Shown: positions 1 through 51,872 of the stretch, in pieces | Layout of the letters: each line of letters starts with the position of its first letter | How positions within the stretch are numbered: position 1 is the stretch's first letter | From: an uncultured Eubacteriales bacterium | GTDB lineage: Bacteria > Bacillota > Clostridia > Peptostreptococcales > Anaerovoracaceae | DNA length: 51,872 nt | NCBI GenBank assembly: GCA_902760855.1 | Contig: CACWIO010000001.1 | Span: forward strand, 1 to 51,872 | Direction of reading: 5' to 3' | The notes under the pieces: model-generated | Seen by the model: only the letters and a program-made list of their open reading frames with translations | Databases searched by the model: none | Told to the model about the DNA's origin: nothing | Position numbers and translations under genes: made by a program

Positions 1-677
1 GCAATCCTTGTTACATTATAAACCAGATTCTCTGCGAAATGTTTTCTTCTTGCTTCCAGTTTGGTAAATACAAGTCCTATGGCTGCCATCCCTCCATTTG
101 GATGCCAGTGGCAGCTGGCTACGAACTTTCCTTCAGCATCTTTCCAAAAATACAAGCTCCTGTTTGCCACAGATTCAACTGCCTGCTGTCTGTATTTTTC
201 TTCACTTTCTTTATCAATATCAAGTTCATTATGAAAGGCATTCTTGAATTCAACTATTGCCTCAATATCGTCCTCAGTACACAGATGCAGTTCACCTTCA
301 GCCTTCACATGCGGTTCGATAATTTCAGGGCAGTCATAGGCAAACATGTTAGTTTTTATGGAAAGCTTCTGCCCTTCCTCTGCCGCCCTCTTTATAAAGT
401 AATCTGCCAGACTGTACTTAATGTTATAGGTATAACCCTCGCCCAGCGGACAGCTCTCGGTTGTCAGCTTAAAGGCTCTTTCCATCTCTTCATCTGTCGC
501 ATCATCAGGAGTCCATACCCATGTCGGAAATGGATTTCCTGTATGACATATGATCAGTCTCTCATGATCTGTGAGAAGCACTCTGCACTCACCTTTAATA
601 ATCCTTTTCAATACAGAAAATGTATACTTATCTGTTTCCAGTAATTTAAAATCTCTTTCATCTACAAAATCATCCAT
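1..677 (-). CDS. GNAT-family N-acetyltransferase-like protein, 3' end cut by the window edge
   Basis: Not in the ORF track because it has no in-window stop. My reverse translation from the ATG (complement of 675-677; GGAGGAG RBS at complement of 681-687) reads MDDFVDERDFKLLETDKYTFSVLKRIIKGECRVLLTDHERLIICHTGNPFPTWVWTPDD...GMAAIGLVFTKLEARRKHFAENLVYNV, open to position 1. The tail resembles GNAT motif A. The + strand ORF 39..644 is its antisense shadow. Confidence 0.6.
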   Translation of the reverse strand, partial: MDDFVDERDFKLLETDKYTFSVLKRIIKGECRVLLTDHERLIICHTGNPFPTWVWTPDDATDEEMERAFKLTTESCPLGEGYTYNIKYSLADYFIKRAAEEGQKLSIKTNMFAYDCPEIIEPHVKAEGELHLCTEDDIEAIVEFKNAFHNELDIDKESEEKYRQQAVESVANRSLYFWKDAEGKFVASCHWHPNGGMAAIGLVFTKLEARRKHFAENLVYNVTRI

Positions 678-716
678 GTTCTCCTCCTGTAATTTCATTT
701 AGTCAACTAAACAGCC

Positions 717-3044
717 TTACTTTGTCCACTTATAAAGCTGTGAATATATTCCCTGCTTTGCCATCAGCTCATCGTGAGTTCCTGACTCCTCTATGCCCTT
801 TTCTGTAAGTACCAGAATTCTCTCAGCATTTCTGATGGTTGAGAGTCTGTGTGCTATAACAAAGGTTGTTCTGTTATGAGCCAGGCGCTCCAGGGATTCC
901 TTAACAATATTCTCACTTTCATTATCCAGAGCACTTGTGGCTTCATCGAAGATAAGTATCGGCGGATTCTTCAGAAAAACTCTTGCAATAGAGAGTCTCT
1001 GCTTCTGGCCTCCCGAAAGCTTTATGCCACGCTGTCCGATATCCGTATCATAGCCATTTGGAAGCTCCATGATAAAGTCATGTGCATTTGCAAGCTTCGC
1101 TGCTTCTATAATCTCTTCCCTTGATGCATCCGGCTTTCCGTAGCTGATGTTCTCATATACCGTTCCTGCAAAAAGATATACATCCTGCTGAACGATACCT
1201 ATATTCTGTCTGAGACTAGAAAGAGTAACCTCTCTTATATCCCTGCCATCAATACTGATGCTTCCCTTTGTAACATCATAGAATCTTGGGATCAGGCTGC
1301 AGAGAGTTGTCTTTCCACCACCGGAAGAGCCAACCAGCGCCACATAGGAACCTGCCTTTACATCCAGATTAATATGTCTCAGAACTCTGTGTGCAGTATC
1401 CTTATACTTAAATGAAACGTCGTCGAACTTTATATCGCCCCTTACATTTTCCAGAGGAACTGCTGTCTCGCTGTCCTTGATATCCGGCTCTATTGCAAGT
1501 ATCTCGGCAAATGTCTGGTTGGATGCAGTATCTGCCTGAAGTTCTCCACAGTCCGCGAGGAACTTCCTGAACGTTGAAATATCAACGCGTTTATTCCTCA
1601 GGCGCTCCACCTCGGCATCAACTTTATCCTTCTTTTTGAGATAGCGTTCGTAGCGCTCATCCGTGACAAGCCCGTACTCTCTTCCTATCTCCGTGAGCCT
1701 CCTGTCCGCATTGTCCTGACGGAGGAGCAGGCGGTACTCGGCTCTCGAAGTCATTATCCTGTATGGCTCATTTGTGCCTTTGGTCACGAGGTCATCTATC
1801 AGGACTCCGATGTAGGCCTGGTCGCGCCTGAGCACGAGCGGCTCTTTGCCCTTGAGCTTGCACACTGCGTTGATTCCTGCGATGAGCCCCTGAGATGCGG
1901 CCTCCTCATAGCCCGAGCTTCCGTTGAATTGCCCGGCGCAGAAAAGATTCTCTATCGCTTTGTTTTCAAGGCTTGGCTTGAGCGAGAGGGGATCTATGCA
2001 ATCGTACTCTATGGCATAGGCGTGCTTGACTATCTCGGCATTTTCAAGGCCGGGGATGGTCGAGTAGAATTTCTCCTGCACGTCGCGGGGCAAGCTCGAA
2101 CTCATGCCCTGTATGTACATGAGATTTGTATCGAGGCCCTCCGGCTCTACGAATAGCTGGTGGCGAGCCCTGTCTCTGAATCTCGAGACCTTGTCCTCGA
2201 TGGAAGGGCAGTAGCGCGGTCCGACGCCCACGATATTACCCGAGTACATCGCTGAGCGCTCTATATTATCCATGATAATCCCGTGGGTCTCCTCATTAGT
2301 GTAGGAGAGCCAGCAGGATATCTGGTCTATATCATATTCCTTGTCTTCGTTCAGGAAGCTAAAAGGCACGATCCTCTCGTCTCCCTTTTGCTCCTGCATC
2401 GCTTCGTAATTGAGGCTTTCCGCAGTCATCCTGGCAGGCGTGCCTGTCTTGAATCTCCTCATCGGAAGGCCCTTGGCTCTGAGATTTTCTCCGAGCCGCG
2501 TAGCAGGGGAGAGGCCGTCAGGTCCTGACTCATATACCTCATCTCCTATGAATATCCTGCCTGCGAGGAAAGTTCCTGTGCAAACTATAACGGCTTTTGC
2601 TTCATACGTCTCTCCGTTCGAAGAAACAACTCCGCAAACCTCACCTTTCCCGCCCAGGCAAACGTCAACTATCTCAGCCTCTATCAGATCGAGATTCTCC
2701 TGATTTTCCAAGGTCTTTAGCATCTCTTCGTGATAGCGATGCTTATCCGCCTGAGCCCTCAGAGAGTGGACGGCCGGGCCCTTCGATGTATTGAGCATCT
2801 TGGATTGAATGAATGTCTTGTCTATATTTACACCCATCTCGCCGCCAAGTGCATCGACCTCGCGCACGAGATGGCCCTTGCCCGTGCCTCCGATTGATGG
2901 ATTGCAAGGCATCATGGCCACGGACTCAAGATCCGTACAGAAAACAGCCGTCCGCGCACCGAGGCGGGCAGCCGCAAGTCCGGCCTCGCATCCCGCGTGC
3001 CCGGCACCTATTACGATTATCTCAAAGTCCTTATTCTTCATCAT
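717..3044 (-). CDS. mnmG: Chimeric ORF: MnmG/GidA core (first ~517 aa) fused in frame to the C-terminal nucleotide-binding domain (~258 aa) of an MsbA/ABCB-type ABC exporter
   Basis: The N-terminus has [13 protein letters not shown] (FAD GxGxxG) and a typical MnmG core up to ...NQTFAEILA. It then switches to [21 protein letters not shown], Walker [10 protein letters not shown], signature LSGGQKQR, Walker [13 protein letters not shown] and H-loop AHRLST. The junction maps to about nt 1490-1500. Confidence 0.8.
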
Positions 3045-3052
3045 TATATCTA

Positions 3053-4480
3053 TTACTTACCTAAGCAGAACTTGCTGAAGACTGTGTTAAGTATTTCGTC
3101 TCCGACATCCTCTCCGATAATCTTACCCAGTGAGTCGTAGGCGTAGTGGGCCGAGAGCTCGGCCACCTCCATAGGCTCTCCGTTTTGGAGCATGCTTATG
3201 GCCTCGTCGAGATTCATCTCGGCATTCCTGAGCATCTGCACGTGTCGCTCATTCGTGACTATATTCATCTCGGATGTGTTGATGCTGCCGAGTTCAAAGA
3301 TTTCTCCTATGGTCTCGGACACCTTTATCGCAGCATCCGTCGCGGCGCTACCGACGAGCGAAGTCCTTATAACTCTGACGCCCGGGAGTTTCTCCCTGAC
3401 CGTCTCTTCGCTAATCGAATTGCCGAGGTCTTCCTTGTTTATGACTACCAGCATATGATCTGTGCTCATGTGCTCTACATACTCGAGCACCTTACTGTCC
3501 TCATCGTCGAGCTCGCGGCTTCCGTCCAGCACGAGCAGCACCATATCGGCTCCGGCTATGGCCTGAGTCGTGCGCTCAACTCCAATCTTCTCAACCTTAT
3601 CTCCGGTCTCCCTGATCCCGGCGGTGTCTACCAGCACGATAGGAACTCCGCCAAGCGACGCGCTCTCCTCGACAGTATCCCTGGTCGTTCCCGGCACGTC
3701 CGTGACTATCACTCTGCCTTCTCCGAGCAGGGCGTTCATCAGCGAACTCTTACCTGCATTTGGCTTTCCTGCTATGACGACTCTCACTCCGTCTCTGGCA
3801 ATCCTTCCAATGGACGCAGTGTCGAGCAGCTCGTCGACATCCGCCATCACCCAGCGGAGTTTGCCCACAAGCTCCGAGTTCGCTCCCTCAGAATCAATCT
3901 CGTAATCCTCATCGGGATAATCGATGTCGACTGCCATCTCGGCAAGTATGTCGAGCAGTGCCTCTCTGATCTCGCGCACCTTATCGCTCAGGCGGCCTGA
4001 GTGCTGAGCCTCAGCTATTCCAAGGGAGAGATCGCTCTTGGCCTTTATGATATCTATAACAGCCTCCGCTTGAGAGAGGTCCATCTTACCGTTTAAAAAT
4101 GCGAGCTTGGTGAATTCTCCGGGCTCTGCCATGCGGATATTTGCTATGCCGCTTTCGAGCACGGCTCTCAGGATACTCTTAAGAGATGCGGTGCCGCCGT
4201 GGGCCTGGATCTCGAGCATATCCTCTCCGGTGTAGGAGGCGGGGGACTTCATGTAAACGAAGAGGGCCTTGTCTATAGGCTCAGCCTTCGCGTTTGCATC
4301 AGCCATGCCGGCGCTGCTTGAGATCGCGCTGCCGAGGTACATGTGGCGTGGCTCGATCTCCGCCGGGCAGTTTGCCATGACCTTTCTCATGATATCCTCG
4401 CTGCCCGGGCCGCTCACTCTGACTATTCCTATTCCTGCTTCTCCCGGCGCTGTTGAAATCGCCGCAATTGTATCCGACAT
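3053..4480 (-). CDS. mnmE: tRNA modification GTPase MnmE (TrmE)
   Basis: 475 aa with G-domain motifs [10 protein letters not shown] and DTAGIR and the hallmark C-terminal FCLGK. RBS AAGGAG lies upstream. It sits directly upstream of the mnmG-derived ORF. Confidence 0.95.
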
Positions 4481-4517
4481 TTTTGACTCCTTTTTTCCGC
4501 CATTTCAATTTCAATAA

Positions 4518-4546
4518 ATTATACATCAGCATCTTTCTCTCGGCAA
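4518..4546 (-). promoter_or_regulatory. Putative sigma-A promoter of mnmE
   Basis: On the - strand: TTGCCG (comp. 4541-4546), 17 nt, then extended -10 TGTATAAT (comp. 4518-4525), about 38 nt upstream of the mnmE ATG. Confidence 0.45.
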
Positions 4547-4629
4547 AAAAAAGCAACCGCCCATGTCATAGTTGTCGGTTACTTAGTAACTTATAACTCG
4601 GGCTGACCGTCTATCGGTAGCACCTTTTG

Positions 4630-4649
4630 TTATCCAAAGGTTATCACAG
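4630..4649 (+). promoter_or_regulatory. Pair of DnaA-box-like 9-mers upstream of mnmE
   Basis: TTATCCAAA (4630-4638, 1 mismatch to TTATCCACA) and TTATCACAG (4641-4649, 2 mismatches). Confidence 0.3.
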
Positions 4650-4744
4650 GGGGTCAAAGAATGTCAAACGCTTTAAAAATCAGCTTTTTGCAGTTATAAT
4701 ATATGTGTAAAAAATTGCTTAAAAACAAAAGGAGTGTAAGGATT

Positions 4745-5413
4745 ATGGATATTAAAAAGATACTCAGCTATGTGGATCACACCCTGCTCGCACCTGCTGC
4801 GACATGGGAGGAGATCAAGGCAGTAATTGACGACGGCATCAAATACGAAACTGCCACTGTCTGCATTCCGCCATCATATATCGCACAGGCCAGAGAATAC
4901 GCAGGCTCCAAAGTGAGGCTCTGTGCGGTAATCGGATTCCCTCATGGCTACAACACCACAGCCACCAAGGCTTTTGAGACCAGCGATGCTCTGGACAACG
5001 GTGCAGATGAAATCGATATGGTCATCAATATCGGCTGGGTCAAGGATAAGAAATGGGATGAGATCGAAAATGAGATTCGCACGCTTAAGGACATCTGCGG
5101 AGACAACATCCTCAAGGTCATCATCGAGACTTGCATGCTGACAGAAGAAGAGAAGCTCAAGATGTGCGAGATCGTAACATTTGCCGGTGCAGACTTCATC
5201 AAGACTTCCACAGGATTCGGAGGCGGCGGTGCGACATTCGAGGATGTCGAGCTCATGGTCAAGAACGTAGGCGAGGGCGTACAGGTCAAAGCCTCGGGCG
5301 GAATCTCAGGACTTGAGGATGCAGAGAAATATGTAGAGATCGGAGCCAGGAGACTCGGCACAAGCAGAATAGTAAAGGCTGTGAAAGGTCTCGGAGATGA
5401 CGGCAGCTATTAG
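4745..5413 (+). CDS. deoC: Deoxyribose-phosphate aldolase
   Basis: [15 protein letters not shown]..., [16 protein letters not shown] (Schiff-base Lys region) and KASGGI. The start is moved to the ATG at 4745, behind AAAGGAG; the ORF-track start at 4703 lacks an RBS. Confidence 0.9.
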
Positions 5414-5470
5414 GATTGCCGTAATAAGAATACGTTAATACAATGTGTTGAGAAGAGTAAGGAGTAGAAG

Positions 5471-6253
5471 ATGGTAGATTATACAGAAGGCGGCGGCTAT
5501 CAGTATCATGTAGGGCTGAAGCCGGGAGATGTAGGTGAATATGTAATACTGCCGGGCGATCCGCATAGGGTTCCTAAGATTGCGGCGTATTTCGATAACG
5601 CTGAGAAGGTAGCGGACAGCCGTGAGTATGTCACATACACGGGATACCTCGACGGAGTAAAAGTAAGCTGCACGTCGACAGGTGTGGGCGGACCGTCAGC
5701 GTCGATTGCCCTTGAGGAGCTTGTAAACGTAGGCGCGAATACCTTTATCAGGGTCGGCACCTGCGGCGGCATGGACATCGATGTCAAGGGCGGAGATATT
5801 GTAATTGCAACGGGTGCGGTTCGTATGGACGGAACTTCCAAGGAGTATGCTCCTATAGAATATCCGGCCGTAGCGGACGTAACGGTGGCATCTGCACTTG
5901 TCAGAGCGGCTCAGCAGATGGGCGTGACTTACCACCAGGGAGTCGTGCAGTGCAAGGACGCTTTCTACGGACAGCACATGCCTGAGGCTCTGCCTAACAG
6001 TCACGAGCTTCTGGAGAAATGGGACGCATGGCTGAAGATGGGCTGCAAGGCTTCCGAGATGGAGTCTTCGACTCTGTTTATCGTCGGCGCATACAGAAGA
6101 GTGCGCGTGGGCTCGGTATTCCTGACGGTTGCCAACCAGGAGAGGGAGAAGGCAGGCCTGCCTAATCCGCAGGAGCACGATACGGATCTTGCAATCAGAG
6201 TTGCAATCGCGGCAATTAGGAAAATGATTAAGCATGAGAAAAAGGGAGAATAA
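5471..6253 (+). CDS. udp: Uridine phosphorylase (PNP/UDP family 1)
   Basis: Matches the Udp pattern: [40 protein letters not shown] and EMESSTL. RBS AAGGAG is present. Confidence 0.8.
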
Positions 6254-6274
6254 TATTCTCGAGGAGATATCGCA

Positions 6275-7435
6275 ATGAAAAGAGTTTTTTGGATAGTACT
6301 GGATAGCGTGGGGCTTGGCGGCGCGCCGGACGCGGCGGACTTCGGAGATGCCGGGTCCGATACGCTCGGCAGCTGCTACAAGAGCGGGAAAATGAACGTG
6401 CCGAATATGGAACGTCTCGGTCTCGCTAATATAGACGGCACGTCATTTTGCGCGCCGCGTGAGGACGTCGTAGGCTGCTACTGCCGCATGCACGAAAAAT
6501 CCTTGGGTAAAGACACTACGGTAGGCCACTGGGAGATGGCCGGCATGGTATCTCCTGCTCCGCTTCCGACTTACCCAAACGGCTTCCCTGAGGAAGTTCT
6601 TCAAAAGCTAAGGGAAGCGACAGGTAGGGAGATTCTCTGTAATCTTCCTTACTCCGGCACTGAAGTAATAAAGGATTACGGCGAGGAGCATGTAAAGACA
6701 GGCGCTCTCATCGTATATACAAGTGCAGACTCGGTTCTTCAGATAGCGGCTCACGAGGATGTGGTTCCTATCGAGCAGCTCTATGAATACTGCCACGCTG
6801 CCAGAGAGATTATGCAGGGCGAGCACGGAGTAGGACGCATAATCGCCAGACCTTTTGAAGGCGAATGGCCTTATCAGAGAACTGTGCGCCGTCATGACTA
6901 CAGCCTGCAGCCACCTCGCGAGACAGTGCTCGACGCGCTGAAGGCAGAAGGATTTGTGAATATAGGAGTAGGTAAGATCTACGACATATTCGCAGGCAAG
7001 AGCGTCATGGTCAGCTATCCTAACAAAGGAAACACCGCGAATATGGAGCGCGTGCTCGACATCGCTGACTCGGATTTCGAGGGCCTTTGCTACATCAACC
7101 TCGTAGACACCGACATGATCTACGGACACAGGAGAGACGTGCCTGCCTACACACAGGCTCTCAATGACTTCGACGTTCAGCTCGGTCAGCTCACGGAAAA
7201 GCTGAGAGCGGATGACCTCCTAATAGTCACGGCCGACCACGGCTGCGACCCTGGATACACGGGCACAGACCACACGAGAGAAGATGTGCCTTGCCTCGTT
7301 TACGGGGAGAAGTTCAAGAAGGGCATAAACCTCGGCACGAAGGACTCCTTCGCAGACATGGGCGCTACCATAGCCGACTACTTCGGCATCAGCTACAGAG
7401 GCGACGGAGCGTCATTCCTTTCAGAAATCGTTTAG
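6275..7435 (+). CDS. deoB: Phosphopentomutase
   Basis: 386 aa. The N-terminus MKRVFWIVLDSVGLGGAPDA and the motif VTADHGCDP are typical of DeoB. It sits with deoC and udp. Confidence 0.9.
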   Translation: MKRVFWIVLDSVGLGGAPDAADFGDAGSDTLGSCYKSGKMNVPNMERLGLANIDGTSFCAPREDVVGCYCRMHEKSLGKDTTVGHWEMAGMVSPAPLPTYPNGFPEEVLQKLREATGREILCNLPYSGTEVIKDYGEEHVKTGALIVYTSADSVLQIAAHEDVVPIEQLYEYCHAAREIMQGEHGVGRIIARPFEGEWPYQRTVRRHDYSLQPPRETVLDALKAEGFVNIGVGKIYDIFAGKSVMVSYPNKGNTANMERVLDIADSDFEGLCYINLVDTDMIYGHRRDVPAYTQALNDFDVQLGQLTEKLRADDLLIVTADHGCDPGYTGTDHTREDVPCLVYGEKFKKGINLGTKDSFADMGATIADYFGISYRGDGASFLSEIV

Positions 7436-7468
7436 AGTCACGTCCAATCATTAATAATTGCATTAAAA

Positions 7469-7517
7469 AGACGTGAGAATGTGAAGCGCAGCCTTCGCAT
7501 CTCACGTCTATTATTAT
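7469..7517. terminator. Bidirectional intrinsic terminator between deoB and the PIN toxin gene
   Basis: AGACGTGAGA (7469-7478) pairs with TCTCACGTCT (7500-7509), with an inner GAAGCG/CTTCGC helix. It is flanked by an A-run on the left and ATTATTAT on the right. Confidence 0.6.
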
Positions 7518-7530
7518 GAAAAGGGGTCTA

Positions 7531-7977
7531 TTAGACGTGAGATTGCAATTCCTCTAGAAACTCGGATGGATGCTGTACCTTTATAGGGCTCTTGCCAAAG
7601 CCTCTTTTATCCCGTGTAACTATGCAATCAGAATTGCTGTCAACGGCACATTGAATTTGCAGCGAGTCTTCAAAATCAGGATCATAATCAGCCTTTATTG
7701 CTTTCTCAATACTGTCATTATTTATATCTACAACTTCACAGAGGCCGCAGAAATTCATGATTGCAAGTTTTATTTGTTGATGAGTTAGGCTCTTTCTTGC
7801 AATATATGAAAGATTAGTAATGGAATGTGCAGCCGTCAGAAGATCAATCTTTCCCTCAGTTGATGCTTCAAAAATATTGTCTGCGTTGATTCCGTCTGTT
7901 CCTCTTTCAAGCAAATAATCCAATAGAATATTGGTATCCAGAAAGACTCTCTTGATATTAGATTCCGTATTTTTCAT
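7531..7977 (-). CDS. PIN-domain ribonuclease toxin (VapC-like)
   Basis: MKNTESNIKRVFLDTNILLDYLLE... with acidic PIN residues (FLDTN, DFEDSLQ, VTRD). The start is set at the ATG at 7977, behind GGAGGAG. It overlaps the antitoxin stop by 20 nt. Confidence 0.8.
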   Translation of the reverse strand: MKNTESNIKRVFLDTNILLDYLLERGTDGINADNIFEASTEGKIDLLTAAHSITNLSYIARKSLTHQQIKLAIMNFCGLCEVVDINNDSIEKAIKADYDPDFEDSLQIQCAVDSNSDCIVTRDKRGFGKSPIKVQHPSEFLEELQSHV

Positions 7978-8239
7978 CGAAGTACTCCTCCAATTCTTTT
8001 TTATAGTCCGTGCTTTCACTGCTCTCACCTTCGTGTTTCAGCACACTCGCACGCAGGGCTCTGAGATTCTCAAGCGCTTCTTTTCTCCTCTCAAGAGTCT
8101 TGTCTTTTCTGACCATAATGGCATCTCCTTCCACACTTATTTCAACAGCGTCATTCACTTCCAGTCCGACCTGTTTCAAAGTTGCTTTAGGTATATATAA
8201 ACCTTGGCTATTGCCCCACGCTCTGACAATCGAATTCAT
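7958..8239 (-). CDS. AbrB/MazE/SpoVT-fold antitoxin
   Basis: MNSIVRAWGNSQGLYIPKATLKQVGLEVNDAVEISVEGDAIMVRK is the classic swapped-hairpin antitoxin N-terminus. RBS GGAGGAA lies before the ATG at 8239. Confidence 0.8.
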   Translation of the reverse strand: MNSIVRAWGNSQGLYIPKATLKQVGLEVNDAVEISVEGDAIMVRKDKTLERRKEALENLRALRASVLKHEGESSESTDYKKELEEYFDEKYGI

Positions 8240-8316
8240 AATTTCCTCCAAAATAAAATGTATATACATATCGTATATACATTTTATTTGTATATTTTCT
8301 TGTTGTCAAGATGCTT

Positions 8317-9258
8317 TTATCTCATGCCTTTGTCGTAAGGGATACCCTCTGCCTTAGGTGCTCTGGAGTTCTTGGATGTGAATGCCAGAACGATCAGTGA
8401 GATGATGTAAGGCAGCATGTTATAAACCGTGCTCGGGATGTGAAGTGCTGCGAGAAAGCCGATACCTGTGTATACATTGGACAGGGCACGGAACATTCCA
8501 AAGAGCAATGCGGCAAGCGCAATCTTGGTCGGTCTCCACTGACCGAAGATCATAACCGCGAGAGCCAGGAAACCGAATCCGGCAACTCCCATCTCGAATT
8601 TCCACTCAGATACTCCGGCTGTGATATATACGATGCCTCCGAGTCCTCCGAGGAAGCCCGAGATCAGTACGCCAGCCCAACGCATCTTGTATACGTTGAT
8701 ACCTACGGAGTCTGCAGCTTGCGGATTCTCACCGCAGGCCTGGAGCCTGAGACCGAACTTCGTCTTATACAGCACGAAGTACGATACCACAAGCAGTACG
8801 ACAGCCATCAGCATGAACCAGTTGAATTCAAATCCTCCGATATACTTGAGGAATGCTCTCTTCTCCTGGATGTATTGGATGGTGCTGGATACGTTGTCCG
8901 GGTTGCCGGCAGTATTCATAGCTCTTACGAATACGGTCGCCGCAGCGGTTGCCAATAAGTTCATAGCAGTACCGATCAGAGTCTGGTCAGCTTTGAAGTT
9001 GATTGACGCCACCGCGAGCAGGCAGGAATAAAGCATTCCTACGAGAATTGCCGCAAGAGATGTAGCCAGTACGATTACTAACTTGGATCCGTCTCCCGGG
9101 AGCAAGTACATAGTTACCGCTCCGCCGAGAGCTCCCATTACCATGATTCCCTCAAGTCCGAGGTTGATTACGCCGGAATGCTCAGAGAAGCATCCGCCGA
9201 GCGCCACGAGGCAGAGAACCGAGGCGAATATAAGTGTGTATTGTAATAACAGTAACAT
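8317..9258 (-). CDS. Nucleoside (BMP-type) ABC transporter permease, second subunit
   Basis: 313-aa polytopic membrane protein. Its start overlaps the stop of the upstream permease, and it is the last gene of the BMP operon. Confidence 0.8.
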   Translation of the reverse strand: MLLLLQYTLIFASVLCLVALGGCFSEHSGVINLGLEGIMVMGALGGAVTMYLLPGDGSKLVIVLATSLAAILVGMLYSCLLAVASINFKADQTLIGTAMNLLATAAATVFVRAMNTAGNPDNVSSTIQYIQEKRAFLKYIGGFEFNWFMLMAVVLLVVSYFVLYKTKFGLRLQACGENPQAADSVGINVYKMRWAGVLISGFLGGLGGIVYITAGVSEWKFEMGVAGFGFLALAVMIFGQWRPTKIALAALLFGMFRALSNVYTGIGFLAALHIPSTVYNMLPYIISLIVLAFTSKNSRAPKAEGIPYDKGMR

Positions 9259-10409
9259 TACTTATCACCTCCTTCGATAGCCTCACCTGTAACTTTTGAA
9301 ATCTCTTTTTTCTTCGTGCTCTTGTCAATCCAGTTGTTGATAACGAACTTGAAGAAGAGTACGAATCCGCAGAGATAGATGATGAGCGATGAGATCAGGT
9401 CGGAGATCTGTGAAGGATATACCGACTTGTCTATCAGCGCACCGCCGTCGGTGATGGACTGAATGAAGAAGGACGAGAATATCGTTCCGATCGGATGCAG
9501 TCCTCCGAGGAAGGTAGCGGCAATTCCGTTGAAGCCCATGCCCGGAACTGATGTCTGAGTCGTGGACCATTCCTGATATCCCGTGAGGAAGAGGAATGCG
9601 GCGCCGATACCTGCAAGCGCACCACCTATAGCCAGTGTTACGATTATGTTTTGTTTCTCTTTCATGCCCGCATACATTGCTGCATCTTTATTATATCCTG
9701 TGGCCTTGAGCTCATATCCGAACTTGGTCTTGGAAAGAATTACCCAGATCAGTATCGCAAAGAGAATTGCCAGAGGAATCGCCAGCGTAACTGTCTTGTT
9801 ATTTGCGAACATCGCATTCAGACCGGCATTAGGAATGAGCGCCTTTGGGTTCGCAGCCGACAGTTTGAGCGTGTATGGGCTCGCAGGATCCTTGACCTTG
9901 GCCAGCAAAGTGTTGGACATATACAGCATGATCCAGTTGAGCATGATTCCCGAAATAACTTCGTTTACGTTTCTGTAAGCCTTGAGAACTCCGGAGATAG
10001 CGCCAATCACGCCGCCGGCAATTCCCGCAATCAGCAGGCAAACCGGCCATGGCAGCTGCCACGCAAGCGCTGCGTATAATCCGAAGCATGCTCCTGCTTC
10101 GTACTGACCCGCGGCTCCGATATTAAACAGGCCTACTTTGTAGCAGAAACAAATCGACAGGGCGCACATCAGAAGAGGTGCGGTCTTAGCCAATGTGTTT
10201 CCGAGTGCTTTCACCTTCGCAGCCTGCGATGATCTCGACAGGAAGTTGATAAGCACTGTCTTGATAGCTTCTCCGGCTCCGGCCGGGTTGATGAGCAGCA
10301 GGACTATGTATCCGATGAGCAGTCCGAGAATAATACAAATCAGGGACGTCATGATAGCCTGCACGGAAGGGTTCTTCAAGAAGCTTTTCTTTTCTGCTTT
10401 TTCGTTCAT
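9258..10409 (-). CDS. Nucleoside (BMP-type) ABC transporter permease, first subunit
   Basis: 383-aa polytopic membrane protein, translationally coupled to the ATPase gene (shared nt 10409). Confidence 0.8.
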   Translation of the reverse strand: MNEKAEKKSFLKNPSVQAIMTSLICIILGLLIGYIVLLLINPAGAGEAIKTVLINFLSRSSQAAKVKALGNTLAKTAPLLMCALSICFCYKVGLFNIGAAGQYEAGACFGLYAALAWQLPWPVCLLIAGIAGGVIGAISGVLKAYRNVNEVISGIMLNWIMLYMSNTLLAKVKDPASPYTLKLSAANPKALIPNAGLNAMFANNKTVTLAIPLAILFAILIWVILSKTKFGYELKATGYNKDAAMYAGMKEKQNIIVTLAIGGALAGIGAAFLFLTGYQEWSTTQTSVPGMGFNGIAATFLGGLHPIGTIFSSFFIQSITDGGALIDKSVYPSQISDLISSLIIYLCGFVLFFKFVINNWIDKSTKKKEISKVTGEAIEGGDK

Positions 10410-12013
10410 TATGCTTCCTCCTTCCTTTCTCTCTCAACATCGACAACTTCGGATTCCTCAATCTCGCTTGTGTTGGCATCAACCGTGAGATTTCTCTTGG
10501 CGCCAGCCATGTAGAGACCGAGCTCCTCAACTGTAGTCTTCTTAGGATCGAGTTCTCCGACCAGCTCTCCCTCGTACATAACGAGTATCCTGTCCGGTAC
10601 GTTCATTACTTCTTCGAGTTCGAGTGATACGAGGAGAACCGCTCTGCCGTTATCTCTCTCGGCAATCAGATTTCTGTGGACTCCCTCGATAGCTCCGACG
10701 TCGAGGCCTCTTGTCGGCTGAACCGCGACGAGGAGTTTATGTTCTTTATCTACCTCACGAGCGATAATAGCTTTTTGCTGGTTACCGCCGGACATAGCAC
10801 GGGCTATAGTGATAGGGCCCTGTCCGGATCTTACATCATGCTCAGCCTCAAGTTTTTCGGAGTATTCACGGATTTCCTTTCTCTTCAGGAAACCGGCTCC
10901 GGATGTGAAATCAGGCTCGAAATATCTCTGGAGCACCATGTTGAACTCGAGAGGATAATCGAGAACGAGGCCGTGTTTATGTCTGTCCTCAGGAATATGC
11001 GACATACCGTGGGTGGCCCTGTGTCTGATGGATGTCTTGGTGATGTCTTCTCCGCAGAGAGTAATCTTACCGTCGACCAGCGGCTCAAATCCCGCAAGGC
11101 CGTAGACAAGCTCAGTCTGGCCATTGCCGTCGATACCCGCTATACATACGATCTCACCCTCGCGCACTTCGAAGCTTACATTCTTAACTGCGTTGTTGGA
11201 GTGAAGCTTGGAGGCGACAGTCATGTTTTCAACTTTGAGAATTGATTCTCCCGGTTTGGACGGCTCTTTATCTACTGACATCTGAACGTCTCTGCCGACC
11301 ATCATTTTGCTCATCTCTTCTTTGGAAGTAGTCGCAACGTCAACGGTTCCGATGTACTTACCTCTGCGAAGAACAGAAACTCTGTCTGCAACCTCTTTGA
11401 TTTCGTTTAGTTTGTGGGTGATAAATAGTATTGATTTTCCCTCTGCCGCAAGATTCTTCATGATAATCATGAGTTCGTCGATTTCCTGCGGAGTCAGGAC
11501 AGCTGTCGGCTCATCGAAGATAAGGATTTCATTATCTCTGTAGAGCATCTTCAGGATCTCTGTTCTCTGCTGCATTCCGACCGTGATATCTTCGATCTTT
11601 GCATCCGGGTCTACCTGCAGGCCGTACTTTTCGGAGAGCGCTATTACCTTCTCTCTGGCCTCATCCATCTGGAGCACACCATTTTTGGTGGTCTCAACTC
11701 CGAGGATGATGTTCTCGAGTACGGTGAAACATTGAACGAGTTTGAAGTGCTGATGAACCATTCCGATGCCGAGGTCATTAGCATCATTAGGATTGTTAAT
11801 CTTGACCTCTTTTCCATCCTTCTTAATTACCCCTTCTTCGGCTTGATAGAGTCCAAAGAGTACGGACATAAGAGTGGACTTGCCGGCACCATTCTCACCA
11901 AGCAAGGCGTGAATCTCGCCTTTCCTTAATTGCAAGGTGATGTTGTCGTTAGCAATGATGCCGGGGAATCGTTTGGTGATGTTCACCATTTCTATGGCAT
12001 ATGCTGTGTCCAT
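10409..12013 (-). CDS. ABC transporter ATP-binding protein with duplicated NBDs (sugar/nucleoside importer type)
   Basis: Walker A GENGAGKST, Walker B ILIFDEPT, a second NBD with GIDGNGQTE, and signature MSGGNQQK. Confidence 0.9.
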   Translation of the reverse strand: MDTAYAIEMVNITKRFPGIIANDNITLQLRKGEIHALLGENGAGKSTLMSVLFGLYQAEEGVIKKDGKEVKINNPNDANDLGIGMVHQHFKLVQCFTVLENIILGVETTKNGVLQMDEAREKVIALSEKYGLQVDPDAKIEDITVGMQQRTEILKMLYRDNEILIFDEPTAVLTPQEIDELMIIMKNLAAEGKSILFITHKLNEIKEVADRVSVLRRGKYIGTVDVATTSKEEMSKMMVGRDVQMSVDKEPSKPGESILKVENMTVASKLHSNNAVKNVSFEVREGEIVCIAGIDGNGQTELVYGLAGFEPLVDGKITLCGEDITKTSIRHRATHGMSHIPEDRHKHGLVLDYPLEFNMVLQRYFEPDFTSGAGFLKRKEIREYSEKLEAEHDVRSGQGPITIARAMSGGNQQKAIIAREVDKEHKLLVAVQPTRGLDVGAIEGVHRNLIAERDNGRAVLLVSLELEEVMNVPDRILVMYEGELVGELDPKKTTVEELGLYMAGAKRNLTVDANTSEIEESEVVDVERERKEEA

Positions 12014-12130
12014 AAGTGCAATTCCTCCGTCTCATATAACAAGAAAAAACCTATTTATATATGGCATAATTTTAACAGAAAAACGGCTCTCTAACAATAA
12101 TATCCATGCCCTTTCAACGCTGATTAAGAG

Positions 12131-12161
12131 AATAAAAAGCGGCCTCTGATGAGACCGCTTT
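12131..12161 (-). terminator. Intrinsic terminator/attenuator between the binding-protein gene and the ATPase gene
   Basis: The - strand reads AAGCGGTCTC-atca-GAGGCCGCTT followed by TTTTTATT. Confidence 0.65.
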
Positions 12162-12185
12162 GGGTATCAAATGTGGCTGTCTGAG

Positions 12186-13346
12186 TTAGCCTTTGATTGT
12201 TCCCTGATCATCTACAGTGATCTTAGTAACTGCAGGAATGCTCTCGATTTCGCTTGAAACTTTTCTTGTTCCATCGAAGAGTTCCTTAACCAGTGTGTTG
12301 TAGTCAGCTTCCTGGAAGCCGTCAGCCCACTGAGTTGTTGTCGGCAGCTGTACATAGTTTTCAGCAGGTGTTTCGGATACGAGACCGAGGTTCTCGATCT
12401 TACCCTTGTAGTTATCCCAATTGCCCTCGCTGATAGCACCGAGGAGAGTCTTAACTGTAGGAGCGAGACCCTTCATAGCTGAAGTAACTGTCATGCCCTC
12501 TCCGTAAGCTCCGTCGATGATTCCGGCCTGGTCTACGTCTACTCCGATTACCTTGCCGCCTGTCTTAACAGCAGCCTCAGCTGCGGATGTGTAGATTCCG
12601 CCGCCGCATGCGAATACGCACTGTGTACCTGCGCCGTACCATGTGTCCATCTTAGCTGTGATATCAGCATCTCCGAAGAACTGTCCGCCGTATACGTACT
12701 TAATCTCTACGCCGTCAACTTCTCCCTCTGTAGCAGCAGCCTCAGCGCCCTGTACGAATCCGTGTCCGTATCTCTGTACAGCAGGTACTGCCATTCCGCC
12801 GAGGAATCCGAGCTTGGTGTATCCGAGCTTAACAGCAGCATATCCTGCCATGTAGCCGGCGAGCTCTTCCTGGTATACGGCACTGTATACGTTAGCGCCT
12901 TCGAATTCTCTTGTTCCGTATGCAGTCAGGTCACCCTCACTTACGTCGAGAGCTACGAACTTAACATCCGGATAAGTAGGTGTTACATCATAGATAGCCT
13001 GAGCAAATGCGAATCCTGGCATTACGATTACGTTGTAACCTTCCTCAATAGCCTCTTCCATTGAAGCCTCTCTGTCAGCGTCAGCATCGGATGCAGGTTT
13101 CTTGTATGTGAACTCGATTCCGTTTGCTTCGCAGAACTCTTTGCAAGCTTCGTAAGTTGTCTGGTTGAATGACTGGTCGTTGATGTCACCGTAGTCAGTT
13201 ACCATTGCAACCTTTACTTCTGATGCAGCTGCTTCCTCTCCGCCTTCCTCTGCAGGGGCCTCAGCTCCACCTTGATTTCCTCCTCCACAAGCTGCGAGTA
13301 CGAATACCATTACAGCTGCGAGGAGCATCATAAGAAATTTCTTCAT
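12186..13346 (-). CDS. BMP-family (PnrA/Med-like) nucleoside-binding lipoprotein
   Basis: Signal peptide with lipobox (VLAAC GGG) and a low-complexity linker. The body matches BMP family style (VAMVTDYGDINDQSFNQ...). It heads the ABC operon. Confidence 0.85.
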   Translation of the reverse strand: MKKFLMMLLAAVMVFVLAACGGGNQGGAEAPAEEGGEEAAASEVKVAMVTDYGDINDQSFNQTTYEACKEFCEANGIEFTYKKPASDADADREASMEEAIEEGYNVIVMPGFAFAQAIYDVTPTYPDVKFVALDVSEGDLTAYGTREFEGANVYSAVYQEELAGYMAGYAAVKLGYTKLGFLGGMAVPAVQRYGHGFVQGAEAAATEGEVDGVEIKYVYGGQFFGDADITAKMDTWYGAGTQCVFACGGGIYTSAAEAAVKTGGKVIGVDVDQAGIIDGAYGEGMTVTSAMKGLAPTVKTLLGAISEGNWDNYKGKIENLGLVSETPAENYVQLPTTTQWADGFQEADYNTLVKELFDGTRKVSSEIESIPAVTKITVDDQGTIKG

Positions 13347-13376
13347 CTTGATCCTCCTAAAACATAAGTTATTCTA

Positions 13377-13411
13377 GAAAAAATGATTCGTGGGCTTGGA
13401 TTTCCCTCGAA
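13377..13411 (-). promoter_or_regulatory. Terminator-like hairpin in the 5' leader of the BMP operon
   Basis: The - strand hairpin TTCGAGGG-aaatccaa-GCCCACGAA (plus-strand 13387-13411) is followed by TCATTTTTTCT, about 30 nt upstream of the RBS and ATG (13346). Confidence 0.4.
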
Positions 13412-13556
13412 TACCCGTTGCCCCAATTATAGACCATGAACACTTAAAATAAAAGAAATAATCTCCAAAAAAGCATAATCAAAAGATGCAAAAAAGCTAC
13501 CAATAATTGATGATAGTGTATAATAATCTTGCACATATTAATTGAAAGGAATAGAC

Positions 13557-14141
13557 ATGGCTAAACTATATTTTAAGTACGGGGCGATGGGATCTTCGAA
13601 GTCCGCTCAGGCCCTGATTACGAAGTTCAACTATGAAGAAAAGGGCATGACAGTCTGGCTGATCAAACCCGGCACCGACACTCGCGACGGAGCGGACATC
13701 ATCAAGAGCCGCATAGGTCTCAGCCAAAAGGCTCAGATAATCTCGCCTGAGCAGGATATCATAGAGGCTTATCATGAAGTCGGCAATTACGATGTCATCA
13801 TCGCAGATGAGGCGCAGTTCCTGACGCCGGCTCAGATAGAGCAGCTCAGAAAACTCGTCGATGCCGAGGATATTCCGGTGCTTTGCTTCGGCCTCAGGAC
13901 GGACTTTCTCACTCATTTCTTCCCGGGCGCACAGAGACTTATGGAGCTTGCCGACTCGATCACCGAGATCAAGACCATATGCGAGTGCGGCAGGAAGGCT
14001 ACTGTAAATGCGAGATTCGATGACAGCGGCCGCATAGTGACTCAGGGAGACCAGGTCGTGCTCGGCGGAAACGACAGATATACCGCAATGTGCCATAAAT
14101 GCTGGACTGACAGAATCAAAGAACAGAAATTGGGGCGTTAG
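13557..14141 (+). CDS. tdk: Thymidine kinase
   Basis: MAKLYFKYGAMGSSKS (P-loop) and the C-terminal Zn ribbon CECG...CHKC. The start is moved to the ATG at 13557, behind AAAGGA. Confidence 0.9.
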   Translation: MAKLYFKYGAMGSSKSAQALITKFNYEEKGMTVWLIKPGTDTRDGADIIKSRIGLSQKAQIISPEQDIIEAYHEVGNYDVIIADEAQFLTPAQIEQLRKLVDAEDIPVLCFGLRTDFLTHFFPGAQRLMELADSITEIKTICECGRKATVNARFDDSGRIVTQGDQVVLGGNDRYTAMCHKCWTDRIKEQKLGR

Positions 14142-14142
14142 T

Positions 14143-15096
14143 ATGGATAAAGATAAATATGTAGTTGTCATCGGAGCAGCAAACATAGACATAGGAGGCA
14201 CTCCGACCAATCCGCTTATTCCGGCGGACTCAAATCCCGGGCGCATCTCAATTAACTACGGAGGGGTTGCCCGCAACATCGCTCACAATCTCTGCTTGCT
14301 CGGAGTGAATGTAAAATTCATAACGGCAATCGGAGGAGATGTGCTAGGCGCGGATCTGATTAAACATTGCGAGGATGTCGGCATGGATACTTCGTTCGTG
14401 CTTAAGATTCCGAGTGAGACTTCTTCCATGTACCTTTATGTAAATAATGAAAACGGAGACATGGACGTGGCCATAGACCACATGACGATTTGCAGCAAAA
14501 TCACGCCGGAGTATATAGATTCGATTGCCGATGTATTTAACGGAGCAGAAGCAGTAATAGCAGATGCAAATTTACCTTTCGAATCTTTTATGGCTCTTAA
14601 GAAAATTTGCAAAGTCCCTATTTACATAGACCCTGTGTCTACAGCTCTCGCAGAGAGGATAAAGCCGGGGCTTGAAGGCATCGACACCATCAAACCTAAC
14701 ACCCTCGAGGCTGAGCATCTGACCGGCATGACAATTAAGACCGAAGCTGACTACAGGGCAGCGGCAACTGCCATATTGGACATGGGAGTCCGCCGCGTCT
14801 TTATGTCGATGGGAGACGAAGGAATGATCGCAGCCGACCGTAACAATATGTATATAGTCAGCGAATATCCTGCTGATGTGGTATGCACGACAGGCGCCGG
14901 CGACTCGGCAACCGCCGCAATAGTCTGGGCATCGACTGTGCTCGCAGATCCTCATTCTCTGGTCGCAGCCGCCAAGGCCGCAAATGTTGTAGCCTCCATG
15001 ACAGTATCGGTACAGGAGACAAATAATCCTCATCTCGATCACCAGACGGCACTCGATAAAATAATAGAATCAAATATGACAGTAAAAGAAATTTAG
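14143..15096 (+). CDS. psuK: PfkB-family kinase, probable pseudouridine kinase
   Basis: VVIGAANIDIGG N-terminus and TGAGDS anion-hole motif. It is immediately followed by psuG. Confidence 0.7.
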   Translation: MDKDKYVVVIGAANIDIGGTPTNPLIPADSNPGRISINYGGVARNIAHNLCLLGVNVKFITAIGGDVLGADLIKHCEDVGMDTSFVLKIPSETSSMYLYVNNENGDMDVAIDHMTICSKITPEYIDSIADVFNGAEAVIADANLPFESFMALKKICKVPIYIDPVSTALAERIKPGLEGIDTIKPNTLEAEHLTGMTIKTEADYRAAATAILDMGVRRVFMSMGDEGMIAADRNNMYIVSEYPADVVCTTGAGDSATAAIVWASTVLADPHSLVAAAKAANVVASMTVSVQETNNPHLDHQTALDKIIESNMTVKEI

Positions 15097-15108
15097 AAAG
15101 GCACATAT

Positions 15109-16026
15109 ATGAATAAGTTCTTAGATATTAAAGATGAAGTAGCAGAGGCTATAGCAAACGGAAGACCGGTGGTGGCTCTTGAATCCACAATTATTTCGCA
15201 CGGCATGCCTTATCCGCAGAACGTAGAAACCGCTCTTAAAGTAGAGCAGGTGGTAAGAGATAACGGCGCAGTTCCCGCAACTATCGCAATTATAGGCGGC
15301 AGACTCAAAGCTGGACTGACAGAAGAGGAGATAGAATACTTCGGAAAGAAAGGACCTGAAATTCTCAAGGCTTCTCGCCGCGACCTCGCAGCTATATGCG
15401 CACGCGGACTCGACGGTGCATGCACGGTAACTACCACTATGATGATTGCCCACATGGCAGGTATTAAGATATTCGCCACGGGCGGAATCGGAGGAGTTCA
15501 TCGCGGAGCCGAGACTACTATGGATATTTCTGCGGATCTTGAAGAGCTCGCAAAGACTCCTGTTATGGTTGTTTGCGCGGGATGTAAATCAATACTCGAT
15601 ATTGGTCTTACTCTTGAATATCTCGAAACTCACGGTGTTCCTGTTTTATCTGTCGGAACCGAAGATTTCCCGGCATTTTATACATCTAAGAGCGGCTTCA
15701 AATCTGACTACAGAGTGGATACTCCTGCGGATCTCGCCGCAATTTATAAGGCTTCGAGAGATATGAATCTCAAGGGCGGAATATTGGTCGGAAATCCTAT
15801 ACCTGATGAATATTCTATGGATCCGGATGTAATTAATCCGGCAATCGATGCGGCAATCGCAGAGTGCAATGCTCTCGGAATAAAAGGAAAAGAGACCACA
15901 CCGTTCCTGCTCGCAAAGGTTAAAGAGCTCACAGGCGGAGACAGTCTCGATTCAAATATCCAGCTGGTATTCAATAATGCGAAAGTCGCAGCGCAGACCG
16001 CAGTCGAACTTTCAAAACTTTTTTAA
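15109..16026 (+). CDS. psuG: Pseudouridine-5'-phosphate glycosidase
   Basis: VALESTIISHGMPYPQN and GGIGGVHRG are typical of the YeiN/IndA family. Confidence 0.88.
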   Translation: MNKFLDIKDEVAEAIANGRPVVALESTIISHGMPYPQNVETALKVEQVVRDNGAVPATIAIIGGRLKAGLTEEEIEYFGKKGPEILKASRRDLAAICARGLDGACTVTTTMMIAHMAGIKIFATGGIGGVHRGAETTMDISADLEELAKTPVMVVCAGCKSILDIGLTLEYLETHGVPVLSVGTEDFPAFYTSKSGFKSDYRVDTPADLAAIYKASRDMNLKGGILVGNPIPDEYSMDPDVINPAIDAAIAECNALGIKGKETTPFLLAKVKELTGGDSLDSNIQLVFNNAKVAAQTAVELSKLF

Positions 16027-17126
16027 TTCATTCTAATAGGAAGAATTAGATAATTATATTTGTCGCCTTTTAGAGGACTTATGATGCATGGGCTTACGCT
16101 ATCTTTGAAGTTTATCTTTATTTCTTCTTCATCGATTACGGAAAGTGCATCCTTTAAGTATTTGGAATTGATTCCAATATTAAGGTCCTCTCCCTCATTT
16201 ATTATTTCAACCTTCTCTTCAATATTTCCTTCTTCATTTAGTGATGTGATATACATCATATCCTTTTGAATATTGAATCTGATGAGATTATTGTTTTGAA
16301 CTGATGCCAGAAGTGATGCTCTCTCAGTGCTCTTGAGAAGATCATCTCTTTTAACTCTAATGTTAATTTCTCCTACTCTGCTGAGAAGTCTTTCATAATC
16401 TATGAATTTGCCGGAGAATGTATTGATAGTAACTTTGTTATTATCGAATTTCATAATAACTTTATTATCTACTATTTCAAAGCTGAGTTTATCCTCTCCC
16501 TCGGCATCCATAATCTTGGCTGTTTCATTTATAAGCTTTGCAGGAATGATAACTCTTACATCCTGATTTTCATTTACTTCTATTTTGTATGTGGCAATTC
16601 TGAACGGATCTACTCCTACCATTCTCATAAATCCATCTTTTATCTCAAGAAGAACTCCGGTAAGTATGAGATTTATATCATCTGTAGATGCACTGAATGC
16701 TGTCTTTCTTATAAGAGTCTTAATATCTTCTTTACTTAGAATGATTTCATTATGTCCTTCATTCAATTTTATTTTAGGATAATCGTCTCCTCTGAAACAT
16801 ATGAGCTCTGAATTAGAACCTGCACATTTAATATTGAGTTTCCTGCTTTCATTATTGAAATCAAGCATTATATCTTCATCAGGAAGTTTATTGATAATTG
16901 CAGAGAAGAGTTTGGCCGGTACTACAAATTCACATGCCTCATCTGATTGCACTTTTATATTAGTTTCGATAGTAATATTGGTATCTGTTGCTGTGAGTTT
17001 CATATTATTATCCAAAACATTTATAAGAATTCCTTCAAGTATATTAGAAGTAGTTCTTACAGGAACAGAATGAGATACATTGTTAAGTGCTTTGTTTAGA
17101 TCATTTCTGCTGCAATAAATCTTCAT
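16023..17126 (-). CDS. dnaN: DNA polymerase III beta sliding clamp
   Basis: 367 aa with N-terminus MKIYCSRNDLNKALNNVSHSVPVRTTSNILEGILI, located directly downstream of dnaA. It is very AT-rich. Its stop codon overlaps the psuG stop (16023-16026). Confidence 0.9.
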   Translation of the reverse strand: MKIYCSRNDLNKALNNVSHSVPVRTTSNILEGILINVLDNNMKLTATDTNITIETNIKVQSDEACEFVVPAKLFSAIINKLPDEDIMLDFNNESRKLNIKCAGSNSELICFRGDDYPKIKLNEGHNEIILSKEDIKTLIRKTAFSASTDDINLILTGVLLEIKDGFMRMVGVDPFRIATYKIEVNENQDVRVIIPAKLINETAKIMDAEGEDKLSFEIVDNKVIMKFDNNKVTINTFSGKFIDYERLLSRVGEINIRVKRDDLLKSTERASLLASVQNNNLIRFNIQKDMMYITSLNEEGNIEEKVEIINEGEDLNIGINSKYLKDALSVIDEEEIKINFKDSVSPCIISPLKGDKYNYLILPIRMN

Positions 17127-17305
17127 GATGATGCCTTTCTATTATTATTAAATAGTTAGTAGTTATAGTAGATATTGTGGAATATGTGGATAAGTCATGA
17201 ATGATATGAAAAATTCACTTTTTGAGAGAATTTTTTAAGTTAATATCTACCCTTATAAAAAATTAAAAAGATGTTGATAAAACATTTAGCTTCTTTCTTA
17301 AATAA
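17127..17305. other. oriC part 2 (dnaA-dnaN spacer): tandem DnaA boxes, TAG-triplet run and AT-rich stretch
   Basis: TGTGGAATA (17176-17184) abuts the perfect box TGTGGATAA (17185-17193), and TGTTGATAA lies at 17272-17280. TAG TAG TTA TAG TAG (17157-17171) sits 4 nt from the boxes. AT-rich runs lie on both sides. Confidence 0.7.
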
Positions 17306-18646
17306 TTATTTCTTACTTTGAAGCTTAACTTTTATAGTCTCTATATTTTCGGCAAGCTCATTATCGTATTTGAGAGCTGCTTCTATCTTTTCAACTGCAT
17401 GAATAACTGTTGAATAATGTCTGTTTCCGAAAATTTTACCTATCTTAGGTAAAGATAAATCAGTGGTTTCGCGGCAAATATACATTGCAACCTGGCGCGG
17501 AAGTGTGATTTCTGCGTTACGCTTCGGTGAATCCATATCGCCTATTTTGATTTTATAATGATTGGCAACTATAGATCTGATGCGCTCAGGTGCAATTGCC
17601 TGCTCATTATCGCTGATAATATCCTTTAGAATATTTTTGGCATTTTCTATAGTAATCTTCTCATCAAGAAGCTGTGATAATCCGATTACTCTGTTATATG
17701 CACCTTCGAGTTCTCTTATATTATCTTTAACCTGATCAGCAATCAGTGAGAATACATCGTTGATTTCCGGTGTAATTTCAATATCCGATTTCTCTGCCCA
17801 GCTCTTTAAAATTGCAAGTCTGGTTTCGAAATCAGGCGGCTGAATATCCGCAACCATATTCCATTGGAATCTCGTAATAAGTCTCTCATCTACACCATGT
17901 AGTTTAATAGGTGAGCAATCACTTGTAATTACTATCTGTTTATTATTCTGATACAGAGCTTCGAATGTATAGAAGAATTCTTCCTGTGTACTTTCCTTAC
18001 CTTCCAAAAATTGAATGTCGTCTATGAGAAGTACATCGAGCTTCCTGTATTTATTTCTGAATGAACGAGTCTTATTATCTTTGATTGCTGAGATAAGTTC
18101 ATTTGTGAACATCTCGGTAGAAACATAAAGGACTTTTGCTTCCGGGTTATTCTTAATAATATGTACACCGATAGCCTGCATCAGATGAGTCTTACCGAGA
18201 CCGGAACCTCCGTAAATAAAGAGAGGATTATAGACACTTCCCGGATCTTCGGCAACCGCGACAGATACCGCATGCGCATATTTATTGGAATTGCCGACTA
18301 TAAAATCGTCGAAGTTGTATCTTGGATTGAAGAGTTTCTCCTGAGTAACCGGGCTCTTTTTCCTTGATGTATCTATCTTGGTAGTTTCGTATTCCTTATC
18401 CTGCTTAATGATAACGCGGTATTTTTTATCCATGCAGTTATTGACTGCATTTTCGATCTGATTGACGTAGTGATCTTTAATATGATTAATAAGACTTGCC
18501 TCGTTGGGCCAGGCAAGATAAAAGATACCTGAATCTTCCTCAATGTGATGAATGTAGAGAGGAGCTATCCAGGTAGTGTAACTCAGATTATTAGTTGCGT
18601 CTTTGAGGGAATTAAGTATGGTCCCCCATATCTTGTTCTTATCCAA
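17306..18646 (-). CDS. dnaA: Chromosomal replication initiator DnaA
   Basis: Walker A GGSGLGKTHL, Walker B LLIDDIQF, and domain IV LPKIGKIFGNRHYSTVIHAV. I prefer the TTG at 18646 (GGAGAG RBS 6 nt upstream, giving MDKNKIWG...) over the ORF-track GTG at 18673. Confidence 0.93.
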   Translation of the reverse strand: MDKNKIWGTILNSLKDATNNLSYTTWIAPLYIHHIEEDSGIFYLAWPNEASLINHIKDHYVNQIENAVNNCMDKKYRVIIKQDKEYETTKIDTSRKKSPVTQEKLFNPRYNFDDFIVGNSNKYAHAVSVAVAEDPGSVYNPLFIYGGSGLGKTHLMQAIGVHIIKNNPEAKVLYVSTEMFTNELISAIKDNKTRSFRNKYRKLDVLLIDDIQFLEGKESTQEEFFYTFEALYQNNKQIVITSDCSPIKLHGVDERLITRFQWNMVADIQPPDFETRLAILKSWAEKSDIEITPEINDVFSLIADQVKDNIRELEGAYNRVIGLSQLLDEKITIENAKNILKDIISDNEQAIAPERIRSIVANHYKIKIGDMDSPKRNAEITLPRQVAMYICRETTDLSLPKIGKIFGNRHYSTVIHAVEKIEAALKYDNELAENIETIKVKLQSKK

Positions 18647-18673
18647 AATTACTCTCCAATGGTTTGTGAACAC

Positions 18674-18800
18674 ATTTTACATAAAATTATCCACATAGGT
18701 AAAGGCTAATTTTTATTGAAATTATAGATAGTAGACTTGGTCAAAAAAATAGTTATCCACATATTGTTGATAAAATTGTTAATAAGTTTTAGGCAACACT
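18674..18800. other. oriC part 1 (dnaA upstream): DnaA-box cluster
   Basis: Perfect TTATCCACA at 18687-18695 and 18753-18761, and TGTTGATAA (1 mismatch, reverse) at 18765-18773, in AT-rich DNA between the divergent dnaA and rpmH. Confidence 0.7.
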
Positions 18801-18892
18801 ATATATTGTGTATAACTTCCTTTTTGCATCTTATGTATTTTTTTATACACCAGATGAGAGGCCAAACTTGAGCCGCGCATGCAAAAGACTTA

Positions 18893-18921
18893 TTGACTTG
18901 CCCAATGCCTTAAATTATAAT
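18893..18921 (+). promoter_or_regulatory. rpmH promoter
   Basis: TTGACT (18893-18898), 17 nt, then TATAAT (18916-18921). Confidence 0.6.
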
Positions 18922-19011
18922 GTTTTGGTCTATGTGCTTTTGGAATTTAGAGAGCACAAAAAGAATTACTTACATTATATATCTATATATTTTGGACAAG
19001 GAGAAACAGAG

Positions 19012-19146
19012 ATGAAAAGAACATATCAGCCTAAAAAAAGGCAGAGACTCAAGGAACACGGATTCCGCAAGAGAATGGCAACAGCAAGCGGACGCAAGGT
19101 ACTGAAGAGAAGAAGAGCCAGAGGCAGAAAGTCCCTGACTGCATAA
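19012..19146 (+). CDS. rpmH: 50S ribosomal protein L34
   Basis: [44 protein letters not shown], 44 aa, behind a GGAGAA RBS. The ORF-track start at 18808 is a spurious extension. Confidence 0.97.
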
Positions 19147-19157
19147 TCTGACAGCCG

Positions 19158-19520
19158 ATGAGAGATCACAGCGAGCTTACTCTTAGAAATCAGAAGGACT
19201 TCTCCCGCGTATACAACAGGGGCAAGTCCAAAGGAAGCAGATTTGTGGTCGTATTGTACAGAAGAAACAATCTCGATTTCACAAGGACGGCCTTTGTGTC
19301 CAGCAAGAAAGTAGGCAATGCAGTTGAGCGCAATCGCGCCAGGAGACTGATGAAGGAAGCTTATCGCTCAATCAAAAACAAAGTAAAGAGCGGATATGAC
19401 ATAGTCTTCGTTGCAAGGAACACCATAAGCGGACATAAGGAACAGGAAGTAGAGCAGGTGCTCGAAAAAACACTCAAGGCTTGCGATCTCATAGGCGGCC
19501 ACTCAGATAAAACAAAATGA
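19158..19520 (+). CDS. rnpA: Ribonuclease P protein component
   Basis: 120-aa basic protein with [12 protein letters not shown] and [12 protein letters not shown] (RNR motif), downstream of rpmH. Confidence 0.9.
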
Positions 19521-19744
19521 AAAAGAAAAACATAATCCAGCGCATTCTCATACTAATGGTGAGAGCATACCAAGTGGGGATATCCCCATTTCTCGGAGCT
19601 CACTGCAGATACACACCGACCTGCAGTGCCTACTTCATCGAAGCAGTAGAGAAATACGGAGCTCTCAAGGGAGGCTGGCTGGGCATCCGCAGGATACTCA
19701 GGTGTCACCCGGGAAGACCCGGCGGATACGATCCCGTACCTTAG
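19517..19744 (+). CDS. yidD: Membrane protein insertion efficiency factor YidD
   Basis: [31 protein letters not shown]...RILRCHP. The ATGA overlaps the rnpA stop. Confidence 0.9.
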
Positions 19745-19776
19745 TAATCAGAAGAGTTTGAAAACGGAGATAATTG

Positions 19777-20541
19777 ATGACAATTTTCGCAAAACCTATC
19801 GGATATCTGTTGATGGGAATATACAACGTAGTAGGCAACTACGGTATATCGCTGATTATTCTGACTTTAGTCGTTAAACTTGCGCTCTATCCGCTCTATG
19901 CTAAGCAGCTCAAATCATCTGCAGGAATGCAGGAGATGTCTTCAAGAGTTCAGGACATCCAGAGAAGATACGCAAACGACAGAGAGAAGATGAACGAAGA
20001 GATGCAGAAGGTCTACGCTGAGACGGGCTTCAGCCCAATGAGCGGTTGCCTTCCTATGCTCATTCAGTTCCCTGTAATCATGGGACTCTTCGCCCTGCTC
20101 AGAAATCCGATGAAGTACATGCCGGCAAGCGCTACAATGATGTTCGCGAACCACGAGAGCTTCCTTTGGATCAAGGACCTCGCGCAGCCTGACATGTGGA
20201 TTTTGCCTATTGCCGCGGCAGCCTCAACATTCTTTGCATTCAGCATGAATTCAGCAATGACTATGCAGGCACCGGGCACGCCTGAAGGGCAAGGTAAAGC
20301 AATGAACGCTATGATGAAATACTTCTTCCCGCTGAGCATACTTTGGCTCGCCAGGTCATACCCGGCAGGTCTCGCGATTTATTGGGCGGGCGGTCAGTTC
20401 ATGCAGATTTTCTTTAACCTCAGAATGAACAAAGTAAGAGAGAAGATGAAGGAAGAGCAGGAACAGAAAAAACTGGTAGAGAGAGCCGAGAGAGAGCTCG
20501 CAAGGAAGAAGAGAGCCAGAATGAAAGGAAGTTACCAGTAA
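19777..20541 (+). CDS. yidC: YidC/Oxa1-family membrane insertase
   Basis: ISLIILTLVVKLALYPL, a GCLPMLIQFPV motif and a basic C-tail. The ATG at 19777 is preferred to the TTG at 19774. Confidence 0.9.
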   Translation: MTIFAKPIGYLLMGIYNVVGNYGISLIILTLVVKLALYPLYAKQLKSSAGMQEMSSRVQDIQRRYANDREKMNEEMQKVYAETGFSPMSGCLPMLIQFPVIMGLFALLRNPMKYMPASATMMFANHESFLWIKDLAQPDMWILPIAAAASTFFAFSMNSAMTMQAPGTPEGQGKAMNAMMKYFFPLSILWLARSYPAGLAIYWAGGQFMQIFFNLRMNKVREKMKEEQEQKKLVERAERELARKKRARMKGSYQ

Positions 20542-21450
20542 ATGAAGCAATCAGAGAAATGGGGAGTCGATGTGGACACCGCCGTCGAGCTCGCACTCAA
20601 GGAGCTCGGAGCAGATAGAGATGACGTAGAAATCGAAGTTTTGGAAGAGTCATCAAGCGGTTTCCTCGGAATAGGCTCCAAACTGGCCAAGGTCAGAGTG
20701 AGCGTCAAGGAAGCAGAGGACGCATTTGAGACAAACGCTAACGCAGCTAGAGAAAAGGGAAGCTTCGACGACATAGATGCAATACTTGCCGGTTTGCCGG
20801 AGAACACATCTCAGCAGCTCCCGGACGAAGTAAGAGCGGACTACGACAAGTTCGAGGCGGAAGAGATAGCGGACGCTGAGGCAGCTGAGGCAGCCCACGC
20901 GGAGGAGCGAAGCAAAGCCAAGAGAGAAAGAGGCAATAGAGGCCGTAAGAAATTCAAAGTGTCGATTGAGGACACTCAGCTCGAGGAAGTCAAGAAACTC
21001 GAGGCTGTAGAGGGCCACGTACTCGAAGGATTCCTGAGAGGCGTAGCGGAGCAGATGGGCGTAGAGCTCGACTTCGAAGTCAAGGCCGGAGATGACCTGG
21101 TATTTGTGGAAATCACAGGCAAGGACACAGGCACAATCATCGGCAAGAGAGGAACGACACTCGACGCAGTTCAGTGCCTCGCAAGCTACGTTGTAAACAA
21201 AGACGCAGACCACTACATCAGAGTCGTGCTCGATGCTGAGAATTACAGATCGAAGAGAGAGAAGACTTTGATCAACCTCGCCAACAGACTCGCAGGTAAA
21301 GTTGAGAGAGGCGGAAGACCCGTCACACTCGAGCCTATGAATCCGTACGAGAGAAAGGTGATTCACTGCACACTGCAGCAGCACCCGGGCGTTAAGACCA
21401 GAAGCGAAGGCAAGGACCCTTATCGCAAAGTCGTGATCGAAAGTAAATAA
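20542..21450 (+). CDS. jag: Jag/KhpB RNA-binding protein (Jag_N, KH, R3H)
   Basis: N-terminal Jag domain (AVELALKELG), an acidic/basic linker, and a C-terminal R3H region (LEPMNPYERKVIHCTLQ). Confidence 0.9.
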   Translation: MKQSEKWGVDVDTAVELALKELGADRDDVEIEVLEESSSGFLGIGSKLAKVRVSVKEAEDAFETNANAAREKGSFDDIDAILAGLPENTSQQLPDEVRADYDKFEAEEIADAEAAEAAHAEERSKAKRERGNRGRKKFKVSIEDTQLEEVKKLEAVEGHVLEGFLRGVAEQMGVELDFEVKAGDDLVFVEITGKDTGTIIGKRGTTLDAVQCLASYVVNKDADHYIRVVLDAENYRSKREKTLINLANRLAGKVERGGRPVTLEPMNPYERKVIHCTLQQHPGVKTRSEGKDPYRKVVIESK

Positions 21451-21463
21451 AGAATAAAAATAG

Positions 21464-21498
21464 AGGCTTCCCGAATCGGGAAGCCTCATAGTTTTTTG
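21464..21498. terminator. Bidirectional intrinsic terminator
   Basis: GAGGCTTCCCG-aat-CGGGAAGCCTC (21464-21488) is followed by ATAGTTTTTT and preceded by AATAAAAATA. Confidence 0.85.
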
Positions 21499-21502
21499 AG
21501 AA

Positions 21503-21919
21503 TTATTCAGCTGAGGTGAATGTCTGAGTCGCGAGGACTTCGTCTCCGAATGTGATGCTGACTACCATTTTCACACCGCTGATTTCGGTTTCATCCTCGA
21601 TGCTCTTGCAGAGCTGTGCGAAGTTAGGCTTCATAGCATCGAGAGCCTGCACGAGTGTCTCCTGAACTACAGGGTCTTTGACAGTCTCTTCGCTGGCGCC
21701 TTCTGTCTTGGCCAGATCGAATTTGAAATTAACGGTATTCTTTTCGATTGTTACTTCCATACTGGCCTGCTCAGCAGTCGATTGGATCTGCTCAGAAATA
21801 TCTGTATTGCTCTTGATAACCTCCTCGAGGGTACTTGCTTTCTTGGCGCATGAAGGAAGCATGATGCCGAGCGCCAGGGCCATTGTTAATAATAATGCGA
21901 TAATTGATTTTCTTTTCAT
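21503..21919 (-). CDS. Small secreted lipoprotein, function unknown
   Basis: Signal peptide with lipobox MLPSC; 138 aa. Confidence 0.6.
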   Translation of the reverse strand: MKRKSIIALLLTMALALGIMLPSCAKKASTLEEVIKSNTDISEQIQSTAEQASMEVTIEKNTVNFKFDLAKTEGASEETVKDPVVQETLVQALDAMKPNFAQLCKSIEDETEISGVKMVVSITFGDEVLATQTFTSAE

Positions 21920-21939
21920 CTTAAAGTACTCCTTTCGGT

Positions 21940-22545
21940 TTAGTTACCGTCGTTGTTGTTTCCGAAGATATTGTTCCAGAGGCCTCCCGAACCCTCGGTT
22001 CCGTCCTCTGCGTCGGTGAGATTGTTGTTCTTATATCCGTTAGCGTCTGTGCCATCAGTGCCGGTGTTTGTGGTTCCGTCCTGATTGTAATTGCCCTGAT
22101 CGCTGCTGTTACTGTTACCATTGCCGAAAATGCCGGAATTGCTCTGGTCGTTTTGGTTGCTCTGGTTATTCTGATTGTTTTGCTGATTGGCTCTGCGAGC
22201 TTCCTCAGCCTCTCTCTTAGCAGCCTCGAGCTCCTTCTCGGCCTTGGTCTGAATCTTCTCGGCTTCACCTTTGAACTCGTCGATTATTTCATAGACTTCT
22301 TTACGAGTCTGCGCTGTCTCGAGATCCTTTGTTACATTGTTGATATGTACCTGAAGCTGAGCGGCCTCCTCGGTGTCATAGTCGGCAATGTCGAAATCCT
22401 TCACTACCTTTTGTGCGTCGCGCACGGCCATCTTGCCGTCTAGAATGCGGTAGCCGTAAGCACCGCCTCCTGCTGCAATCAGCATGAGTATAAGCACGAG
22501 CAGAATCTTGCCGCCGACTCCTCCTCTTTTATTGTTCATCGTCAT
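21940..22545 (-). CDS. Single-pass membrane protein with a coiled-coil and an N/Q/G-rich tail, function unknown
   Basis: N-terminal TM helix (ILLVLILMLIAAGGGAYGY), a KE-rich helix, then NQQNNQNNQSNQNDQSN... Confidence 0.55.
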   Translation of the reverse strand: MTMNNKRGGVGGKILLVLILMLIAAGGGAYGYRILDGKMAVRDAQKVVKDFDIADYDTEEAAQLQVHINNVTKDLETAQTRKEVYEIIDEFKGEAEKIQTKAEKELEAAKREAEEARRANQQNNQNNQSNQNDQSNSGIFGNGNSNSSDQGNYNQDGTTNTGTDGTDANGYKNNNLTDAEDGTEGSGGLWNNIFGNNNDGN

Positions 22546-22659
22546 GTCCTTTCCTTCACAGTGTTAATACGCGCTAATAATACCATATTAGTAGTCGTGA
22601 GTGTAGGTTTAGAAAAAGAAACTTACTAATAAGAAGAGATAGTGGTATATAATGGACGC

Positions 22660-23850
22660 ATGAAAATTAACAGCTTGGTACTTGAAAATTTCAGAAATTA
22701 TAAGAATCTCGAAATTGACTTCGACGAGAGCAGGAACATTCTCGTGGGTGAGAACGCTCAGGGTAAGACCAATCTCGTGGAGGCAATTTATCTTACTGCG
22801 TTCGCGAGATCGTTTAGGACGAATAACGCCGCCGATATGATTTACTTCGGGGAGGCGGCGGGCAGAGTCAGCGCGGATGTGGAGAGTGAAGAGATTGACA
22901 AGAATATAAATATCACTCTGCGCGCTGACGGAAAGAAGATGATACAAAAGGACGGCAAGGCCGTGAAGCGGACTGCCGAACTTTTGAACACCGTCGTCGT
23001 TATTGTATTTACTCCGGACGATTTGCGGATTATCAAGGATAGTCCGGAGAAGAGGCGCGCGTTCATAAACCGCGAGCTTTCGCAGATGAGGCCGCGGTAT
23101 TATGAGCAGCTGCGTCGGTACAACGATGCTTTGAAGGAGAAGAACGCGCTGCTGAAAGGTTTTTTCAATGTAAAGAAAAAAACCTTTACGCGCGTCGACA
23201 ATTTAAGCCTGAACGACGACGCAGGAGCAAATCCATACGACAATTCTCGCAGGTACAACGAGGACCTGCTCGATGTCTACGATCGCCAACTCGCGGATGC
23301 AGGCTACGAACTTCTGCGCTACAGGATGGAGTTCACCGAGCAGCTCTCAGAGGAGGCCGCGGAGATAATGAAGAATATCTCGGACGGCAGAGAAGACCTC
23401 GAAATCAGATACAAGACATCATGCAACTACGTGACCGCAAGTGAAGGCAGGGATCTTCTGTACAGCCAAATCAGACATAACAGAGACAAAGACATATATA
23501 ACGGGAGCGCGTCTCTCGGACCGCACAGGGACGACATCGAATTCTATATAAACGGAAACGATGCCCGGAAGTTCGGCTCGCAGGGCCAGCAGCGTACTAT
23601 CGCGCTCTCGCTGAAATTCGCAGAAATCAGAATCGCCAGGCAAACTCTCGGCGAGGCGCCGGTGCTGCTGCTAGACGACGTTCTCTCAGAGCTGGATCCG
23701 GGCCGCCAGAGATTCCTGATCAGCGAGATAGACGACGTCCAGCTCTTCATCACGTCGGCGGAGCTCGCGGACGAAGTCCGGAGCGCCCTGCGCGGAGGCA
23801 CCCTCTTCCGCATCGAAGACGGCTCCGTCACCCGCGTCGACAAATACTGA
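22660..23850 (+). CDS. recF: DNA replication/repair protein RecF
   Basis: MKINSLVLENFRNYKNLEIDF, Walker A GENAQGKTNL, signature FGSQGQQRT and Walker B LLLDDVLSELD. The start is moved to the ATG at 22660. Confidence 0.9.
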   Translation: MKINSLVLENFRNYKNLEIDFDESRNILVGENAQGKTNLVEAIYLTAFARSFRTNNAADMIYFGEAAGRVSADVESEEIDKNINITLRADGKKMIQKDGKAVKRTAELLNTVVVIVFTPDDLRIIKDSPEKRRAFINRELSQMRPRYYEQLRRYNDALKEKNALLKGFFNVKKKTFTRVDNLSLNDDAGANPYDNSRRYNEDLLDVYDRQLADAGYELLRYRMEFTEQLSEEAAEIMKNISDGREDLEIRYKTSCNYVTASEGRDLLYSQIRHNRDKDIYNGSASLGPHRDDIEFYINGNDARKFGSQGQQRTIALSLKFAEIRIARQTLGEAPVLLLDDVLSELDPGRQRFLISEIDDVQLFITSAELADEVRSALRGGTLFRIEDGSVTRVDKY

Positions 23851-23940
23851 CATCGATTCAAACAATGCGAGACTGATTGTTATCATCGACTTCGCCAATT
23901 GCATTATTCTTTACGCTTTTCATTAAAGGCATTCAGCCGT

Positions 23941-24341
23941 GCAGTTATGGACAATCACCGCAGGCCCATGGATAAACGCATGCACAGAAGAATCGCACAC
24001 AAGATCTTCTGCACACCCGCTTACCCACAGGCCTTTAATAGTTATCCGCATCGGTGATTGCGCACAGCCTGCACAGCTGCTACGACTACCTTCTGAACAA
24101 CAATAACAGCATCAGCATTTTTCTCTTATACTTCTGCCCCTATCTCGTCCCCGTAATAATATTATTTTTCATCATAATATGGCTTTATCGTAGTAGCAGT
24201 GGCGGTGGATTATGTTGATAAGCGACACCAAGCAGATAGGAGCGGTGGATAAGTCGGAGGATAGAAGAACATTTGCTGATTCCATCGCAGCTATCCTTGG
24301 ACTTATCCATGGCTCCTCGCTTATCCACATAATCCATGGCC
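23941..24341. repeat. DnaA-box-rich non-coding element A (inverted partner of 38400-39097)
   Basis: Boxes: TTACCCACA 24021-24029, TTATCCGCA 24042-24050, TGTTGATAA 24213-24221, GGTGGATAA 24244-24252, and perfect TTATCCACA 24321-24329, plus weaker TTATCCATG-type sites. The reverse complement aligns with element B (see findings). Confidence 0.8.
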
Positions 24342-24413
24342 ATTTCACCTATACTGAGGCATGCTCCACAGACTGTGAAGCATATGATTTTGAAGAGGAC
24401 TTTTTTGAGTTTG

Positions 24414-24570
24414 TATGCATATTGTGGAAATTTTTGCTAATATGCATATTTTTCTTTTTAATTTGCTGTTTTCATGCTAATAATAGGTATAATTTAATTG
24501 AAATTAGCAGATAATCGCAGAATCAAATAAAAAAGTATGCATATATGAAAATATCTTGGAAATATGCATA
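24414..24570. promoter_or_regulatory. Four copies of the palindrome TATGCATA flanking a TATAAT element
   Basis: TATGCATA occurs at 24414-24421, 24441-24448, 24536-24543 and 24563-24570, forming two pairs each spaced 27 bp. A TATAAT lies at about 24488-24493 between the pairs, upstream of CDS 24668. Confidence 0.45.
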
Positions 24571-24667
24571 CGATTTAAAAAAACTGCTCTTTAATCTAAA
24601 AGTATTATTAGCGCTGAAAGGGTTTATACATTCTATATAGAACATCAGATTGCGAGGGTAAGCATTT

Positions 24668-25462
24668 ATGATCCATAGAAAAGAACTGGAGAGAATTCGC
24701 TCTATTATGATTGAGAGCAAGAATGATATTGAGTCAGAATTGAGAAACATGCCGGAAGGTGAACTATATTGCATGCGCAAACCAGACAGATGGGTATATT
24801 ATCAGCGCTTTCCAAAGAAGGGCAACAGGAAAAAGGAGAAGCGGGTTGGTATCACGAAGGACAACGAGAAAGTGTTTTCACTTGTGCGCAAAGAGTATCT
24901 GACTAAAGCCATCGCCATAATTGAGAAGGACATAAGGACTATAGACATGGCTATCAAGCATTATGCCAATTATGATGAGGAATCGGTGATGGCAAAGTTT
25001 CTTGAGAAGCATCCGGAGCTGAGAGAAGGCATATATCACGGAAAGCAAAGCGATGAAGAATGGGCAGACAGCTACGATCAGCAACAGAATTTCTATGATG
25101 AGAGCCGCAAACACACATCCGCCATGGGTGTGAAGATGAGATCTAAAAATGAAATATACATTTCTTCGCGACTGGATCATTACTCGATCCCTTACAGATA
25201 TGAGGCGTCTATAGCGCATCCTGATGTGGCCAGAGTTCCAGACTTTACTATCAGGAGACCGAGAGATGGGAAGATCATATATTGGGAACACTTAGGAATA
25301 ACTGACAGCGAAGATTACTTGCTGGGAAATGGAATTAAGTTCAGGGAATACAGAGATGTAGGAATAGTGCCATGGGATAATCTTATTGTTACATATGATG
25401 ATGCAAGTGGTAATATTGATGCAAAGATTATCGAAGCTATGATACAGGGCTGGTTGCTTTAG
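24668..25462 (+). CDS. Hypothetical protein with a C-terminal PD-(D/E)xK-like nuclease fold
   Basis: The C-terminal ~110 aa, SKNEIYISSRLDHYSIPYRYE...VPDFTIRR...IIYWEHLGI, fit an E...D...E-x-(K/L) restriction-endonuclease-like pattern. The N-terminal half is helical. The gene is low in GC. Confidence 0.45.
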   Translation: MIHRKELERIRSIMIESKNDIESELRNMPEGELYCMRKPDRWVYYQRFPKKGNRKKEKRVGITKDNEKVFSLVRKEYLTKAIAIIEKDIRTIDMAIKHYANYDEESVMAKFLEKHPELREGIYHGKQSDEEWADSYDQQQNFYDESRKHTSAMGVKMRSKNEIYISSRLDHYSIPYRYEASIAHPDVARVPDFTIRRPRDGKIIYWEHLGITDSEDYLLGNGIKFREYRDVGIVPWDNLIVTYDDASGNIDAKIIEAMIQGWLL

Positions 25463-25515
25463 GAAAGCACTTGAGGCGGTAGCCATTTTAGGCAATTGAA
25501 AAAAGGAAAAACAAG

Positions 25516-26391
25516 TTGAGCTTAGTGAATGCAATTAAAAGAGAATACGGGGAGGGCGTGGAGATAGCAAGCCGAAGGGCTGTGAGCGGTGGAGACATCA
25601 GCAGCGCTTACGAGCTTGAGCTTTCAAACGGCATTCGTGTTTTCTTGAAGATAAACAGCGCAGCAAGGGCAGATCTCTTTCGCGCAGAGGAAGAGGGCCT
25701 CTCGGCCATGAGGGAAACGAAAAGCGTGTCGGTTCCGCGCGTAATTGCAAGAGGAGTAGATGGAGACGAGGCTTTTTTGCTTATGGAGCAAATTGAAGCA
25801 GGGAGAGCCGGAAAAGAATCGTCCGAGAGACTTGGCAGAGAGCTCGCCTTTATGCATATGGCAGATAGCTCAAAGTTCACTCCCGGCGGCAAATACGGAT
25901 TCACTTCAGATAACTATATTGGGGAGTTTGCCCAGATAAATACACCAAAAGAAAAGTGGGCGGATTTCTTTGCGGAGTGCAGACTGCGCCCGCAGATAGA
26001 CATGGCAGCCTATTACTTCAGTTCAGAAGATATGAGGAAGTTCGACACGCTTCTCGACAAGCTAGACGAGTATTTACCGGAGCCCGAAAGACCTTCGCTT
26101 CTCCATGGAGACCTATGGTCAGGGAACTATCTCATAGATACAAATGGCAAACCCTGGCTAATCGACCCTGCGGCATATGTGGGGCATGCCGAGGCGGATC
26201 TTGCAATGACCGAGCTCTTCGGCGGCTTCGATGAACACTTCTACGGGGCGTACAAAGAAGCAGTCGGCATCGATAAAGGCTATGCGGAGAGAAGAGATCT
26301 CTACAACTTATATAATCTGATAAACCATCTCAATCATTTCGGCACCGGCTATCTCGGAGCTGTAATTAACACCTTGAAAAAATACACTTAA
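25516..26391 (+). CDS. Fructosamine/ketosamine kinase family protein
   Basis: LLHGDLWSGNYL and DPAAYVGHAEADLAMTELFGGF are typical of the fructosamine kinase family. TTG start. Confidence 0.85.
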   Translation: MSLVNAIKREYGEGVEIASRRAVSGGDISSAYELELSNGIRVFLKINSAARADLFRAEEEGLSAMRETKSVSVPRVIARGVDGDEAFLLMEQIEAGRAGKESSERLGRELAFMHMADSSKFTPGGKYGFTSDNYIGEFAQINTPKEKWADFFAECRLRPQIDMAAYYFSSEDMRKFDTLLDKLDEYLPEPERPSLLHGDLWSGNYLIDTNGKPWLIDPAAYVGHAEADLAMTELFGGFDEHFYGAYKEAVGIDKGYAERRDLYNLYNLINHLNHFGTGYLGAVINTLKKYT

Positions 26392-26440
26392 GCGGAGCTA
26401 TTGAGAAGCTGTCTTACGCTGAAGCAGAATTGTCTTTTTC

Positions 26441-26469
26441 TTGACAAAGCGTTTAGAGCCACATAGAAT
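26441..26469 (+). promoter_or_regulatory. Promoter of the adenine-deaminase operon
   Basis: TTGACA (26441-26446), 17 nt, then TAGAAT (26464-26469). Confidence 0.6.
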
Positions 26470-26654
26470 TAAGTCACAATTGAATAGTTTGTAATGTATC
26501 GAAATTCGGATATACTTACAGGACGAGAAACCCGATCGAAATTCGAAGAAACTAAGGACGTGAAGCCTGATCAAAAATCTTCCAAACACAAACGGGACGA
26601 GAAACCTGATTCATTACCAACAAGTTCTTGTCTACGATTGTGTTTTTTGTTTTC
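26470..26654 (+). promoter_or_regulatory. Unclassified structured 5' leader: ~3.5 tandem ~37-nt units plus a terminator-like helix
   Basis: GGACGAGAAACCCGAT 26521-26536, GGACGTGAAGCCTGAT 26556-26571 and GGACGAGAAACCTGAT 26595-26610. ATCGAAATTCG occurs at 26498 and 26535. ACACAAACG (26586-26594) pairs with CGATTGTGT (26635-26643) and is followed by TTTTTGTTTT. Confidence 0.5.
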
Positions 26655-26727
26655 AGTTATTGTTTATGAAAGCGCCAAGTTCAATTACTCTACGCAGATC
26701 CATAACATAATGAAAGGAGGACTTTCT

Positions 26728-28506
26728 ATGGGAAGAACCGTTGAAGAGCTCAAGGAAAGGATTAGAGCGGGAAGTTCGAAGATTCCGTCCGACAAAGTCA
26801 TTCGCGGAGGCATGCTGGTCAACGTGATGACTAAGGAAATCTATCCTGCGGATATCGCAATCTACAAGGATATGATTACCGCTGTCGGGGATGTCGACGA
26901 TTATGTCGATGAGAACACGGAAGTAATCGATGCCGAAGGTATGTATCTGACGCCGGGTCTTATAGACGGGCACATCCACAGCGAATGCAGCAAGATGAGC
27001 ATTACAAGCTATGCGAAGGCCGTCGTTCCGCACGGCACGACAAGCATGATTTCCGGCATGGATGAGTATCTGTCAGTCTCGGACCTTGATGGGCTGAAAG
27101 AGATTCAGGCGGAGGCCGATGCGAGCCCGCTAAAAGTCTTCTGGGGAGCGCCTTATACCTCGCCATACACCGTACCGAAATCCACCATCAACTTTAACAT
27201 GACCAAAGAAGTGCATGAGGTCGTTCAGAAATGGCCGGAGTGCTTCGGCGTCTGGGAGACGGTAACGGAATTCGTGCTGGAAGAAGACGAAGACACTTTG
27301 GGCGCCATGGCGGCTGCCTACAACAATCGCCTGCCAATCTTTGGCTGTGCACCATTTGCCAGAGGCAATCGCCTCAATGGCATCTTATGCGGCGGCGTGC
27401 GTCTCGATCACGAAAGCTACGACCATGAAGAAGTCGTGGAGAAAATGCGTAAAGGCATGCATATGCTGATTCGAGAGTCATGCGTCACTCATTTCTTGGC
27501 GGAAAACATCCGCGCAATCACAGAAGTTAACCCTTATTTATCAAGAAGAACAAGCTTTTGCACCGACGATGTAACTGCGACTGACATAGCTAATCGCGGG
27601 CATTTGGATAATGTCGTGCGTCTGGCGATCAAAGCAGGCATCGAACCTATAACGGCAATTCAGATGGCTTCGATCAACAGCGCCGAGGCGTACCGCATCG
27701 ATCACCTTATCGGATCGATTTGCCCGGGCAGAATCGCGGATATTCTTTTCGTTACTTCACTAGAAGAGTTCGAAGTAAAGCGCGTCATGACCAACGGTAA
27801 GATGGTTGCGGAGAACGGAAAGATCAGCTATGACCTCAGGCCTCCGAAACACAGCGATATTTTCGTAGGCGAGCTTAAGTGCAAAATGACTACAAAAGAG
27901 GATTTTGAATACAAAGTCCCGATCAAGGACGGAGTGGCTAAAGTGCTGTCGATTAAGAGCGAGGGCCCGTTCGTGCGCAAGCGCCTTGATGTAGAACTCG
28001 AGGTTAAAGACGGCATAGTGCAGCCGAGCACGGAGAAGGATTGCATCATGGTGTCCGTACTGGAGAGATTCGGAAAGAACGGCAATCAGTCGCTTGCCTT
28101 CTGCACCGGCTGGGGACTGCACGGCGCAATGGCGTCGACCAACGCACCGGATGACAACGACCTCATCGTTATGGGATCCAGTGCCGAAGACATGTCGGTC
28201 GCGGCCAACCACCTGATTAAAATGGGCGGCGGCCAGGTTGTAGTGCAGGACGGAGAGATACTCGAGTTCCTGCCGCTTCCTATCGGTGGCATTGTAAGCG
28301 ATCTCGAGCCTGAGGAAATGGTTGCAGCAGAGAAGAGAATTGATGACGCAGCCAGGAAGATCGGTTCAGAACTTCCGGATCCGATGATGTACATGTTCTT
28401 CCTACCTATAACAGCAGTTCCGGACTACGCCATTACAGACGCGGGGCCGGTTGATTATCTGAATTTATGCACCTATGATCCGGTACTGGAGTTGAAAGAG
28501 AGGTAA
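26728..28506 (+). CDS. Adenine deaminase-family amidohydrolase, paralogue 1
   Basis: 592 aa from the ATG at 26728 (RBS AAAGGAGG). It has GLIDGHIHSECS (HxH metal motif) and the same overall length and architecture as the next gene. Confidence 0.75.
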   Translation: MGRTVEELKERIRAGSSKIPSDKVIRGGMLVNVMTKEIYPADIAIYKDMITAVGDVDDYVDENTEVIDAEGMYLTPGLIDGHIHSECSKMSITSYAKAVVPHGTTSMISGMDEYLSVSDLDGLKEIQAEADASPLKVFWGAPYTSPYTVPKSTINFNMTKEVHEVVQKWPECFGVWETVTEFVLEEDEDTLGAMAAAYNNRLPIFGCAPFARGNRLNGILCGGVRLDHESYDHEEVVEKMRKGMHMLIRESCVTHFLAENIRAITEVNPYLSRRTSFCTDDVTATDIANRGHLDNVVRLAIKAGIEPITAIQMASINSAEAYRIDHLIGSICPGRIADILFVTSLEEFEVKRVMTNGKMVAENGKISYDLRPPKHSDIFVGELKCKMTTKEDFEYKVPIKDGVAKVLSIKSEGPFVRKRLDVELEVKDGIVQPSTEKDCIMVSVLERFGKNGNQSLAFCTGWGLHGAMASTNAPDDNDLIVMGSSAEDMSVAANHLIKMGGGQVVVQDGEILEFLPLPIGGIVSDLEPEEMVAAEKRIDDAARKIGSELPDPMMYMFFLPITAVPDYAITDAGPVDYLNLCTYDPVLELKER

Positions 28507-28511
28507 GAGGG

Positions 28512-30254
28512 ATGGAAAAAGATAAACTGAAAAAACTAATCGATGTAGCTGCCGGACGCGAGAAGGCAGATGTCCTGATCAAAAACTGCAAGGTAATAAA
28601 TGTATTTAGCGGAAAGATTCAGGACGGAGAAATTGCCATCGTAGGAGATATGATAGCCGGAATCGGAGCGCCGGGTGACTACGATGCACACGAAGTTGTC
28701 GATGCAGAGGGCAAATACGCATCGCCGGGATTCATCGACAGCCATATTCATATCGAGTCCTCATATGTGTCTCCGGAGGAAATCGGAAGACTGCTCGTGC
28801 CGCACGGAGGCACGACGATAATTGCCGATCCGCATGAAATAGTCAATGTCTGCGGCTTCACGGGACTTCGATACATGATCGAAGCTGCCAAGAACACAAA
28901 GCTCGACATACGCTACATGCTCCCAAGCTGTGTGCCTGCAACTCCGTTTGAGCATGCAGGGGCTGTAATTGACGCAGAGAAGATGAAGGAAGTAATCGAC
29001 TCCGATGAGATACTTGGACTCGGAGAGTTCATGAATTTCCCGGGCGTGATTTCCGCGGCTGACGAAGTGCTGGATAAGATCGTCCTCGCACAGGAGCACG
29101 GTAAGATTATCGACGGACATTGCCCGTCTGTAGAGGGCTTGGGCTTAAACGCCTATGCTGCAGCGAGGATAAAAGGCGACCACGAGTGCTCGACTCTCGA
29201 GGAGATGAACGACCGCCTGGATAGAGGTCTATATGTGCTATTGAGACAGGGCTCGGCTTGCCACAACCTGCGCTCGCTGATACCGGGAGTCACAAGCGAG
29301 AACAGCCGCAGGCTGCTGCTTTGCTCGGACGACCGTCAGCCCAAGACGATGATTGAAGAAGGCCACCTCGACAATCACCTGCGTATCATGGGCGAGTACA
29401 ATCTGGATCCTGTAATGTGCATTCGCATGGCGACCCTGAACGCCGCAGAGTGCTTCGGCCTGGACGATCTCGGAGCCATAGCCCCGGGCTACCGCGCCAA
29501 CATCGTACTGATGGATGACCTAGAAAGCTTCCGAGTAGCCAAAGTCTGGATAGATGGTGAGCTTTGCGCAGAAGACGGGGAGTATTTGCCGGAGTTTAAG
29601 AAAACTGACATCACGCCGGTGAGATCGAGCGTTCATCTGAAGGACTTCTCCGAGGGCAAACTCAAGATGCATCTTAGCTCAGACAAGGTGCACGTCATTC
29701 AGATCATGCCGGGCGGCGTAGTTACTGCGAAGGTCGTAGAGAATGTAAAGGTCGGAGAGGACGGAGACTTCGTACGCGATCCTGATGTAGATATTGTTAA
29801 GGTTGCCGTTGTAGAGCGCCACCAGGAGACGGGTAATGTCGCACTCGGTCTGCTTAAGGGCTACGGAATCAAGAGCGGAGCTGTCGGACTTTCGATAGCG
29901 CACGACTCTCACAATCTCGTTGTAGTTGGCGTCGACGACGGAGAGATTGCCGCCGCTGTCAGAGCACTTAAAGAGATGGAAGGTGGCATGGTACTTATAA
30001 AGGATGGACAGGTGATAGAGAGCATGCCGCTTCCGATTGCCGGACTGATGAGCGATCAGAGCGGTGAATGGATCTCGGACAAACTCACGGCACTTCATGA
30101 GAAAGCCTATCATGAGCTGGGTGTCAACGAGGATGTCGAGCCTATCATGACGCTGTGCTTCATGTCCCTTGCGGTTATACCTGAAATAAAGCTGACCGAC
30201 ATGGGATTGTTCGATATCATGAAGTTTGATTTTATTCCGCTGGAAGCTAATTAG
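28512..30254 (+). CDS. ade: Adenine deaminase
   Basis: 580 aa with the canonical PGFIDSHIHIESS motif, ADPHE, and the C-terminal adenine deaminase domain. Confidence 0.85.
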   Translation: MEKDKLKKLIDVAAGREKADVLIKNCKVINVFSGKIQDGEIAIVGDMIAGIGAPGDYDAHEVVDAEGKYASPGFIDSHIHIESSYVSPEEIGRLLVPHGGTTIIADPHEIVNVCGFTGLRYMIEAAKNTKLDIRYMLPSCVPATPFEHAGAVIDAEKMKEVIDSDEILGLGEFMNFPGVISAADEVLDKIVLAQEHGKIIDGHCPSVEGLGLNAYAAARIKGDHECSTLEEMNDRLDRGLYVLLRQGSACHNLRSLIPGVTSENSRRLLLCSDDRQPKTMIEEGHLDNHLRIMGEYNLDPVMCIRMATLNAAECFGLDDLGAIAPGYRANIVLMDDLESFRVAKVWIDGELCAEDGEYLPEFKKTDITPVRSSVHLKDFSEGKLKMHLSSDKVHVIQIMPGGVVTAKVVENVKVGEDGDFVRDPDVDIVKVAVVERHQETGNVALGLLKGYGIKSGAVGLSIAHDSHNLVVVGVDDGEIAAAVRALKEMEGGMVLIKDGQVIESMPLPIAGLMSDQSGEWISDKLTALHEKAYHELGVNEDVEPIMTLCFMSLAVIPEIKLTDMGLFDIMKFDFIPLEAN

Positions 30255-30267
30255 AGAGGAGGAAAGT

Positions 30268-31839
30268 ATGAACGAAAGGAAAATTGTACCGTTTTTTCAA
30301 AGAGGCGATATCGGAGGTTTGACTTACCTTATTACCAACAATATCGTAAACTACCTAATCGTTATTTCGACGCTGATTTACGTATGTGAGTGGCCGGAAG
30401 ATATGGTGTATGGCTACGTCATCCCGGCTATGTCAATCGGACTTCTGGCAGGATGCCTTTATTACGCATGGATGGGCTACAAGCTTTCGAAAGAGACAGG
30501 CCGCACTGATGTAACGGCGCTGCCGTCCGGCGTATCCACACCGGCGATGTTCGTCATACTTTACGGTGTAATCACGCCGCTTCACTACGCACTGCACGAC
30601 CCTCAGCTCGAGTGGGCTGCTGCGACTGCAGCTTGCTTCATCGGCGGATTTGTAGAATTCCTCGGCGGATTCATAGGCCCTTGGATGAAGAGGAAGATTC
30701 CTCGCGCTGCACTCCTCGGTACCGTAGCCGGTATCGGATTTATCTGGATGGCAACTCAGGGCGTATTCGATATACTCGGAGACCCGATGATAGGCCTTCC
30801 TGTTCTGCTGGTAGCTGCAATCGGACTCTTTGGAGGATACCTCTTCCCTAAGAAGATTCCGCCACTGGTAGTGGCAATCGTCGGAGGAATTGTTTACGCA
30901 CTGGCTCTTGGACGTACAACGCCTGATTTCTCAAGCGTAGGATTCTATTTCCCGAACCCTGTTAACAGCATACAGTCGCTGATCAACGGCTTCGCAGTCG
31001 TAGTGCCTTACCTGACAATTATCATTCCGGTAGAGATTTACAACTTCATCGAGACAATGGATAATGTCGAGGCCGCGAACGCCGCAGGCGACGAATACAA
31101 TGTACGCGAAGCTCAGTTTGCCGATGGTATTTGCACGATGATCTCCGCTCTCTTTGGCGGTGTAGTTCCGAATACGGTATGGCTCGGACACGCAGGACTC
31201 AAGAAATCCGAAGCCGGCATAGGCTATTCTGTGGTTTCCGGAATCGTTTTGGGATTTGCCGGAATATTCGGTTTGTTCTCACTGCTCAACTCTTTAGTTC
31301 CGCCGGCAATCTGCGCAATTACATTCCTGTGGTGCGCTGTTGTCATGGTCGCACAGGCATTCAAGGACAACGAGCTCAAGCACTATGCCGCGGTCGGAGT
31401 TGCCATGGTGCCATCCATTGCCGACTACCTGTATACCCAGGTTACGGGTGCGGTCAGCGCAGCCAGCGACTATGCAATTGCAGTTGAAGTTCAGGCAATG
31501 GGACTTTCCGATTACAGCGCGGACTTCGTGCAGTATCTTAAGGATGCGGGCGTTATGTGGAACGGCGTTCCGGCAGTTAAATCCGGTGCGATTGTTGTCG
31601 GAATCCTGCTCGGAACTATGGTGACCTTCATAATCGATCAGAAATTGGACAAGGTCGGCATTACGGCATTCATCGGAGCAGTTCTCAGCTGCTTTGGATT
31701 CATTCACAGCGCTGCTCTTGGATTCTATCCTATCTCTCCGTTTACTATCGGATATGTAATATGCGGAGTGCTGGCATTTGTACTTCATCTCGGAAGAGAC
31801 AGCTGGTTCAAAGCACCGGACGACTTCGATTACGTATAG
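30268..31839 (+). CDS. Putative nucleobase permease (distant NCS2/AzgA-like)
   Basis: 523-aa polytopic membrane protein from the ATG at 30268 (RBS GGAGGAAAG). Segments NFIETMDNVEAANAAG and ADGICTMISALFGG parallel AzgA/PbuO-type motifs. It follows the deaminases. Confidence 0.6.
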   Translation: MNERKIVPFFQRGDIGGLTYLITNNIVNYLIVISTLIYVCEWPEDMVYGYVIPAMSIGLLAGCLYYAWMGYKLSKETGRTDVTALPSGVSTPAMFVILYGVITPLHYALHDPQLEWAAATAACFIGGFVEFLGGFIGPWMKRKIPRAALLGTVAGIGFIWMATQGVFDILGDPMIGLPVLLVAAIGLFGGYLFPKKIPPLVVAIVGGIVYALALGRTTPDFSSVGFYFPNPVNSIQSLINGFAVVVPYLTIIIPVEIYNFIETMDNVEAANAAGDEYNVREAQFADGICTMISALFGGVVPNTVWLGHAGLKKSEAGIGYSVVSGIVLGFAGIFGLFSLLNSLVPPAICAITFLWCAVVMVAQAFKDNELKHYAAVGVAMVPSIADYLYTQVTGAVSAASDYAIAVEVQAMGLSDYSADFVQYLKDAGVMWNGVPAVKSGAIVVGILLGTMVTFIIDQKLDKVGITAFIGAVLSCFGFIHSAALGFYPISPFTIGYVICGVLAFVLHLGRDSWFKAPDDFDYV

Positions 31840-31878
31840 CAGATACGGGATTGAATTATAGCAACTTGATTTAAACAC

Positions 31879-31936
31879 TGCCTCTTGTGCAAGACATGAC
31901 ACTCGGAATGTCCTGCCAAGAGGCATTTTCCATTTT
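31879..31936 (+). terminator. Intrinsic terminator of the deaminase-permease operon
   Basis: TGCCTCTTG (31879-31887) pairs with CAAGAGGCA (31917-25), with an inner GACAT/ATGTC helix, followed by TTTTCCATTTT. Confidence 0.7.
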
Positions 31937-31945
31937 ATATCCAAA

Positions 31946-31987
31946 CTATCCAAAACGCTTGACAATTGGATAGAAAATGGATAATAT
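31946..31987 (+). promoter_or_regulatory. Promoter with an overlapping palindromic operator for the HTH-Uma2 gene
   Basis: CTATCCAA (31946-31953), N12, then TTGGATAG (31966-31973). The spacer contains the -35 TTGACA (31959-31964), followed by 17 nt and TAATAT (31982-31987). Confidence 0.5.
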
Positions 31988-32050
31988 TATTTTGCAAAGA
32001 TTATAGTTGCTTTTCAACGATCAGACGGGACTAGAAGAGGAGGGCGAGAC

Positions 32051-32959
32051 ATGAAGATTGAAGATTTGATAGAAAGAAAAAAAGAGCTCGGATATACCAA
32101 TGAAATGATCTCTGAGAAATCGGGAGTGCCTCTCAGCACGGTCAACAAAATCTTCGGGGGCTTCACAGAAAGGCCGAGATATAACACCCTCCAAAGTTTA
32201 GAGTGTGTACTTTTTCCGGAGCTACACAGTCCTAAAGAAGCCGCGCTTTATAAAGATATAGTTGAAAATCTTGCGTTGGACTGGGGCAGTAGAGCAAGCG
32301 GTGGACTGGCGCTGGATGAGTATTCTGCTGAGACACCAAAGAAAGTTACTCAAGATCATTATGAAAAAGTGATTTCGTGGAAGAAACCCGGAGAATTCAC
32401 GGTGGAGGATTGGCTGAGTCTGCCGGGATGGATGAATATGGAGCTGATAGACGGAGTACTTATAGATAGGAATACTCCGACAACGAAGCATCAATTCATA
32501 GTCACCTACCTGTGCACAGCGCTTAACAACGCTATAGAAGCCAGCAAGAAAAAGAATAAAGATTGCATAGTCCTTTCTGCGCCGACAAGCGTGCAACCGG
32601 ATAAGGACGACGATAAAAACGGTTTCATTCCGGACGTTCTCATGGTTTGCGATAAAGAGAAATACAGAGGAACCGATATAATACTGGGGCCTCCGGATTT
32701 TATAACAGAGGTACTTTCTCCTTCTACCGAGAAGTATGATCGCATAGTTAAGCTTAATAAGTATTGGATGGCCGGAGTTCGTGAGTACTGGATTATAAAT
32801 ATAGAGGAAAACGAAATCTATGTATATCATTTCGATAAAGGAGCTTCGTTTAAGACATACAGCTTCGAAGATGTGATACCACTGGGCATATCAGGAGGTG
32901 AAATCACTATAGATTTCAATGCCATCTATACCCGTCTCAAATCCTTCTTTGGAGAATAG
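32051..32959 (+). CDS. XRE-type HTH domain fused to a Uma2-family (DUF820) PD-(D/E)xK endonuclease domain
   Basis: The N-terminus has ELGYTNEMISEKSGVPLSTVNKIFGG (HTH_3-like). The C-terminus has ELIDGVL...PDVLMVC...PDFITEVLSPST...YWMAGVREYWII, typical of Uma2. Confidence 0.75.
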   Translation: MKIEDLIERKKELGYTNEMISEKSGVPLSTVNKIFGGFTERPRYNTLQSLECVLFPELHSPKEAALYKDIVENLALDWGSRASGGLALDEYSAETPKKVTQDHYEKVISWKKPGEFTVEDWLSLPGWMNMELIDGVLIDRNTPTTKHQFIVTYLCTALNNAIEASKKKNKDCIVLSAPTSVQPDKDDDKNGFIPDVLMVCDKEKYRGTDIILGPPDFITEVLSPSTEKYDRIVKLNKYWMAGVREYWIINIEENEIYVYHFDKGASFKTYSFEDVIPLGISGGEITIDFNAIYTRLKSFFGE

Positions 32960-32961
32960 AT

Positions 32962-35196
<2,235 letters not shown>

Positions 35197-35217
35197 GAGA
35201 TAAGAAGGAATTAAGAA

Positions 35218-37758
35218 ATGGCTAATTTGCTAGACAACAGCAACATAATCGAGCACGAAATATACGATGAAATGAAAACCTCGTATATCGACTACGCCAT
35301 GAGCGTAATCGTCGGCCGTGCTCTTCCGGATGTCAGAGACGGACTCAAGCCGGTTCACAGGAGAATACTCTACGGCATGCACTCCCTAGGCATCACCCCG
35401 GACAAACCACACAAAAAATCCGCCCGTATCGTCGGAGAAGTAATGGGTAAATACCACCCGCACGGAGACTCCTCCATCTATGATTCGATGGTTAAGATGG
35501 CGCAGGATTTCTCGACGAGATATCCGCTCGTTGACGGACACGGCAACTTCGGTTCCGTGGACGGAGACGGCGCAGCGGCTTCGCGTTATACAGAAGCTCG
35601 CATGTCACCGTTCTCACTTCAGATGGTCCGCGACATCGAAAAGGACACCGTTGACTTCATCGACAATTACGACGGAGAAGAGCAGGAGCCTGTAGTACTC
35701 CCATCGAGAGTGCCCAACCTCCTGATAAACGGATCTAACGGAATTGCCGTCGGAATGGCTACATCAATTCCGCCTCACAACCTCGGCGAGACCATAGACG
35801 CCTGCGTTAAGAAGATCGACGAGCCGGATGCGACTTCCGCAGACCTTGCCAAGATCATCAAAGGACCGGACTTCCCGACGGGCGCGGTCATACTCGGTAA
35901 GAGTGCAGCGAAAGAGGCCTACCTCACAGGGCAGGGCAAGGTAAATGTCCGCTCGGTCTGCGAGATCAGCGAGGGCAAAGGCGGCAAGATGCAGATAGTT
36001 GTCTCCGAGATTCCGTACCAGGTCAACAAGGCAAGGCTCATCGAGTCGATGGCGGACCTCGTAAGGGATAAGAAGATCGAAGGCATCAGCGCAATTCGAG
36101 ACGAGTCGAACCGCGAGGGAACGAGAATCGTAATCGAGCTCAAGAGAGACTCGAACCCGAACGTAATTCTCAACAGACTGTATAAACACACCGCTCTTCA
36201 GACATCGTTCAGCATGATCATGCTGGCACTTGTCGACGGAGAGCCAAAGATACTCAATCTCCAGCAGATTATCGAGGAGTATCTCAAGCACCAGAAGACT
36301 GTAGTCACAAGGCGTACGAGATTTGACCTTGCTAAGGCAGAGGCCAGAGCTCATATCTTAGAAGGACTCATCATAGCGCTGGATAATATCGACGAGGTCA
36401 TCGCAACCATACGCTCGGCATACAATGACGCCAAGGAAAAACTGATGGTACGCTTCGGACTTTCCGAGATTCAGGCGCAGGCCATACTCGACATGAGGCT
36501 TGCCAAACTGCAAGGCCTCGAGCGCGAGAAGATTCAGGCGGAGTACGACGAGCTCCAGAAGAAGATTGCCTACTACAAGAGCCTGCTCGCAGATGACCAC
36601 AAACTCATGGGAGTTATCAAGGACGAGCTGCTCGAGATCAAAGAGAAGTGGGCAGATCCTCGCCGCACCAAGATCGTAGCGGACGAGGGCGAGCTCGATG
36701 AAGAGGCGCTCATCGACGAAGAGGATGTAGCGATTACGCTGACTCACCTCGGATATGTCAAGAGGGTGCCGGCAGATACATATAAGGCGCAGCGCCGCGG
36801 CGGCAAGGGCATAGTCGGACTGACCACGCGCGAGAGCGACTTCGTCAGAGACCTGATTATCACGAGCACGCACGACTACCTCATGTTCTTCACAGACATG
36901 GGCCGCGTCTACAAGATCAAGGCTTACGAGATTCCGGAAGCTTCCAGGACTGCCAAGGGCACGCCTGTTATCAACTTCCTCAATCTCAACTCGACAGAGC
37001 GCGTAACTGCGATGATTCCTATCCGCGAGTTCAGCCAGGACGAGTCGCTTGTCATGGTAACCCGCATGGGAACTATCAAGAAGACGCCGCTTAGCGAGTT
37101 CGATACAAACCGCAAGACCGGACTGATTGCCATCACACTGAAGGAAGGCGACAAGCTCATCTCCGTTGCACAGGCCACGGGAGACGATAACGTGCTCGTA
37201 GTCACCAAGCTCGGTAAGGCGATTGCCTTCTCCGAGAAGGACGTAAGACCTATGGGACGCAATGCCGGCGGCGTAAGAGCCATACTGCTCGAAAAGGATG
37301 ACGAGGTAGTATCCATGGAGCTTGACTCCGAGCAGACCAGGAAGATGCTCGTAATCACTGAGAACGGATTCGGTAAGAGGACGCCTCTCACTGAGTACAG
37401 GCTGCAGACAAGAGGCGGCAAGGGCGTAGCGACTTACGATAAGACCAAGTTCGGAAAGACCGGACATCTGGTCGGCGCTACCATCGTCAAGGACGAGGAC
37501 GAGGTCATGGTCATCAACTCCAACGGAGTCATCATCAGGATCAGAGCGAACGAAGTATCGACTTCGGGACGTACGACTCAGGGCGTTAAGATCATGAAGG
37601 TCGAAAAAGACAACCGCATTGTGTCGTTTGCCAAGGTCATCGATGAAGAGGATGCCGATAACGGCAAGTCCGCAAAGGGCGGTAAAGCCGCGAAGGACGA
37701 GAATCCGAACGTCGGAGCCGACGGAAGCGAACAACTGACCCTGACCACCGAGGAATAG
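35218..37758 (+). CDS. gyrA: DNA gyrase subunit A
   Basis: 846 aa with [23 protein letters not shown], the active-site region [11 protein letters not shown], and a C-terminal beta-pinwheel with an acidic/basic tail. Confidence 0.97.
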
Positions 37759-37776
37759 ATTGTGGGGACTTCAATA

Positions 37777-38313
37777 ATGAAGAGAAAACTGACAATAGTT
37801 CTTGTAATCATCATGACGCTGACTTTTACTGCCTGTTCAATATTTAAAAGTGAATGGGATCCGCGCAAACACTCATTAGGCGAAATCAGCTTTGATGTCC
37901 CGGAAGGATATAATGCAATACCGAGCTTCGACAGTGTTGTGATTAAGAAAGAAGATGAAAGCTTTCGAATTATTGTCGAGAAGGTAACCGGCGAATCCTG
38001 GACTGAAGTAGAAAGCGGACAGAAGTCTATAGAGGATGCGCGACGAGAACACTATGACTCTATTGCTTCTTATTGGGGCTCCGAACCAGTAGAAATTGCA
38101 GGATGCGAAGGAGTTATTCGCAGAGATTACGGAGAGGATGGGCAACTATACGATGATTTCGCAATATTTATAACAGACAATGCGGTCTATTCCGTTCTCT
38201 TCCTCAATGAGGTATATGATGACGAGGAAGAAATGCCACAGGAAGTATTTCCTCTAACAGATGAAGAAGACGCCCTCTTTGACACCTTTATTGCATCAAT
38301 TACAAAGGAATAA
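37777..38313 (+). CDS. Lipoprotein, function unknown (one copy of a domain duplicated in 39241-40320)
   Basis: MKRKLTIVLVIIMTLTFTAC lipobox. It shares ISFDVPEGY and a C-terminal LTDEEDALFDTFIASI pattern with the 39241 protein. Confidence 0.6.
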   Translation: MKRKLTIVLVIIMTLTFTACSIFKSEWDPRKHSLGEISFDVPEGYNAIPSFDSVVIKKEDESFRIIVEKVTGESWTEVESGQKSIEDARREHYDSIASYWGSEPVEIAGCEGVIRRDYGEDGQLYDDFAIFITDNAVYSVLFLNEVYDDEEEMPQEVFPLTDEEDALFDTFIASITKE

Positions 38314-38358
38314 CTAAGTTTAAAGGCCAGTAAAAAAGGCCTCAGAGATTAAACAAAG

Positions 38359-38389
38359 CTCAAGCTTCAAAAAAGCTTGGGCTTTTCTC
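38359..38389 (+). terminator. Intrinsic terminator after the gyrA-lipoprotein unit
   Basis: CTCAAGCTT (38359-38367), loop caaaa, CCCAAGCTT complement (38373-38381), then CTTTTCTC. Confidence 0.6.
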
Positions 38390-38399
38390 ATCTTCCAAG

Positions 38400-39097
38400 G
38401 GCCATGGATTATGTGGATAAGCGAAAGGCCATGGATAAGTCCAAGGATAGTTGCAAAAGCGTGCAAACAACTATCCTCCGACTTACCCACCACCTCTTTT
38501 CTTGGGGTCGCTTATCAACATAATCCACCGCCCCTACGAAGGCGATTATAAATAATAATAGTCATATACTTCTCCGAGGGAGAAAATGTCCATTTGAGAA
38601 GTATAAATCTCCTGAATTTCAACAGAATATACTTCTCATTTGGATTTTTTCTTATTTGAGAAGTATATTCGTCCATCGTTTTTTCCGGATGTACTTCTTA
38701 TTTGAAAAATTTTTCATTTAAGAAGTATATTTCTTCAAAGTCAGGCAGCGGATACCCTCAGATATACTTCTATTTTTTGAAAAATATCATTAGAGAAGTA
38801 TATCGCTTCAAATTTTTTCAAAATTATACTTCCCAAATCAGAAAAAATTTCATTTAAGAAGTATAAGTGTTCATAAGCTGGTACTCATAAAATGGACACG
38901 CAGCTACCGAGTTTAGCACTATAGTTTCTGGCTATTATTGCTATTCATAAGGCCGATCGAGTAGTCGTAGCAGCTGTGGAGGCTGTGCGCAATCACCCAT
39001 TCAAGAATAAAGCAGGCCTGTGGGTAAGAAGGTGGGCGGCGCTTATTCTGCCGTCCACGGGCTTATCCATAGGCCTGCGGTGATAGGGCATAACTCC
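38400..39097. repeat. DnaA-box-rich non-coding element B (inverted partner of 23941-24341) with an expanded AT-rich core
   Basis: Boxes: perfect TGTGGATAA 38412-38420, CATGGATAA 38430-38438, TTACCCACC 38483-38491, TTATCAACA 38512-38520, TGTGGGTAA 39019-39027 and TTATCCATA 39063-39071. The flanks align with the reverse complement of element A. Confidence 0.8.
38565..38865. repeat. Array of five tandem palindromic units (ten TATACTTCT/AGAAGTATA half-sites)
   Basis: Forward half-sites start at 38565, 38628, 38690, 38763 and 38825; reverse half-sites start at 38596, 38658, 38720, 38793 and 38856. Arms within a unit are 30-31 bp apart (start to start), and the unit period is 62-63 bp with one 73-bp step. 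Confidence 0.85.
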
Positions 39098-39240
39098 ATA
39101 GCTGTTGAAATAGGGTAAAGTAATGCGGGCGTATATTTGCGGGAATTGTTAAAAAATGCGCAAATTTAATGCTTTATAGAGGGGTTCATGTTAATATGGT
39201 TTGAGACTTATAAGTCTAAACTGAAAGGAGAATTTATATT

Positions 39241-40320
39241 ATGAAGAGTAAGTTTGTGAAGGCGGGGCTCCTGCTGATGATGTTTGTTATTATGACAGCG
39301 CTTAGCGCATGCGGCGGAGGCGCATCGATTTCCGAGACGACCCTGGATAACGAGGGTACAAATACGGAGGCTAATTGCGGTATAAGAGAAATAGTGTTTG
39401 CCATTCCGGATGGATGGAAAGTAGTTAATTCAGAGGAAGACCACTCTGTAGACATAGCAAAGGATGGGTCCAAACACAGCATATTTATCTATACAACAGA
39501 TCAGGAAGATCTGAGCAATTCTGAAGGCGACATCTCAAAGATGACTATTGACGAGTTTTTCGACAAATACTGCAAGGTAAGTGAAAAAGCCGTAAAAGAG
39601 ACGGAAATGGAAGCAAGTACAACAACCATATGCGGCTCGGAAGCTTATTACTGCAAGAGAAAAGCTGATAACGGATTTATCTCAGCAGATATCTGCTGGC
39701 TATATAACGACGTGATATACAGAATGACGCTCAATAATTATGAAAATTATGATGAAAATGGGCCGAAACCGGACGCCGTAGCTTACACTGATGAAGACAT
39801 TGCAGCGTTTGAATACCTGATTGCCAGCATCAAGTCCGGAGACGGAAATGCACTGCAAAAGGAAGCGTTTAAGATAGACTCCGTTGCAGGATTGTCTTTT
39901 GATGCACCGGAAGGATATGAAGTGAACTTGAGCGCAATAGACTGGGTTGAATTTGCTAATCCTGACAACAATACAGTACTTCAAATAATGACGACTAATG
40001 CGGACACACTTGACAACCACACTAAAGGAGACGGGAGCAAATATGCTAGCGTAGAGGATCTTTACAAAGATATGATCTGGGACGATATGACAGACGTTTC
40101 AGTCGATGGCATCACGGCTAAGAAAAGTGTCTATGATGAGGACGGAAAGATTGTAAACGCAGAGCTAAAACTCTTCTATGATGATACTTACTACGAGATA
40201 GCGATGATGTGCGATGACACCTGGACGGAAGATGGATCGCTCAATCCTGATTCTAAAGGATTAAGCGAATCTGATGTTGCGGCGTTTGATGCATTCTGCA
40301 AGTCCTTAAAGAAGAAATAA
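39241..40320 (+). CDS. Lipoprotein with two copies of the 37777-type domain, function unknown
   Basis: The lipobox is LSAC GGG. The motifs VFAIPDGWKV and LSFDAPEGYEV each open a repeat ending in ...DIAAFEYLIASIK and ...DVAAFDAFCKSLK. Confidence 0.6.
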   Translation: MKSKFVKAGLLLMMFVIMTALSACGGGASISETTLDNEGTNTEANCGIREIVFAIPDGWKVVNSEEDHSVDIAKDGSKHSIFIYTTDQEDLSNSEGDISKMTIDEFFDKYCKVSEKAVKETEMEASTTTICGSEAYYCKRKADNGFISADICWLYNDVIYRMTLNNYENYDENGPKPDAVAYTDEDIAAFEYLIASIKSGDGNALQKEAFKIDSVAGLSFDAPEGYEVNLSAIDWVEFANPDNNTVLQIMTTNADTLDNHTKGDGSKYASVEDLYKDMIWDDMTDVSVDGITAKKSVYDEDGKIVNAELKLFYDDTYYEIAMMCDDTWTEDGSLNPDSKGLSESDVAAFDAFCKSLKKK

Positions 40321-40329
40321 GAAATAATT

Positions 40330-40791
40330 ATGAAGTTTGTAATACAAAGGGTACGTCACGCGTCGGTGGCGGTTGAAGACAAAGTAATAGGGAAGATAGG
40401 ACGCGGATATATGGTGCTCATTGGCGTGTCGGATACGGATGATGAGGCTATTGCGGATAAGATGGTCGATAAGATGCTGAAGCTGCGCATCAACATGGAT
40501 GAAGAGGGGAAGACGAATCTCTCGCTCGCCGACGTGGGCGGAGAGCTGCTCCTCATCTCGCAGTTCACGCTCTACGCCAATTGCCGTAAAGGCAATCGCC
40601 CTTCGTTTATCGGGGCAGGCTCTCCGGAGCACGCCAATGCGCTGTATGAATATATCATCGAGCGCTGCAGGGAGAGCGTGCCGGTCGTGGAGAAGGGCGC
40701 GTTCGGCGAGGAGATGGCGGTCGAGCTTCTGAACGACGGGCCGTTCACGATTATTCTCGATTCCGAAATGTTCAACGAGCCGCGAGCATAA
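40330..40791 (+). CDS. dtd: D-aminoacyl-tRNA deacylase
   Basis: [15 protein letters not shown] and NDGPFTI motifs; 153 aa. Confidence 0.92.
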
Positions 40792-40792
40792 A

Positions 40793-40895
40793 ATTGAGTG
40801 TGAGGGAGCAGTTTTGCTCTGAGACACTCAATAAAATGGCAGATTTCAGAAAAAATTGAGTGCGAGGGAGCGATTTTGCTCTCAGGCACTCAGTT
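40793..40895. repeat. Two tandem 62-bp hairpin repeats acting as bidirectional terminators between dtd and galE
   Basis: ATTGAGTGTGAGGGAGCAGTTTTGCTCTGAGACACTCAAT (from 40793) and ATTGAGTGCGAGGGAGCGATTTTGCTCTCAGGCACTCAGT (from 40855). T-rich tracts follow on both strands. Confidence 0.65.
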
Positions 40896-40918
40896 TTGTT
40901 TATATGCTGCGGGTTTGT

Positions 40919-41956
40919 TTATTTGTTATAGCCTTCTGGGTTTTGGCTCTGCCAGTTCCAGGCGTCGCGGCATATCTCCTCGATGCCCCTCGAGGCTGTC
41001 CAATCGAGGAGATCGCGGGCCTTGTCTGCGTCGGCCCAGCTGTCCTGTACGTCACCGGCCCGCCGCGGTCCGATCTCATAGGCCACATCGTGACCGCATG
41101 CCGCGGAGAAGGCCTTGACCATATCAAGTACGCTGTATGGGGTGCCGGTTCCGAGATTGAAGACTTCCGTGCCGCTGCTCTTCGCTGCATATTCAGCGGC
41201 GGCTACATGTCCCTCGGCTAGATCCATTACATGTATATAGTCGCGGCGGCAGGTTCCGTCGGGTGTATCGTAGTCGTCGCCGAATACCGTGAGGCGCTCG
41301 CGGCGGCCGACAGCAACCTGCGAGATAAAAGGCATGAGGTTATTTGGGATGCCCTGCGGATCCTCTCCGATGAGGCCGCTCTCGTGTGAGCCTACCGGGT
41401 TGAAGTAGCGGAGGAGGACAACGGAAAGCGGAGCCTTCCAATCAGAACCCTTCGCGCTTGCGAATGCGGCATCCGCCAGCATCTGTTCCTGCATCCACTT
41501 GGTCCAGCCATATGGATTGGTGCAGGCGCCCTTGGTCATATCCTCCGTAAACGGCGGCTTGTGGTCCTCACCGTATACTGTGGCCGAGCTCGAGAACACG
41601 ATCTTAGTCAGACCGAGCTCTCTCATGCACTCGAGTAGAGTGAGAGTCGTATCTATATTGTTCCTGTAATATTCCACAGGCTTATCTACGGATTCGCCGA
41701 CAGCCTTGAGCCCTGCGAAGTGGATGATGCAGTCAGGCATTTCCCTCTGCAGAATATCCATCATCGAGGCACGGTCAGCCACATCCGCCTCGTAGAGATT
41801 CACGGATTTGCCCGTAATCTGCTCAACTCTCCGAATTGCCTCAGGAGAACTGTTCAAGTAGTTATCGACCACGGCGACTTCGTGCCCGGCATCGAGCAGG
41901 GCGACAGCAGTGTGTGATCCTATATATCCGGCGCCGCCGGTAAGTAGTACTTTCAT
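40919..41956 (-). CDS. galE: UDP-glucose 4-epimerase
   Basis: MKVLLTGGAGYIGSH, the catalytic YGWTK motif and length 345 aa. Confidence 0.9.
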   Translation of the reverse strand: MKVLLTGGAGYIGSHTAVALLDAGHEVAVVDNYLNSSPEAIRRVEQITGKSVNLYEADVADRASMMDILQREMPDCIIHFAGLKAVGESVDKPVEYYRNNIDTTLTLLECMRELGLTKIVFSSSATVYGEDHKPPFTEDMTKGACTNPYGWTKWMQEQMLADAAFASAKGSDWKAPLSVVLLRYFNPVGSHESGLIGEDPQGIPNNLMPFISQVAVGRRERLTVFGDDYDTPDGTCRRDYIHVMDLAEGHVAAAEYAAKSSGTEVFNLGTGTPYSVLDMVKAFSAACGHDVAYEIGPRRAGDVQDSWADADKARDLLDWTASRGIEEICRDAWNWQSQNPEGYNK

Positions 41957-42189
41957 GTCTTATAGTCTATTCCTTATATCGTTCGTATCGTCGCAAACGT
42001 TGTGCAAAATTGCGTTACATACTTATTAACACATAAAAAGAGACAGTTCAATAGCACGCTTGAAGATTGCCCGAAAACAGGAAAAGATTGCCCTGCAATT
42101 TTTAATTTATTAATTCTTTATTAATGCCGAAATGCTATAATCACTTGGATTTATAAGAGTAAAAAAGCGATGAAGAAAGAAGGTCTAAT

Positions 42190-42867
42190 ATGAGATTACT
42201 CGTAGTTGAAGATCAAAAGGATTTGAACGACATTATCGTGCGCAAACTCGAGCGCGAAGGCTATGCCGTGGACGCATGCTACGACGGAAACGACGCGGTG
42301 GATTTTATAAACAGCGCGGAGTATGACGGAATCGTGCTCGACATCCTGCTTCCGGGAGTTACGGGACTCAAGATACTGGCTGACATGAGAGCCAAGGGCA
42401 ATTCCACACCGGTGCTGCTTCTGACTGCGCTCGGTGACGTAGAAGACAGAGTTGCCGGTCTCGATGCGGGTGCTGACGATTATCTCGTCAAGCCATTTGA
42501 TTTCGATGAGCTTATGGCCAGGATCAGATCGATGATGAGAAGGAGCGGCGTGCACGCATCCGCAGTCCTCGAACACAAGGGCCTCAGCATAGACACTGCA
42601 GCCCACGTTGTGACCAGAGAAGGAGAGGAACTCGAGCTCACAGCCAAGGAATACAACATACTCGAATATCTAATGCATAACATAGGCAGGGTTATTTCGA
42701 GAGACAATCTCTCATCTCATGTTTGGAACTATGACTACGACGGAGGATCCAATGTAATCGATGTTTATGTCCATCATCTCAGGAAAAAACTCGAAAACGG
42801 GCCTAAGGGAGAGAAATACGCAAGAATCATCGAGACTGTGAAGGGAACTGGATACATCATCAGGTAA
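42190..42867 (+). CDS. OmpR-family response regulator
   Basis: Receiver domain (LLVVEDQ, DGIVLDILLPG, KP) followed by a winged-helix output domain (LTAKEYNILEYL...TVKGTGYII). Confidence 0.9.
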   Translation: MRLLVVEDQKDLNDIIVRKLEREGYAVDACYDGNDAVDFINSAEYDGIVLDILLPGVTGLKILADMRAKGNSTPVLLLTALGDVEDRVAGLDAGADDYLVKPFDFDELMARIRSMMRRSGVHASAVLEHKGLSIDTAAHVVTREGEELELTAKEYNILEYLMHNIGRVISRDNLSSHVWNYDYDGGSNVIDVYVHHLRKKLENGPKGEKYARIIETVKGTGYIIR

Positions 42868-42870
42868 TTA

Positions 42871-44289
42871 ATGACCGGCGTAGAAAACAACGAAAATAAA
42901 GTAAAGAATAAGGGATCGTCATTTAGTATCACAGCCAGAATCACCATCTGGTATGCGATATTTTTAGTGCTCATATCCGCCTCACTTATGGGAGTTCTCT
43001 TCCATATGTACAACGAAAGAGGGCGCATGACTGCGGAGACCAAGCTCATCAAAGTAGTCGAGGAGGTCAGCGGCCTTATATCCGACGACGGAGACGAGTT
43101 CATCTTCGATGACAAGATCCAATACTACTTCAAGGAAGCCTACATCAGCGTATACAAGCGCGACGGCGAGATGATAGTCGGTCGCCTCCCGAGAAAAATC
43201 AATGCATTCCCTCCGCTTAACACAGAGTCCGTCCAAAACACAACGGATTCGACCGACACTGAATGGTACGTGTATGATGCGAACCTGAGAGTGGAAGGAA
43301 AAGACCTCTATATACGCGGCATGATGAGCAGCGTCGGGGATATAGGGGCAAGCTCTTTCGAGGTCATGATGTTCGCGGTGCTGCTGCCCATCATCGTACT
43401 TCTGGCGGCCCTCGGCGGCTACCTGATCACACGCCAGGCTTTCGCACCGGTCAGAGAGATCATCACGACCACAGATGAGATTTCCAAGGACGGAGATTTG
43501 AGCCGAAGGATTCCGCTCGGCAAATCCAGAGACGAGATATATGAGCTCTCGAGCTCGTTTAACGGCATGTTCGACCGTATCGAAGACATGGTCAACAGAG
43601 AGAAGCAATTCACATCTGATGTATCGCACGAACTCAGGACGCCGATTTCAATCATAAGGGCGCAGAGCGAGTTCGCGATGGAGGATAAGGAATACGCGGA
43701 AGAGGCTGCCGGCATCATAAACCGCGAGAGCCAACGCATGGGACGACTGATCAGCAACCTGCTGACTATAGCCCGAAGCGATTCAGGCCGCATGACTCCG
43801 GAGATCACGCATGTCGATGTGAGTGAGCTGCTCGAGGAGATTGTTGAAGCCAGGACGCCTGCTGCAGGTAAAGGCGGCACGAGAATCGAGCTGGATATCG
43901 AGCCGGGAATCGAGATGGATACCGACGAGATCATGCTCGCACGTATGGTTGCCAACCTGATAGACAACGCCATCAAGTACGGAAAGCCGGCGGACGGATC
44001 GGAAGGCATCATAAAAGTAAGCGTCAGACGCGACGGAGATCTGATGGTTTGCCGCGTGTCGGATAACGGAAAGGGCATCAAGGAAGAGGACAGAGAGAGG
44101 ATCTGGGAGAGATTCTACCAGGCGGATGCAGCGAGAACGGAGGGCAATTCCAGCGGACTCGGACTATCGATCATCATGGCTTTCGCCAAGGTGCTCGGTG
44201 CAGAAGCGAGATTGCTTGAGAAGGAAGAATCAGAACTCGGCGGAGCATCGTTTGAACTTAGGATTCCGCTGAAATACGAAGAGATATAG
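42871..44289 (+). CDS. Sensor histidine kinase (2 TM, HAMP, HisKA, HATPase_c)
   Basis: H-box FTSDVSHELRTP, N-box NLIDNAIKYG and G-boxes DNGKGI and GLGLSI. Confidence 0.9.
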   Translation: MTGVENNENKVKNKGSSFSITARITIWYAIFLVLISASLMGVLFHMYNERGRMTAETKLIKVVEEVSGLISDDGDEFIFDDKIQYYFKEAYISVYKRDGEMIVGRLPRKINAFPPLNTESVQNTTDSTDTEWYVYDANLRVEGKDLYIRGMMSSVGDIGASSFEVMMFAVLLPIIVLLAALGGYLITRQAFAPVREIITTTDEISKDGDLSRRIPLGKSRDEIYELSSSFNGMFDRIEDMVNREKQFTSDVSHELRTPISIIRAQSEFAMEDKEYAEEAAGIINRESQRMGRLISNLLTIARSDSGRMTPEITHVDVSELLEEIVEARTPAAGKGGTRIELDIEPGIEMDTDEIMLARMVANLIDNAIKYGKPADGSEGIIKVSVRRDGDLMVCRVSDNGKGIKEEDRERIWERFYQADAARTEGNSSGLGLSIIMAFAKVLGAEARLLEKEESELGGASFELRIPLKYEEI

Positions 44290-44291
44290 AG

Positions 44292-44621
44292 ATGAAAATC
44301 AGACAGAGAGTTTTATCCTTAATAATATGCGTGCTCTTGCTGGCGGGAAGCCTCTGCTCGTGCGGCGTTTTCAACGGAAATGCCGGGAAAGACAGATCGA
44401 ACGCACATGCCACAGACTCTCTAATTTCAAAGGAAGAGGCGATCGGAATTGCCCTTAAGAGAGTGCAGGGTGCGACGTCAGAGGACCTCTTGAGATTTGA
44501 GATGGAGCAAGACGATGAGCATTGGATATATGTGGGAGACATCGTATACCAAGGCATAGAGTACAGCTTCGAAATCGAGGCCTGCAACGGGAATATCCTG
44601 CTGTGGGAAATCGATAAATAA
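44292..44621 (+). CDS. PepSY-domain lipoprotein
   Basis: Lipobox LCSC, plus EEAIGIALKRVQGA...YSFEIEACNGNILLWEIDK, which follows the PepSY pattern. Confidence 0.7.
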   Translation: MKIRQRVLSLIICVLLLAGSLCSCGVFNGNAGKDRSNAHATDSLISKEEAIGIALKRVQGATSEDLLRFEMEQDDEHWIYVGDIVYQGIEYSFEIEACNGNILLWEIDK

Positions 44622-44732
44622 AAAATAAGATACTTTTAATTGCTGATTAATCGGGTATTAATAGCATAATACTATACTGTAGATGTAACCTGACAAATTA
44701 AACAACATCAACCTTCACTACAGAGAGTCCCG

Positions 44733-45827
44733 ATGACCGAAAGGCGCGGGATTTTCGCTTTGTTTAGAAAAGGTTTCAGAGATTTGAGAGCAAAAGAATT
44801 GACGATGAGATCGCTTATATGCCTAGTGCTGACTCTGGCTTTGACTGCCGGGCAATTTGTTGTGGCGCTTGCGCAGGATGAGGAGGAGACGGATGACAAT
44901 CTCTACGTCTATGTAAATGCCCACTACGATAAAGCCGCCGATGTAATTTCGAGGATCAACTCCGAGAGACGCAGCCACGGAGTCTCGGCTCTGACGACGG
45001 ATCAGACTTTGATGGACGCGGCGTTAGTCAGAGCGGCGGAGAATATACTTTACTTCGAGCATGCAAGGCCTAACGGCAGGAAATGGGATTCGGTCAGCTC
45101 CAAGGTCATGGGAGAGAATCTCGGGCGCGGAACGAGCAGTACTTCAGAGATTATGAGGCTTTGGATGAATTCTCCGGGACATATGGAGAACATTATCCGA
45201 TCTTCATTTCGAAGCGTGGGCGTGGCCTGCATAGAGTCGGGCGGCACATACTACTGGGTGCAGCTTTTCGGCACATCAGGCGGAAGCGGTGCAGACATAC
45301 CGGATAACGGCAGGGTGCCCGCAGCGCTAGACCTACCTACCGCAGAAGAGGGCGGCTCCTATCTGCTGGACTACAGAATCACCGCGGTCGGCGGAGGAAA
45401 GCTCATAGAGGCGGAATCCGAAGAAGAGGTCTATGATATTGCAAAAGGCACGAGCCTCCAGCTCGGACTGCTCGGAGATAATCTCGAATTTGATCCATCA
45501 AAGCTCAAATGGAGCGTCTCAAATTCGGAGATAGCCGAGATAGATGAGGATGGTGTCCTGACTATCACAGGTATGGGAACTACGAGCATATCGGCAGCAT
45601 CCGGAAGCAGGGAAAGAGCAGCGATCGAGATAGATACAAGAGCGAATATAGGGGATATGTATATACTCGGGAAATTGCCGTTTATAAGCGTCATGGCTCC
45701 CGAAGGCTTCCTCGTAGAAGGCCGCGACTACATGATGAGGCGCATGGATTCTGACGGAGACGGCAGCAAGGAGACTGCGGAAATCAGAGGAGCAGACCGA
45801 TTCAAAGGAATGGTCACAGTCGACTGA
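44733..45827 (+). CDS. Secreted CAP/SCP (YkwD-like) domain protein with an Ig-like (Big_2-type) domain
   Basis: CAP motifs: INSERRSHGVSAL, HARPNG, MGENLG, WMNSPGHMENI and YWVQLFG. The Big_2-like segment is KWSVSNSEIAEIDEDGVLTITGMGTTSI. The true start may be the ATG at 44805, where the signal peptide MRSLICLVLTLALTA begins. Confidence 0.75.
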   Translation: MTERRGIFALFRKGFRDLRAKELTMRSLICLVLTLALTAGQFVVALAQDEEETDDNLYVYVNAHYDKAADVISRINSERRSHGVSALTTDQTLMDAALVRAAENILYFEHARPNGRKWDSVSSKVMGENLGRGTSSTSEIMRLWMNSPGHMENIIRSSFRSVGVACIESGGTYYWVQLFGTSGGSGADIPDNGRVPAALDLPTAEEGGSYLLDYRITAVGGGKLIEAESEEEVYDIAKGTSLQLGLLGDNLEFDPSKLKWSVSNSEIAEIDEDGVLTITGMGTTSISAASGSRERAAIEIDTRANIGDMYILGKLPFISVMAPEGFLVEGRDYMMRRMDSDGDGSKETAEIRGADRFKGMVTVD

Positions 45828-45854
45828 TGAGGGGATTGCCGAGACGCAGATGAT

Positions 45855-45906
45855 AAGAGGGCTCAAATCTTGCAATTTCAAGCAGAACAAAGGCCCTCTT
45901 TTTAAT
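45855..45906 (+). terminator. Intrinsic terminator
   Basis: AAGAGGGC (45855-45862) pairs with GCCCTCTT (45893-45900), followed by TTTAATT. Confidence 0.65.
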
Positions 45907-46015
45907 TGTTAACTCTTTTAAAAAACTATTAATATGGTATTATTATTGTGGAAAATAATGTTTTGCAAATCAATGCGAAACAATTTATTAATTAAAGCAA
46001 TAAGGAGAAATCAAA

Positions 46016-46975
46016 TTGGAAGAAAAAACATTGAAAGCCGTGAGCGCTGCTACTGAGGCCATAACGGAAGAAATGAACAAAGTCATCATCGGTAAGGATG
46101 ATGTAATTCGCAAAGTCCTGATGTGCGTAATCGCCAACGGACACATTCTGCTGGACGACGTACCGGGAGTCGGTAAGACTTCTATCGCCGTAGCCCTCGG
46201 GCGCACACTCGGCATGAAGTACAACAGAATCCAGTTCACTCCTGACGTACTTCCGTCAGATATCGTGGGATTCTCCATCTTCAACAGAGACAGCGAGAAC
46301 CTCGTATACGTACCGGGAATCATCAACGATACCAACCTCCTGCTCGCCGACGAGATCAACCGTACATCGAGTAGAACTCAGTCAGCTCTGCTCGAGGCCA
46401 TGGAAGAGAAGCAAGTAACGGTAGACGGTAAGTCATATCAGCTGCCGGATCCTTTCATCGTAATCGCGACTCAGAACCAAGTCGGAACAGCCGGAACTCA
46501 GGTGCTGCCTCACGCTCAGATGGACAGATTCCTCGCACGCCTCACAATAGGCTATCCTGATAAGATGAGCGAGAGAGCCATCATACAGGGACGTCAGGTT
46601 GAGGATCCGTTTGCCCGCATCGCACAGGTGGCGAGCAAAGACGTCGTAAGATCTATGCAGGAAATTGCCCTCAAAGTCACGATGAAGGATGAGATAGTCG
46701 GATATATCGCGGACCTCGTGGAAGCGTCGAGAAATAACAATCTGATCGAGCTCGGAATCTCCCCTCGTGGAGCTATCGCCGTAAGCCATATGGCTAAGGC
46801 TTGCGCTCTGATGAACGGCAGGGATTATGTGACCGAGGAAGACGTAAGAGAAGTATTCAAGGACGTGTGCGCTCACAGAGTGCTGCTGACACAGAAGGCC
46901 AGAGCGGCCGGCGTATCCGCAGCAGATGTGATGGAACAGATCACGAGCAGCACCAAACCGCCGTACAGCGCATAG
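46016..46975 (+). CDS. MoxR-family AAA+ ATPase
   Basis: Walker A DDVPGVGKTS, Walker B LLLADEINRTS and ATQNQ...GTQVLPHAQMDRF. TTG start behind AAGGAG. Confidence 0.9.
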   Translation: MEEKTLKAVSAATEAITEEMNKVIIGKDDVIRKVLMCVIANGHILLDDVPGVGKTSIAVALGRTLGMKYNRIQFTPDVLPSDIVGFSIFNRDSENLVYVPGIINDTNLLLADEINRTSSRTQSALLEAMEEKQVTVDGKSYQLPDPFIVIATQNQVGTAGTQVLPHAQMDRFLARLTIGYPDKMSERAIIQGRQVEDPFARIAQVASKDVVRSMQEIALKVTMKDEIVGYIADLVEASRNNNLIELGISPRGAIAVSHMAKACALMNGRDYVTEEDVREVFKDVCAHRVLLTQKARAAGVSAADVMEQITSSTKPPYSA

Positions 46976-46993
46976 GAGCATAGGTAAGAGAGA

Positions 46994-48133
46994 ATGATCA
47001 AGAGACGAATCGCTTGTATTCTGCTCATACTGGCTGCCTTTATCCTGTACTTCTTCGCTAACGAAACCCTGACTCTGGCTCTGCTGGCGGCTCTCATAGC
47101 GATGCCTATCGCATCACTCGGGCTACTGGCGCTGACCGGAAGGACGCTCAAGGTTTCGATGGACGATGCAGACGCCGTAACAGACAAGCCCGCAATGAAG
47201 CTGACCATAGAGAATCCGGGATTCATGCCGGTGGCTCTCGCGGAGCTTGAGATTAATTCGGAAAACCTAAGAACAGGTGAAACAGACAGCACGATAATAC
47301 ACATATCTCCGGGCCCTAAGAGCAAAAGGGAGATGGATTTTGAGGTGCTCGCAGGACACGCCGGAAGGCATATAGTCTATGTAAAGAGCGCCACAATTTG
47401 GGATCCGCTGATGCTCTGGAGCAAGGAAGTCCAATGCAACGACAGCAAATTCATTACGGTCATGCCGGAGCTCATCGACATGCAGCTCAGCTATGCGAGC
47501 GATGCGGCCCTGCTCGAAAATGACAGATCCGCCGACTCGAGGCGCGGGGAAGACCCGGGCGATGTCAGGGGCATCAGAGAATACGTGCCGGGAGACCCTG
47601 TCCGCAACATGCACTGGAAGCTCTCCGAGAAGATAGACAAGATGCTCATCAAAGAGCTCGGAACTCCGCTTTCGGACCAGTTCCTCGTAGTGCTGGGCAA
47701 TGCCTCAGAGAGGGCAAACGACCCGGAGGCACTCGATGCAATCGCGTCGGTATTCGCGTCGCTGCTCGAGACACTCAGACTCGACGGCGTGAGCCTGACT
47801 GTGGCCTGGACGGATCCTCTTACGGGAAGACCTTTAATCAAGAAGATAGATAAAGAGGAAGAACTCACTGCCGCGGCGGACGAGTATCTGGCGACACCTG
47901 CATCACTACAGGGGGCGTTTGCCAGTATCAATAGAGATGTGGCGGATTCAAGATATGCGCATGTCGTGATAGTCGGAGATAAGGTGCCGGCCGGCATCGA
48001 GGCCATAGCCAACGGCTGCAGCGTAACGGTGCTGATGCACGGAAGCGAGGCGGCTACGACCGAGAACAACGTGAGGGTTGTGGGCTTCGATACCAAGACT
48101 TACGCAGATAATCTGGCGGGAATTGAAGTGTAA
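46994..48133 (+). CDS. DUF58-domain protein (MoxR partner)
   Basis: Two N-terminal TM helices and the DUF58 signature GIREYVPGDPVRNMHWK. Confidence 0.85.
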   Translation: MIKRRIACILLILAAFILYFFANETLTLALLAALIAMPIASLGLLALTGRTLKVSMDDADAVTDKPAMKLTIENPGFMPVALAELEINSENLRTGETDSTIIHISPGPKSKREMDFEVLAGHAGRHIVYVKSATIWDPLMLWSKEVQCNDSKFITVMPELIDMQLSYASDAALLENDRSADSRRGEDPGDVRGIREYVPGDPVRNMHWKLSEKIDKMLIKELGTPLSDQFLVVLGNASERANDPEALDAIASVFASLLETLRLDGVSLTVAWTDPLTGRPLIKKIDKEEELTAAADEYLATPASLQGAFASINRDVADSRYAHVVIVGDKVPAGIEAIANGCSVTVLMHGSEAATTENNVRVVGFDTKTYADNLAGIEV

Positions 48134-48194
48134 AAGCGTGCACAGTGCAACATTTCGCGCATAAGTGCACTCATATATATAGAGGAAGAAACAA

Positions 48195-49622
48195 TTGGCG
48201 TTTAAATTTGGAAAACCCGAACTTAATATACGAAGGAAGAAAAAAGACGAGAAAGAGCGGATGCCTGATTCGGCTGCTTTTGGCGTCGGTGGATTCGGCG
48301 TCAAATTTGAAGAAGAGGACGATTCGGATTTCGAAGTAAATGTGCGAAATTCGGATGCAGGTATCAAACTGCTCGACCCCAAGGCCGCGGAGGGTCCGTG
48401 GTGGAAGAGAGAACTCTCGCATGAGATAGCGACAGGAGTCGCTCTCATGTCCGTTATAGTGTTCCTGCTCGCGGCGGCGTTTCAAAACAACCTGATACCT
48501 TACGCATTCGCAGGAACGATTGTCTACCTCGGCCTGGTGATACTCGGAGAGAAGTATGACGTGAGAGCCAAATATATCACGGCAGGCGCGATAATCGCCG
48601 CGCTGGTGCTCGCTGCTATTTTTATGAGACAGTATGTGGGCGGCGGCCTGGGCTCGATAATGAACATGGTCTACGATGCGTCAGAGGCGGAGCAGGCGTA
48701 CATATACGACAGATTCAACGCAGATGCAGAGACCGAGATTCCGGAAAAGGCCATGACAGTCGGCGTCGTTTGGGCGTCCCTTCTCTTTGGAACAATAGGT
48801 GCTGTGCCTTTCGCTGCGATGAGGCGCTCTCTCGGACTGATAGTAGCGGCCGCTGCCATGATAGCCTTCGCTTACTACGGACTCGTGCCGGCTCTCGTGT
48901 GTGTAATCATAGTCATAGTGGCAATTCTACTGGTGCTGGCCAGAGGCGGCATGCTCTCGACCATACCGGTGCTGCTGCTATCGCTGCTGGTATTCGGCGC
49001 TGTTGTGATGATAAGCCCGGGTGAGAACTACGGCATATCCAGAGCAGATGAGAATATCAGGGACAGGCTGGCTCTTCGCTCTGCATATCTCGAGACCAAC
49101 TTCGAGACCGAGACTCCAGAGCAAACACCGGACTTCGAGAATAACGAAGATCAAATCGAAAATGACGAAGAAGAATTTGAGATACATAACAAGCTGATTT
49201 TGCCGCTGGTAATCGCGGGCTTCGTGCTCCTGGCAATTGCCGCTGCAATCTACCTGCTGTACAGGCGATACATCAGGAAGCGCTATGAGAACAGAGAAGG
49301 CTTAGATTCAGAGGATATTCGCACTGCGATAATCTCGATGTTCCCGTACGCGGTCAAATGGCTGGGGACTATGAATATGGAAGTGAAGGATAAGCCGTTT
49401 GCCATGCTCGTGGAGCCGCTCAAGGAGAGGGTTTCCGACCAGTACTCGAATTACTTCAAGAGCATGTATGTGCTCTGGAGAGAGGCGGCTTACAGCGATC
49501 ACGAGATGGATATGGAGAAGAGGACGGCTATGAAGGAATTCCTCGATGATACCACGGAGATGGCTCAGAAGGATATGGGCCTCAAGGATAAGATTGTGAC
49601 TGCGCTTAAATACGCGCTGTAG
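48195..49622 (+). CDS. Polytopic membrane protein with a DUF4129-like C-terminal domain
   Basis: Multiple TM helices, an acidic linker, a last TM helix, then a helical domain (...YVLWREAAYSDHEM...). It occupies the third position in the MoxR-DUF58 operon. TTG start. Confidence 0.6.
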   Translation: MAFKFGKPELNIRRKKKDEKERMPDSAAFGVGGFGVKFEEEDDSDFEVNVRNSDAGIKLLDPKAAEGPWWKRELSHEIATGVALMSVIVFLLAAAFQNNLIPYAFAGTIVYLGLVILGEKYDVRAKYITAGAIIAALVLAAIFMRQYVGGGLGSIMNMVYDASEAEQAYIYDRFNADAETEIPEKAMTVGVVWASLLFGTIGAVPFAAMRRSLGLIVAAAAMIAFAYYGLVPALVCVIIVIVAILLVLARGGMLSTIPVLLLSLLVFGAVVMISPGENYGISRADENIRDRLALRSAYLETNFETETPEQTPDFENNEDQIENDEEEFEIHNKLILPLVIAGFVLLAIAAAIYLLYRRYIRKRYENREGLDSEDIRTAIISMFPYAVKWLGTMNMEVKDKPFAMLVEPLKERVSDQYSNYFKSMYVLWREAAYSDHEMDMEKRTAMKEFLDDTTEMAQKDMGLKDKIVTALKYAL

Positions 49623-49654
49623 TGAAGGAGGCCGGCGGGCCGGGGAGAGAACGC

Positions 49655-51157
49655 ATGAAGAGGAATAGAATTCTTACAAATAAATATCTGCTGCTGGTAG
49701 CTGTGCTGATCGCTATGCTGGCTCTGTCCGGATGCAGGACGAGGATAACGAACAACAGCGAGGTCAGCAATGTCAAATACGACGAGGACGGCTTCCTCTC
49801 TGAGACATATCAGATGAGGCGCGACGAACTCGGACTTTCGATTGCCGAGAGACCGCTGCTGCCTGATCTCGGAAGCCCGGAAGAGGAAGAGAACAATGAA
49901 CCGGAGATAGATGAAAACTTCAACGTAGTGCCGGAGGAGGACACATACGTAGAGCCACCTACTACCACTGAGGCACGGAATAACGCGAATAATAATACTA
50001 ATACAAATACGCGAAGGAGCTCAACAAGCACAAGAACTCCAACAGACACACCGACGACAACTTACGAGATAACATTTAATCCCGGCGAGGGACAGCTCGA
50101 AGGCAAGTCCAAAGGTTCATATATAGTAAAGCGTATTCCGGAAGATACGGAAGTGGTGCCACCTAGCGCGAAGAGAGAAGGCTACACTTTAACATCGTGG
50201 AAGAATAGCGACGGAAGTATTGTTGTAAAGCCGGGAGATGCTTTCAAGGTAACGAAGAAAGATGTATTTACCGCACAATGGACCAAGAATGGCGGAGAAA
50301 CACCAAAGCCTCCGGCGGTGCAAACGTATAAAGTAACATTTACTGACGGACAAGGCAATAAGTGGGAGCAGCAAGTAGAAAATGGAAAGAGCGCAAAAGC
50401 GCCAAGCGTACCTCCAAGAGAGGGCTATGAACATGTTGGGTGGGATGAAGATTTCAGCAATGTCACGTCCAATCTGACAGTCAATGCTAAATGGAAGAAG
50501 GTAGAAATACAAGTAATACTGGACGGAAATGGTAAAGCCGATACAACCAGTGAGGAAGCAGTAGACGGAAAACTAAGGCTGCCTACATTGAACGACATCC
50601 TCTACTATACTTTTGAAGAATGGAATACAGAGGCAGATGGTAACGGAACAGCCTATAAAGGCGGCAAAACAATCGAAGTAGACCAAAATACTACGTTATA
50701 CGCTCAGTGGAAAGAGAAAAAAGGAAAAGACTACTGGAACGATAAAGTAACTGAAGAAGTTGAAAAAGGAACGGAAGTAACTTTCCAAATGGTAGGCGGT
50801 GAGGACTCAACTGTTGTCCAAAGCTGCGGAGCGAAGGTAGATACTGAAAATCCTGCATTCCTCATAAAAATTATTACTACCACCGACACTAATCCATGGC
50901 CTGCGCCGGACGATGCAAGCGCATGGGATACCGCATATGCAGGAATGGATACAACAAAGAACAGGATTCTGATCTCGAAGGCTACATACGACTCAACAGA
51001 AGATAAGCAAGCCTTGTTCAAGCTGTTACTCCTTAACGCTCTACATGGAGGAGCTACTCCGATAATAAGCGACGAACAGCTCAATGCGGCAGCTACAGAG
51101 CTTGGAATTAATATCGAGGATATACAAATCAACATGAGAGCCGGAGTGCCTGAATAA
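49655..51157 (+). CDS. Lipoprotein with three Listeria-Bacteroides (Flg_new-type) repeats and a unique C-terminal domain
   Basis: Lipobox LALSGC. Repeats: YEITFNPGEG...REGYTLTSWK...FTAQW; YKVTFTDGQG...REGYEHVGWD...VNAKW; YYTFEEWNTEADGNG...LYAQW. The start is set at the ATG at 49655. Confidence 0.75.
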   Translation: MKRNRILTNKYLLLVAVLIAMLALSGCRTRITNNSEVSNVKYDEDGFLSETYQMRRDELGLSIAERPLLPDLGSPEEEENNEPEIDENFNVVPEEDTYVEPPTTTEARNNANNNTNTNTRRSSTSTRTPTDTPTTTYEITFNPGEGQLEGKSKGSYIVKRIPEDTEVVPPSAKREGYTLTSWKNSDGSIVVKPGDAFKVTKKDVFTAQWTKNGGETPKPPAVQTYKVTFTDGQGNKWEQQVENGKSAKAPSVPPREGYEHVGWDEDFSNVTSNLTVNAKWKKVEIQVILDGNGKADTTSEEAVDGKLRLPTLNDILYYTFEEWNTEADGNGTAYKGGKTIEVDQNTTLYAQWKEKKGKDYWNDKVTEEVEKGTEVTFQMVGGEDSTVVQSCGAKVDTENPAFLIKIITTTDTNPWPAPDDASAWDTAYAGMDTTKNRILISKATYDSTEDKQALFKLLLLNALHGGATPIISDEQLNAAATELGINIEDIQINMRAGVPE

Positions 51158-51188
51158 GAATAAAGATAGACCAGAAGGACAAATAAGA

Positions 51189-51226
51189 ATCAGCCGAATC
51201 TTGCGACTCGGCTGATTTTATATTTC
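51189..51226. terminator. Bidirectional intrinsic terminator
   Basis: ATCAGCCGA (51189-51197) pairs with TCGGCTGAT (51208-51216), followed by TTTATATTT. Confidence 0.75.
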
Positions 51227-51269
51227 GCTTGGATTTGCTATGTTCTCTAATATGTATTCTTTGATATCT

Positions 51270-51872
51270 CTAGAACTTCAGGATTCCGAGTTTCCAGAGT
51301 GCGCACAATCCGATTATCAATCCGGCGACAAGCGCGATATCTGCTGCGATGAGCAGCTTAGAAGGCGTAACGCCGATTTCCTCTCCTATGGAGCTGTTAG
51401 CATTATTTGAATCAGGGCTTCCGAAGAGGTCTGCGAGGAGCGAAGGAACTTCGAGAGCATCCTCAGCAGCAGTTAGCTGATCTTCTGTAGGAGGGTTGTT
51501 TGCTGCAGTGTTATCTGTAGTTGTGCCTGCAGTAATGAATTCATCCCATGCATCAGATGACTGTGAGTTCGAATCATATGCCGGCGATACAGCTGACAGG
51601 ACTTCCGATGTCTGTGGCTCCCAGTATCCGCCATCTATGGCGAACTCTCCCGGAATCGGATCCACGCTAACACTTGATGTTGCGTGATGGTCGACTATAT
51701 TGATATCGAGAGACTCGCTTGCACCTGTGATGATGAGATTGTTACCGCTTTTAATCCATTGGCAATCCGCCAATCGAGCAACATCTGCTTTTTTAAGCTT
51801 TCGTGCCGAATCATAATCGATATCAGACAGGCTTGCTGTTGGCTCTCTTAGCTCCGCATTTTTGATTAACCG
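51270..51872 (-). CDS. C-terminally membrane-anchored protein, function unknown, 5' end beyond the window
   Basis: The frame stays open upstream of the ORF-track TTG (51773) to the window edge (...RLIKNAELREPTASLSDIDYDSARKLKKADVARLADCQWIK...). The C-terminal TM helix is LLIAADIALVAGLIIGLCALW. Confidence 0.6.
   Translation of the reverse strand, partial: RLIKNAELREPTASLSDIDYDSARKLKKADVARLADCQWIKSGNNLIITGASESLDINIVDHHATSSVSVDPIPGEFAIDGGYWEPQTSEVLSAVSPAYDSNSQSSDAWDEFITAGTTTDNTAANNPPTEDQLTAAEDALEVPSLLADLFGSPDSNNANSSIGEEIGVTPSKLLIAADIALVAGLIIGLCALWKLGILKF

Follow-up and report, generated by a model that had tools for sequence, protein, structure and literature searches.

An uncultured Eubacteriales bacterium (Anaerovoracaceae) carries, within a stretch of 51,872 nucleotides (the window, meaning the whole of the DNA analysed), two non-coding elements, A and B, which lie in opposite orientation in the gaps on either side of gyrB (33202–35196) and gyrA (35218–37758). 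What are these elements, and does their position around gyrBA have any significance?

Two elements in inverted orientation

A repeat search of the window aligns A (23934–24341) with B (38397–39104) in six colinear inverted blocks: 24287–24344 with 38397–38454 (58 nt, 91% identical), 24244–24264 with 38471–38491 (95%), 24187–24240 with 38493–38546 (81%), 24050–24089 with 38961–39000 (40 nt, 95%), 24011–24034 with 39014–39037 (88%) and 23934–23993 with 39045–39104 (78%). When each element was compared with the window using blastn, the two halves of the match gave E = 1e-31 and 6e-24, and no third copy was found within the window. The inverted similarity proposed in the first-pass annotation is thus real, and its hand counts of 38/41, 29/30 and 32/39 are reproduced exactly. 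A and B are perfectly identical over at most 26 consecutive nt. A second, near-identical assembly (ENA scaffold_351, differing at 1 position over 14.9 kb and at 4 over 20.5 kb) contains both elements in the same arrangement, and the pair is therefore not an assembly artefact.

Both gaps are free of open reading frames over more than 800 bp, as noted previously (817 bp, 23851–24667, and 927 bp, 38314–39240), and both elements are separate from the canonical oriC, whose position at 17.1–18.8 kb is confirmed. The window contains 28 DnaA boxes with at most one mismatch (9.6 ± 3.3 expected), which fall into four groups: the dnaN–dnaA spacer, the dnaA–rpmH spacer, A (five boxes) and B (four). The perfect boxes annotated at 24321 and 38412 were recovered by the box scan. 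Several features had gone unreported: the long hairpins that build each element, DnaA-trios, a palindromic array of about 300 bp specific to B, a neighbouring nuclease-like gene, and the fact that the best-kept block (24053–24089) is without a canonical DnaA box.

Anatomy and origin-type module

Element A (+) is a complete copy, consisting of domain I, an AT-rich spacer and domain III. Domain I (23934–24089, +) is an imperfect long hairpin containing units M1 (23934–23992), M2 (24009–24034) and M3 (24053–24089), with box-like sites at 23967–23975 (-) and 24021–24029 (+). M3, in which A and B match at 36/37 positions, is the best conserved of the blocks. Its core (24058–24089, +), TTGCGCACA GCCTGCACA G CTG CTA CGA CTA C, reads as a stretch resembling a degenerate box pair, after which come CTA trios directed into the spacer; because its boxes have 3 and 4 mismatches, M3 lies outside the published definition of the unwinding system. 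The spacer (24090–24185, 34% GC) differs among copies, and in A contains a relic half-site, AGAAGTATAA, at 24126–24135 (-). Domain III (24187–24341, +) is a hairpin of about 135 nt made up of M4 (24187–24264), a loop and M5 (24291–24341), with boxes at 24244–24252 (-), 24301–24309 (+), 24321–24329 (+, perfect) and 24330–24338 (+).

The arm of domain III on the spacer side has tandem DnaA boxes, a 4-nt GC spacer, CTA repeats and AT-rich DNA. In A this module (24185–24221, -), located by the BUS scan and criteria, reads on the - strand TTATCAACA (24221–24213), TAATCCACC (24212–24204), GCCA (24203–24200) and CTG CTA CTA CGA TAA (24199–24185), followed by DNA that is 75–83% AT. For comparison, the genuine oriC unwinding region in the dnaA/dnaN spacer (17127–17305, -) reads TTATCCACA TATTCCACA ATAT CTA CTA TAA CTA CTA, then AT-rich DNA. 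Set side by side, the domain III arm reads alike to the dnaA–dnaN spacers of ten relatives, and when both strands of 1.47 Mb were scanned for this syntax, 45 matches were obtained, each of which is either the dnaA–dnaN origin of its locus or a copy of the repeat. A and three copies on other contigs (L080a, L080b and L083) conform to the published definition of the basal unwinding system (PMC8287927). The CTA strand of the repeat is the strand of the B. subtilis DRE, 5'-CTACTATTACTTCTACTA-3' (PMC10201434), and its complement provides 3'-GAT-5' DnaA-trios. Judged from its sequence, the repeat is a mimic of the DNA-opening core of a chromosome replication origin. The earlier idea of a relic or auxiliary origin, or of DnaA-titrating clusters, is made concrete by this full oriC unwinding syntax on one arm.

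Element B (38397–39104, -) is a solo copy, oppositely oriented and lacking both the promoter region and the gene that accompany A. Its domain III hairpin (38397–38546, -) holds the perfect box at 38412–38420, and its domain I hairpin (38958–39104, -) holds boxes at 39019–39027 and 39063–39071. The origin-type module (38512–38570, +) is degenerate: TTATCAACA (38512–38520) and TAATCCACC (38521–38529) are followed by GCCC, CTA CGA AGG CGA TTA and an AT-rich stretch. Only one of these trios is canonical, and so copy B, at least, may not open DNA. The spacer of B holds the array (38564–38866, about 300 bp, 28% GC), which has five palindromic units of the form ATATACTTCT-N19-23-AGAAGTATAT with a period of about 62 bp; it contains ten half-sites, and the window as a whole has 16 matches where 3.8 are expected.

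A portable repeat and its adjacent gene

The gene following A, orf264 (24668–25462, +), encodes a 264-residue protein of a clade-specific family, whose 461 homologs lack any Pfam, NCBIfam or PHROG assignment. The AlphaFold2 model (pLDDT 85) matches VRR-NUC, R2 endonuclease, Hjc, homing endonucleases and DUF2726, and comparison with the C-terminus of PADLOC PDC-S68 gave E = 2e-26. According to the model, the C-terminal domain is a nuclease-like fold of PD-(D/E)xK type. The catalytic triad (E162, D192, E207-H-L) departs from the norm in having no lysine where one is usual. The AT-rich promoter/operator region (24345–24667, +), missing from B, has two operator units TGCATATT-N15-AATATGCA (24416–24446 and 24538–24568), a layout that recurs 5' of every orf264 homolog examined, with differing half-sites.

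Element A, this promoter and orf264 make up a unit of about 1.6 kb that recurs between unrelated genes, with sharp boundaries from about 25 nt 5' of M1 through the orf264 stop codon; as far as these copies indicate, A and orf264 travel together as one unit. Copies are found on L080 (9165–9680) and L083 (645–1110) upstream of genes that are 85–86% identical homologs of orf264, and a further copy on L080 (18872–19023) lies 11 bp past the stop codon of the paralog orf268. These copies are placed between other genes than those around A and B, and partial copies are present on L090, P0123 and P0124. The L083 copy has an internal deletion within domain III, and all that L090 retains of M5 is one half. 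In the conserved modules A is 94.0% identical to L080a, compared with 85.7% to B, and B stands further from A than do the copies in unrelated settings on L080 and L083. Neither the element nor a DnaA-box cluster is present at these positions in about 45 relatives that share the recF–gyrB–gyrA region, and the proposal of a locus-specific structure bracketing gyrBA is not borne out. The repeat family is represented in public data by one JGI metagenome match and four spurious-ORF clusters. On sequence comparison, A and B are two old, diverged copies of a rare portable non-coding repeat of about 0.41–0.71 kb, and the family is restricted to a Mogibacterium-like (Anaerovoracaceae) rumen lineage.

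Between A and the orthologous-type copy in another species, the modules are 94% identical, while the adjacent orf264 has identities of 0.89, 0.92 and 0.68 at codon positions 1, 2 and 3, so the modules are more constrained than the orf264 protein. The spacers diverge freely between copies. Invariant columns amount to 78% within DnaA boxes and 65% elsewhere (p = 0.035). The consensus of domain I (RNAalifold and pair counts) has 45 pairs, 94% paired, with 4 compensatory pairs, and that of domain III has 47 pairs, 99.6% paired, with 3; the observed 3 and 4 were reached in 4/500 and 1/500 shuffles, the statistics on selection and covariation being thin since there are 4–5 distinct repeat copies. 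The alignment indicates that the modules are under purifying selection and that the hairpins are maintained by compensatory changes. M3 and several stretches between boxes are conserved and are not DnaA boxes, implying a constraint in addition to the boxes. The earlier view that selection has acted on the boxes, with no recent duplication, therefore holds in that the boxes are better kept and the modules stand at 94%, but conservation extends beyond the boxes.

Known systems and possible function

The basal unwinding system of oriC, a DnaA-box pair plus DnaA-trios, was reportedly described by Richardson et al. in 2016 and 2019. The repeat resembles this system (Pelliciari et al. 2021, PMC8287927; DnaD recognition element, PMC10201434) in having TTATCNACA and TAATCCACN, a 4-nt GC-rich spacer, CTA repeats and AT-rich DNA, and it is indistinguishable from the dnaA–dnaN origins of the relatives in part order, spacing and sequence. 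Unlike oriC, it lies away from dnaA, in several copies per genome and inside long palindromic sequences; a second trio unit, degenerate in sequence, stands opposite it, some copies are linked to a nuclease-like gene, and its unwinding is a prediction. Clusters of DnaA boxes outside oriC include the six non-origin DBCs of B. subtilis (Okumura et al. 2012, PMC3245932) and datA/DARS of E. coli (PMC5742627). The copies in the window are such clusters too and are origin-proximal, and titration or modulation of DnaA is plausible. In contrast to the repeat, DBCs and datA/DARS have fixed, conserved chromosomal positions and form neither a repeat family nor palindromic hairpins. Neither DnaA-trios nor an AT-rich unwinding region is known in them. 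A titration site of benefit to the host would be expected at conserved positions, where the nearest approximately 45 genomes have no element, and a pure sink model leaves the recurrent adjacency of the nuclease-like gene unaccounted for.

More than one origin-like DnaA-box region near dnaA is also a feature of two-oriC chromosomes (P. aeruginosa oriC1/oriC2; predicted in Halomonadaceae, bioRxiv 10.1101/2025.08.05.668638) and bipartite origins (H. pylori, PMC3479198; B. subtilis). Those regions are syntenic, conserved family-wide and not mutually homologous repeats, whereas A and B share homology, are missing from close relatives and belong to a family found in unrelated contexts. MITEs, REP/BIME and pneumococcal BOX are modular, dispersed, intergenic palindromic repeats (PMC10969869, PMC3184786). 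The repeat likewise is intergenic, modular and hairpin-forming, with variable internal modules, solo and gene-linked copies and a lineage-restricted distribution, but it is much longer than REP, terminal inverted repeats and target duplications were not found, and its copy number looks low. We know of no MITE, REP/BIME or BOX family that carries origin unwinding syntax. DnaA boxes within a DNA hairpin stem are shared with the A site of the 'ABC primosome', which Masai, Nomura and Arai are said to have described in 1990 as a DnaA-box hairpin for primosome assembly. That site belongs to an E. coli plasmid system, is about 60 nt long and is without a box pair plus trios; the present repeat, in contrast, gives no sign of a single-stranded stage.

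The repeat might instead be the cis-acting component of a selfish unit that has orf264 as its gene, an explanation that we consider unlikely. Here orf264 would be a free-standing homing-type or structure-specific PD-(D/E)xK endonuclease that recognises or cuts the hairpins, the DnaA syntax would recruit host DnaA, the spacer would open and the hairpins extrude, and the solo copies (B, L080b) would be non-autonomous derivatives. The sharp boundaries of the element–promoter–orf264 unit, its differing flanking genes in the window and in L080/L083, the second L080 copy abutting orf268 and the many intergenic contexts occupied by the orf264 family all fit with this, as do the hairpins preserved by compensatory changes and a fold common to homing endonucleases, Holliday-junction resolvases, TnsA and a candidate defence protein; in layout, the array units of B are also similar to the operator units found in promoters of the orf264 family. 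However, neither a target-site duplication nor clear terminal inverted repeats were found at the unit boundaries, nor was an empty/filled site pair; the element is missing beside more distant orf264 homologs (67–70% identity), the viral and plasmid collections searched gave zero matches, and the catalytic triad is atypical. We know of no precedent for a mobile element using DnaA-trios. It is rather improbable that A and/or B are active auxiliary origins, firing with or instead of the dnaA-linked oriC, even though A has a complete module (box pair, spacer, trios and AT-rich DNA) that is comparable with those of the clade's genuine origins, together with additional boxes to either side and a mirrored trio unit that would suit bidirectional loading. 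Both elements lie less than 20 kb from oriC, where extra firing would leave replichore balance undisturbed, and P. aeruginosa (with the Halomonadaceae prediction cited above) gives a two-origin precedent. Against this, the cumulative GC-skew minimum is at 13–18.5 kb and the curve is featureless at 24 and 38.5 kb, at poor resolution; the trios of B are degenerate, the L080 copies have ordinary metabolic genes for neighbours, relatives do without the element at these positions, and selection would be expected to disfavour dispersed firing origins.

Decay into functionless remnants, whether of origin DNA or of an extinct element, which would suit the degenerate trios and disrupted spacer of B, the damaged L083 and L090 copies and the rarity of the family, is improbable to a greater degree, because, across species, the modules are better conserved than the non-synonymous positions in the gene next to them and the spacers diverge freely, and because compensatory changes preserve the hairpins. 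A large structured non-coding RNA or long orf264 leader, with incidental DnaA-like motifs, is very improbable. All copies do have three hairpin domains with low folding energy, and there are seven compensatory pairs and several domain III G-U pairs on the orf264 strand; but Rfam gave no matches at gathering or relaxed thresholds, the opposite strand folds equally well or better, no convincing promoter or terminator was found, B and L080b have no correctly oriented downstream gene, the stems are conserved in primary sequence more than pairing demands, and the match to oriC syntax is too specific for chance. The least credible reading, a locus-specific inverted duplication acting as an inversion switch for the 14-kb gyrBA block (or its remnant), has to its credit that inverted repeats do flank the block and that the origin region of this clade has inverted several times (recF alone, or a DUF4854–orf201–recF block). 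Inversion, an option in the first-pass annotation, has against it the single orientation in two assemblies and the 26-nt limit on perfect identity. Copies on other contigs are also closer to A than B is, there is no recombinase gene nearby, relatives with flipped recF are without flanking inverted repeats, and a flipped block would set gyrBA against the direction of replication.

We hypothesise, with moderate confidence, that A and B, as diverged copies of a portable origin-like repeat, act as pseudo-origins or DnaA sinks. The rarity of the family in public data and the single canonical trio of B count against this. The most likely activity would be DnaA binding with local opening; we infer the binding, the spacer opening and any effect on initiation from the parts described above. 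Each copy has an AT-rich spacer between two long, imperfect hairpins that are full of DnaA boxes, and across this spacer the degenerate mirror unit M3 opposes the domain III module. DnaA would bind the box pairs while the DNA is duplex, could then extend onto the trios, and would destabilise the spacer. B is a solo copy with its spacer expanded by five palindromic units. Since the unit of A recurs elsewhere and B is solo, the inversion and the 14-kb bracket around gyrBA would be by-products of separate placements, and the bracket looks incidental. Copies near oriC would thus be pseudo-origins, serving as DnaA sinks and easily opened sites.

The inverted pair and its gene neighbourhood

The inverted similarity between the two non-coding elements, A (23934-24341) and B (38397-39104), is real. 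A computed repeat search resolves it into six colinear inverted blocks (23934-24344 against 38397-39104), and blastn aligns the two halves with E = 1e-31 and 6e-24 and detects no further copy inside the window. The three block identities counted by hand in the first-pass annotation were all reproduced exactly, and the richness in DnaA boxes that it described was confirmed, with five boxes in A and four in B at no more than one mismatch each. At this threshold the whole window holds 28 boxes where 9.6 are expected, a number reached by none of the shuffles, and they cluster in four places, namely the two spacers flanking dnaA, A and B. Relatedness of A or B to the spacers beside dnaA in the window was considered and dropped, because only a motif-level match of about 17 nt was found.

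An assembly artefact or chimera can be ruled out. A near-identical second assembly (ENA scaffold_351; 1 and 4 mismatches across 14.9 and 20.5 kb) contains both elements in unchanged arrangement, and a comparison locus from the closest relative, L002, has the low-GC dnaA-dnaN segment at 90-91% protein identity. The low GC content of this segment in the window (32-37% over 16000-18700, against about 50% elsewhere) is for the latter reason taken as a genuine feature of the lineage.

Pfam assignments place dnaN (16023-17126) and dnaA (17306-18673) on the reverse strand, followed by rpmH, rnpA, yidC and jag on the forward strand, two small reverse-strand ORFs, recF (22660-23850, forward) and then A. 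After A come orf264 (24668-25462, forward), which encodes a nuclease-like protein of 264 aa, a fructosamine kinase, two adenine deaminases, orf537, an HTH-Uma2 gene, gyrB and gyrA. These are followed by the lipoprotein-like orf183, B, orf359 and dtd. The genuine basal unwinding system (BUS) of the window lies at 17127-17305, 5 kb from A and 20 kb from B. A follows recF and B follows gyrA-orf183; neither lies in the one origin beside dnaA.

The gene order at 16023-23850 departs from the usual rpmH/dnaA-dnaN-recF-gyrBA: dnaA-dnaN is divergent from rpmH-rnpA-yidC-jag, and recF-gyrBA comes after jag. Among the relatives, recF alone is flipped at ten loci and the whole DUF4854-orf201-recF block at one; no inverted repeats were found around recF in the flipped-recF relatives. 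The spacer between recF and gyrB, seen in the window (23851-33201) and at twelve comparison loci, is a hot spot for insertions in the clade, with lengths from 0.25 to about 7 kb, and an HTH-Uma2 gene (PADLOC PDC-S03, E = 3e-37) recurs just 5' of gyrB. After the two adjacent adenine-deaminase paralogs of the window (26494-30254; 670 and 580 aa, about 29% identical) comes the 537-aa ORF, which has no family match. The lipoprotein-like genes on either side of B (37762-38313 and 39241-40320) are also paralogs, orf183 corresponding to the C-terminal part of orf359-type proteins, and two relatives have one orf359-type gene directly after gyrA.

In a recF-anchored scan of species-representative genomes, the window groups with MAGs from rumen and gut that bear the label Mogibacterium sp. 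or Anaerovoracaceae. The relatives compared have RecF 68-88% identical, and about 45 of them have recF-gyrB-gyrA. In these 45, homologs of A or B were undetectable after recF or gyrA, and DnaA-box clusters occur only beside dnaA. At the equivalent positions of 78 recF-anchored loci, blastn and nhmmer gave no A/B-like sequence except for weak nhmmer matches to dnaA-dnaN spacers. The idea that the elements are a conserved feature of this locus was rejected, as they are absent from these relatives at these positions.

Hairpin anatomy and dispersed copies

In the orientation of A, the element consists of domain I, an imperfect hairpin of about 155 nt with the conserved modules M1, M2 and M3, an AT-rich spacer that varies between copies, and domain III, a hairpin of about 135 nt with M4 and M5. 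Consensus folding gave 94-99.6% of cells paired. Pairs changed on both sides numbered 4 and 3, which was equalled by 1/500 and 4/500 shuffles; with only 4-5 sequences, this is suggestive of compensatory changes keeping the hairpins, and not conclusive. Folding is about equally good on either strand, and no Rfam family matches the element at gathering or relaxed thresholds. The symmetry of the hairpins is therefore read as a property of the DNA. Promoter and terminator scans of the element found no pattern and were uninformative. The spacer of B contains five extra units of the form ATATACTTCT-N19-23-AGAAGTATAT, of which A retains one relic half-site; GC content is 34% in the A spacer and 28% in the B array. 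The palindromic, diverged nature of these units explains why Tandem Repeats Finder detected nothing in the array.

Copies of the element are found in four intergenic contexts: between recF and orf264, between orf183 and orf359, between a radical-SAM gene and orf264, and between a flavodoxin gene and orf268. The nearest homologs of orf264 (85-86% identity) sit elsewhere, in the order radical-SAM gene, gap of about 0.9 kb, orf264, DNA-alkylation-repair gene. It is this gap 5' of orf264 that is homologous to A, in the comparison loci L080 (9165-9680) and L083 (645-1110), and only between these two is the position of the element conserved. In L080, domain III and the AT-rich flank are found once more, as a partial copy 11 bp past the stop codon of orf268, a paralog with 46% identity; the two copies in L080 are called L080a and L080b. 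Partial copies are also present in L090 and within the spurious ORFs P0123 and P0124.

The homology between the window and L080 begins about 25 nt 5' of the first module and ends at the stop codon of orf264, and on these limits the element, promoter and orf264 form a unit of about 1.6 kb. Neither in the window nor in L080 is this unit surrounded by a target-site duplication or direct repeat. Complementarity between the element ends (CAGCCGTGCAGTTATG ... CATAATCCATGGCC) is only loose, and terminal inverted repeats were not found. Across the 251 positions of the modules, A shares 94.0% identity with L080a and only 85.7% with B. This rules out a recent local inverted duplication, and since A is nearer to L080a than to B, the pair must be old paralogous copies that were not duplicated at this locus. 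The orf264 genes of the window and L080 have 83% nucleotide identity (68% at third codon positions), while the spacers between modules diverge freely among copies. Since the modules are more similar than the gene, they are judged to be under more constraint than the protein, and these identities indicate purifying selection on them.

Public-data scans suggest that the family is rare. A search with a spurious ORF translated from the element gave four clusters only, which argues for the same conclusion, and the JGI metagenomes gave one match, identical to L083. A phage or plasmid origin was rejected, as plasmids gave no DNA match to the element and viral contigs no match of an M5 25-mer or of the box-pair-plus-trio pattern. 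A 100-aa ORF at 24212-24514, called as a gene in another assembly, is a translation of domain III and the promoter region, and the few 'homologs' that it has in databases are artefacts of this kind from other element copies. Four metagenome contigs end 170-230 bp 5' of an orf264 homolog, within the operator-bearing promoter, which suggests repeated or hard-to-assemble sequence there.

The orf264 family is clade-specific, with proteins of about 264 aa (461 matches) that have no Pfam, NCBIfam or PHROG assignment and are named at source only as 'hypothetical protein [Mogibacterium sp.]'. A PDB sequence search gave weak RecU matches only. The AlphaFold2 model (mean pLDDT 85) has a C-terminal domain whose fold is like VRR-NUC, the R2 endonuclease domain, Hjc, XisH, phage homing endonucleases, DUF2726 and TnsA; the protein also has matches to the C-terminal end of PDC-S68 (E = 2e-26), a candidate defence protein, and to domains of plasmid-borne helicase/AAA proteins. 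Invariant residues of the family include E162, D192 and E207-H208. All promoters of family members examined contain two operator-like units, each a half-site, 15-20 AT-rich nt and a half-site. In the window these are two TGCATATT-N15-AATATGCA units (24416-24446 and 24538-24568), and eight comparison loci also have two. The half-site varies with the homolog (ATGCAT, TGTACA, TATACAT or ATTCAT), which suggests that the N-terminal domain may recognise the half-sites of its own promoter.

More distant homologs of orf264 are without the origin-like element. Those of 67-70% identity have another conserved, GC-rich non-coding motif 250-400 bp 5' (...AAACCCGCA.GG.C.GCTGTA..GCG.G...GCAGACCCCGCGAG.CA..GGAG.CGAGCGG; L087 ~9400-9560, L092 ~2470-2560, L096 ~400-470, L098 ~1540-1660), for which Rfam has no family. 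In L002, the region from gyrA to an orf264 homolog of 47% identity (15870-16290) contains two tandem-repeat arrays (six repeats of about 30 bp and four of 60 bp) unrelated in sequence to A or B.

Unwinding syntax of the oriC type

The combination of a DnaA-box pair and DnaA-trios is taken as the distinguishing mark of the one origin of a chromosome, and programs for origin prediction depend on this module. A direct comparison of element and origin was made after the profile of domain III had weakly matched dnaA-dnaN spacers in several relatives. A BUS consists of a DnaA box with at most two mismatches to TTATCCACA, usually with a tandem second box (at most four), a spacer of no more than 16 bp, and typically 13, from the better box to the first trio, and at least three consecutive DnaA-trios (NAN, consensus 3'-GAT-5') (PMC8287927). 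Beyond the trios lies easily melted, AT-rich DNA, and strand separation depends on DnaA-ATP and on boxes and trios alike. Listing box 1, box 2, spacer and CTA repeats in turn, the genuine origin of L036 reads TTATCCACA, TAATCCACA, TACA, CTA CTA CAA CTA CTA, and that of the window TTATCCACA, TATTCCACA, ATAT, CTA CTA TAA CTA CTA, both followed by AT-rich sequence. On the opposite strand of the M4 arm, A reads TTATCAACA, TAATCCACC, GCCA, CTG CTA CTA CGA TAA, and 75-83% AT follows. Sequence that is AT-rich likewise follows in L080a and L083 (TTATCAACA, TAATCCACA, GCCT, CTA CTA CTA), L080b (TTATCAACA, TAATCCACC, GCCA, CTG CTA CTA) and B (TTATCAACA, TAATCCACC, GCCC, CTA CGA AGG).

The first box thus has one mismatch in every copy, and the second has two in A, B and L080b and one in L080a and L083. 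The spacer is always 13 bp (the 9-bp second box plus GCCA, GCCC or GCCT), and the 30-40 nt past the trios are 68-83% AT. At least three trios are present in A, L080a, L080b and L083, which carry the complete syntax; in B a single CTA is followed by CGA AGG. Interrupted trios also occur in genuine origins of the clade (CTA CTA CAA CTA CTA). The CTA strand matches the DnaD-recognition strand of B. subtilis, 5'-CTACTATTACTTCTACTA-3' (PMC10201434). A scan of 1.47 Mb on both strands for the BUS syntax gave 45 matches, all of them dnaA-dnaN origins or copies of the element, so the syntax is not a chance outcome of AT-rich intergenic DNA. Across the spacer, M3 (TTGCGCACA GCCTGCACA G CTG CTA CGA CTA C) is a mirror unit, with trios present and boxes degenerate. 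Columns within boxes are invariant more often than other ungapped columns (78% vs 65%, p = 0.035), and M3 and several inter-box stretches equal the boxes in invariance. The family is lineage-restricted, with hairpin and oriC-type anatomy, and linked to a nuclease-like gene.

Possible roles and significance

The element has most of the sequence features of the oriC unwinding module and is predicted to work like it, and differs from the oriC BUS in not being the single dnaA-linked origin. DnaA would bind the element copies, and could open the spacer in those of A type. A role as pseudo-origin or DnaA sink is our first-ranked explanation and, taken together with the description of the family, a somewhat probable one. 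As a significant, non-origin, origin-proximal box cluster the element resembles the DnaA-box clusters of Bacillus (DBC / datA type), a type marked by a conserved chromosomal position and by an effect of deletion on initiation timing or the DnaA-ATP level; but its own position is not conserved among the relatives, and it has trios, which those clusters are not known to have. A more specific proposal, possible though doubtful, is a portable pseudo-origin family, in which a full DnaA-dependent unwinding module (box pair, DnaA-trios / DnaD-recognition strand and AT-rich spacer) in conserved hairpins spreads with a small PD-(D/E)xK nuclease gene. Copies would then fire as extra origins, or host DnaA would open the element for nuclease-mediated propagation. 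We know of no account of either, and none of DnaA-trios in dispersed repeats came up in a literature search.

In having homologous copies at unrelated intergenic sites, the family recalls dispersed palindromic or MITE-like repeats, but those would have terminal inverted repeats and a target-site duplication, and many copies per genome. It is unlikely that the element is a selfish, nuclease-linked one exploiting DnaA. A true auxiliary origin, for which the unwinding syntax speaks, is less likely again; GC skew has one minimum, near dnaA, at a resolution too poor for sites 5-20 kb off. Quite improbable is a non-functional relic, which the degenerate trios of B might recall and to which the constraint on the modules is opposed. 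The hairpins bring a structured non-coding RNA to mind, but there is no Rfam match, folding is not strand-specific and no transcription signals were found, and we give an RNA product very little credence. An inversion switch has the least: the gyrBA block, whose inversion between the two elements the first-pass annotation had named as one possibility, is in a single orientation in both assemblies, and no recombinase genes are encoded between 16 and 41 kb of the window. A search for tRNA or integration-site signals found none.

That the copies are few limits the significance of the pseudo-origin or DnaA-sink role, which is a predicted one. If the module recurs in repeated, movable, hairpin-embedded copies, several origin candidates would be predicted in each such genome. 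The copies would also provide a natural near-origin set (A with intact trios, B with degenerate trios, and the true oriC 5-20 kb off) for asking what sets a firing origin apart from a DnaA-bound pseudo-origin. The host initiator may in that case be exploited by a mobile or selfish element, which would be a new kind of link between replication control and mobile DNA. Should the copies be nothing more than DnaA sinks, the concept of the DnaA-box cluster would reach beyond Bacillus into an anaerobic clade of the gut, where the clusters would have arisen in an unusual way.

Follow-up and report, generated by a model that had tools for sequence, protein, structure and literature searches.

Two DnaA-box elements near the replication origin

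The window, by which we mean the whole 51,872-nucleotide (52-kb) stretch of DNA analysed here, is a rumen metagenome scaffold (ENA ERZ28614730, scaffold_351) from a Mogibacterium-like bacterium, whose GyrA is 90-91% identical to that of named Mogibacterium MAGs. It carries the genes around dnaA and the gyrase genes, together with two related non-coding elements, A and B, each built of two DnaA-box modules around a core (Table 1). Element A lies about 5.5 kb and element B about 20 kb from dnaA; they are inverted relative to each other, lie on the two sides of gyrB-gyrA, and both fall within 20 kb of oriC.

Table 1. Genes, elements and repeat units discussed in the text, with their positions in the window
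Feature	Position	Strand	Remarks
dnaN	16023-17126	-	
dnaA	17306-18673	-	
rpmH, rnpA, yidC, jag		+	
recF	22642-23850	+	
Element A	23934-24344		inverted partner copy of B, two modules
A, R-module	23934-24089		orientation opposite to that in B
A, core	24090-24197		about 108 bp; half-site TATACTTCT at 24127-24135; DnaA-trio-like TAGTAGCAG at 24191-24199
A, L-module	24198-24344		inward tandem boxes at 24204-24221 (-), then CTG CTA CTA
Two 36-bp palindromes	24413-24448, 24535-24570	+	GTATGCATA-N-TATGCATA, upstream of the 264-aa gene
264-aa gene	24668-25462	+	travels with A-type elements
gyrB	33202-35196	+	
gyrA	35218-37758	+	
B, L-module	38397-38535		quasi-palindromic; about eight DnaA-box-like 9-mers; perfect box at 38412-38420
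B, tandem DnaA boxes	38512-38529	+	TTATCAACA + TAATCCACC, facing the core; then GCCC, CTA CGA AGG
B, unit 1	38565-38605		TATACTTCT-N23-AGAAGTATA; minus-strand half-site 38597-38605; G+C-richer centre; counterpart of the single half-site of A
B, unit 2	38628-38667		TATACTTCT-N22-AGAAGTATA; minus-strand half-site 38659-38667; perfect 14-bp arms 38625-38638 / 38657-38670
B, unit 3	38690-38729		TGTACTTCT-N22-AGAAGTATA; minus-strand half-site 38721-38729; near-complete 42-bp palindrome 38689-38730, centre GAAAAATTTTTC
B, unit 4	38763-38802		TATACTTCT-N22-AGAAGTATA; minus-strand half-site 38794-38802; follows the sole 33-bp spacer, helical phase kept (42 bp = 4 turns)
B, unit 5	38825-38865		TATACTTCC-N23-AGAAGTATA; minus-strand half-site 38857-38865
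B, R-module	38961-39104		palindromic DnaA-box cluster; TTACCCACA at 39019-39027 (-), TTATCCATA at 39063-39071

The window has a canonical oriC, which lies on both sides of dnaA (17.1-19.0 kb). Its motif between dnaA and dnaN consists of the tandem boxes TGTGGAATA + TGTGGATAA (17176-17193) adjoining TAG-type trios (17157-17175), with further boxes at 18687, 18753, 18765 and 18807 (span 18687-18815), and this box cluster at dnaA is also present in relatives. The spacers that flank dnaA are the least stable DNA in the window, and gene orientation and cumulative GC skew both switch at 13-19 kb, around dnaA/rpmH. B lies away from the switch, with positive GC skew to either side of it.

Both modules of B are long imperfect palindromes, dense with DnaA-box-like 9-mers, and they enclose a core of about 420 bp that contains the repeat array. 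The L-modules of A and B are 82% identical and the R-modules 74%, in each case in inverted orientation; neither kind of module has blastn homology to the canonical oriC region or to the intergenic DNA of relatives. Nine DnaA boxes with at most one mismatch fall in the roughly 1.1 kb of A plus B, five of them in A and four in B (at 38412, a perfect box, and at 38512, 39019 and 39063), out of 28 in the whole 52 kb, where 9.6 are expected by chance. An initial sequence-only reading of the window had described DnaA-box clusters flanking an AT-rich repeat array, with A as a partner copy holding a single half-site, and both descriptions are borne out. That half-site aligns with unit 1 of B, in a core of 108 bp, so that it is B in which the array has expanded, as had also been proposed; the cores of A and of the related elements L111, L112, L118 and L120 contain no such palindromic units.

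The immediate neighbours of B are two lipoprotein genes (of 178 and 359 aa) without family matches, and a terminator-like hairpin stands between the upstream gene and B. The array region itself has only ORFs of 57 aa or less, none of them supported. No Rfam family reaches its gathering threshold anywhere in the window, and 38300-39250 yields only chance-level matches at E <= 1. Promoter-like sites at the array show no excess (2 against 2.9 expected), and the same scan finds none upstream of A; around the A cassette there are no convincing terminal repeats or target duplications.

Bacterial origins unwind at a pattern described as a DnaA box pair, a 13-bp spacer and at least three DnaA-trios (PMC8287927), and the basal unwinding system comprises tandem DnaA boxes, a short spacer, DnaA-trios and AT-rich DNA (PMC8287927, PMC6669920). 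The working criterion for trios is a DnaA box (pair) with at least three DnaA-trios within 16 bp (PMC8287927). The sequence of the L-module's inner arm is TTATCAACA + TAATCCAC(A/C) + GCC(N). After it come CTA CTA CTA in L111, L112, L118 and L119, CTG CTA CTA in A and, in B, CTA CGA AGG; the motif is close to the window's own dnaA-dnaN motif, TAGTAG...TGTGGAATATGTGGATAAG. The L-module of A fits box, 13-bp spacer and three trios. B has only one good trio where at least three are asked for, and its motif is a degenerate, BUS-like one. At the R-module edge of L119 and L120 there is a second, inward-facing box-plus-trio. A loose box-plus-trio scan averages 1.1 matches in a shuffled window; it is therefore the versions with tandem boxes and perfect trios, not B, that carry the argument. 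In the A-type elements the pattern of box pair, 13-bp spacer and trios marks them as origin-like accessory elements, which share with the basal unwinding system the succession of box, box, GC-rich 3-4 bp, CTA trios and AT-rich core. They differ from that system in that A and B lie off the strand-bias switch and are absent in close relatives, that B is degenerate, and that palindromic repeats occupy the place of the unwinding region.

A phased array of ten half-sites

The core of B holds, at 38565-38865, ten TATACTTCT/AGAAGTATA half-sites, five per strand and alternating in orientation. A scan of both strands with at most one mismatch recovers all ten, with unit starts separated by 63, 62, 73 and 62 bp, as the sequence-only reading had them; the 14-bp arms and the near-complete palindrome that it had picked out in some units are likewise real (Table 1). 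Units are generally built of 9-10-bp arms around an A/T-rich centre of about 20 bp, which is often GAAAAATTT-like. The whole window has 27 matches to TATACTTCT at this stringency, against 11.9 +/- 3.7 in shuffled sequence (none of 100 shuffles reaches 27), and 10 of the 27 are packed into 301 bp; a chance origin of the array is excluded. The units are only 62-75% alike in pairwise comparison, and the array is therefore not an assembly duplication or artefact.

Measured from centre to centre, successive half-sites are 32, 31, 31, 31, 31, 42, 31, 31 and 32 bp apart, which is three helical turns throughout and four turns at the single 42-bp step. All ten fall within about 0.25 turn, also across the spacer that is 11 bp longer, so that they share one face of the helix. 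The distance within a unit equals that between units, and the array is a lattice rather than five separate units. Of the five-unit layout first described, the palindromic units hold, and the layout as such gives way to an evenly phased lattice of ten sites.

Conservation follows the half-sites closely. Mean pairwise identity between units is 95.6% in the 18 half-site columns and 45% in the other 46, with 88 of 90 half-site positions intact, and just 2 of 625 alternative block placements equal the conservation of the half-sites. G+C content over the array is 28%, and only three 100-bp stretches in the window are less stable than 38763-38862. Each unit forms a hairpin, and the array folds equally well on either strand (z = -8.6 each, against shuffles). 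The ten half-sites represent one common sequence, without pair-by-pair co-variation, and this, together with the equal folding of the two strands, argues for recognition of the duplex rather than for a strand-specific RNA.

Relatives of the elements and the gene that accompanies them

Elements A and B are members of a small family of origin-like elements that occurs in Mogibacterium-like rumen bacteria at three different loci at least. One true relative, L111, was found with the L-module 20-mer in JGI metagenomes; L112-L114 came from a search with the protein of the 264-aa gene, and L118-L129 from a protein search that used the pseudo-ORF called on the L-module by gene finders. L111-L114 and L118-L129 share one arrangement: R-module, core and L-module, then 300-530 bp to a 264-280-aa gene. 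The element in the window (A) lies between recF and a kinase gene; in L112, L118 and L119 it has radical-SAM / DNA-alkylation-repair genes on either side, and in L120-L129 it has an SDR gene on one side and an HTH gene on the other, upstream of mraZ. The shortest core, that of L120, is about 60 bp and the longest, that of B, about 420 bp, and B is the only member with palindromic units in its core.

Comparison with close relatives shows how A and B are placed. In L082 (GyrA 98% identical, 92-94% nucleotide identity over gyrBA) a fructosamine-kinase gene follows recF after 4 bp, and dtd follows gyrA after 67 bp, with no B. By these junctions the window's 23851-25544 (A plus the 264-aa gene) is one insertion and 37746-40329 (the 178-aa lipoprotein gene, B and the 359-aa lipoprotein gene) another. 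The gyrA-dtd slot varies from one relative to the next, being empty or holding an isochorismatase gene (L083, GyrA 99% identical, and L002, 98%), a lipoprotein gene, unrelated 30-bp/60-bp tandem arrays (as downstream of gyrA in L003 and L004) or a 264-aa cassette; L003 and L004, whose GyrA proteins are identical, are set apart by a 1,412-bp segment with the array and the 264-aa gene. In no relative examined does a DnaA-box cluster follow recF or gyrA, and neither A nor B occurs in relatives whose GyrA is 98-99% identical.

As insertions absent from the closest relatives, A and B are not the chromosome origin. The reading of B as an origin, one of those first offered, does not stand as far as the chromosomal oriC is concerned: the oriC at dnaA is intact, conserved and at the strand-bias switch, and the box-plus-trio of B is degenerate, with one good trio.

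The array has been seen in a single metagenome scaffold. The motif TATACTTCT-N20-24-AGAAGTATA gives 76 single matches in 185,579 GTDB species genomes, against an estimated chance number of about 43 for 596 Gb that is higher in AT-rich genomes, and 19 single matches in IMG/VR. No related array or multi-unit match was found in those species genomes, IMG/VR, PLSDB plasmids or GenBank phages; blastn 'distant' gave no plasmid or phage similarity to B, and the L-module 20-mer is absent from IMG/VR. The 52-kb window has no further copy of the array beyond the half-site of A, nor is there one in about 150 kb of the relatives' loci. A common dispersed REP/MITE-like repeat, the outcome that the sequence-only reading had set against itself, was not seen in the sequence searched. 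The lack of an array in all these genomes, viruses and plasmids implies a very narrow distribution, which limits both confidence and general importance; with one scaffold, there is no between-genome conservation for the array.

The 264-aa protein has no match in Pfam, NCBIfam, PHROG or PDB sequences. Its AlphaFold model (pLDDT 87) has a helix, a beta-hairpin and a second helix in the N-terminal part and an alpha/beta domain at the C-terminus, read as a predicted coiled coil and, C-terminally, a PD-(D/E)xK nuclease fold. The conserved residues E162, P191-D192, D200-x-K202 and E207-H208 fit such a nuclease; Foldseek gives only weak PD-(D/E)xK matches (R2 endonuclease domain, Hjc, NucS, MunI, XisH). 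The C-terminal domain also has a match in PADLOC, to the candidate-defence model PDC-S68 (E = 2e-26).

Every member of this protein family examined has a lineage-specific motif repeated upstream of its gene, in both orientations. The two palindromes that precede the gene in the window have the build of a B unit with a different half-site. Two palindromes with TATGCATA pairs 27 bp apart are found in A, L118 and L119; L111 has palindromes of the closely similar CATGCATA, in pairs 29 bp apart, L112 has two TTCATACAT palindromes with pairs 33-34 bp apart, and L120-L129 have seven CTAGTATA sites at 29-63 bp. Upstream of the gene in L003 there is an array of 4 x 60 bp with two palindromes, and L115 and L116 have short repeats before their family member. 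The CTAGTATAA of L120 and the AGAAGTATA(A/T) of B share AGTATA(A), and the unit centres of the two are alike as well (GAAAAATTTTTC / GGAAATTTTTGC).

When the TATGCATA-type protein is compared with the TTCATACAT-type protein of L112, to which it is 85-88% identical, 15 of the 39 differences fall in residues 22-43, that is, in the end of helix 1 and the beta-hairpin. This is compatible with residues 22-43 setting site specificity; a role in oligomerisation is equally possible, and the modelled hairpin, which is prefoldin-like in this respect, may serve oligomerisation rather than DNA reading.

What the array may be

Several known systems resemble parts of the locus. B. subtilis has six DnaA-box clusters (DBCs) outside but near oriC (PMC3245932). 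These and the datA of E. coli are, like A and B, non-coding DnaA-box clusters near but outside the origin, and an oriC-proximal cluster of this sort is the nearest known kind for the flanking modules. A and B are unlike them in being strain-specific, with different loci in relatives, in their long palindromes, in their origin-type box-plus-trio and in their nuclease-fold gene partner, and B in addition encloses the ten-site array. A cluster of the DBC/datA type is one that binds DnaA or titrates it and holds initiation back; for A and B such a role is putative.

Iteron origins (pSC101, R6K, P1, lambda ori) combine DnaA boxes, AT-rich DNA and repeated specific sites, the iterons being helically phased direct repeats of 17-22 bp. 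The locus has the same three ingredients, and in A-type elements palindromes precede the adjacent gene; the sites of B, however, are of 9 bp, alternate in orientation and stand 31-32 bp apart. An iteron-type replicon was rejected, with no rep gene adjoining and the 264-aa gene near A matching no Rep family.

In the sopC of the F plasmid, tandem 43-bp units each carry a short inverted repeat bound by SopB. B resembles it in having tandem units, each with a palindromic (putative) site, in expandable copy number, and differs in that its arms are 22-23 bp apart, not adjacent. The centromere proposed in the sequence-only reading was not upheld: B has no parS-like site and no partition genes near it, and the main ORFs scanned between 12 and 48 kb include no ParA/ParB domain. 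Other identities were set aside as well. A CRISPR array would have unique spacers between near-identical repeats, and cas genes; the repeats here are 62-75% alike with mutually related spacers, and no cas domains were found. A ToxI-like type III toxin-antitoxin array would consist of direct repeats just upstream of a ToxN-type gene; the units here are palindromic, and the next gene is that of the 359-aa lipoprotein, 376 bp away past the R-module. The build does not fit operators of the Spo0A/CtsR type or parS, and the resemblance of the unit centres to CodY-like sites is too weak.

The explanation that we prefer, tentatively and at somewhat less than an even chance, is that the array, a product of tandem duplication of the unit of which A keeps one half-site, consists of phased protein-binding sites. 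Among the readings first offered, an array for a dimeric DNA-binding protein is the one that best fits the conservation and the phasing of the half-sites. Also in favour of binding sites are the single sequence common to all ten half-sites, the lineage-specific palindromes before the genes of the 264-aa family, the likeness between the L120 motif and that of B, the clustering of protein differences in residues 22-43, and a region that lacks coding potential, an Rfam family and an excess of promoter-like sites. After duplication, selection on the 9-mers would have kept the array. It takes up the AT-rich core of B, itself a strain-specific 'solo' copy of the element whose two DnaA-box clusters face that core. 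A dimeric or higher-order protein would then bind along the whole core on a single face of the DNA, at the place where an element of the origin type would melt. The resulting nucleoprotein stack could occlude or regulate the AT-rich core between the DnaA boxes, or might act as a sink for the binding protein.

A member of the 264-aa family with matching specificity is the leading candidate for this protein. The gene in the window is preceded by TATGCATA, not TATACTTCT, so that another member of the family, or an unrelated protein, is required; no family member of different specificity is seen in the 52 kb. Three observations run against this reading of the array: at other loci the palindromes lie between L-module and gene, and only in B are they in the core; spacing there is 27-35 bp and not strictly 31; and the regular spacing in B is in part a by-product of duplicating one 62-bp unit.

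A less favoured, and in our view unlikely, explanation takes B, and the A-type elements in general, for DnaA-dependent origin-like modules, perhaps derived from an old oriC or a mobile replicon, with the array as unwinding region or as iterons of an initiator. The concentration of DnaA boxes in A and B speaks for this, as do the box/13-bp spacer/trio pattern of A, L111, L112, L118 and L119 (at least three trios each), its likeness to the window's dnaA-dnaN motif, the second inward box-plus-trio of L119 and L120, and an array of 28% G+C with one of the window's four lowest stabilities over 100 bp. Against it are the degenerate trios of B (CTA CGA AGG), the frequency with which shuffled windows match the loose scan, relatives that are otherwise collinear and lack A and B, and the intact and conserved oriC at the strand-bias switch. 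B has no known initiator, helicase or partition gene next to it, plasmids and phages show no similarity to it, and ten invariant, alternating 9-mers are unusual for unwinding elements.

We also consider it quite unlikely that the array is a hairpin repeat of the REP/BIME or BOX type, which would act through RNA or a DNA cruciform, for example on the stability or termination of transcripts or on gyrase binding, and need no dedicated site-specific protein. REP/BIME clusters and the pneumococcal BOX elements (A-Bn-C) are intergenic, tandem palindromic units, and B is like them in having conserved end modules and a variable number of internal units; it is unlike them in its A/T-rich and invariant arms, in end modules that are DnaA-box clusters and in showing no dispersal detectable in the sequence searched. 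Such a repeat would account for units that all fold, in an array far stabler than shuffles, for the modular build of L-module, n units and R-module with so variable a core, and for an intergenic position downstream of gyrA, in a slot that holds unrelated tandem arrays in L003 and L004. It agrees poorly with the absence of other copies from the window (apart from the half-site of A) and from some 150 kb of relatives' DNA, and with the zero multi-unit matches in the species genomes or IMG/VR. The arms are identical between units and do not co-vary, the two mismatches show no strand preference (one G-U wobble per strand), the stems are A/U-rich with 20-nt loops, the terminator-like hairpin cuts the upstream gene off from B, and Rfam has no match.

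Improbable, finally, is a tandem duplication that has no function and lies at an intergenic, hypervariable hot spot, with arm conservation as a by-product of the generation or homogenisation of repeats: the content of the gyrA-dtd slot is indeed different in every relative, the array occurs in one scaffold only and the cores of the element family are hypervariable, yet divergence under neutrality cannot leave 88 of 90 half-site positions intact with the rest about 55% diverged, gene conversion homogenises whole units and not 9-bp arms, and helical phase is kept across the longer spacer.

There is also a bolder reading, which we regard as a long shot: elements of the A/B type might be small mobile, DnaA-dependent 'mini-origins' that move with the nuclease-fold gene, with two inward box-plus-trio motifs around the core, and the lattice of B might be a docking array for a partner protein that silences or licenses unwinding at such an ectopic, origin-like site. 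If true, this would be a previously undescribed control or exploitation of DnaA outside oriC.

A bacterium is expected to have a single origin and to put up with few additional regions of strong DnaA binding. The window has a strain-variable element with an origin-type motif, present twice near oriC, one copy of it with a phased array of ten sites. Should nothing bind there, the array would be no more than a hypervariable repeat, sited at an insertion hot spot in the genome of an uncultured rumen bacterium. If it docks a protein, the locus would offer a tractable system for the silencing of ectopic origin-like DNA or for DnaA titration, and would provide a first function for an uncharacterised family of 264-aa coiled-coil/nuclease proteins with fast-evolving palindromic sites.

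Palindromic arms of the array and of the R-module

The arm pair of the element B array, TATACTTCT-N20-24-AGAAGTATA, recurs in Pontibacter, which holds six of its 76 exact matches among 185,579 species genomes (L013, L020, L048, L055, L062 and L078). These six loci are non-homologous and their centres differ, and about seven AAGTATA repeats lie near the one in L048. Six matches in a single genus are far above chance expectation and suggest that Pontibacter carries a dispersed palindromic site with arms identical to those of the array.

Alignment of the outer arms of the R-module, one of the two DnaA-box modules of element B, with those of its inverted partner copy, element A, reveals one paired change between the copies, GTGCAG/CTGCAC in A and ATGGAG/CTCCAC in B. 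This single change, in few sequences, hints that complementarity of the long R-module palindrome is itself maintained.

Composition and gene content around the gyrase operon

The spacers and coding regions of dnaN and dnaA form an island of 32-36% G+C in a genome of about 50%. Its junction with rpmH/rnpA recurs at 85% identity in the independent assembly of a close relative (L082), which rules out a chimera as its source; the dnaA-dnaN-oriC cassette may have been replaced long ago, or AT pressure may be strong locally.

Between A and gyrB, a 5.5-kb segment is missing in L082; its 523-aa product is without a family match. The HTH_3-Uma2 (PD-(D/E)xK) fusion gene 5' of gyrB is kept there, and its product matches the candidate-defence model PADLOC PDC-S03 (E = 3e-37).

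Coordinates of the features discussed
Feature	Location	Position	Content
Low-G+C island	window	16023-19000	dnaN, dnaA and their spacers
Element A	window	23934-24344	
R-module of A	window	23934-24089	
264-280-aa family gene	window	24668-25462	
264-280-aa family gene	L003	13332-14126	
5.5-kb segment	window	26393-31928	two tandem adenine-deaminase paralogues (670 and 580 aa); one 523-aa protein
Fusion gene	window	32051-32959	HTH_3 + Uma2
Element B	window	38397-39104	
R-module of B	window	38961-39104	
Array 3' of gyrA	L003	12600-13040	
Array 3' of gyrA	L004	10840-10980	

The uncharacterised 264-280-aa protein family, also found at L111-L129, has 455 clusters in the database, most of them from contigs 1-6 kb long. 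Its N-terminal part is prefoldin-like and its C-terminal PD-(D/E)xK domain matches PADLOC PDC-S68. Strains whose GyrA is identical may have or lack the gene (L003 and L004 differ by a 1,412-bp indel), and a repeated motif of its own always lies upstream of it.

The gyrA-dtd spacer and the inverted pair

The gyrA-dtd spacer is a hot spot for insertions and repeats in this lineage. Unrelated tandem arrays lie 3' of gyrA in relatives, built of repeats of about 25-30 bp with CGCTAAAAC and also of four 60-bp repeats. The inverted copies A and B lie 14 kb from each other, with gyrB-gyrA and several strain-specific genes between them. No inverted gyrase-operon arrangement was seen in relatives; recombination between A and B would flip the orientation of the gyrase operon close to oriC.
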